From contig JBDLKA010000031.1 in assembly GCA_039714075.1 (NCBI GenBank), positions 1-34,393 on the forward strand: a stretch of DNA of 34,393 nt. Direction: 5' to 3'. Within the stretch, counting starts at the first letter, position 1. The number at the start of each line of letters is the position of its first letter. Positions 1 through 34,393 of this stretch are shown here, in pieces. The notes beneath the pieces are model-generated. The model saw only the letters and a program-made list of their open reading frames with translations. It had not been told where the DNA came from and ran no database searches. Position numbers and translations under genes: made by a program. The DNA is from Candidatus Krumholzibacteriota bacterium. GTDB taxonomy: Bacteria > Krumholzibacteriota > Krumholzibacteriia > LZORAL124-64-63.

Positions 1-314
1 ACCCCGACGATTTCCCGGGCCTTGGTGTAGCCCAGCTCACCGGAAACCATGGCATCCCGCACGGCCGGCAAGCCATCCAGCTGCCGGGCCAGCCGAATGA
101 AATCCCCGGTCCGTGACTTGGAAAACCCGAGACCTTTCATGGCGTACTGGTTGATGGAAGAGTAGCCGAGTTCCGCGTACAAACGACGCCGCATGACCTC
201 GGCGAACCACAGGACGGCGCACTGCCGGGCCTGCTCCATGGCCTTCAACGAACGGCGCAGGGAAGAATGAACATTAGCTGCGGACTGGTCGGGAACGTAG
301 GAAACAGCGGACAT
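1..314 (-). CDS. HNH endonuclease-family protein (N-terminal part only; runs off the left edge), paralog of 33122-34189
   Basis: Not in the ORF track. Manual translation from ATG at 314 (SD GGAGG at 321-325) gives MSAVSYVPDQSAANVHSSLRRSLKAMEQARQCAVLWFAEVMRRRLYAELGYSSINQYAMKGLGFSKSRTGDFIRLARQLDGLPAVRDAMVSGELGYTKAREIVG..., which is 52/93 identical (ungapped, hand-counted) to the N-terminus of the HNH protein at the right end. The HNH domain itself would lie outside the window. Confidence 0.85.
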   Translation of the reverse strand, partial: MSAVSYVPDQSAANVHSSLRRSLKAMEQARQCAVLWFAEVMRRRLYAELGYSSINQYAMKGLGFSKSRTGDFIRLARQLDGLPAVRDAMVSGELGYTKAREIVG

Positions 315-352
315 GATATACCTCCAGGGTTGGGTGCATGGGAGGTACAATC

Positions 353-381
353 AATATACGAACAAACAGCGAAAACAGCAA
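353..381 (-). promoter_or_regulatory. sigma70-type promoter of the left HNH paralog, with a TTTC-N7-GTTC box in the spacer
   Basis: Minus strand TTGCTG (376-381), 17-nt spacer, TATATT (353-358). The same arrangement is conserved upstream of the right paralog. Confidence 0.6.
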
Positions 382-463
382 GAAAAAAGTCAGCTAAACA
401 GCAAATTTTTCAATTGGTTATGGATGTCAAAAATCAACCCAAAATCACCCTGGAAAACCCCTG

Positions 464-482
464 AAAGGCCCCCCGGGGGGCC
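464..482 (-). terminator. possible intrinsic terminator after the DsbD_2-like gene
   Basis: Perfect 16-bp palindrome GGCCCCCCGGGGGGCC (467-482) followed on the minus strand by only TTT, 13 nt after the stop codon. Confidence 0.4.
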
Positions 483-495
483 CTCGGAAGTCCTC

Positions 496-1251
496 TCACC
501 ACACCGGCAAAAATCCCCACTTGATCTCAGCGATCAACCCGAACAGCTTGCCCGCCCGGAACAGGAACTCCAACCCCACGACCATCACCAGGACCGCCGC
601 CACGAAGTTGAATTTCCGCTGCAGCGAAGGCGCGAGGCGTCCGGCGCCAAGGCCCACGGCGATCAGGACCGGGATGGTGCCCAGGCCGAACATCACCATG
701 GTGTGGGCTCCGTGCAGGGGTGTCGGCGCCGTCAGGGCGGCCATGGCGATGGCGTAGACCGGGCCACAAGGCAGGAATCCGTTGGCCACACCCAGCAGGT
801 AGCGTCCGGCCATGCTTCGGGTCCCTACCAGAGCCATGAACTTCTCGGCGGTGAAGCGGCCCAGGCGGCTGCTTTCAACGATGCGGGTGGTGGGCAACCA
901 GCCTTTCAGGCCCAGACCCAGCAGGATCATCAACACACCCGAAATCAAAAACAATCCGCCACGAACCTCGTTGGAAGGCCCCGCGGCCTGGGCGGCGGCG
1001 GCCAGCAGGGCGAACAGCAAGCCGATGACGGCGTAGGAATTCACACGTCCCAGATGATACACCAGAAGGGATGGCAGCAGATTACGGATCCGGTGGTCGG
1101 TCTTTCCCTGGGCCAGCGAAAAGGTGCTGATCAGGGGCCCGCACATGCCGATGCAGTGGCCGAGACTGGTGGTCACACCGATCCCGAAGGCAGCCCAGAC
1201 GGTGAGGATGGTGGAGTCGATTTCAGGAACGGGACCGCAACAGCTGGTCAT
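496..1251 (-). CDS. DsbD_2 / sulfite exporter TauE-SafE-like membrane protein (CcdA/DsbD-beta-like, thiol/metal handling)
   Basis: 251 aa with about 6-7 hydrophobic helices; family motifs GHCIGMCGP, YHLGRVNSY, GFLPCGPVY and FGLGTIP. Confidence 0.85.
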   Translation of the reverse strand: MTSCCGPVPEIDSTILTVWAAFGIGVTTSLGHCIGMCGPLISTFSLAQGKTDHRIRNLLPSLLVYHLGRVNSYAVIGLLFALLAAAAQAAGPSNEVRGGLFLISGVLMILLGLGLKGWLPTTRIVESSRLGRFTAEKFMALVGTRSMAGRYLLGVANGFLPCGPVYAIAMAALTAPTPLHGAHTMVMFGLGTIPVLIAVGLGAGRLAPSLQRKFNFVAAVLVMVVGLEFLFRAGKLFGLIAEIKWGFLPVW

Positions 1252-1304
1252 GAATCCCCCAGGCGCAGGGCGCCGGCTGGCAGTAAAGCAAAGATGATCC
1301 TGAG

Positions 1305-1333
1305 AAAGTAGGCTACCAAGAGTCCACTTTCAA
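1305..1333 (-). promoter_or_regulatory. candidate sigma70 promoter for the DsbD_2-like gene
   Basis: Minus strand TTGAAA (1328-1333), 17 nt, TACTTT (1305-1310). Confidence 0.4.
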
Positions 1334-1366
1334 CCCTGCTGTGGGGTGGGAATTCGGGCACGGACA

Positions 1367-1395
1367 TTGACGCGATCAGGGGCGGGAATTACACT
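1367..1395 (+). promoter_or_regulatory. candidate sigma70 promoter for the SGNH-GT-thioredoxin operon
   Basis: TTGACG (1367-1372), 17 nt, TACACT (1390-1395); divergent from the promoter at 1305-1333. Confidence 0.55.
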
Positions 1396-1448
1396 GCAGA
1401 CCGCTTCAGTTCCCCTGCCACGGGCCAAATCCGAGGGAAAGGATCGGC

Positions 1449-2477
1449 GTGTCCGAAACTTCAAAAAAGATCGTCCTGCTGGCCATGGCCGTCGTCATGG
1501 CCCTGGGATTGGGTGAGATCGTTCTGCGGGTGATCGACTTCGGCGCCATCACTCCCGAGATGAATTTCGGGGTCAACACCCGGATGGCCCTGGACAAGGG
1601 CCGCTTTCTGCCCGACGCGGACCTGTTCTGGAAGCTTCCGTCCCACCCGCGTGATATGGACATCCGCGCCATCCAGCCCGATGTCCAGGTTCCTCCCAAG
1701 GGCCAGCGCCGCCGGATTCTTGTCCTGGGCGATTCCTGTTCCCGGCTTTCCATGGCCGTGCCTCCCTATTCGGCTCTTCTGGAGGATTCCCTGCAGAGCC
1801 ACGGCGTCGAGGTCTGGAACGCCGCCGTCCCGGGCTACACCTCCTGGCAGGGACTGGCCTGGCTCCACAAGCAGTTGCTGGCCATGCAGCCCGACGTCGC
1901 GGTGATCTACTTCGGGTGGAACGACCACTGGCGCGCCACCGGCATCACGGATCGGGATTACGCAAAGCAGCTGCGGGGACCATCTCTTCGCCTGGCCCGG
2001 CTTTTCCGGAAAATGCCGGACCCGCCGCCCCTGCGCGTGACCAGCGAGCAATACCGGGAAAATCTCCAGGTCATGGTGGCCGAACTGGAGGCGATCGGAA
2101 CCCGGGTTGTGCTGGTGGCCGCTCCTGCGAGCCTGACCCAGGAGGCCCGGGCGCGCATCCTGCAGACTCGTTATCTGGTTCGCGGGGACAATGCCGGCGC
2201 CATCCACCAGGAATACCTGGAGGTCGTGCACGAGGTGTGCGCGGGGTCGGGCGCCCACCTGTTGGACGCCGGCCGGATTTTTTCCGTGGTCGGAGCCCCG
2301 AAACAGCTTCTCATGCGTGACGGCGTTCACCTGACCGACAAGGGCCACCAGCTGATGGCCACCCTCCTGGCGACCCAGCTTGTTCCGTTGCTGGACAACG
2401 ACGCCGGTTCGCTGCCCGGAACCGAAGCATTGGCCGCCCGGGCGCAATCGTTCATGCAAACCGGCGAGGTGCGTTGA
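1449..2477 (+). CDS. membrane-anchored SGNH/GDSL hydrolase (esterase or acyltransferase)
   Basis: N-terminal TM helix; SGNH blocks LGDS, NAAVPG, GWND and DGVH; GTG start after GAAAGGA. Confidence 0.88.
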   Translation: MSETSKKIVLLAMAVVMALGLGEIVLRVIDFGAITPEMNFGVNTRMALDKGRFLPDADLFWKLPSHPRDMDIRAIQPDVQVPPKGQRRRILVLGDSCSRLSMAVPPYSALLEDSLQSHGVEVWNAAVPGYTSWQGLAWLHKQLLAMQPDVAVIYFGWNDHWRATGITDRDYAKQLRGPSLRLARLFRKMPDPPPLRVTSEQYRENLQVMVAELEAIGTRVVLVAAPASLTQEARARILQTRYLVRGDNAGAIHQEYLEVVHEVCAGSGAHLLDAGRIFSVVGAPKQLLMRDGVHLTDKGHQLMATLLATQLVPLLDNDAGSLPGTEALAARAQSFMQTGEVR

Positions 2478-4471
2478 TGGCCCGGGCCTCCAAAGCGCGT
2501 GCCGCCGGGAAACCGTTCCCCACCCGCCAGGCGGTCATCCTGGTTGCGGCGGCTTTGGCGTTCCGGTTGGTCTACTGGCTGCTGGCCTCCAAATCCCTGT
2601 TCATGCAAACCCCGGTGGTCGACGGATCCTTTTTCGATATCTGGGCCCGGACCCTGGCCGCGGGCAGGGTTTTCCAGGCCCAGGCTTTTTTCAAGCCACC
2701 CCTGTACGCCTACCTGCTGTCCTGGTTGTATCAGGCCGGCTTTACCATGACGGGGGTCCTGGTCCTGCAGATGCTGGTCGGATCCGGCACCGTTCTTTTG
2801 ACGTTCCTGTGCGGACGTCTGGTCTTCACCCCGCGGATCGCCTTCGGCGGCGCGTTGATTCTCGCGGTTTTGCCCATCCTGCCCTTCTTTGAAACCCAGC
2901 TGCTGGCCGAAACCTGGACCACCGCCCTGACGATGGGTTCGGTGCTGCTGGTTCTGAGGATGGTGACCGGGAAAACCGCCGCCCCCGGCCGGACGCTTTT
3001 TATCGCCGGGGCGCTCATGGGTGTCGCGGCCCTGGGACGACCGAACCTGATGCTGCTGATCGCGGCGGTCGCGGTGTGGCTGTGGTGGTGGCGGCGGTCG
3101 GGCAACCGGCCCCCCGGTGGGGAGGTCACCACCGGTTCGATCATTCTTCTGCTCGCCGGGTTCCTGCTCGCGGTGTCGCCGGCCACCATCCACAATCTCA
3201 AGTACGGGGAATTTTCCCTGATCAGCGCCAATCTGGGGGCCAATCTCGTCACGGGGAATTCCGATGTGGCGGACGGCGTGTCCGCCCTGCCGGTGGGTGT
3301 TGTCTGGGACGATTTCCAGCTCCAGACCAGGCAGGAGGGCATGACCAGTCCGGGCCAGGCCTCGCGGTACCTGACCGGGAAGGCTCTCGCCTGGGTTGCC
3401 GCCAATCCCGGCCGCGCCCTGGGCCTGCTGGGCAAAAAAGCCTTACTGCTGGTGAACGCCCAGGAAGGGCGCAACAACATCAATCCGGCCTGGTTCGCCC
3501 GGGAAGAGGGCGTCTTCCTGCTGGCCCGCTGGTGGCCGGCCACCTGGTTGATTTTGCCGGTGGCCATCCTGGGTATGGCCCTTTTCCGGCGCTGGCCACC
3601 CGGGGCGAGTCTTCTGTTGTGGATGGTCCTCATACAGGCCGCCGGCGTCCTGCCGTTTTTCGTGAACGCCCGTTTCCGGATGCCCCTGCTGCCGTTCCTG
3701 GCCCTGTTCGCGGCGGCCGGCGTCATGGTGCTGATCGAGCACTGGCAAGCGGGGGATCGCCGGGCCCTGGCTGTCCGCCTGGGATTTGTCGCCGCACTTT
3801 TCGTGGTGGTGAACGTGGACTGGTTCGATCTGGGCGCCGACCGCTGGTTGGCGCGAGACTGGTTCAATCATGGGTTGATCCAGGGGCGGCCCTATGAAGG
3901 CCGCCAGCCGAATCCAGCCCTGGCGGAGCAAAGTTTTCGCCGGGCCATGGCATTGAACGGCGATGAAGTGGATTTCCCCGAACGCCTGGGCGCCACTTTG
4001 CTGGGCAAGGCCCAGCAGAGACTGAAAGTTGGCAAAGAGGGCGTCCAAAGGCAGGATTGGGCTACCGCCAGGGGTGCCTTCGGCCAGGCGGAACCGCTTC
4101 TGCAGGAAGCCCGGGGCCTGCACCGGCGGGCCGTCGATCTGTATCCCCGCTCTTTCCGTTCCTGGATCAACCTGGGGATCAGCTCGAATTGGCTGGGGGA
4201 CGTGCAGGCCGGCCGGACCCGGATCGCCATGGCCTACAACGACACGACGGCCGCCCGGACAGCGGCCATGGCCGCCCTGCAGTATTATCTGGAGTCCGTG
4301 GGGGACTACCAGAAAAGCCTCGATGTCGATCCCACCCTGGAAGACCCGAAAAGAAACATCAACAAGGTGTTCGATTCCGTGATGGCCCTGCCCGGACTGG
4401 ACCCCTCCATCACCGATTTCCAGCGCCGGGCCGCTGCGGGAGTCGGGAACGGTAGTCAAGGAAGACGATGA
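2477..4471 (+). CDS. GT-C fold (GT39/PMT_2/ArnT-like) membrane glycosyltransferase with C-terminal TPR-like domain
   Basis: About 11-12 hydrophobic helices; motifs FFKPPLYAYLL, LLAET, LGRPN, FFVNARFRMPL; helical TPR-like tail (SWINLG, YQKSLDVDP). ATG overlaps the upstream TGA. Confidence 0.8.
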   Translation: MARASKARAAGKPFPTRQAVILVAAALAFRLVYWLLASKSLFMQTPVVDGSFFDIWARTLAAGRVFQAQAFFKPPLYAYLLSWLYQAGFTMTGVLVLQMLVGSGTVLLTFLCGRLVFTPRIAFGGALILAVLPILPFFETQLLAETWTTALTMGSVLLVLRMVTGKTAAPGRTLFIAGALMGVAALGRPNLMLLIAAVAVWLWWWRRSGNRPPGGEVTTGSIILLLAGFLLAVSPATIHNLKYGEFSLISANLGANLVTGNSDVADGVSALPVGVVWDDFQLQTRQEGMTSPGQASRYLTGKALAWVAANPGRALGLLGKKALLLVNAQEGRNNINPAWFAREEGVFLLARWWPATWLILPVAILGMALFRRWPPGASLLLWMVLIQAAGVLPFFVNARFRMPLLPFLALFAAAGVMVLIEHWQAGDRRALAVRLGFVAALFVVVNVDWFDLGADRWLARDWFNHGLIQGRPYEGRQPNPALAEQSFRRAMALNGDEVDFPERLGATLLGKAQQRLKVGKEGVQRQDWATARGAFGQAEPLLQEARGLHRRAVDLYPRSFRSWINLGISSNWLGDVQAGRTRIAMAYNDTTAARTAAMAALQYYLESVGDYQKSLDVDPTLEDPKRNINKVFDSVMALPGLDPSITDFQRRAAAGVGNGSQGRR

Positions 4472-5676
4472 TGCGAATTTGCGGAAAACAGGGAGGGACG
4501 GTTCTTCTGGTCCTGGGTTTGGCGGTGCTGGCCGCAGGTTTCGCCGGCGGTGACACCGTGCCGGCCGAGCCTGAAGTTGTCGAGCCTGAACTTGCCGAAC
4601 TCGAATCCTCCGAACCATCCCGGACCTCTCCCAAGGCCCCCCGGGTGCCCTGGATCAAGGACCGGCAGTGGGCGGAAATCGTGGAGCTGGCTCGTGCGAA
4701 CAACCAGCCGATCCTCATCGATTTCACCGCCGAGTGGTGCGGGCCCTGCCGCCTGCTGGACGTGATGGTCTTCACCGAAAAGAGCGTCATCACCGAACTG
4801 GCCGAGGTCGTGACTTTCCAGGTGGACGTCGACAAACCGGAGTATGCGGCGTTGAAAAAATCCCTGGCGGTCGACCTGCTGCCGACCCTGGTGTGGTGCG
4901 ACGCCTCGGGCCAGGAGGTGGACCGTTTCACCGGGTACCGCTCTTCGGATGAGTTCCTGGAAATCGTGCACTCATGGCGGGCAAACCTGACCATCGACCG
5001 GGTGCTGGCCGACCGCAGGTCCGCCTCGCCGGAAGACCCGGAGGTGTTGCTGGATCTGGCCCGCCGCCATGTCGAACGTCACCAGGACGACGAGGCCGAC
5101 GTGCTGTACCGCCGGCTGATGAATCTGCGGCACAAGGCCGACACCCGGACCGTCGTCCGCGGCATGGTGGGGCTGGCCGAGCTGGAGGAAAAATCCGGGC
5201 GCCCGGAAAAAACCAGCCGCCTGGTGGAGCAGGCCGTCGCGCTATACGCCATTGATGATCCTTCGGACGAGGTCCTGACCTACCGTACCGAAGGCCTGAT
5301 GGAGATCGCGCTTTTCCAGGAAAGCCGGGGCGACACGCTGGGTGTCCTGGAAACCTACCGCACCATGGTTCAGCTTGATGACCGGGATGTCCTGGGCCTG
5401 GACGGTTTCGCGCGCACGGCCGTGGACGCGCGGGTGGAACTCGCGGAAGCGACGCGCTGCGCCCTGCGGGCCATGGTGTTCAGCGACAAGGACGCCCGCA
5501 TCATCGGCACCCTGGCCGAGACCTACTATCACCGCCGCATGTACAAGAAGGCGATTCGCTGGATCAATCTCTCCATCGAGCGCAACCCCGACGACAGCCA
5601 TTTCCGGGATCGCCTGGAGGCTTTCGAAGCGGCTCAAACCGCCGCTGGAGGCCGCTATTCAGGGACTTCGCGCTGA
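4468..5676 (+). CDS. exported thioredoxin-fold protein with TPR repeats
   Basis: Signal peptide-like N-terminus; LIDFTAEWCGPC active site, cis-Pro motif LPT, DRFTGY; C-terminal TPR-like helices (TLAETYY...KAIRWINLSIERNPDD). Overlaps the upstream stop (ATGA). Confidence 0.85.
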   Translation: MMRICGKQGGTVLLVLGLAVLAAGFAGGDTVPAEPEVVEPELAELESSEPSRTSPKAPRVPWIKDRQWAEIVELARANNQPILIDFTAEWCGPCRLLDVMVFTEKSVITELAEVVTFQVDVDKPEYAALKKSLAVDLLPTLVWCDASGQEVDRFTGYRSSDEFLEIVHSWRANLTIDRVLADRRSASPEDPEVLLDLARRHVERHQDDEADVLYRRLMNLRHKADTRTVVRGMVGLAELEEKSGRPEKTSRLVEQAVALYAIDDPSDEVLTYRTEGLMEIALFQESRGDTLGVLETYRTMVQLDDRDVLGLDGFARTAVDARVELAEATRCALRAMVFSDKDARIIGTLAETYYHRRMYKKAIRWINLSIERNPDDSHFRDRLEAFEAAQTAAGGRYSGTSR

Positions 5677-5712
5677 TTCCCCATCAAAAAATGGGATTCA
5701 CGAAATGGATTT

Positions 5713-5748
5713 AAAAAAAGGACCGGCCGCGTATAACGTGGCCGGTCC
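5713..5748 (-). terminator. intrinsic terminator
   Basis: GGACCGGCCACGT-TAT-ACGCGGCCGGTCC (13 bp, one mismatch) followed by TTTTTTT on the minus strand. Confidence 0.8.
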
Positions 5749-5842
5749 AACGGCATGCCGGTGGGGGATTGGAGGGAGATACCGACAAGCCGTGAAATGT
5801 AGATGTCGCTCAATTCTGCTGACCCTTTTCGGGTCCCTGATA
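5713..5842 (-). ncRNA. candidate small RNA with C-rich anti-SD loop
   Basis: Own promoter (TTGCTC-17-TATTCT), three consecutive hairpins, an 18-nt loop AUCUCCCUCCAAUCCCCC, and a terminal hairpin plus U7. No convincing ORF. The 5' end is estimated from the -10 element. Confidence 0.55.
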
Positions 5843-5847
5843 TAAAT

Positions 5848-5876
5848 AGAATAGACGATTCCAAATGCCAGAGCAA
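5848..5876 (-). promoter_or_regulatory. sigma70-type promoter of the candidate sRNA
   Basis: TTGCTC (5871-5876), 17 nt, TATTCT (5848-5853), with an AT-rich upstream region. Confidence 0.5.
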
Positions 5877-6036
5877 TGAAAAGTTATTTTTTTGTTCCGA
5901 TTTTACCCTTGAAATTGTCAAAATCAGCACACTTTTTTACATTTAATGCTCAAAAAATATCACAATAAGGCGAGGATTGTCAGAGGTGAGTTTTTTGGGG
6001 TGAATGAGGACAATTCAGGGTTAGTCGCTGGGAGAT

Positions 6037-6065
6037 AAAAAGGGGAAGAGCCAGCGCCCTTCCCC
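6037..6065 (-). terminator. intrinsic terminator of the RND operon
   Basis: GGGGAAGGGC-GCTG-GCTCTTCCCC followed by TTTTT, about 30 nt after the RND stop. Confidence 0.8.
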
Positions 6066-6094
6066 GAATCGACTTGTTGAAAGAGGCGGGATAC

Positions 6095-9000
6095 CTAGTT
6101 GCCCACCCTCAATTTGTAGAGGTAATACGCCAGTGGAATCACCACCACCGTCAACACCGTCGACAGCAGCGAACCCATCATCAGCGAAATGGCCAGGCCC
6201 TGGAAAATGGGGTCGAAGACCATCACGAAAGAACCGGTGACCACGGTGCCCGCGGTCAGGGCGATGGGCAGGAACCGCACGGCGCCCGCTTCGATGACCG
6301 CTTCCTTCAGTTCCAACCCGTCCTTCAGGCGCGCTTCGATGAAATCGATCAGCAGCACGCTGTTGCGGACCATGATGCCGGCCAGGGCGATCACCCCGAT
6401 CATCGACGTGGCGGTGAAGAACGCGCCGAACATCAGGTGGCCCGGGATGATGCCCACCAGCGTCAGCGGGATGGGGATCATCATCAGGATCGGCACCGTG
6501 AAGTTCTGGAACATGCCGACGATCAGCAGGTAGATGATCACCAGCACCACGGCGAAACTGACACCCAGGTCGCGGAACACCTCGTAGGTGATGTGCCACT
6601 CGCCGTCCCACTTCATGGCGTAGCCCTCTTCGGTCAGCGGCTGCACCGTGGAGAGTTGCTCGATTTCGGTGCCGTCGGGCATGGTCAGCTCGGCGATCTT
6701 CTTCTTCATGTCCATGATCGCGTACACCGGCGATTCCAGTTCGCCCGCCACATCGGCGGTGACGTAGACCACCGACTTCAGGTTGCGGCGGTGGCGGCTC
6801 TTGTGGTTGACCGACTCCTTGACCTTGACCACGTCGGACAGGGGAATGAGCGCGCCGGCCTGGCTGTAGATGTACAGATTGCCCAGGCTTTCGGTGCTGG
6901 AGCGGTCCTCGAGCGGCAGCCGCACGTTGATGGGCACCGGTTCGGCGGCCGGGCCCATGTGGACCAGCCCGCCGTCGTGACCGTTGAGAGCCACGCCGAG
7001 GGTCATGCTGACCTGCTGGGTGCTGACGCCCCGCACGGCCGCGCGGTCGGTGTCGACGACCACTTCGTAGCGGGTCTGGTCATCCTCGACGTACCAGTCG
7101 ATATCCACCACGCCGGGGGTGCTTTCGAAGATCTCCTTGATCTGTTTGGCGGCCTCGACCCGGCCTTCGAAAGTGGGGCCGTAGACCTCGGCGACCAGGG
7201 TCGACAGGACCGGCGGTCCCGGCGGCACCTCGACCACCTTAACCGAGGCCCCGTAGAGACCGGCCAGTTCCATGATCGGCCCGCGCACGCGCTTGGCCAT
7301 GTCGTGGCTCTGGTCGCTGCGCTGGGACTTGTCCACCAGGTTGACCTGGATGTCGGCCACGTTGGGTCCCTGGCGCATCATGTAATGGCGCACCAGGCCG
7401 CTGAAGTTCACCGGGGCCGCGATCCCGCTGTAGATCTCGTAGTCCATCACCTCGGGCACGGTGGCCAGATAGTCGCCGATTTCCCGGGCCAGCTGGGTGG
7501 TCGTCTCCAGCGTGGTGCCTTCCGGGGTATCGATGATGACCTGGAACTCGCTCTTGTTGTCGAAGGGCAGCATCTTGACCTGCACCGTGCGCGTTACGAA
7601 CAGGAAGGTCGAGGCCACCGTCAATGCGGCCACGATCAGCAGGGCCATGACGCCCTTGCGCGGCACCTCGATCAACGGCCTGACCAGCTTGTTGTAGACC
7701 TTGTAGATGGGTGTCTGGTGCAGGCTGTAGCTGTCGGCGCCTTCGCCCTTCAGCGTGCCGTCGCCCACCATGTCGTCGCGCCAGCGGGCCTGCGGTTTGA
7801 GGAGGCGCACCGCCAGCCAGGGCGAGATGGTCAAGGCAACCAACAGGCTGAAGACCATCGCCAGCGATGCGCCGATGGGCATGGGCCGCATGTACGGGCC
7901 CATCAGTCCGCGCACGAACGCCATGGGCATCATCGAGGCGATCACCGTCAGGGTCGCCAGGATGGTGGGATTGCCGACTTCGAGAATCGCCCCGAGGGCG
8001 GTTTTGAGCGAGTTGTCGCCCTTCATCTGGAAATGCCGGTGCATGTTCTCGACGATGATGATCGTCGCGTCGATCACGATACCGGTCACCAGGATGAGTG
8101 CGAACAGCGTCACCCGGTTCAGGGTGTAGCCGAAGATGTAGTAGATGAACAGCGTCATGCTGAACGTGGTCGGAATCGACAGGAAGATGATCAGCGCCCC
8201 GCGCCAACCCATGGCCAGGAACACCACGACCACGGCCAGGAAGATGGCCAGGCCCAGGTTGGAAATAAGGCTTTCGGCCTTGTCCTTGGCCGTGGCGCCG
8301 TAGTTGCGGGTCACGGTGATGTTGACGTCCTCGGGAACCAGGGTGCCCTTCAGTCGGTCCACCTTGGCCAGCACCGACTCCGCCACGCGGGTGGCATCGC
8401 TGCCGATGCGCTTGGCGATGGAGATGGTCACCGCGGGATGTTCGGAACCGACGGGGAAGTCGTCGCCGATACCCGTCTGGTCGCCCGATGGTCCCACGCC
8501 CAGGAAGGTGTAGCTGTCGACTTCGGCAGGGCCGTCGGTGATCGTGGCGATGTCCATCAGGCGGACGGGCCGTTCGGCGAAGCTGCCGACGACCAGGTTG
8601 GCCACGTCGGTGGCCGACCGCAGGAAGGTTCCGGTCTCGACCACGAACTGGTTGTTGCCCGCTGCGAAGCTGCCCGAGGGCAGGCTCTTGTTCTGCATTT
8701 CCAGCGCGGGCAGGATCGACAGGGTGGTGATGTTGAAGGCGGCCATGCGCTGCGGATCGAGTTCGACCTGCACGCTGCGTTTGCGTCCGCCCACGATCTC
8801 GGTCACCGAAACGTCGGTGATCGAGGTGATCTCGTTCTTCAGTTCGGCGGCCAGCTGGCGCAGGTCGTAACCCTCGTACTGGTCGCTCCACAGGGTCAGG
8901 GTCATCATCGGCACGTCGTCGATGCTGCGCACCTTGATCAGCGGCGGCGTGATGGTCTGGGGCCACAGGTCGGCGTTGCCGAACATCTTGTTGTTCATGC

Positions 9001-9358
9001 GCGTGATGGCCTCTTCCATGTCGGTGCCGACAAGAAAGCGGGCCGTCGCCATGGAAAAGCTGGGGAAGCTGGAGGAGTAGACGTACTCGACATCCTCGAT
9101 TTCCCAGATCTTCTGCTCCATGGGCCGGGTGACCAGGTTTTCCACCTCTTCGGGGGTGGCGCCGGGCATCATGACCATCACGTCGATCATGGGCACGACG
9201 ATCTGGGGCTCTTCCTCGCGCGGCGTGAGCATCAGCGAGAACATGCCCAGCAGCAGCGTGGCGATGATCAGCAAAGGCGTGATCTTCGAGTTGATGAAGG
9301 TCTGGGCCAGGCCCGTGGCCCCGCCATAACGGGGAACGTTGTTGTCCTTGGAATCCAT
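6095..9358 (-). CDS. RND efflux permease (AcrB/AcrD/AcrF/CusA superfamily)
   Basis: 1087 aa, 12-TM RND layout with two large periplasmic loops; PREEEPQI, GIVIDATIIIVEN, VRNSVLLIDF, RFLPIALT. Confidence 0.95.
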   Translation of the reverse strand: MDSKDNNVPRYGGATGLAQTFINSKITPLLIIATLLLGMFSLMLTPREEEPQIVVPMIDVMVMMPGATPEEVENLVTRPMEQKIWEIEDVEYVYSSSFPSFSMATARFLVGTDMEEAITRMNNKMFGNADLWPQTITPPLIKVRSIDDVPMMTLTLWSDQYEGYDLRQLAAELKNEITSITDVSVTEIVGGRKRSVQVELDPQRMAAFNITTLSILPALEMQNKSLPSGSFAAGNNQFVVETGTFLRSATDVANLVVGSFAERPVRLMDIATITDGPAEVDSYTFLGVGPSGDQTGIGDDFPVGSEHPAVTISIAKRIGSDATRVAESVLAKVDRLKGTLVPEDVNITVTRNYGATAKDKAESLISNLGLAIFLAVVVVFLAMGWRGALIIFLSIPTTFSMTLFIYYIFGYTLNRVTLFALILVTGIVIDATIIIVENMHRHFQMKGDNSLKTALGAILEVGNPTILATLTVIASMMPMAFVRGLMGPYMRPMPIGASLAMVFSLLVALTISPWLAVRLLKPQARWRDDMVGDGTLKGEGADSYSLHQTPIYKVYNKLVRPLIEVPRKGVMALLIVAALTVASTFLFVTRTVQVKMLPFDNKSEFQVIIDTPEGTTLETTTQLAREIGDYLATVPEVMDYEIYSGIAAPVNFSGLVRHYMMRQGPNVADIQVNLVDKSQRSDQSHDMAKRVRGPIMELAGLYGASVKVVEVPPGPPVLSTLVAEVYGPTFEGRVEAAKQIKEIFESTPGVVDIDWYVEDDQTRYEVVVDTDRAAVRGVSTQQVSMTLGVALNGHDGGLVHMGPAAEPVPINVRLPLEDRSSTESLGNLYIYSQAGALIPLSDVVKVKESVNHKSRHRRNLKSVVYVTADVAGELESPVYAIMDMKKKIAELTMPDGTEIEQLSTVQPLTEEGYAMKWDGEWHITYEVFRDLGVSFAVVLVIIYLLIVGMFQNFTVPILMMIPIPLTLVGIIPGHLMFGAFFTATSMIGVIALAGIMVRNSVLLIDFIEARLKDGLELKEAVIEAGAVRFLPIALTAGTVVTGSFVMVFDPIFQGLAISLMMGSLLSTVLTVVVIPLAYYLYKLRVGN

Positions 9359-9359
9359 C

Positions 9360-10445
9360 CTACTTCACCACCCTGTCACCCTCGGCGAGGGGTTGCTGCG
9401 TGGACAGCACCACGGTTTCGGACCCGGTCAGTCCCGACAGGATTTCCAGGGAATCACCGATGGCCCGGCCCAGACGCACCCAGCGCAGATGGGCGGTGCC
9501 GTCTTCGCGGACGATCCAGATCCCGGTCAGCTGGCCGCGTCGGATCACGGCGCCGGTGGGCACCAGGACGGCCTGCCGCGTGCCGACCGGCACGCTGACC
9601 CGGGCGAACATGCCGCTCTTGAGTCGGGGGTCGGGATCGGGCAGGAGCACTTCGATGTCATAGGTGCGGCTGCCGGGATTGGCCGCCGGAATGACCTTGT
9701 CCAAAGGCGCGGTGAACACGGCGCCGTCCAGGGAGGTGATGTCGATGGTCACCGGATCGCCGACCTTGACCGAGGAGACATCCTTCTCGCCCAGGTGCGC
9801 GACGACCTTCATGGCGCCGGTGCTTTCCAGAGAGACCAGCGGCATGCCGGGGTTGGCCATGTCGCCCTCTTCGATCATCTTGCGCGCCACGACGCCTTCA
9901 GTGGGCGCGGTGACGGAAAGGTAGCTCAGGTGAACCTTCACTTCGGTGAGGCCCGCTTCAGCCATTTGCAGGCCGGCCGCGGCGCGGTCCCGGCCGGTGA
10001 GCACGTCGTCGAGCTGCTGCTTGGACACGGATTTTTCCGCGTACAGTTTCTCGAAGCGTTCGGCCATCTTCTGGGTGTTGGCCAGTACGGCTTTGGCCTC
10101 GATGATGCCAGCTTCGGCCTGGGCTTTTTTGGCCCTCAGGTCCGAGTCGTCGATGCTGACCAGCAGATCGCCCTTGGCCACGGTCTGGCCCTCGCGGACA
10201 TGGACCTTGCGGACCCAGCCCATCATGCGGGTCGAGACCATGACGGTCCGGCCGGCCTCAAGGCTGCCGGTGGCCGTCACCACGCGGGGCACCTCCTGAA
10301 GGCTGGCTTGTCCGGTGGTGCCCTGGACGTCCTGGCCGCGGGCCGCGGCCGTCTCGGATTTTTTCCCGCAGCCGCTCACGGCCATCAGGATGACCAGGAT
10401 CGCCGTCAGCGTAACGGCGTATCGGGTGGTGTTTCGAAGAGACAT
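9360..10445 (-). CDS. RND periplasmic adaptor (membrane fusion protein), lipoprotein
   Basis: Lipobox VSGC; lipoyl/hairpin motifs VREGQTVAKGDLL, APTEGVV, LKSGMFARV. Start moved to ATG 10445, which follows an AGGAGG SD. Confidence 0.93.
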   Translation of the reverse strand: MSLRNTTRYAVTLTAILVILMAVSGCGKKSETAAARGQDVQGTTGQASLQEVPRVVTATGSLEAGRTVMVSTRMMGWVRKVHVREGQTVAKGDLLVSIDDSDLRAKKAQAEAGIIEAKAVLANTQKMAERFEKLYAEKSVSKQQLDDVLTGRDRAAAGLQMAEAGLTEVKVHLSYLSVTAPTEGVVARKMIEEGDMANPGMPLVSLESTGAMKVVAHLGEKDVSSVKVGDPVTIDITSLDGAVFTAPLDKVIPAANPGSRTYDIEVLLPDPDPRLKSGMFARVSVPVGTRQAVLVPTGAVIRRGQLTGIWIVREDGTAHLRWVRLGRAIGDSLEILSGLTGSETVVLSTQQPLAEGDRVVK

Positions 10446-10465
10446 GAAAGGGATCCTCCTGTTGG

Positions 10466-11869
10466 TCATCGGTCCGCAACCGCGCCGGAAAATTCGAGGT
10501 TGGCCATGCCGACCTGGTAGTCGTGCAGGGCCTGGACGAGGTTGCCCTCGGCCATGATGGCGGCGGCCTGCGTGTCCAGCAGGTTGACCATGCTGGCCAG
10601 GCCTTCGCGATACTGGTTGGTGACGATGCGCAGGCCTTCGCGCGCGGCATCGACGGCGCCCCGGGCAACCATCACCTTTTCGTGGGCGGCCTGGGCGGTC
10701 AAAAGTGCTTCGGTGGCCTGGACCCGGGCCTGGCGGGTCTCGAACTGGACCATGTATTCGGCAGCCCTACTCTGGGCCTTGGCCTTCTTGATCTCACCGA
10801 TGTTCTGCATGCCCTTGAAGATGTCCCAGGTGGCGTACACGCCCAGGGACCAGCTGCGGGCGTCGTCGCCGAACACGTCTTCCTGGCTGTAGAAGTCGCG
10901 CTGCAGGCTCATGTTGATGTGGGGCAACATCGAACCCCGGGCCACGCCGACCATCTGGCCTGCGGCGTCGGCCTGCTCGCGGCGCGACAGGATGTCGCTG
11001 CGCCCCGCGCCCCCGAGGGAATCCATTTCGGCCACCAGGAACAGCTCGGCCCGCCGGTCCAGGGTGGATTCGGCGGCCAGGGGCAGATCGATTTGCACGG
11101 CGGTCAGCAGTTTGATGTTCTCGCCGGCCACGGCCATCATGTTGCGTACTTCGATGAGTTGCTGCTGCAGGCCGCTGAGGTAGACCTGGGCCTGGAGCAG
11201 ATCCGCTTCGGTGGCCATTTCGGCCTCGACCATCGACCGCGCCTGTTTCACATGGCCCTCGGCCGAGGTAACGGCCGCGACCATGACCTCTTCGTAGGCC
11301 TTGGCCAGGGCCAGACCCTCGAAGGCCTGGATGGCGTTGTACTCGATGGTCTCCCGGGCGCGTTGGTGGTCGTGTTCAGCCGCCCGGCTCATGGCGTTGG
11401 CCGCCTGCTTGCCGTTGATGCCCATCCCGCCGTTGAAGATGGGTTGCAGAAGCTGCAGCCGGGAGACGAAGTGGTTCGTCTCGCCGGGATTGTTCAGGGC
11501 CGGGATGTTCATCATGTCCTGCATGGTGACGGCCCGGTTCTGCAGCGTGTAGCCGAAGGCGTTCAGCGCGTCGTCCGACCGCAGGAAGAACGAGCCCAGC
11601 TGGACCTGGGGCAGAAACCCGCGCCAGGCCCCGGTGGCCTCGGCCCCGGCGGCGTCGCGCATGGCACCCGACGCGGCCAGCATCTCGTTCTGTTCCAGGG
11701 CCAGGGCGATCATCTTGTCGCGCGAGACGAACAAGGTGTCGCTGCGGATCTCACCGATGCGGGCCCAGGACGAATCCGGGGCGGCTTCGGTTTCAGCGCG
11801 GGCTCCCGGTGCCGCGGCCAGCGTCAGAACCGCCGCGGTCAGGGTGAGCCAGGAAATCGTTCGTTTCAT
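10466..11869 (-). CDS. TolC-family outer membrane efflux protein
   Basis: Signal peptide MKRTISWLTL...ARA; LLQPIFNGG, two OEP repeats, YREGLASMVNLLDTQ. Start moved to ATG 11869. Confidence 0.93.
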   Translation of the reverse strand: MKRTISWLTLTAAVLTLAAAPGARAETEAAPDSSWARIGEIRSDTLFVSRDKMIALALEQNEMLAASGAMRDAAGAEATGAWRGFLPQVQLGSFFLRSDDALNAFGYTLQNRAVTMQDMMNIPALNNPGETNHFVSRLQLLQPIFNGGMGINGKQAANAMSRAAEHDHQRARETIEYNAIQAFEGLALAKAYEEVMVAAVTSAEGHVKQARSMVEAEMATEADLLQAQVYLSGLQQQLIEVRNMMAVAGENIKLLTAVQIDLPLAAESTLDRRAELFLVAEMDSLGGAGRSDILSRREQADAAGQMVGVARGSMLPHINMSLQRDFYSQEDVFGDDARSWSLGVYATWDIFKGMQNIGEIKKAKAQSRAAEYMVQFETRQARVQATEALLTAQAAHEKVMVARGAVDAAREGLRIVTNQYREGLASMVNLLDTQAAAIMAEGNLVQALHDYQVGMANLEFSGAVADR

Positions 11870-11897
11870 GATCGACCTTCCGGATTTCCGTTCGTGT

Positions 11898-12098
11898 TTA
11901 CTGTCCGGCCTGCTCGGGCAGACCAATCTTCTTGAGAATGTTGTTCATCAGACACCAGCCGGTGATGCCGCTCTGCAGCAGGTTGATACCCACGAAAGCG
12001 GTGAACCAGAGCCACTTGGGGCTGACGTAATGGGCAAGCGCCAGGCTGCCCAAAATGAAGGCGCCGGCGACGATGTGGACCATTTTTTCGACGGTCAT
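11898..12098 (-). CDS. DUF2892 (YgaP-like transmembrane) small protein
   Basis: 66 aa, two TM helices, FVGINLLQSGITGWCLM...LKKIG motif with the conserved Cys; SD GGAGG. Confidence 0.88.
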   Translation of the reverse strand: MTVEKMVHIVAGAFILGSLALAHYVSPKWLWFTAFVGINLLQSGITGWCLMNNILKKIGLPEQAGQ

Positions 12099-12131
12099 GG
12101 GGGTTTCCTCCGTTGACGTTATTCGCTGAGC

Positions 12132-12193
12132 AGTTGCGAATATTCTAATATTATAGACTCGACATACAATAACCTATTCATCGGAAATGTCAA
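12132..12193 (-). promoter_or_regulatory. promoter and candidate operator of the DUF2892-RND operon
   Basis: TTGACA (12188-12193), 16 nt, TATTGT (12166-12171); downstream box ATATTAGAATATTCGCAACT (12132-12151) resembles the box at the ArsR promoter. Confidence 0.5.
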
Positions 12194-12298
12194 GTCCCTT
12201 GAATGTCAGGTCCCTTGGGTGCTGATTTGAGAGGGAATTCGGACCAAAAGATAACGCAAAACCGTAATTTTGACCCTGAATTTCAGTCTTGTTGCTCG

Positions 12299-12329
12299 AA
12301 AAAGGGGAACCCGGGTTGCCCCGGGTTCC
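12299..12329 (-). terminator. intrinsic terminator
   Basis: GGAACCCGGG-GCAA-CCCGGGTTCC (10 bp, GNRA loop) followed by CCTTTTT. Confidence 0.8.
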
Positions 12330-12373
12330 TGCCGGACGAGTTTTTCGGTCGACGCCGGATCAACCGGGCCGGA

Positions 12374-13012
12374 TTACCGGAAGAGCGCCTTCACGCCACC
12401 CCAGGATTCGGACTCGGTTCCCACCGGACTGCAACCAGGAATCTGGGCCCAGACGTGATCCGGCATCTCGATGTGCAGATCGTCGATCCACACGATGTCG
12501 CCGTCCACGCTGTAGGTGCGGGCCTCGATGACCAGGCCGGTGTTGCCCGTCACGGTGTAGCTGAAGGAGGTGTAGTCCCAGCCGGTGCCCGGACCGTAGT
12601 CCAGTTCGCCGCTCGCGCTGCCGCTGTAGCCGTCCGGGTTGCCGGGCAGCTCGTCGTTCCAGTGTCCCCAGATCCGGACCGAGGGCGCGGCGCCGGGGGT
12701 GGTGTCGTAGCGCCAGAAGCCAACGTCGATCACGTCACCGGGCAGCAGGTTCCAGAAAAAGACGATGAAAGCCTGCGGCGTGCTGCTCGGGGCGTTGTCT
12801 TCCAGTTTGAGGCTGAAATTCCCCGAATGGACGGGTTCGCCGTCCCAGCCGGCGACGTTGGTGGCGATGATGCTCGGAAGAGCCGGATCAGGATAGATGC
12901 CGAGCACGTCGCCGCCGTCTTCCCAGCCGTAATCGACGACGGTGACGGCCGTGGCGACGGAGGCGAGTCCCAGGATCAATACGAGTGTCAAAATCACGTT
13001 AGAAATTTTCAT
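12374..13012 (-). CDS. secreted beta-sandwich (CBM-like) protein with C-terminal SWGGVKALFR motif
   Basis: Signal peptide ending ATA; VHSGNFSLKL and VWIDDLHI resemble CBM4/9-like jelly-roll motifs; acidic and Gly/Pro/Trp-rich; SD GGGAG. Confidence 0.75.
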   Translation of the reverse strand: MKISNVILTLVLILGLASVATAVTVVDYGWEDGGDVLGIYPDPALPSIIATNVAGWDGEPVHSGNFSLKLEDNAPSSTPQAFIVFFWNLLPGDVIDVGFWRYDTTPGAAPSVRIWGHWNDELPGNPDGYSGSASGELDYGPGTGWDYTSFSYTVTGNTGLVIEARTYSVDGDIVWIDDLHIEMPDHVWAQIPGCSPVGTESESWGGVKALFR

Positions 13013-13307
13013 GATTTTCTCCCAAATGTTGGAGGGCGATCATCAACGACTTGGCTGATCGTGAGTGGGATCTCCCTATTCCACCGTCGATCATTGGGGC
13101 ACATCTGCCCATTGAAACCACATTTTCCTTTGGTCCATCTGAGCATAATAGCAACAAACAAGATTGAATCGCAACTGTTTATTACAGAAATTCGAATTTA
13201 ATTGATTACCTAGAAAAAAGGTAGGATTTGGGTGCCCGGTAGGTTTGATCTATATTATCCCACTCGGATCTGCCATGATTGAAAGGCACCGACTTACGGG
13301 AGTTGAA

Positions 13308-14261
13308 ATGCCCATTTCCTCGTCAAAAAGACTTCTGATCGTCAATCCCCGCGGTTTTTGCGCCGGGGTGGAGCGCGCCATCGAAGTCGTGGACCGGCTG
13401 CTGGAGACCAACGGGTCGCCGCTGTTCGTGCGCAAGGAGATCGTGCACAACAAGGCGGTGGTGGAGGATTTTCGGTCCCGGGGTGTCGTTTTCGTGGACG
13501 AGCTGGATGAAGTGCCGAACGGGGAAACGGTGGTTTTCAGCGCGCACGGCATTGCTCCGTCGGTTCGGCGGGAGGCGGAAAAGCGCAACCTGCGGGCCAT
13601 CGACGCCACCTGCCCGCTGGTGACTAAAGTCCACAACGTGGTTGTTCGCAACGTGGAAGAGGGCCGTCACATGCTGCTGATCGGCCATGCGGGCCACGAC
13701 GAGGTCCTGGGCACCATGGGGGAAGCGCCGGGCCGGATCACCCTGATTACCAGCGTGGAAGATGTCGCCGGGCTGGATTTCCCTCCCGACGCGGAACTGG
13801 CCCTTTCCACCCAGACCACCCTGAGCGTGGACGAAACCCGCGAAATCGTGGCCGCCCTGCGCGAGCGGTACCCCAATCTGGTCGAACCGCGCCGGAGCGA
13901 CATCTGTTACGCCACCCAGAATCGCCAGGACGCGGTGAAGGCTCTGGTCGCCGAGGGAATCGGCCATCTGCTGGTGGTGGGCTCGGCCAGCAGCAGCAAC
14001 AGCCGGCGGCTGTGCGAGGTCGCCGAAAACCTGGGGGTGCCCGCCACACTGATCGACGGGCCGGAAGACATCGTCCGGGAAAACCTGGCCCCCTTTGCCG
14101 CCATCGGCCTGACGGCCGGAGCGTCAGCGCCGGAACATTTGGTTCAGGCCGTGGTGGAAAACCTGGCCGCCGAAAATTGGCGGGCCGAAGAACTCGTTAC
14201 CCTCCAAGAAGATATAAAATTCAGCCTCCCTCCTGAACTGCTAGGAAATAAACCTGACTGA
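13308..14261 (+). CDS. ispH: 4-hydroxy-3-methylbut-2-enyl diphosphate reductase
   Basis: PRGFCAGVERAI, EIVHN, FSAHG, DATCPLVTKVH, QTTLS, DICYATQNRQ, SSNS, TAGASAP. ATG 13308 follows GGGAG. Confidence 0.97.
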   Translation: MPISSSKRLLIVNPRGFCAGVERAIEVVDRLLETNGSPLFVRKEIVHNKAVVEDFRSRGVVFVDELDEVPNGETVVFSAHGIAPSVRREAEKRNLRAIDATCPLVTKVHNVVVRNVEEGRHMLLIGHAGHDEVLGTMGEAPGRITLITSVEDVAGLDFPPDAELALSTQTTLSVDETREIVAALRERYPNLVEPRRSDICYATQNRQDAVKALVAEGIGHLLVVGSASSSNSRRLCEVAENLGVPATLIDGPEDIVRENLAPFAAIGLTAGASAPEHLVQAVVENLAAENWRAEELVTLQEDIKFSLPPELLGNKPD

Positions 14262-14294
14262 TTTATATCTATTAAGATTTGCATCAAATAGACT

Positions 14295-14347
14295 TTGACA
14301 TTCTTGGATGATGTTTCTACCATGGAAATGATGGAACATTTTCTACT
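14295..14347 (+). promoter_or_regulatory. ArsR gene promoter with candidate autoregulatory operator
   Basis: TTGACA (14295-14300), 17 nt, TACCAT (14318-14323), then pseudo-palindrome TGGAACATTTTCTA inside 14328-14347. Confidence 0.55.
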
Positions 14348-14413
14348 TCTTGCCGGGGGCAGGGAATGGTCCTGATTTTTCGGGACCGTACGGTTATTAA
14401 AGGGGGGGCCACC

Positions 14414-14770
14414 ATGGAATTCGAGGTTGTCGGAATGGAAAAGAAGCTCTACGAGATGCAGGCCGAGCTCTGCAAGACCCTGTCCAATCCCAAGAGACTG
14501 GAAATCCTGGATATCCTCAAGGAACGTGAGGAAATCTCGGTGAACAGTCTGGCCGAGATGCTGGAAATTCCCAAAGCCAACACCTCGCAGCATCTGGCCG
14601 TACTGCGGCAGGCCGGCGTGGTGAACACCCGCAAGGACGGAATCAACGTCTATTACAGCCTGAAATCCGCCAAGATTTCCGAAGCGTGCTCGTTGACCAG
14701 GCAGATCCTGCTCGAGCGTCTCGAGGACCATGTCAGTCTTTCGGATCTGATCAGGAAGACGGGGGACTAG
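14414..14770 (+). CDS. ArsR/SmtB family transcriptional regulator
   Basis: 118 aa; KTLSNPKRLEIL, SQHLAVLRQAGVV, RKDGINVYYSL winged HTH; two Cys (C20, C92). Confidence 0.92.
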   Translation: MEFEVVGMEKKLYEMQAELCKTLSNPKRLEILDILKEREEISVNSLAEMLEIPKANTSQHLAVLRQAGVVNTRKDGINVYYSLKSAKISEACSLTRQILLERLEDHVSLSDLIRKTGD

Positions 14771-17748
14771 TCCGCGGTTTTCGAATCAGCGACCAATTGC
14801 GCGAAGGTCAGGGCCAGGGTCCTGACCTTTTGCATATCCAGGATGTTCGCCGCCACCGCGCGCGCCACCCTGGCCAGGGTGTGGGAGATGAGATCCTCAT
14901 TGGTCAGCGGAGCGCCGTGGGCGAGCAGGTCGGCGTCGTCCAGTTCCTGGCGCAGTTGCTCCAGTTTTTGCCCGGAGAACCTTTTGACTTTTTTCTCTTT
15001 TATGGCCTCCAGCAGGAGGGCCCCGTCCCAACGGCAATCATCCAGCGCTGCAGTAATTCGTTCGGAAAAAGTATCCGAAACCGCGGCGGAGTCCTTGAGG
15101 AATTTCCTGGTCACGGGCTGAGCCCTGCCGATGCGCCATCCGTCCAGCCAGGCTTTCCACAAATCGATTCCCGCCGTAACCAGCGCGGCTTCGTCTGCGG
15201 TGATGACCGCGGCCGCGATCAAGGTGTCTTTGTTCTTTTCGAACCGGCCCAGGGTGGAGGCGTTGCCGTCGACAAGGCGGCGGACCAGGTCCAGGTTGTC
15301 ATTCAGCACGAAGAAAACGTGGAGGGTTCCCCAGCGGGCCCACGGGTCCGGCCGGGGAACCATCAGGGCCGCGGCGTATTCGGGGGCGCTCATGCTTGCC
15401 GGGTCCGGGGCCATCATGTCCGCCGGCAGGTTGGCCGGATCGAGCAACGAAGGGTCCGCCGCGCCCGCCACACCCCGCATCGCGGCCAGATCGAGGTGAT
15501 GGGCCGCGGCCAGGCCCTCGGCGGCCAACGCACGCTGGAAGGCGGCGACATCGGCCGGGTTGGGCGTGAGATAGAAGATCTGGCGGCCCTCATCGGCGGC
15601 CAGCCGGCCCAGACTGGTCGCGACGGCGGCAAAACGTTCGGGGTCGGCCGAGGTCAACGAGTCGTCCAGGAACAGGGGAGGCCGCACACCCTCTTCCCCC
15701 ACCGTCGTGAAGGCCAGCTTCACCGCGAGCAGCAACTGGGCGCGGGTGCCGTCGGACAGCTCGTCCAGTTCGAGGGGTCGGGTGGAGTCCTCGGCCCGGG
15801 CCAGGAAGCGGTCCGCGCCGTCACCCTGGCCGGCCATCTCCAATCCGTAGCGGCGGCCGGTGAAGAGACTGAAATACTCATCGGCTTGTTCCAGGACCTG
15901 CGGACGGGACTCCTTCTGGTGCTGCCGCTCCACCAGATCCAGCAGCATTTTGCCGAGGCCGGATTCACGGTTGGCCCGGCGGACTTCCATCAGGGATGCC
16001 AGGGCCGCACCCTCGGTGGCCAGGGCTTCCTGGAGATCGGAACCCCGGCAGGTCCGGTCGATTCTGACCTGGATGCCCTTGATTTCCTCTATCAGGGCTT
16101 CAAATTCACCGGCCCGGTTTTTTTCCACGTCGATCAGATGGGTCAGGTTTCCCGCGGACATCGCCGGGGTTTCACCCTCGCGAAGCAGGTCCGCGCCCTC
16201 GGCGAGGCGTTTGGCAAGCCGGTCGATTTCCCTGGCGGAGTCATCCCTTTCCTGGACGGATTCCTCGAACCGTGGCTGCATGTCCAGAAGCCGGGACGCC
16301 TCGTCGTTGGCCGTGGGGCCATCCTTCAGTTCCAGCCGGTCCAGGATGTCCTTGATGTCCCCCCGCACCCGGTCCAGGTCGTTGCGCTCCCGGTCGAGAA
16401 ATTCGCCATTGGTCCGGCGGGAGTCTGCAAGTGAGTTCATGCGATTCAGGCGGCCGGCGATTTCCTCCAGGCGATGGGCTGCTTCATCGACATCGGCAAC
16501 GGAGTCGAGGCCCGGTCCGGCCAACTCCGCGTTGAATGCGGCCAACCCTTCAGCCATCTGCTCACGGCACCGGGCCAGATGATCCCTTTTCCGGGCCGCT
16601 TCCCGCATTTCTTCCAGGGCGAGGCGGGTCTGGCCCACGCCCCGGGAATAATTGACCAATCCCCAGACGCCCGCGCCGCCGCAGCCTCCGCCCAGCGCCA
16701 CGAAAACCCAGGGCAGAACGGGTCCGGGAAGGGGAAGAAGCCGGCCTGCGGCGATCAGCGCCACCCCGAGGAGCAGCAGCAGGATGATGGGCGGCAGCGC
16801 TGGTTTCACCAGGGCATCGTTCAGGACCTGGTCCAGATGGGGGCCGCCCGCGTCCTTCTCGGCCTGGCGCACGTCGCGCCTGAAATCAACCAGGGTCTCG
16901 AGTTTTTTCTTCAAGAGGGCCAGGGAAAGACCGGAGCCCGTCCCGCCGCCGGCTTGGAGCCGGTCCAGTTCCTTTTCGATATCCCCGAGGGACGCGGCCC
17001 TTTCCTCGATCTTCTGCAGGTGATCCCTTTCCTGGCGCCGCAGACCCGCGAGTTTTTCCGGATCATCGGGGCGGACACGCGCGCAAGCGGGGGGTAGGTC
17101 CTTCAGGCGAAAGATCGCTTCGTTGCGGGCGGCGGTTTGACCTATCAGATCGCGCAGGGTTTCCAGAGCGGCCAGGCGGCTGCGGGCGGCTCCGGCCAGT
17201 TCGCGATCCTTTTCCAATTCGGCCAGGCGCTCCTGCTCGGCGGCCAGGGACTGCTGTTCCCGCTTCAGCCGCGTGACATTTTCACGGGCCGTCTTGAGAT
17301 CGCGGTTTTCCGACCGCCCCGTCCCGGCCGGGAAGAGGTCTTCACGCAGGGATTCCAGGTCGAAGCCGCCGGCCATGTGTCTGCGGATTTCCCGGGCCAG
17401 GGGGTCGCCCGCGGGATCGGGCAGCAGCAGATCAAGAACGCCCAGTTGGTAGCGGCCGGCCAGATGGTTCGGACCTAGGTTCGGCCGCGGACCGCCGGCC
17501 CACTGCGGCGGGTCCAGGTCCCGGCGCGACACCCGTAGCGGATCACTGCCGGGTCCGAATTCGGCCTCCGCCTCGAAGGGCTCTTCACCCACGGTATCAG
17601 GCCACAAAAGCGACCGCACCGCGCGGCAGACCGAACTCTTGCCCACGCCGTTGGGACCGGTCACCAAATTGATGCCGGCCGCGGGCTCCAGGGTGAAGGG
17701 ATCCCGAATACCGGGAGTGCGCAGCAAGCGCAACCTATCCAGCCGCAT
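14767..17748 (-). CDS. YhaN/SbcC-like SMC-type AAA ATPase with C-terminal extension
   Basis: Start moved to ATG 17748 (MRLDRLRL). Walker A GPNGVGKS, coiled coils with a hydrophobic apex, signature LSDGTRAQ, Walker B LFLDD; 993 aa. Confidence 0.88.
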   Translation of the reverse strand: MRLDRLRLLRTPGIRDPFTLEPAAGINLVTGPNGVGKSSVCRAVRSLLWPDTVGEEPFEAEAEFGPGSDPLRVSRRDLDPPQWAGGPRPNLGPNHLAGRYQLGVLDLLLPDPAGDPLAREIRRHMAGGFDLESLREDLFPAGTGRSENRDLKTARENVTRLKREQQSLAAEQERLAELEKDRELAGAARSRLAALETLRDLIGQTAARNEAIFRLKDLPPACARVRPDDPEKLAGLRRQERDHLQKIEERAASLGDIEKELDRLQAGGGTGSGLSLALLKKKLETLVDFRRDVRQAEKDAGGPHLDQVLNDALVKPALPPIILLLLLGVALIAAGRLLPLPGPVLPWVFVALGGGCGGAGVWGLVNYSRGVGQTRLALEEMREAARKRDHLARCREQMAEGLAAFNAELAGPGLDSVADVDEAAHRLEEIAGRLNRMNSLADSRRTNGEFLDRERNDLDRVRGDIKDILDRLELKDGPTANDEASRLLDMQPRFEESVQERDDSAREIDRLAKRLAEGADLLREGETPAMSAGNLTHLIDVEKNRAGEFEALIEEIKGIQVRIDRTCRGSDLQEALATEGAALASLMEVRRANRESGLGKMLLDLVERQHQKESRPQVLEQADEYFSLFTGRRYGLEMAGQGDGADRFLARAEDSTRPLELDELSDGTRAQLLLAVKLAFTTVGEEGVRPPLFLDDSLTSADPERFAAVATSLGRLAADEGRQIFYLTPNPADVAAFQRALAAEGLAAAHHLDLAAMRGVAGAADPSLLDPANLPADMMAPDPASMSAPEYAAALMVPRPDPWARWGTLHVFFVLNDNLDLVRRLVDGNASTLGRFEKNKDTLIAAAVITADEAALVTAGIDLWKAWLDGWRIGRAQPVTRKFLKDSAAVSDTFSERITAALDDCRWDGALLLEAIKEKKVKRFSGQKLEQLRQELDDADLLAHGAPLTNEDLISHTLARVARAVAANILDMQKVRTLALTFAQLVADSKTAD

Positions 17749-19093
17749 GGCCCGCCTCCCGGTCCGGTGGCTGGGCCAGAAGCCCCGCCAGGGCCAGTCG
17801 CCCCGAACGTGCCAACATCCTGCGGACCTGTTCCGCGGAAAGGTCGCCGTCCTGGCCGACCAAGGGCGTGAAGGCGGATTCCCGGTCCACCGTGCCGATG
17901 GCCCGGCGCGCCGCGGCCACCAGTTCGTCAGCCATGGCGGTGGGGTCGCCGACCCCGGTGACAACCCGGCCCGGGTCTTCCAGGACGAGAATCTGACGGG
18001 CCAGCAGTCCGGGCGGGTCGGAGCGGTTGGCCACTTCCAGCAGATCGATCCGCGCCGTCACCCGGTTGGTGATTTTCTGCACGAAAAGGACGGTTTCGCC
18101 GAGCCTGGTTACGGCCGCGCCTGATTCGAACCGGCGGACGGCTTTTTCCACGGCCGCCGGGTCATCGACTTCGCCCGTCAGGACGACCCGCAGCCCGAGG
18201 GCCCGCGCTTCATCCAGCTCGACTTCCAGTGTGTCGTGGAGACGCCGCAACTCGCCAAGCAGGTGGGCGGCCAATTCGCCCGCGGGGTCGGTCAGGCGGC
18301 TGCAGTCGAGATCCCGTTCTTCCCAGCGCAGGGTGGCCAGGGGAAGCCGTTCGGCTGCGATATTGCCGCCGCGATCCACCTGGACCAGGACCGGCCCGTG
18401 GCAACCGGTCTCGGTGGGTTTGAGCCCGGTCACCGAGCCCAGGTAGAACGGGGTGCCGTCGGTGGGGATGGGGTCCGGTTTGTGGATGTGCCCCAGGAAC
18501 CAGCCCCGGTAACCCACCCTCTGCAGGTCGGCGGATTTCACCGGCGCGTAACGGCTGCCCGCATCGAAAAGGTCGGCGTGCAGCAGGCCCAAGGTGATGC
18601 CTTCGGGCAGCGGGGGTGCGGTGAGCAGGGGGCTGGCGGTGTGATGGCGGGAGGGAAACGACCAACCCGCCAGGTTGACGGCCCAATTATCGTTACCGGG
18701 GACCGGGAGCACCGACCACGTTCCGCCGGGGCCCAGCAGATGAAAGCCGTCGATTTCCGCGGCCAACCGAGGCAGAACGCCCGTGTCGTGGTTGCCCGCC
18801 ACTCCGGCCACGACGATGCCCTCTTCGACCAACTGCCGCACTCCGGTGGCCAGGGGCCCATAGGCTTCGAACAGGGCGTTGTCCCTTTCGACCAGATCCC
18901 CGGCCAGGGCGACGGCGTGCACCTTGTTTGCGACGGCCGCGGCCACGATCCGTTTCCAGGTGGCGGCCGGTCCGATGTCCCGCAGATCCATGCCCCCTTC
19001 TTCCAGGGCGGCCGCCGGCACGCGGGACGGCAGGCGGCCCAGGTGCATGTCGCCGACAAAAAGGATTCTTACGGAAGAATCGGGGGGCATCAT
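17735..19093 (-). CDS. YhaO/SbcD/Mre11-like metallophosphoesterase DNA nuclease
   Basis: Motifs GDMHLG, AGDLVE, GNHD, LLH, LGHIH; overlaps the start of the ATPase gene. Confidence 0.9.
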   Translation of the reverse strand: MMPPDSSVRILFVGDMHLGRLPSRVPAAALEEGGMDLRDIGPAATWKRIVAAAVANKVHAVALAGDLVERDNALFEAYGPLATGVRQLVEEGIVVAGVAGNHDTGVLPRLAAEIDGFHLLGPGGTWSVLPVPGNDNWAVNLAGWSFPSRHHTASPLLTAPPLPEGITLGLLHADLFDAGSRYAPVKSADLQRVGYRGWFLGHIHKPDPIPTDGTPFYLGSVTGLKPTETGCHGPVLVQVDRGGNIAAERLPLATLRWEERDLDCSRLTDPAGELAAHLLGELRRLHDTLEVELDEARALGLRVVLTGEVDDPAAVEKAVRRFESGAAVTRLGETVLFVQKITNRVTARIDLLEVANRSDPPGLLARQILVLEDPGRVVTGVGDPTAMADELVAAARRAIGTVDRESAFTPLVGQDGDLSAEQVRRMLARSGRLALAGLLAQPPDREAGHAAG

Positions 19094-19288
19094 GAAGCTC
19101 CGGAAATTTGAACAATCAGGAAGTCGACCCGGTTTGACCTGCACCATGCTATCAATTCATGTGGCCATTGGCCAAGCCAATTCACCCGCTTTTGCCCCGA
19201 ACGACCAGATCAACCTCGCAATCCAGCACGTGTATCAGATAGGTTGTGCCTCTGAAATTGTGTTTGGCCGTAAGAACATGTCAGACAT

Positions 19289-19322
19289 CAAAAAGCGGTG
19301 TCCCCGGGGACACCGCTTTTTG
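19289..19322. terminator. perfect 34-bp palindrome, bidirectional terminator-like
   Basis: CAAAAAGCGGTGTCCCC|GGGGACACCGCTTTTTG, giving a U5 tail on both strands; lies downstream of the minus-strand HDOD/hypothetical genes. Confidence 0.75.
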
Positions 19323-19413
19323 CAGTATAGTCATCCATGCAGGATAATCTCAGCCTGCCCGGCCTCTGCCTGAACCCGGACACAATCTCGAAGGCACCAC
19401 CTAAAAAATTGGC

Positions 19414-19764
19414 CTAGGAGGGCCCCACTTCGAGCCACTTGTCCAGATCCAGGGAGTACTCGGCGTTTCCCTTCCGGAAATACTCGGCTTTCAGGGGGAT
19501 GAAGTGGCCTGGCAGCGGCACCGGAGGCGGCAGGAGGATCTGGGTCCGGGAGCTGTCACCGACCGCAATGAGGACACGGGAGTAGGACCCGACCTCATCG
19601 TCGATCATGATTCCTTCGGCCTGGATTTCCAGGACCAGGCCGGGCACCTTCTCGCTGCCCACCACGGGATTGCACCGCAGGGAAAGCAGGGAACACGCGG
19701 CCAGCAGTACTGCAACGGCGACCAAGGCCTTTTTGTCCTGTCCCAATGATGACGCAAGTCCCAT
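19414..19764 (-). CDS. small membrane-anchored or exported hypothetical protein
   Basis: 116 aa with an N-terminal hydrophobic segment; starts 5 nt after the HDOD stop; beta-rich body. Confidence 0.65.
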   Translation of the reverse strand: MGLASSLGQDKKALVAVAVLLAACSLLSLRCNPVVGSEKVPGLVLEIQAEGIMIDDEVGSYSRVLIAVGDSSRTQILLPPPVPLPGHFIPLKAEYFRKGNAEYSLDLDKWLEVGPS

Positions 19765-19769
19765 GGTTC

Positions 19770-20651
19770 CTACCCCACCAGATCCAGAATATCCAGCGAC
19801 CGCTCCATCTCAACATTGATGCGGTCGTAATACTCCATGGTTTCGTCCAGGGTTAACCCCAGGAGGCGCAGGGCATCCGGATCGCAGGTCTGCGGGCCCC
19901 GGGCGCCGGGCGCGCCGTATCCCAGGTCATATGCCATGTAGTCGGCCACGTGGACCAGGGCCGTCAGTTCGGGGGCGCTTGACGAAGCGCCGGGCCGGTG
20001 ATGGAACTGGACCGCGTCGACCACGTTCGGCGAGAATTTCCAGCTGCGGAACACGGTCTTGCCGATGGTGCCGTGATGAATGGGGAACAGTTTCTTTTCG
20101 GCCTCGAACCAGGAAAGGCCCTCGTCGTCGGCGGTCACGCAGATCTCGTCGAAGTCCGACGAGAAATAGTTCTTTTCGATGAGCTTGCCCACGTCGTGCA
20201 ACAGGCCGGCCACGAAGGCTTCCTCGCGGTGGTGCAGGCGGCGGTCCTCGGCGATCACCTTGCTGATGCAGGCCACGGCGATGCTGTGCTCCCAGAACCG
20301 GATCATGTCGATTCCCTCGGAACCCGATTCGTCCTTGAAGTAGTCGAACACCCCGCTGGCCATGGCGGCGCCGCGCACGGCCCGGAAACCCAGGATCACC
20401 ACGGCCCGGCTGATGGTCATGGTCTTGGTGCCGGAGCCGTAGAGCGCGGAATTCACCAGGTGCAGGATCTTGGCCGAGAGGGCCTGGTCCTGGGTGATGA
20501 TTTCGGCGATCTCGGGCACCGAAACGTCGGGATCCTGAAGCTTGTCGAACAGCTTCTGGTAGATCGCCGGCAGGGTGGGGATGTCTTTGACCATCCCCTT
20601 CAGTTCCCGGGGATGGATGTCGAGCAGGGATTTCTCGAGCACCGTGGACAT
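19770..20651 (-). CDS. HDOD domain signalling protein
   Basis: IPTLP, DQALSAKILHLVNS, FWEHS, AGLLHDVGK, HH motifs; ATG 20651 follows AAGGAG. Confidence 0.92.
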   Translation of the reverse strand: MSTVLEKSLLDIHPRELKGMVKDIPTLPAIYQKLFDKLQDPDVSVPEIAEIITQDQALSAKILHLVNSALYGSGTKTMTISRAVVILGFRAVRGAAMASGVFDYFKDESGSEGIDMIRFWEHSIAVACISKVIAEDRRLHHREEAFVAGLLHDVGKLIEKNYFSSDFDEICVTADDEGLSWFEAEKKLFPIHHGTIGKTVFRSWKFSPNVVDAVQFHHRPGASSSAPELTALVHVADYMAYDLGYGAPGARGPQTCDPDALRLLGLTLDETMEYYDRINVEMERSLDILDLVG

Positions 20652-20745
20652 GACGCGCTCCTTACGCACGATTCATTCAAACAGGGCTTCCATAGGGGAT
20701 TATCGGCCGGCTCGGCCTGAAGTTGACTCAAAAACGGGGGGGAGA

Positions 20746-21801
20746 TCAGGCCAAAAAGTCCAGCCAGGGGCCACCGGGGCGGAATTCGGCGGCTTCGCCG
20801 ATGACGGAGGCGGCCAGGGCTCCCGCTTCGGTCAGGAAAGCCGTCAATTCGTCCAGTCGGGCCGCCGGCACGGCAATCAACAGGCCGCCGCTGGTCTGCG
20901 GGTCGTTCAGCAGGCCGATCATGTCCTGGCCCATCCCTTCGGCGTAGCGGATGTCGTCCCCGGTAAAACTGGCGTTGGAATTGGTGCCGCCGCAGGTGAA
21001 GCCCTCGCCGCACAGTTCGACCGCCTCGGGCAGCAGGGGCAGGGCGCCGGTTTCGATGGTCAGGCGGACGTTCGATCCCTTGGCCACTTCCAGGGAGTGG
21101 CCGGTCAGGCCGAAGCCCGTGACGTCCGTGGCGGCGGTGGCCCCGAATTCGTAAAGCCGGGATCCGCAGTTGTTCAAGGTCGTCATGCAGGTGACCAGCG
21201 CTTCGTAGCCGACTTCATCCAGGCGGTCTTTCTTCATGGCGGCGACCAGGGCGCCGGTGCCCAGGGGTTTGGTCAAAACCAGCTTGTCGCCCGCCCGGGC
21301 GGTGCTGTTGCGCAGAATCCTGTCGGGATGCACGGTGCCGGTCACGCTGAGGCCGAACTTGACCTCGTCGTCGCGAACGCTGTGGCCGCCCGCTACCGCG
21401 CAGCCGGCCTCGGCGCAGGTTTCCGCGCTACCGGCCAGGATTTCGCCCAGCACATGGTTCGGCAGACCGACCGGGGGATAGCCGAGCAGGTTCAGGGCCA
21501 TGATCGGCATGCCGCCCATGGCGTAGACGTCGCTGATGGAATTGGCGGCGGCGATCCGCCCGAAGGTGCGGGGGTCGTCGACCACGGGGGTGATGAAGTC
21601 GGCGGTCGAAACGATGGCGCGCCCGTCATCGATCAGATAGACGCCGGCATCGTCCGCGGTGTCGAATCCGACGAGCAGATTCGGCCCGGCCGCGGCCTGG
21701 ATGGGTTCGAGAATTTCGGACAAGTCACCCGGACTCAGCTTCGCAGCTCAGCCCGCGCTCTTGGCGAAACGGGTCAGGAAGATTTTTTCCTCGGACGACA
21801 T
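20746..21801 (-). CDS. selD: selenide, water dikinase (selenophosphate synthetase), selenocysteine-containing
   Basis: DTADDAGVY, DFITPVVDDP, ANSISDVYAMGG, GGHS, TDVTGFGL, DPQTSGGLL. The frame extends upstream through TGA (21748-21750) to ATG 21801 with SD GGAGG: MSSEEKIFLTRFAKSAG-U-AAKLSPGDL; 351 aa. Confidence 0.96.
21722..21750 (-). promoter_or_regulatory. Sec UGA codon plus bacterial SECIS-like hairpin
   Basis: UGA, then 11 nt (GCUGCGAAGCU), then stem GAGUC-CGGGU-GACUU with a G-containing loop. Confidence 0.7.
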
Positions 21802-21855
21802 CACTCACCTCCCTTCACGGTAGTGGGCATAAGGTCGTAACTATGCGCAGGGGTG

Positions 21856-22977
21856 TCAATAGGCTTCACCGAGACCGATGTAGAGGGCCTGGTCGTTCTT
21901 GCCCCACCCGTAATCGATGCGGGCGTTGATCCTGAAGGACTCGATCATGCGGAAGCGCAGACCGATGCCGGCTCCGGGCAGGGTGTCGCCGATGGAAAAA
22001 TCGGACCAGTCCCCGCCCACGAAACCCACGCCCGCAAACCCAACGGCGCCCCAGCGTTTCCAGAAGTTCCAGCGGTATTCGGTTTCCAGCGTCAGCAGTT
22101 TGTCGCCCCGGTAACGGCCGTTCGCGTAGCCCCGCAGGTTCTTCTTGCCGCTGACAATGGCCTGGCCGCTGAAGGGCACGTCGCCGAAGGCCGAGTCCGA
22201 AAAGAGGCGTCCGGCCAGGACGCGCGTGGAGTCGCCCAGGGTCGTGTAGCCGGAAACCGTAATCTTCAGTTTCCGGAAATCCCGGTCCGACCCCAGGGCG
22301 TCGTCGTAGACGTCGAAGCGCACGTTGATATCGGTTCCGGAGGTCGGATACATGATGTGGTCGCGGCCGTCCCATTCCGCATTCATCCCGAGGCTGGAGT
22401 AGAATTCGTCGGGCAATTCGATCAGGCCGGGATCGATGCCGACCTTGGCCGACCAGACCAGGGCTTCGGCTCCGAGGTAGAGCTTTTCCCAGGTCCGGCG
22501 CGATCCCTTGAGGAACAGGAAATCGGAGACGGTGGTGTAGTCCAGGAAGAGGTCCGGAAACCCCGGACCCGCGGACGAAGGATTGAACTGGTACTTGATG
22601 GAGCCGGTGCCGAAGGCCGCGGTGGCCCGCCAGTTGTCGCGGTCCAGGTGGAACGTCTGGAAGGCCATCCCGATCCAGGAGTTGTTTTCGCTGTAAAAAC
22701 CGAAGATGCCCGTACTCGAAGGCGGCAGATCGTCGTCGTGGCGGTCCATCTTGTAATAGGCCATGCCGATGACGCCCAGGCTGAACCCCAGGACCTCGCT
22801 GTAGCCGGGGATGGGGACGGCCGCGAACTTCAGGTTCCTTTCGCCTTCTTCCAGCGCGTAGGCTCCCGAGCTGCCGCCGCTTCCGCCGCCGATTTGCGCC
22901 GCGGCCGGCCCCGGCAGATTTCCCAGGAAAACCAGTACCGCGGCAACAAGAATCCCCCTCGTCCCGTTTCCGGTCAT
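21856..22977 (-). CDS. Omp85/BamA-TamA-like (bacterial surface antigen) outer-membrane beta-barrel without POTRA domains
   Basis: Signal peptide; LRGY...RYRG loop-6 motif, amphipathic strands, C-terminal RIDYGWG...YIGLGEAY. Start could be 22977, 22983 or 22989. Confidence 0.8.
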   Translation of the reverse strand: MTGNGTRGILVAAVLVFLGNLPGPAAAQIGGGSGGSSGAYALEEGERNLKFAAVPIPGYSEVLGFSLGVIGMAYYKMDRHDDDLPPSSTGIFGFYSENNSWIGMAFQTFHLDRDNWRATAAFGTGSIKYQFNPSSAGPGFPDLFLDYTTVSDFLFLKGSRRTWEKLYLGAEALVWSAKVGIDPGLIELPDEFYSSLGMNAEWDGRDHIMYPTSGTDINVRFDVYDDALGSDRDFRKLKITVSGYTTLGDSTRVLAGRLFSDSAFGDVPFSGQAIVSGKKNLRGYANGRYRGDKLLTLETEYRWNFWKRWGAVGFAGVGFVGGDWSDFSIGDTLPGAGIGLRFRMIESFRINARIDYGWGKNDQALYIGLGEAY

Positions 22978-23001
22978 CGTCATCCCCACTTGTGCTTGCC
23001 C

Positions 23002-24717
23002 CTACCTTGTCTTGCCTTTGCCCTCGAGCTTGGCCCAGGAGTCCTTCAAGGTGACGGTGCGGTTGAACACCATCCTGTCCGGCCGGGAGTCCCTGCTGTC
23101 GATGCAGAAATAGCCCTGCCGCATGAACTGGCACCGGTAGCCGGTCTCCTTGCCGGCCAGGCCGGGTTCGAGCTTGGCGTCGGTCAGGATCTCCAGGGAA
23201 TCCGGGTTCAGGTTGTCCATGAAATCGCCGCCCTCTTCGGGGAAGGGTTCACGGAACAGGTTGTCGTACAGCCGCACTTCGGCTTCGACCGCATGCTGCG
23301 CCGAGACCCAGTGCAGGGTGCCCTTGACCTTGCGGCCGTCGGGTGACATGCCGCCGCGGGATTCCGGATCGTAGCTGCAGCGCAGTTCCACGACTTCACC
23401 GCTGTCGTCCTTGATCACCTCGTCGCAGGTGATGAAGTAGGCGTGCTTCAGGCGCACCTCTTTGCCGGGCTTGAGCCGGAAGAACTTGCGGGGAGCCTCT
23501 TCACGGAAATCGTCGCGTTCGATCCACAGCTCGCGGGAGAAGGGCACCATCCGCGTGCCGGCACCTTCATCCTCGGGGTTGTTGATGCATTCCAGTTCCT
23601 CGACCTGGTCGGCGGGATAATTGGTGATGACCACCTTCAGCGGCCGCAGCACGACCATCACCCGGTCGGCGGTGCGGTTCAGTTCCTCCCGCAGCGACCA
23701 TTTCAACAGGTCCAGATCCACGGTCGAGTTACGCTTGGCCACGCCGACGGTTTCGGCGAAGCGCCGGACCGACTCGGCGGTGTAGCCCAGCCGCCGCAGC
23801 CCGCTGAGGGTCGGCATGCGCGGGTCGTCCCAACCGCCGACCACCTTGTCGTCCACGAGCTGCTTCAGCTTGCGCTTGCTCATCACGGTATAGGTCAGGT
23901 TCAGCCGCGCGAATTCGGTCTGATGGGGTTCGTAGGGCACCGGCAGGTTCTGGATGAACCAGTCGTACAAAGGCCGGTTGACCTCGAACTCCAGGGTGCA
24001 CAGGGAATGGGTGATGCCCTCGATGGCGTCGCTCTGCCCGTGCGCGTAATCGTACAGCGGGTAGATGTTCCAGGTGTCCCCGGTGCGGTGGTGGGGCACC
24101 TTGCGGATGCGGTAGATCAACGGGTCGCGCATCTTCATGTTCGAGTGCGCCATGTCGATCTTCGCGCGCAGGGTGTAGGCGCCCTCGTCGAACACGCCGT
24201 TCTTCATGCCCTCGAGCAGGGTCAGGCTTTCCTCCACCGGGCGGTCGCGGTCCGGACTGTCGACGCCCGGTTCGGTCACCGTGCCGCGGTACTGGCGGAT
24301 TTCGGTTTCGCCCAGGCTGCACACGTAGGCCTTGCCTTCGCGGATCAGGTGCTGCGCCCATTCATAAAGCGTGTCGAAGTAGTCCGACGCGTAGAACTCG
24401 CGATCCTCCCAGTCGGCCCCCAGCCAGCGCAGATCCTCCTTGATGGAATCGACGTACTCGACGTCTTCCTTCTCGGGATTCGTGTCGTCGAAGCGCAGGT
24501 TGAACTTGCCGCCGAATTCCTGGGCGATGCTGTGGCTCAAAAGGATGGCTTTCGAGTGCCCGATATGCAGGTAGCCGTTGGGCTCGGGAGGAAAACGCGT
24601 GTGCACCCGGCCACCGCCCCTGCCGGCCTCCACATCGGCCTTGACCATGGCGCGGATGAAATCCAGGTTCTCGCCCGCCTCTTCGGCGGGAGTTTCAGCA
24701 TTGCGGTCGTCATTCAT
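23002..24717 (-). CDS. glnS: glutamine--tRNA ligase
   Basis: [55 protein letters not shown]; no YqeY tail. Start moved to ATG 24717. Confidence 0.96.
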
Positions 24718-24827
24718 GACGCTGCTCGGCCTTTCGGGACATCGCACCCTTGCGGGAGGATGGTGGTTCCAGGGGATGGAGGATCCGGATCGGTGGAGGG
24801 TAACCTAATTCTCCGGCGGCGGGAAGT

Positions 24828-26144
24828 CTACCCTTGGACGGTCTTCATCCCCGGGCGGGCCGGCTGGTCCACCGATTCGGTCTGCCAGAGCCGGCTCAGG
24901 AAATAGACCAGCAGGGTGACCGTGGAATAGAACTTCAGGGAGACCAGCAGGCTCATCGGCCCGCCGCCTTCGATGCGGAACAGATAGGACAGGGGCCAGG
25001 CCAGGATTCCGGTGGCCAGGCCCACCGGGACCGCCACGTAGACCGACATGCGCCCGCGGAAGATGTGGACCACCGCCAGCAGCGCCGCCGGCAGCACGAA
25101 GACCAGATGGTGCTCCCACGACAGCGGGGCGATCAGGAAGATCGCCAGCAGCACGGTGGCGATTTCCTCGTTCACGTAACGCCGCCGCGGACGGTTGTTC
25201 ATGCGGCGGCCGAACCAGACCAGGATCCCGACGATCAATCCGGCCAACAGGGTGGGAACCAGGCGGGCCGCGACAGGATTGAGGGCCAGGGCGTAGTCGG
25301 GGTGCAGAAACAACCGCGCGGTGAACCCGTTGATGCTCTGGTTCCAGGGCATGGCCGGCGAAAATAGATGGAAGGGGACGGCGGCATACCCGCCGGTTGG
25401 TGCGACAAAACGGATCCAGTCATCCCAGGTTCCGCTCGGCAGGATCACCAGGCTGGCCAGGGCCAAGGCGGCCGAATACCCCAGGGTCCAGGCCGCGATG
25501 CGATACTGCCGCCGCACCAGAAGCAGGGGCAGAAAGATGGCGGGGTAGGTCTTCAGGATTATGGCCAGGGCCAGAGGGGCCGCAGTCATGGCCGCGGGCT
25601 TGCCTTCGCGCAGCCACACCCAGAACAGGCAGATCTGGGTCATCACCACCAGGTTGATCTGGCCGTGCCGCAAAGTCACGACCACGGGATGGAACTGCAG
25701 CGTGTACAGCAAAAGCACCGGCAGGATCAGCCAGGACAAGGCGTTTGATTCCTCTGCGGCGGGCGGTTCCAGGGGCGAGGGCAGCCTGAAGATCCGGAAC
25801 AGCAGCAGGTACAGCAGGAACAACAGGCTCAAGTGGTTGATAACCAGGGCCGCGGTCTTGGCTCCCTCGTAGGAAAACCAGGAAAAGGGCACGAAAAACA
25901 GCAGGCTCGGGGGCGGATAGAGGTAGGGGAACACCTTCTGCTGCAGCTTTTGTTCGGTTTCGCTCCAGGCATCGGGGCGGTAGGGTGATTCGTGCTGGTT
26001 GAAGACCTCGTCGGAGGCATAATAGAACGACGGCAGATCGATGTTCTTCTTGTCCGCCAGCTGAAAACCGTTGGTTGTCAGGAAGGGGACATACAAGAAC
26101 AGGAAGACCAGGATAAGGGTCAGTCGGCCTTTGGTTGCGGACAC
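24828..26144 (-). CDS. GT87 (DUF2029) membrane glycosyltransferase
   Basis: DLPSFY, YLYPP, GQIN, IILKTYP, NQS, PLSWEHH; multi-TM. GTG 26144 follows GGAGGG (alternative start 26159). Confidence 0.88.
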   Translation of the reverse strand: MSATKGRLTLILVFLFLYVPFLTTNGFQLADKKNIDLPSFYYASDEVFNQHESPYRPDAWSETEQKLQQKVFPYLYPPPSLLFFVPFSWFSYEGAKTAALVINHLSLLFLLYLLLFRIFRLPSPLEPPAAEESNALSWLILPVLLLYTLQFHPVVVTLRHGQINLVVMTQICLFWVWLREGKPAAMTAAPLALAIILKTYPAIFLPLLLVRRQYRIAAWTLGYSAALALASLVILPSGTWDDWIRFVAPTGGYAAVPFHLFSPAMPWNQSINGFTARLFLHPDYALALNPVAARLVPTLLAGLIVGILVWFGRRMNNRPRRRYVNEEIATVLLAIFLIAPLSWEHHLVFVLPAALLAVVHIFRGRMSVYVAVPVGLATGILAWPLSYLFRIEGGGPMSLLVSLKFYSTVTLLVYFLSRLWQTESVDQPARPGMKTVQG

Positions 26145-26335
26145 GGGCGATCCCTCCACCTCGCTGTGTGGGCAATTAAAGCGAGGTGATCAATGCGAAA
26201 ATTCCGGGCGATTGTTCCCTGAAAAAAATGTGCCGACCTGTTCGACGCAATGATTTTGATTGAAAAACAGGAAAAAATCCCCTCCACTTAAGCCCGGAAA
26301 ATCGAGATGACTTAACGTTTTCGGAAAGAGCGATT

Positions 26336-27205
26336 GTGACTGATGGGAGCAATAAGGTTCATGCGGTGATTCTGGTGATCCTGAGCCTGGCGGTGGCCGT
26401 ACTGATCGGTTGGGTGTTGTGGACGGGATCCGATTACTACGCCACTTCCCTGCCGGACAGACCCCACCACGAGGACTTCCGCTCCATGAGGCCGGCCGGC
26501 CGGGTCGGTCACGGTCTGGGGATCCTCGGCAGCCTGATGACGGTCGCCCTTCTGGTCTACTCCCTGCGCAAACGAATCCGGTTCATGCAACGCTGGGGCG
26601 ATCTGAGGGTCTGGCTCCGCTACCACATTTTCCTGGGCGTGGTCGGACCGGTGTTGATTACCCTGCATACCTCGTTCAAGATCGACGGCCTGGTGGCGGT
26701 CAGCTACTGGTCCATGTTCGCCGTCGCGGTCAGCGGGGTGTTCGGCCGTTATCTCTACCAACAGATTCCCCGCAACGTATTGGGGGAAGAACTCGGCGCG
26801 GACGACATCGAATCCCGCAACGAGGCCATCCTGGTCGAACTGTCCGAAAACCACGGCGTGGGCGACAGGGAAGTGGAGGCGCTGGAGAACCTGGCCCTCG
26901 GTCCCCTGGAAAACAGGCCCGCCCTGCTGGCCCTGATCATTCTACCGGTTGTTAATATTATGTTGGCCCGCCAATTGCATACCTGGTTGATGGGATTTTC
27001 GCGCAACCCCGGGATTCAGACCGGGAATCTGGCGCGAAACTGGGTTTTGCAAGCCAGAAGGCTGCATCTCTTTCATCTGATACGGGACCTGTTCCACTGG
27101 TGGCATGTATTTCATAAACCCTTTGCTTTCATCATGATATTGATCATGATCGTGCATGTCGCGGTGGCGCTGGCCCTGGGTTATACCTGGGAATTCGGGA
27201 GTTGA
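26336..27205 (+). CDS. inner-membrane di-heme b (ferric-reductase-TM/cytochrome b-like) protein
   Basis: 289 aa, about 5-6 hydrophobic helices; His pairs H97-x13-H111 and H260-x13-H274 lie in TM helices; YSLRKR, SGVFGRYLY, WHVFH motifs. Confidence 0.75.
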   Translation: MTDGSNKVHAVILVILSLAVAVLIGWVLWTGSDYYATSLPDRPHHEDFRSMRPAGRVGHGLGILGSLMTVALLVYSLRKRIRFMQRWGDLRVWLRYHIFLGVVGPVLITLHTSFKIDGLVAVSYWSMFAVAVSGVFGRYLYQQIPRNVLGEELGADDIESRNEAILVELSENHGVGDREVEALENLALGPLENRPALLALIILPVVNIMLARQLHTWLMGFSRNPGIQTGNLARNWVLQARRLHLFHLIRDLFHWWHVFHKPFAFIMILIMIVHVAVALALGYTWEFGS

Positions 27206-28929
27206 TGAACTTCACGTCCAATATTCGCTGGTTCCGACCTCCCGCAGAGACGGGTTGGTTCCTGACGTGGACCATTTTCACGATGATAATGGTCCTCAAT
27301 TTCAACAACATGGCCTGGGCCCAGCTTTCGCCGGGTCCGTTGAGCCGTCCCCATGCCCACCTCGAAGGCCTGAAAAAGTGTTCCAACTGCCACAAGTTGG
27401 GCAGCCGCCAGGTCGGTGAAAAGTGTCTGGAATGCCATCAGGAAATCGCCGCCATGAGGCGTGGCGGTTCCGGGTTGCACGCGGGGGATGATTTCGGCGA
27501 CTGCGTGACCTGCCATGTCGAGCACCAGGGCGAGGATTTCGAACTGATCTATTGGCCCCAAGGGACCGAAGGATTCGACCACCGGACCGCGGGATTCGAA
27601 TTGACGGGCCGGCACCAGGATCTCGGTTGCCGGAAATGCCATTACGCCAAATACGTGGTCGATGCCAGCGCCTTGAAAGCGAAAAACAAGAACCTGGGCC
27701 GCACCTACCTGGGTCTGGATCCGGCCTGCATCTCCTGTCACGAGGATGTTCACCGGCCCGCTGGTCAGGCGACTGCGGCGGTGAAAGCCTGCACCGATTG
27801 CCACGACACGGCCAGGTGGAAGCCGGCGCCGTTGTTCGTTCACGACAAGACGGCGTTTCCCCTGACCGGCAAGCACAAGGTCGTTGACTGCGCCAAGTGT
27901 CATGTTCCGTCCACCGATAACGGCAAGGATTTATCGGCCCTCGTTTTTGCGGCGCTTCCCCATGCAACCTGCACCGACTGCCACAAAGATCCCCACGCCG
28001 GGGCCCTGGGGCCCGACTGCCGCCAGTGCCACACCACCGAGGGCTGGCTGGTGATAAAGGGGGATTCCTTTGATCATTCCCGGACCCGCTACCCCTTGCT
28101 GGGGCTTCATGCCAAGGTGACCTGCGCGGGCTGCCATTCGCGGAACCGGAAAAAACCCGACTTCACCGCCTGCAACTCCTGCCACGGCGATGCCCACGAC
28201 AGCGCCGGCCTGGCCCGGCCCCGCCTGGGAAGATGTGAAGATTGCCACACCGTCGACGGCTTCCGTCCGGCGGAGTATTCCCTGGCCAAGCATGCCGAAA
28301 CGGCCTTCGGTCTGCGCGGCGCCCACCGGGCCACTCCCTGCAACGCGTGCCATAAACCGCGGGGTGCGGGTCTGGACCCGAAGGCGGCCGAACTCGTGCC
28401 GGCGCACGGCGCCTGCACGGATTGCCATCAGGATCCCCATCGGGGCCAAACCGGGAAATACCTCGCGGACCGGGGGTGCGCCGCCTGCCACACCGAAGAT
28501 TCCTGGAGGGTGGTTTCCTTCGACCACGAACCCACGGGATTCAACCTGGAGGGGCGCCACGCCGGGACCGCCTGTTTGTCCTGCCACCCGCGGTCGGAAG
28601 CCGAGGTGCCCTTCGCGGGGGCGGCCCGGCATTGCGCCGGCTGCCACGAGGATGTCCATCGGGGCCAGTTTGCCGACAAGGTGACGGCCGACGGCCAGGC
28701 CGTGGCCTGCGACCATTGCCATGTGACAGTGGATTGGCTGGCGGAAAAATTCAACCATGACCGGGACAGCGTATTCGCCCTCAAGGGCGGGCACGAACGG
28801 GTGGCCTGCACCGTCTGCCATCGCCCCCTGCAGGATGGCAACGACCGACTTCTCCACTTCAAGCCGTTGCCGACGGCCTGCAAGGATTGCCACGTCCATG
28901 TTCCGGGTCCCGGAGGGGATAACCGATGA
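27205..28929 (+). CDS. exported multiheme cytochrome c, 20 CxxCH
   Basis: Signal peptide ending AWA|QLSPG; 20 CxxCH motifs counted by hand; repeated F-x-H...FxLxGxH...CxxCH tri-heme units. ATG overlaps the upstream TGA. Confidence 0.95.
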   Translation: MNFTSNIRWFRPPAETGWFLTWTIFTMIMVLNFNNMAWAQLSPGPLSRPHAHLEGLKKCSNCHKLGSRQVGEKCLECHQEIAAMRRGGSGLHAGDDFGDCVTCHVEHQGEDFELIYWPQGTEGFDHRTAGFELTGRHQDLGCRKCHYAKYVVDASALKAKNKNLGRTYLGLDPACISCHEDVHRPAGQATAAVKACTDCHDTARWKPAPLFVHDKTAFPLTGKHKVVDCAKCHVPSTDNGKDLSALVFAALPHATCTDCHKDPHAGALGPDCRQCHTTEGWLVIKGDSFDHSRTRYPLLGLHAKVTCAGCHSRNRKKPDFTACNSCHGDAHDSAGLARPRLGRCEDCHTVDGFRPAEYSLAKHAETAFGLRGAHRATPCNACHKPRGAGLDPKAAELVPAHGACTDCHQDPHRGQTGKYLADRGCAACHTEDSWRVVSFDHEPTGFNLEGRHAGTACLSCHPRSEAEVPFAGAARHCAGCHEDVHRGQFADKVTADGQAVACDHCHVTVDWLAEKFNHDRDSVFALKGGHERVACTVCHRPLQDGNDRLLHFKPLPTACKDCHVHVPGPGGDNR

Positions 28930-30167
28930 AGCGCCTGATTTTGATTCTGCTGTTGATCCCCGTTACGGCCCCCGGTCAGGAAGACGGCTCCGGCCCCCGG
29001 GTGGGCAATCCCCATGGGGACATGAACCTGGACTGCATGCTGTGCCACACCGAGCAGTCCTGGGATGAAGAAGGACGGGCCGGGGAATTCGACCACGCGG
29101 TCACCGGGTTTGCGCTCGAGGGGCTACACATCCATGCCCGGTGCCGGGATTGCCATCGGGAACCCGTGTTCGCCCACGTCGGGACGGCCTGTGCGGACTG
29201 CCATCAGGATATCCATCGCGGGCGGGAGGGCCCGTCCTGCGGCGATTGCCATACCCCGGCCGGATGGGTGGACCGGGACCGGATGCGCCGGGACCACGAT
29301 GCCACCGCCCTGCCCCTGGTCGGCGCCCACGAACGCGTGGATTGCGACGCCTGTCATTCGGGGGCCGCGGGTTCCGACTACGTCGGCACACCGGTCGACT
29401 GTTACGACTGCCACGCGGAGGTCTACCACGGGACGACCAGTCCGGATCACGAGGCATCGGGATTCGGGACCGATTGCATCAGGTGCCATGGCGTCTTCTC
29501 GGCGACCTGGGGTGCGGGTGATTTCATCCATGCGGCGTCGTTCCCGCTGACGGGCGCCCACCGGTATCTGGAATGCGCCGCCTGCCACGAGAACGGTTTC
29601 ACCGGCACGCCGACCGATTGCGTGGCATGCCACCAGGACGATTACGACAGCACTTTGAACCCTGCCCATCCGGCCGCGGGATTTTCCACGGATTGCCGTC
29701 CCTGCCACGCGACATCGGCCTGGGTCCCATCGTCCTTCGACCATGGCACCACGGCGTTCCTGTTGACCGGTGCGCATCGTCCCTTGGACTGTCTGGCTTG
29801 CCATGACACGGGGTATGCGGGCACGCCGACCGATTGCGTGGCATGCCACCAGACCGAATATGACGGCACCACGGGTCCCAATCACGTGGCGTCGAATTTT
29901 CCCGTCACCTGCGCCGACTGCCATTCGACCTCTGCCTGGATACCTTCCACCTGGGACCACGAGACGTTGTTCCCCATCCGCGGCGGGGCCCATTCGGGGA
30001 CCACGTGTACGGATTGCCATGTGGTCCCGACGGACTATTCTGCTTTCGAGTGCATTCTCTGCCATGAGCACAACCAGAGCGATTCGGACAACGATCACAG
30101 TGAAGTGTCCGGGTATTTTTACCAGAGCTCCGAATGCTTCCGCTGCCATCCGCGGGGGACGAACTGA
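28926..30167 (+). CDS. exported multiheme cytochrome c, 16 CxxCH
   Basis: Signal peptide MKRLILILLLIPVTAPG; 16 CxxCH counted; ~72-aa tri-heme repeats; SD GGAGGGG; ATGA overlap. Confidence 0.95.
   Translation: MKRLILILLLIPVTAPGQEDGSGPRVGNPHGDMNLDCMLCHTEQSWDEEGRAGEFDHAVTGFALEGLHIHARCRDCHREPVFAHVGTACADCHQDIHRGREGPSCGDCHTPAGWVDRDRMRRDHDATALPLVGAHERVDCDACHSGAAGSDYVGTPVDCYDCHAEVYHGTTSPDHEASGFGTDCIRCHGVFSATWGAGDFIHAASFPLTGAHRYLECAACHENGFTGTPTDCVACHQDDYDSTLNPAHPAAGFSTDCRPCHATSAWVPSSFDHGTTAFLLTGAHRPLDCLACHDTGYAGTPTDCVACHQTEYDGTTGPNHVASNFPVTCADCHSTSAWIPSTWDHETLFPIRGGAHSGTTCTDCHVVPTDYSAFECILCHEHNQSDSDNDHSEVSGYFYQSSECFRCHPRGTN
29604..29852 (+). repeat. 33-bp exact direct repeat inside the 16-heme gene
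   Basis: GGCACGCCGACCGATTGCGTGGCATGCCACCAG at 29604-29636 and 29820-29852; period 216 nt = 72 aa (GTPTDCVACHQ). Confidence 0.9.
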
Positions 30168-31759
30168 TGTGGCGCCGGGCGGCATTCCTGATTTTGGTCC
30201 TGACGGCCTTTGCCGGCGCCGCGGCCGCGGAAGAGTTGGTTTGTGGTGTGCGCTATCTTTCCGCCGAACACGTCTACCTCGATGCCGGCAGCGGCGCCGG
30301 ACTGACCGTGGGCATGAGAGCCAGGGTGGTTCGCGACGGCCGGGCGGTTGCTGAACTGGAAGTCGTTTTTACCGCCGAGCATTCGGCGTCGTGCCGGATC
30401 ATCAGCGGCGATGGTGATGTCCAGGCCGGCGACAGGGTTGTTTGCGAGGTGGCTGATTCGACCGCCCCCGAGGTGGTTGTTGCCCCGGTGCCTCAGCGAA
30501 CACGGACCGGGTTCAAGGGCGAATCCCCCGTAGCTTCGCACAAGGGACCATCGGTCAGCGGATCGATCGCCCTGCAATGGGATCACACCGATGAATTCGC
30601 CGACCGCTCCCTTGAAACCAACCTGTACAGCCTGCCTTTCCGGTTGAAGGTCACCAGGCTGGGAAACATGATGGAATTCCGGGCCCGGGGTTCGATCCGG
30701 CACATTCTGCGGTCGGGGTATCACGCGACAACTGCGGATCAGGAGTGGCGCAACCGCATCCGGGAAGTGGCCCTGGTGCGCGACGGCCGCGAACTGGACT
30801 GGCATTTCGCCGTGGGACGGGTCGGGGGACGCTACACGGCATCGGCCGGACCCTTCGACGGCCTGAGTTTCAACCATCGCGTCGGCGGCGGGATTCGCCT
30901 GGGGGCCTTCGGCGGCTTCGCACCCGAATGGGGGGATCTGGGGTTCGGCACGGATGATCATCTGGCCGGCGTCACCTTCCACCTGAACCATCGCGCCGAG
31001 GGCGGGGGCCTTCTGGACATGGTCGTGGCCGGGGTGGGCCGCTACCGCGAGGGCGAGATCAGCCGCGAGTACGTGACCATGACCACGACCTGGAATTCGG
31101 GCCGCCGGTTGAGTCTGCTGCAAGCCGCGGAATTCGATATCAACCGCGGCTGGCGCAAGGAGGCCGCCGGCACCGGTCTGGAAGTTTCGAGTCTGGCCCT
31201 GACCGGCCGCTACCGTTTCTCGCGTGGAGTCAATGTGAGTCTCGGCTACGACGACCGTGCTCCGGTACGCACCTGGGAGACGAAATCCTTGCCCGACCGC
31301 TTGTTTACCGAGGCGGGCCGCATCGGTTGGCGCGCGGGGATGAACCTGCGTTCCCCCGGCGGCCTGGGTCTGAATCTGTCGGGCACGCTGCGGGACGATG
31401 AGCGCACCGCTGAAACCAGCACTTCCTGGAGCGCCCGGGCCTACGCTCCCAACTGGCCTGTACGTCGGTTGAGCCTGGATGCCTCGGTGCGCGGCTTCGA
31501 CGGACCCTACCTGTCCGGCTGGGCGCCGATGGTCGGAGCCACGAAAACCACCACGGGCGGGCTGCGGCTTCGCCTGGAGGGTGGTTATTATGGATACTCG
31601 GGCAGCGTGGGCGACGACCAGCGTTCGAACAGCTGGGTGAAGGCGGGGGCGGCCCAGGACCTGTCGGCGCACTGGACCGTGGGCGCGGACTACCGCCACG
31701 ACTGGGGTGACGACATCGCGGGCCGCCGGTGGTTCCTGGAGATGCGCCACCGGTTCTGA
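30167..31759 (+). CDS. outer-membrane beta-barrel (putative cytochrome-associated porin) with N-terminal FlgT_C-like beta domain
   Basis: ATG 30167 overlaps the upstream TGA; signal peptide ...AAA|EE; many alternating amphipathic strands; C-terminal WFLEMRHRF ending in Phe. Confidence 0.8.
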   Translation: MWRRAAFLILVLTAFAGAAAAEELVCGVRYLSAEHVYLDAGSGAGLTVGMRARVVRDGRAVAELEVVFTAEHSASCRIISGDGDVQAGDRVVCEVADSTAPEVVVAPVPQRTRTGFKGESPVASHKGPSVSGSIALQWDHTDEFADRSLETNLYSLPFRLKVTRLGNMMEFRARGSIRHILRSGYHATTADQEWRNRIREVALVRDGRELDWHFAVGRVGGRYTASAGPFDGLSFNHRVGGGIRLGAFGGFAPEWGDLGFGTDDHLAGVTFHLNHRAEGGGLLDMVVAGVGRYREGEISREYVTMTTTWNSGRRLSLLQAAEFDINRGWRKEAAGTGLEVSSLALTGRYRFSRGVNVSLGYDDRAPVRTWETKSLPDRLFTEAGRIGWRAGMNLRSPGGLGLNLSGTLRDDERTAETSTSWSARAYAPNWPVRRLSLDASVRGFDGPYLSGWAPMVGATKTTTGGLRLRLEGGYYGYSGSVGDDQRSNSWVKAGAAQDLSAHWTVGADYRHDWGDDIAGRRWFLEMRHRF

Positions 31760-31783
31760 TTTCTTCCATACACTGGGGTAAGC

Positions 31784-33115
31784 GTGGAAACAATCCTGAT
31801 ATGGGCCGTGGTCCTGACGCTGGTGATCACCAGCGTGTCGATTTATGCGGTCCGGTTTCGCCGCCAACGGGAGTCGGATACCCAGCGGTTGCAGCAGACC
31901 CGCGAACTCGGCATGGACAAGGCCTCGGGCCAGTATCCTTTGATCGACGCGGGGGCCTGCATCGGCTGCGGCACCTGCGTGGCGGCCTGTCCCGAGGGCG
32001 ACGTGCTGGGCGTGGTCATGGGCAAGGCCGTGGTGATCAACGGCGCCCGCTGCATCGGCCACGGCAAGTGCGCCGAGGCCTGCCCCGTCGGCGCGATCAA
32101 GGTGGGCCTGGGCGACATCACCAAACGCGACGACATTCCCCTGCTGGACGATCACAACCAGACCAACGTGCCGGGCATCTGGATTGCGGGTGAACTCAGC
32201 GGTTTCGCCCTGATCAACAACGCGGTGGAGCAGGGCCGGAAGGTCATGGAGCGGATCGCGGCGGTGCGTGGACCGGTTTCCACCGCCGCGCGCGAAGGGA
32301 TTCTCGACGCCGTGGTCGTGGGCGCCGGACCCGCGGGCATGAGCGCGGGGCTGGTGGCTTCCGATAAAGAACTGTCCTGCGTGATCCTGGACCAGCAGGG
32401 CGCCGGCGGCACCATCCTGCAATATCCACGGCGCAAGCTGGTGATGGTCCAGCCGGTCGAAATTCCCCGCCTGGGCCGCCTGCCGCGGCACGAGTACAGC
32501 AAAGAGGAACTCCTGGAAATCTGGGAGAAGCTGCATTCCGATTTCGGACTCGATATCCGGACCGGGGTTAGAGTGACCGGCGTTGCGGGCGAATACGGAA
32601 ACTTCGTGGTGCAGACTTCCGCTGAAGAATTCCGCTGCCGCAACGTGATCCTGGCCCTGGGCCGCCGGGGCACACCCCGCCGACTCAACGTCCCGGGCGA
32701 GGATTTCGCCAAGGTCGCCTACAAACTCATCGACGCCGAGGCCTACAAGGGGCGCCGCGTGATGGTGGTCGGCGGCGGCGACTCGGCGGTGGAAGCCGCC
32801 ATGGGACTGGCCCATCAGGAAGGCTGCCGGGTGACAATTTCCTACCGCAAGGCCGAGCTCATGCGGATAAAGCAGCGCAACGCCGACCGGATCGCGCCGC
32901 TGATCGCGGACGGGACCCTGGACTTCCTGGGCGCGACGACGGTGACCTCGATCCAGGAGGACAAGGTGGCGCTGGACGGACCGAGCGGTCCGGTCATCGT
33001 GCCGAACGACCAGGTGTTCATCCTGGCAGGCGGAATTCCGCCCTTCGGTTTTTTGCGGGAACTGGGCGTGAAATTCGGCGGCGACCAGCCGGATATTGCG
33101 GCGGTGGCCGGCTGA
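31784..33115 (+). CDS. membrane-anchored 2x[4Fe-4S] ferredoxin / TrxR-fold FAD-NAD(P)H oxidoreductase fusion
   Basis: N-terminal TM helix followed by RFRR; CIGCGTCVAACP and CIGHGKCAEACP; GAGPAG (FAD); GGGDSA and SYRK (NADPH-type); no redox CxxC. Confidence 0.9.
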   Translation: METILIWAVVLTLVITSVSIYAVRFRRQRESDTQRLQQTRELGMDKASGQYPLIDAGACIGCGTCVAACPEGDVLGVVMGKAVVINGARCIGHGKCAEACPVGAIKVGLGDITKRDDIPLLDDHNQTNVPGIWIAGELSGFALINNAVEQGRKVMERIAAVRGPVSTAAREGILDAVVVGAGPAGMSAGLVASDKELSCVILDQQGAGGTILQYPRRKLVMVQPVEIPRLGRLPRHEYSKEELLEIWEKLHSDFGLDIRTGVRVTGVAGEYGNFVVQTSAEEFRCRNVILALGRRGTPRRLNVPGEDFAKVAYKLIDAEAYKGRRVMVVGGGDSAVEAAMGLAHQEGCRVTISYRKAELMRIKQRNADRIAPLIADGTLDFLGATTVTSIQEDKVALDGPSGPVIVPNDQVFILAGGIPPFGFLRELGVKFGGDQPDIAAVAG

Positions 33116-33121
33116 CCGTCC

Positions 33122-34189
33122 CTAGATTCTCAACCTCCCTTCATGATGCAGGCGGTGGCACCCGGAACAAAGGGTGACCAGGTTTTCGGGATCGTTTCCG
33201 CCGCCGACCGACCTGGGCCGGACGTGATGAACCTCCAAAAACCGACTGTTTCCACACCCGGGAGCCCGGCAGCGATAACGGTCGCGCTGAAAAACCTCGA
33301 ATCGCCGACCCGGCGCAATGGTGGCGGTGTTTGGTTTACCCGCCTGTTTGACGCGGGCGTCACATTCGGCGCGTTTTGCGTCAGCCTCCGAAATATCCAG
33401 TTCACCCCGGCTGGTTTGAACCGTCGATTTGGAGCACTCGGGACACCGATGGACGTGGACCTGGAAGGGGGAGGAAAAAACCCGCCGGCGGGCCGGTGTG
33501 GCGGAAGACGTTTCTTCGCACCCATTTATGGGTTTTGGTGTTCCCCGGGCCAATTCTTCCAGACCTGACAGCATGGCGTCCACCCGACTCGAGCCCCCGG
33601 GAACCGCGTTCAATTTTCGGATTTTTTCCATCAACGCTTCAAAACGTGCAAACTGTTCCGGGGTCATTTCCAGGGACATGCGCACGGGCGTTTCAGCAAC
33701 CAGTTTCCTTTCGGTTGGGTTTTCACTCAACAGGGTGCCCTGACCCTTCTGGTTTTTTCGCCGCCGCGCCTTGGCCTTGACCCGTTTCACCTTTTTAGCC
33801 AATTCCCTGCGGCCGGTTTTGGCGGCTTCGGCAACCCAGTGATCCTCCGTCACCGGGGTGGCGACCTTGATGATCTCAACCACCTTTGTGTACCCGAGGT
33901 CACCGTCAGCCAACGATTTCGCCACAGCGGGCAATTCATCCAGCTTGCGGGCCAGGCGCATGAAGTCCCCGGTCCTGGTTTTCGAGAACTTCAACTCGGA
34001 TGAGGCGTACTGGGGCATGTTTGAATAGCCCAGCTTTCGAAAGAGACCGCGCTTCATGATGTCGGCGAACCAGAGTACAGCGCGGTGCTTGGCGTCATCC
34101 ATCTCACTGATGGCGGTTTTGAGGGAGGAATCGGCGACGGCGGCGGACTGACCGGTCTGGAAACCGGCAGCGGTAGGGATGGTAATCAT
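33122..34189 (-). CDS. HNH endonuclease-family protein with helical N-terminal domain and CxxC
   Basis: C-terminal RDRYRCRAPGC...LEVHHVRPRSVGGGNDPENLVTLCSGCHRLHH; HRCPEC. Start at ATG 34189 is supported by alignment to the left paralog; 355 aa. Confidence 0.9.
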   Translation of the reverse strand: MITIPTAAGFQTGQSAAVADSSLKTAISEMDDAKHRAVLWFADIMKRGLFRKLGYSNMPQYASSELKFSKTRTGDFMRLARKLDELPAVAKSLADGDLGYTKVVEIIKVATPVTEDHWVAEAAKTGRRELAKKVKRVKAKARRRKNQKGQGTLLSENPTERKLVAETPVRMSLEMTPEQFARFEALMEKIRKLNAVPGGSSRVDAMLSGLEELARGTPKPINGCEETSSATPARRRVFSSPFQVHVHRCPECSKSTVQTSRGELDISEADAKRAECDARVKQAGKPNTATIAPGRRFEVFQRDRYRCRAPGCGNSRFLEVHHVRPRSVGGGNDPENLVTLCSGCHRLHHEGRLRI

Positions 34190-34218
34190 GATATTTTTCC
34201 AATCTGGGAGGTGCAACC

Positions 34219-34247
34219 AATATGGCGAACAAAAGACGAAAATGCCA
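34219..34247 (-). promoter_or_regulatory. promoter of the right HNH gene, with a TTTC-N7-GTTC box
   Basis: TGGCAT (34242-34247), 17 nt, CATATT (34219-34224); homologous to 353-381. Confidence 0.55.
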
Positions 34248-34328
34248 GAAAAACTTTGCCCTTTTCCTGAAATTTCCGGTATGAAGTAGGCGACAGCCTG
34301 AACCATCCGAATTATGAAAGGCGCCACC

Positions 34329-34393
34329 GTGCCCCTGGAAATCCATCCCCGCTTCCGCTGGACGGAACTGGTCCTGAACCAGCCGCCGCGCAA
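34329..34393 (+). CDS. 5' end of a gene running off the window, possibly enoyl-CoA hydratase/crotonase family
   Basis: GTG after GAAAGG; MPLEIHPRFRWTELVLNQPPR... resembles the crotonase LNRPPxN N-terminal motif. Only 21 codons are visible. Confidence 0.35.
   Translation, partial: MPLEIHPRFRWTELVLNQPPR

Follow-up and report, generated by a model that had tools for sequence, protein, structure and literature searches.

Five clustered genes from the genome of an uncultured marine member of the Krumholzibacteria appear to encode a porin-cytochrome conduit of the PCC3-like type, into which a split, NOX-like transmembrane NAD(P)H dehydrogenase would feed electrons for export from the cell, a reading that we favor with moderate confidence. 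Their products are an inner-membrane protein (IMP, g1), two multiheme cytochromes c (g2 and g3), an outer-membrane β-barrel (g4), and a flavoprotein (FLAVO, g5). The original prediction had interpreted this set as a conduit from NAD(P)H to the cell exterior; sequence motifs and structural models support that interpretation, and the genes for FLAVO and the IMP are strictly co-conserved and, in other lineages, fused. Coordinates are collected in Table 1.

Table 1. Genes and features of the cluster, numbered by position in the window (the whole 34,393-nucleotide stretch of DNA analyzed)
Feature	Position	Strand	Basis or remark
g1, IMP, 289 aa, putative di-heme b	26336..27205	+	ORF; AF2 model; conserved residues
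g1 TM3 motif W93-x3-H97-x13-H111	26612..26668	+	Sequence and alignment
g1 TM4 motif S133-G-x-x-G137	26732..26746	+	Invariant in IMP alignment
g1 TM5 motif W256-x3-H260-x13-H274	27101..27157	+	Sequence and alignment
g2, exported cytochrome c, 575 aa, 20 CxxCH	27202..28929	+	Alternative start ATG 27205
g3, exported cytochrome c, 413 aa, 16 CxxCH	28926..30167	+	ORF, motif count
g4, outer-membrane protein, 530 aa from ATG 30167	30167..31759 (ORF from 30134)	+	AF2, Foldseek, C-terminal Phe
g4 barrel domain, 22 strands, model residues 130-530	30551..31753	+	DSSP elements
g5, FLAVO, 443-aa N-terminally anchored cytoplasmic ferredoxin-FAD-NAD(P)H oxidoreductase	31784..33115	+	Fer4 and Pyr_redox_3 domains
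g5 TM anchor, residues 4-22, then RFRRQR	31793..31849	+	Sequence
g5 two-cluster ferredoxin domain	31940..32101	+	Pfam Fer4_10, E 3.3e-12
g5 two-Rossmann flavoprotein domain (FAD and NAD(P)H)	32306..33088	+	Pyr_redox_3, E 6e-43

The five-gene cluster recurs, and FLAVO is co-conserved with the IMP

The tightly packed, co-oriented genes (positions 26336 to 33115) are bounded by opposite-strand genes for a GT87 glycosyltransferase (24828-26159) and an HNH endonuclease (33122-34393). ORF coordinates and junction sequences agree with the layout first described, in which the first four genes overlap and the fifth follows after 24 nt. As read from the sequence, g1 and g2 overlap in TTGA (a start of g2 at ATG 27205 would instead give TGATG), and g2 and g3 share an ATGA overlap. 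At the g3/g4 junction, placing the g4 start at ATG 30167 gives TGATG; the earliest ATG in the g4 frame is at 30134. This arrangement is not a product of chance, because hundreds of other genomes and metagenome contigs carry the same gene set.

The proposal had been made to depend on co-conservation of the flavoprotein with the other genes, and no related locus of sufficient length lacked FLAVO. The complete set of five was recovered from 20/20 genome loci that extend far enough (18 by tblastn; in the other 2, from Gemmatimonadales, the barrel was identified by HMM only), with 8 further genome loci cut by contig ends. Among 79 metagenome loci, 32 contain FLAVO and 47 are too short to tell; that is, FLAVO occurs in 32/32 informative loci and is missing from none. 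It also adjoins the IMP gene in 9 of 10 further Gemmatimonadota loci, on the opposite strand in 7 of the 9, the tenth being too short to judge. The pair has been kept through at least four gene-order changes, counted on both the IMP and the FLAVO trees, and through divergent transcription. Across 41 related genomes, full-length FLAVO orthologs (E ≤ 1e-90) and the IMP have an identical presence pattern, occurring in the same 18, and all that one genome without the IMP (G034) retains of FLAVO is a decayed N-terminal piece of 160 aa. The IMP and FLAVO trees are correlated (r = 0.91; Mantel 0 of 999), as is expected because linkage alone gives such a correlation.

Natural FLAVO::IMP fusion proteins with both halves intact occur in other lineages. 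Three of them (P0273, 769 aa; P0274, 774 aa; P0272, 739 aa) share the order TM anchor, ferredoxin domain, FAD/NAD(P)H domain, and complete IMP with both WxxxHx13H motifs. In P0273, whose 90%-identity cluster has 18 member sequences, residues 8-459 are 46% identical to g5 (E 1e-122), and hhalign aligns residues 471-757 to the IMP profile with 99.5% probability (E 1.3e-22). Look-alikes of these fusions, 751-805 aa long, form three clusters in the ESM Atlas (74, 131, and 56 members), from Planctomycetota and Myxococcota. The fusion order fits a topology in which the IMP N terminus and FLAVO would both be cytoplasmic.

The IMP is a putative di-heme b protein

The IMP has five predicted TM helices and a cytoplasmic helical insert of ~115 aa, and its AF2 model is all-helical (pLDDT 81.2). 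Two H-x13-H helices had been claimed for it, and both H97/H111 and H260/H274 lie inside predicted helices (residues 90-111 and 227-280) and are conserved. Invariant positions in the IMP alignment are W93, H97, H111, S133, G134, G137, W256, H257, H260, and H274; conservation does not extend to a third H-x13-H, at H45. At least two Hx13H motifs are present in 80/80 metagenome relatives, and both WxxxHx13H motifs in 70/80. The protein contains no Cys, and its loop 77-92 has six K/R residues.

Searches of g1 against Pfam (E ≤ 0.01) and NCBIfam matched no family, and hhalign gave probabilities of only 0.3% with Escherichia coli MsrQ and 0.1% with YodB; kinship to FRD/NOX, MsrQ, or cytochrome b561 was thus not detectable by Pfam or hhalign. 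With the g1 model, Foldseek returned no match at E ≤ 1e-3. The only heme-protein structural match, which falls in the noise band of the tool, was CybB, a quinone-reactive di-heme b protein (5oc0; Z 7.7, rmsd 3.5, 137 residues aligned). We regard the IMP as a putative binder of two hemes b because its four histidines are invariant, rather than on the basis of detectable FRD/NOX kinship.

The cytochromes and the barrel fit a proposed envelope-spanning conduit

Exactly 20 CxxCH motifs in g2 and 16 in g3 match the exported 20-heme and 16-heme cytochromes originally described. The N terminus of g2 is signal-peptide-like (...NNMAWA/QLSPG), and neither protein has a lipobox Cys. One heme per 28.8 aa in g2 and per 25.8 aa in g3 is a density that, judged from sequence, is wire-like. 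Of 42 related loci, 23 encode 20 hemes and 9 encode 17 in the first cytochrome that follows the IMP; in the second cytochrome, heme numbers vary among relatives from 10 to 73. In 6/6 other loci with an octaheme gene preceding the barrel gene, that gene best matches the C-terminal half of g3 (approximately residues 181-411; 33-39% identity, E 1e-33 to 7e-44). Residues 419-570 of g2 gave a weak match to the DmsE/MtrA decaheme model (50.9 bits; cutoff, 192.2), and the OmcA/MtrC (19.7; cutoff, 209) and HmcA (29.8; cutoff, 400) models gave no membership.

In the g4 protein, a signal peptide and a small N-terminal β domain are followed by a disordered linker and then by a 22-strand β-barrel (AF2 pLDDT 79.8; model numbering begins one codon early, at 30164). 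Foldseek found 335 PDB matches at E ≤ 1e-3, and all 50 listed are outer-membrane β-barrel proteins. Among the matches listed, the highest TM-scores belong to the ushers FimD and PapC and the TonB-dependent receptor PfeA. Together with the C-terminal Phe (...RHRF), these results agree with the assignment of g4 as an outer-membrane barrel, and the doubt whether it would be large enough to hold a cytochrome is answered by a large model nearest to usher and TonB-dependent receptor barrels. The barrel gene lies directly after the last cytochrome gene in all 21 genome loci where a barrel was seen.

FLAVO combines a two-cluster ferredoxin domain with a TrxR/YpdA-like flavoprotein domain

The N-terminal anchor, the RFRRQR that follows it, and the Fer4 and Pyr_redox_3 domains were all found as described for g5, and the predicted cytoplasmic location of these domains fits the fusion order. 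A TM-like segment precedes the ferredoxin domain in 31/31 near-full FLAVO relatives, and the sequence has no twin arginine ahead of the hydrophobic stretch. The GxGxxG and GGGDSA motifs are invariant in the FLAVO alignment, and the two-Rossmann domain lacks CxxC. Among solved structures, this domain comes nearest to YpdA/Bdr (7a7b; E 7.6e-21), thioredoxin reductases, and a TrxR-type Fd-NADP reductase (3ab1); the best named family match is YpdA/Bdr (TIGR04018), at 159.8 bits, below the family cutoff of 339.9.

The proposal of two [4Fe-4S] clusters calls for a correction. The ferredoxin domain is of the two-cluster type, and its first motif (C59xxC62xxC65xxxC69P) is canonical (CxxCxxCxxxCP), but the second (C90xxH93xxC96xxxC100P) has the form CxxHxxCxxxCP, with His replacing the second Cys, so the cluster type of the pair is not established. 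H93 is invariant in the FLAVO alignment, and His occupies the site in 29/31 metagenome relatives; the second Cys of the first motif is kept in only 16/31.

Proposed electron route and its alternatives

From these observations, we infer a route in which NAD(P)H would reduce the FAD of membrane-anchored, cytoplasmic FLAVO, and electrons would cross its two Fe-S clusters, the second with the invariant His at its second Cys site. They would then pass, probably without the participation of quinone, to a cytoplasmic-side heme b of the IMP (H97 and H260), a periplasmic-side heme b (H111 and H274), the 20-heme periplasmic cytochrome g2, and the 16-heme cytochrome g3, whose C-terminal octaheme module probably pairs with the 22-strand barrel. 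Extracellular acceptors could include Fe/Mn oxides, humics, or partner cells. Outward electron flow would be electrogenic and consume membrane potential; a role in discharging surplus NAD(P)H reducing power, balancing the redox state of a fermentative or microaerobic heterotroph, is therefore likelier than energy-conserving respiration. The genome contains cytochrome c maturation genes. In E. coli, MsrQ, a heme protein of the membrane, takes electrons from a cytosolic NAD(P)H flavin reductase and hands them on to periplasmic MsrP (PMC12525009, PMC5676040), and SpNOX reduces cytochrome c directly (PMC5676040), as described in the available parts of these sources. The Fre-MsrQ-MsrP chain may serve, by analogy, as a precedent for the principle of moving electrons from NAD(P)H through a membrane heme to the periplasm.

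A quinone-coupled chain seems rather unlikely but carries appreciable weight. FLAVO and the IMP would then form a membrane NAD(P)H:menaquinone oxidoreductase in which quinone binds at a distal site, or the IMP would be a quinol-oxidizing cytochrome b, and the multiheme chain would be fed by or equilibrate with the quinone pool. Di-heme succinate:menaquinone reductases likewise join a flavoprotein, Fe-S clusters, and di-heme b and end on quinone. The genome has menaquinone-pathway MqnA/D, UbiA-family, NuoD (complex I), and NapC/NirT-like genes, and the noise-level top heme-protein fold match of the IMP is CybB. In the text available, PCC3/PCC4 IMPs are proposed to be quinone-active cytochromes b (He et al. 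2017, PMC5566968), and ubiquinone binding is given for MsrQ (PMC12525009). A quinol oxidase, however, would need no dedicated NAD(P)H flavoprotein kept with or fused to the IMP, and the IMP gene, which is immediately adjacent to the first cytochrome gene in most related loci and overlaps the 20-heme gene in the window, suggests direct hand-over.

Export to the periplasm only, where the cytochromes would reduce soluble substrates or store electrons (for detoxification, reactive oxygen species, or metal reduction) and the barrel would be an ordinary channel, we consider improbable. MsrPQ is described, in the portions available, as an NAD(P)H-to-periplasm chain serving periplasmic enzymes (PMC12525009, PMC5676040), and with no lipobox in g2 or g3, surface exposure is a prediction only; against this stand the constant placement of the barrel gene (21/21 loci), the large lumen of the 22-strand barrel, and a heme density comparable to that in the available part of He et al. 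2017 (PMC5566968). We assign a slim chance to inward flow through the same hardware, by which extracellular Fe(II), minerals, cathodes, or partner cells would supply FLAVO to make NAD(P)H. TrxR-type Fd-NADP reductases, which are among the solved relatives of g5, run in both directions. PCC3 was discovered in Fe(II) oxidizers and modeled as an uptake route (He et al. 2017, PMC5566968), and Mtr/Mto conduits are reported to be reversible (PMC10734462), both as stated in the available text. Inward flow would nevertheless, by established bioenergetics, oppose the membrane potential and run uphill to -320 mV, whereas no site for coupling is seen in the cluster (neither a proton pump nor a bifurcation partner) and the window has no carbon-fixation or Fe(II)-oxidation genes. 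Finally, the YpdA/Bdr match could mean that FLAVO is an unrelated neighbor, such as a thiol-disulfide or bacillithiol-type reductase, with no conduit role. We strongly disfavor this explanation and give it hardly any credence: the TIGR04018 score is below cutoff, g5 lacks CxxC and carries an Fe-S domain and a membrane anchor, and FLAVO co-occurs strictly with the IMP, stays beside it through rearrangements, and is fused to it.

Comparison with known systems

Like MtrCAB/CymA of Shewanella and OmbB-OmaB-OmcB/ImcH/CbcL of Geobacter, the proposed NAD(P)H-fed conduit would span the envelope with an outer-membrane barrel and multiheme cytochromes, and its octaheme module adjoins the barrel gene as OmaB does in Geobacter. 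Those conduits draw on the quinol pool via dedicated quinol dehydrogenases, and MtrB has 26 strands as against 22 here; the below-cutoff DmsE/MtrA and OmcA/MtrC scores do not support membership in the Mtr family. The Hmc/Tmc complexes of sulfate reducers also link a periplasmic multiheme cytochrome (HmcA, 16 hemes) to membrane cytochrome b subunits and a cytoplasmic Fe-S protein, but with different subunits and without an NAD(P)H flavoprotein or an outer-membrane barrel, and HmcA scored far below cutoff.

With NOX/FRE and Fre-MsrQ, the cluster shares the plan of a cytoplasmic NAD(P)H flavoprotein, a membrane b-type heme, and an acceptor on the other side, and split and fused forms exist in both. 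In the available descriptions, NOX/FRD proteins carry two hemes on His-x13-His helices, as predicted for the IMP. The dehydrogenase here, however, is a TrxR/YpdA-like two-Rossmann protein with a two-cluster ferredoxin domain rather than an FNR fold, lies N-terminal in the fusions rather than C-terminal as in NOX, and would deliver to a multiheme cytochrome c chain, unlike NOX/FRE and Fre-MsrQ.

The expectation that related clusters had already been noted proved correct, since the IMP fits the motif definition of the PCC3/PCC4 IMP (He et al. 2017, PMC5566968; here and below, as given in the available part of the source). In PCC4 subgroup II, an Fe-S protein gene (pfam13247) lies directly upstream of an IMP with the same motifs, and in one genome the two are annotated as one gene (PMC5566968); PCC4 differs from the operon here in its small periplasmic cytochromes, three in number (of 4, 5, and 10 hemes), and it lacks an extracellular cytochrome. 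The PCC3 IMP has ~300 aa and five TM helices, of which TM4 carries SGXXG and TM3 and TM5 carry the two WX3HX13H motifs (PMC5566968); beside it stand a periplasmic cytochrome of ~21-27 hemes, a second cytochrome of variable heme number, and a porin (PMC5566968; Gallionellaceae survey, PMC10734462). Compared by motif and description, the 289-aa IMP with the same motifs and the cytochromes of 20 and 16 hemes are similar. The PCC3 descriptions available from He et al. 2017 (PMC5566968) name no flavoprotein, and FAD, NAD, ferredoxin, oxidoreductase, and pfam13247 do not occur in the accessible part of its supplementary text. PCC3 is described there in Proteobacteria, with an IMP modeled as quinone-linked (PMC5566968), whereas the variant here occurs in Krumholzibacteriota, Gemmatimonadota, and others and would receive its electrons from an NAD(P)H flavoprotein.

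Layout of the operon and its flanks

The operon lies on contig C31; the metagenome-assembled genome to which this contig belongs spans 4.06 Mb in 260 contigs and is 92% complete, and its nearest public relatives bear the label Candidatus Krumholzibacteriia. The window stretch is present in two DNA runs, both from one marine-metagenome study, and among the sequencing runs listed for it there is no RNA run. Its five genes encode a putative di-heme b inner-membrane protein (g1; IMP), two exported multiheme cytochromes c (g2 and g3), an outer-membrane barrel protein (g4), and a membrane-anchored ferredoxin/FAD/NAD(P)H flavoprotein (g5; FLAVO). The original prediction described overlapping junctions from g1 through g4 and a short gap before g5, and these can be read directly from the sequence. 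The g1/g2 overlap is TTGA (or TGATG, if g2 begins at the ATG at 27205), the g2/g3 overlap is ATGA, the g3 stop and the g4 ATG at 30167 form TGATG (the earliest in-frame g4 ATG is at 30134), and 24 nt separate the g4 stop from the g5 start. A scan for promoters and terminators around the operon yielded nothing useful.

Upstream, both in the window and in two close relatives (L024 and L036), a GT87 membrane glycosyltransferase gene separates g1 from the glutaminyl-tRNA synthetase gene; in other relatives, some of them from the same genus (L003, L005, L025, and L026), the synthetase gene adjoins g1 with no GT87 match between them. Downstream, a DUF222/HNH endonuclease gene converges on g5, the two stops being separated by 6 nt. 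Because only the first 29 residues of the endonuclease match at the same position in the same-genus genome G007 (L011/L035), sequence comparison suggests that this gene is a mobile or decaying insertion. The long ORFs that lack a Pfam match include one of 1065 aa; some of them may be shadow frames, the DNA being GC-rich.

Features of the window, with coordinates on the forward strand
Feature	Coordinates	Strand	Basis
Five ORFs, g1 to g5	26336-33115	+	ORF calling
GT87 glycosyltransferase, flanking the operon	24828-26159	-	Pfam
DUF222/HNH endonuclease, flanking the operon	33122-34393	-	Pfam
RND efflux set: AcrB-family pump, HlyD-type adaptor, OEP outer-membrane factor (3 genes)	6095-11926	-	
Long ORF without Pfam match at E ≤ 1e-5	14767-17964	-	
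Long ORF without Pfam match at E ≤ 1e-5	20575-21840	+	
Long ORF without Pfam match at E ≤ 1e-5	21853-23346	+	
Long ORF without Pfam match at E ≤ 1e-5	313-1311	+	
Long ORF without Pfam match at E ≤ 1e-5	12203-13201	+	

The flavoprotein is co-conserved with the inner-membrane protein

Neighborhood, phyletic pattern, and natural fusions, as read from sequence, link the orphan IMP family to a probably dedicated NAD(P)H flavoprotein. Co-conservation of FLAVO was the point on which the original prediction chiefly depended, and it held on each of these counts. We surveyed 28 loci around g1 homologs, drawn from relatives and from the GTDB genome collection. All five genes were found by tblastn in 18 of these; in 2 Gemmatimonadales loci the barrel was detected by HMM only, and the remaining 8 reach a contig edge before the g5 position. 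Among 79 metagenome loci (IMP identity, 33 to 75%), 32 carry FLAVO (>150 bits to the profile of its homologs) and 47 are too short to judge. We counted a metagenome locus as informative when its barrel ORF was complete and followed by 1.4 kb or more, and when 1.4 kb or more also preceded IMP; none of the informative loci lacked FLAVO. The genes occur in the order IMP-cytochrome-cytochrome-barrel-FLAVO, as in the window, but also with IMP-FLAVO or FLAVO-IMP preceding the cytochromes; in Gemmatimonadota, a divergently transcribed FLAVO beside IMP is also seen, and FLAVO is present in 9 of 10 loci (on the opposite strand in 7), the tenth being too short. As judged from either the IMP or the FLAVO tree, gene order has changed at least four times, with IMP and FLAVO staying paired.

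The phyletic pattern is equally tight. IMP is encoded by 18 of 41 relatives, and full-length FLAVO orthologs (E ≤ 1e-90) occur in exactly those 18, while five other genomes give partial FLAVO paralog matches only. In one of these five, G034, a 98% complete genome without IMP, there is a 160-residue N-terminal FLAVO remnant (L139, contig 2, 4657-5937, minus strand) that retains the TM anchor and ferredoxin domain, has Gln for a conserved His, and runs into an unrelated glycosyltransferase gene. The IMP and FLAVO trees are correlated (r = 0.91 over 43 pairs; Mantel test, 0 of 999), which adds little because linked genes share history regardless. In one Gemmatimonadales genome (G208), the entire cluster occurs twice, as near-identical copies on separate contigs (L037 and L038).

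A search for longer relatives of IMP recovered fusion proteins with a complete IMP joined in frame to the C-terminal end of a complete FLAVO (P0272, P0273, and P0274). In P0273 (769 aa; 18 member sequences in its 90% cluster), residues 8 to 459 match g5 at 46% identity (E = 1e-122), and residues 471 to 757 match the IMP profile with an hhalign probability of 99.5%. The ESM Atlas holds three clusters of look-alikes of 751 to 805 aa, with 74, 131, and 56 members, mostly from Planctomycetota and Myxococcota. The fusion order of TM anchor, cytoplasmic domains, and IMP TM1 agrees with the topologies deduced independently for the two proteins, in keeping with the earlier placement of the FLAVO domains in the cytoplasm.

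Other public "fusions" of IMP, whether the partner is a cytochrome or half of a flavoprotein, result from gene calls that are frameshifted or chimeric. In the IMP-cytochrome proteins P0238, P0263, and P0270, which are frameshift or ORF-calling artifacts, the sequence is garbled around TM5 of IMP, and the cytochrome still has a signal peptide of its own; P0259 and P0271 look chimeric or partial. Likewise, the long open frames suggestive of an IMP-FLAVO fusion in genomes G025 and G029 are separate frames.

g1 has two conserved histidine pairs on transmembrane helices

The AF2 model of g1 (289 aa; pLDDT 81.2, pTM 0.69) is all-helical, with helices at residues 3 to 30, 56 to 80, 90 to 111, 119 to 142, and 227 to 280. 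Hydropathy and charge indicate five TM helices with the N terminus inside and the C terminus outside, a K/R-rich inside loop (residues 77 to 92; 6 K/R), and a cytoplasmic helical insert of ~115 aa (142 to 255). An extra hydrophobic stretch at 196 to 214 was not counted as a conserved TM helix because it lies within a segment deleted in the homolog of the G016 type. The IMP of that genus (G016 [L018, contig 3], G119, and G120) has 236 aa, keeps all of the His motifs, and lacks ~55 residues of the insert (g1 ~163 to 229, including 196 to 214).

When 18 homologs were aligned (lowest identity, 27%), the positions found invariant included W93, H97, and H111 on TM3, S133-G134-x-x-G137 on TM4, and W256, H257, H260, and H274 on TM5, and both WxxxHx13H motifs are present in 70 of 80 metagenome relatives. 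In FRD/NOX and cytochrome b proteins, two stacked b hemes are held by four His residues set 13 apart on a pair of TM helices, and the two His-x13-His pairs of g1 could hold such a putative heme pair. The same argument was made for the IMPs of PCC3 and PCC4, two putative porin-cytochrome clusters, in the accessible text of He et al. 2017 (PMC5566968).

No curated family accounts for g1, which has no Pfam match at E ≤ 0.01 and no NCBIfam match; its sole Pfam match, to GPI2 (19.4 bits), is under that model's cutoff. The FRD/NOX transmembrane domain (PF01794) is likewise unmatched in Pfam at E ≤ 0.01, and hhalign of the IMP alignment gave a probability of 0.3% (E = 0.2) against Escherichia coli MsrQ and nothing against YodB, so that kinship to FRD, MsrQ, or cytochrome b561 is not detectable by Pfam or hhalign. 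Foldseek of the g1 model against the PDB found nothing at E ≤ 1e-3, and a PDB sequence profile search with IMP gave chance matches only. The sole heme-protein fold match was the di-heme CybB (5oc0), ranked second by VIA-align (Z = 7.7, rmsd = 3.5, 137 residues aligned) and within the noise band of that tool.

g5 joins a ferredoxin domain to a thioredoxin reductase-like flavoprotein

The g5 protein (443 aa) consists of a hydrophobic N-terminal segment followed by RFRRQR, a two-cluster ferredoxin domain (Fer4_10; E = 3.3e-12), and a two-Rossmann Pyr_redox_3 flavoprotein domain in which GxGxxG and GGGDSA are conserved and CxxC is lacking. There is no twin-arginine signal ahead of the hydrophobic segment. 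The original prediction assigned two [4Fe-4S] clusters to this protein, but the second motif carries a His in place of a Cys (CxxHxxCxxxCP). This His is invariant in 17 aligned FLAVO homologs and is shared by 29 of 31 metagenome relatives. The first motif is canonical in the window (CxxCxxCxxxCP), and its second Cys is retained in 16 of the 31, the other 15 having Ser, Ile, or Thr. Judging from these motifs, one or both clusters may differ from a plain [4Fe-4S] type. In three loci from class-level relatives with the IMP-FLAVO order (L021 to L023, from G032, G029, and G037), a zinc-ribbon-like CPxC...CPxC insert lies between the FLAVO TM anchor and the ferredoxin domain.

The closest solved relative of g5 is YpdA/Bdr (7a7b; E = 7.6e-21), thioredoxin reductases and TrxR-type ferredoxin-NADP reductases are also among the nearest, and the protein reaches the curated cutoff of none of these families. 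As a bacillithiol disulfide reductase of the YpdA/Bdr type (TIGR04018), g5 scores 159.8 bits against a cutoff of 339.9 and differs in its added TM anchor and ferredoxin domain. As a thioredoxin reductase (TIGR01292), it scores 80.7 bits against 343.45 and has no redox CxxC; the three Cys residues it has apart from the Fe-S motifs are unconserved and make up no CxxC.

The cytochromes and the barrel

The original prediction counted 20 and 16 c hemes, and the CxxCH numbers are exactly these in g2 (575 aa; 28.8 residues per heme) and g3 (413 aa; 25.8 residues per heme). Both N termini are signal peptide-like, and neither protein has a lipobox. Their Pfam matches are to generic c7/c3 multiheme models only, and both fall far under the cutoffs of the MtrA/DmsE, OmcA/MtrC, and HmcA models (for g2 against the decaheme MtrA/DmsE model TIGR03508, 50.9 bits versus 192.2); g3 has no NCBIfam match. 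Among solved structures, g2 has one weak match, to NrfH (E = 4.8e-4), and none was found for g3.

Across related loci, the cytochrome that comes next after IMP, or after the IMP-FLAVO pair, has 20 hemes in 23 of 42 cases and 17 in 9, while the second cytochrome ranges from 10 to 73. The giant second cytochromes of L057, L078, and L127 have 46 or more, 73, and 45 CxxCH motifs, respectively, in single ORFs of 1138 to 1784 aa. In six loci, a separate octaheme gene directly precedes the barrel gene, and its best match is the C-terminal half of g3 in all six. This half of g3 is therefore a candidate partner of the barrel.

In the AF2 model of g4 (pLDDT 79.8), a signal peptide and a small β domain are joined by a disordered linker to a 22-strand barrel (pLDDT mostly 75 to 97), and the protein ends in Phe. 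Foldseek against the PDB returned 335 matches at E ≤ 1e-3, of which the best 50 are all outer-membrane barrels; the top TM-scores among the matches listed belong to FimD/PapC ushers and to the receptor PfeA. Usher and PfeA barrels have 24 and 22 strands, respectively, and hold folded protein. By strand number and these matches, the predicted barrel would not be too small for a cytochrome and is probably wide enough to sheathe one.

A possible route from NAD(P)H to the cell exterior

Given a cytoplasmic g5 tied to g1, the genes are most simply read as a chain from NAD(P)H to the outside. Electrons would pass from NAD(P)H to FAD and through two Fe-S clusters in cytoplasmic g5, then to an inner heme b (H97/H260) and an outer heme b (H111/H274) of g1, and from there through g2, g3, and the barrel to the exterior. 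We favor flow to the outside, which would provide a sink for reducing power, because export would be electrogenic and aided by the membrane potential, which it would dissipate; import to NAD(P)+ would be uphill with respect to both potential and voltage, and no coupling device was seen. The full proposal is that of a quinone-independent, electrogenic NAD(P)H:extracellular-acceptor oxidoreductase, in effect a bacterial NOX joined to a cytochrome cable, in which a TrxR-like Fe-S flavoprotein docked on or fused to a new di-heme b family would feed a 36-heme chain through a 22-strand barrel, letting largely fermentative uncultured phyla discharge reducing power while bypassing the respiratory chain. 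We regard this proposal as possible, if somewhat short of probable.

The same genes could instead work in a quinone-coupled mode, either like the di-heme succinate:menaquinone reductases or with IMP as a quinol oxidase. The genome encodes MqnA/D, UbiA-family, NuoD, and NapC/NirT-like proteins, so quinones would be available; four cytochrome c assembly genes are also present. Moreover, the accessible text of He et al. 2017 (PMC5566968) proposes a quinol oxidase role for the PCC3/PCC4 IMPs. On the NAD(P)H-to-exterior reading, it is the cytoplasmic flavoprotein tied to IMP that would supply the electrons. The observation behind the original prediction is confirmed, and its interpretation is supported to the extent that comparative genomics, sequence, and predicted structures allow.

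Distribution and significance

In a library of 1.84 billion proteins, the IMP family, which has no Pfam model, comprises 4,647 representative clusters when the cutoff is E ≤ 1e-3 (883 when it is E ≤ 1e-30). Of the 208 genomes in the phylum of the window, 82 encode IMP (52 of 125 in the high-quality subset), as do 63 of the 301 Gemmatimonadota genomes sampled. Atlas neighbors of IMP are from Acidobacteriota and Gemmatimonadota. This spread points to a widespread extracellular electron transfer route in poorly known phyla. Were the proposal true, the sinks would be minerals, humics, or partner cells, and the phyla served would be Krumholzibacteriota, Gemmatimonadota, and probably Acidobacteriota, Planctomycetota, and Myxococcota.

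For the PCC3 and PCC4 systems, which are defined bioinformatically, the way in which electrons enter has been guesswork since 2017. The main point of interest here is the link between IMP and the flavoprotein, a newly recognized, concrete, and testable inner-membrane mechanism. To our knowledge, all characterized porin-cytochrome conduits draw on the quinone pool. If quinones are bypassed here, metagenome-based inference of redox balancing and of metal or humic reduction would change, and the five genes would offer a compact NAD(P)H-to-electrode engineering module.

Relation to known systems

In the open-access full text searched, we found no description of a flavoprotein-IMP link and no porin-cytochrome system together with a pyridine nucleotide-disulfide oxidoreductase; HX13H appears alongside multiheme only in He et al. 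2017 (PMC5566968). The main text of He et al. 2019 (PMC6344600) contains none of the terms "inner membrane," "NAD," "flavoprotein," and "Fe-S," and the accessible text of a study of Krumholzibacteria (10.1101/2020.09.22.307553) does not mention this cluster.

The input module encoded in the window would work like NOX/FRE and like the split Fre-MsrQ pair of E. coli (PMC12525009, PMC5676040). However, its dehydrogenase has a different fold and adds Fe-S clusters, the natural fusions have the reversed domain order, and g1 does not match the FRD profile; for these reasons, the module is, by sequence, not a member of the NOX/FRE family.

By motifs and gene neighbors, the cluster is a PCC3-like putative porin-cytochrome system (PMC5566968, PMC10734462). 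PCC3 itself belongs to a bioinformatically defined kind of system and is not known to have been characterized biochemically. The likeness of g1 to the PCC3/PCC4 IMPs lies in motifs and gene neighbors set against the published description, in its accessible part: ~300 aa and five TM helices (289 aa and five helices in g1), two WX3HX13H motifs on TM3 and TM5 and SGXXG on TM4 (every one of them present in g1), and a position beside porin and periplasmic multiheme cytochrome genes, as in the window. The first, 20-heme cytochrome after IMP, with its conserved heme count, corresponds to the "periplasmic" cytochrome of PCC3 in that description, and the second cytochrome of related loci resembles its "extracellular" cytochrome in being variable in heme number. 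In PCC4 subgroup II, according to the same accessible text (PMC5566968), an Fe-S gene adjoins the IMP gene, which may be an arrangement related to the FLAVO-IMP pairing described here.
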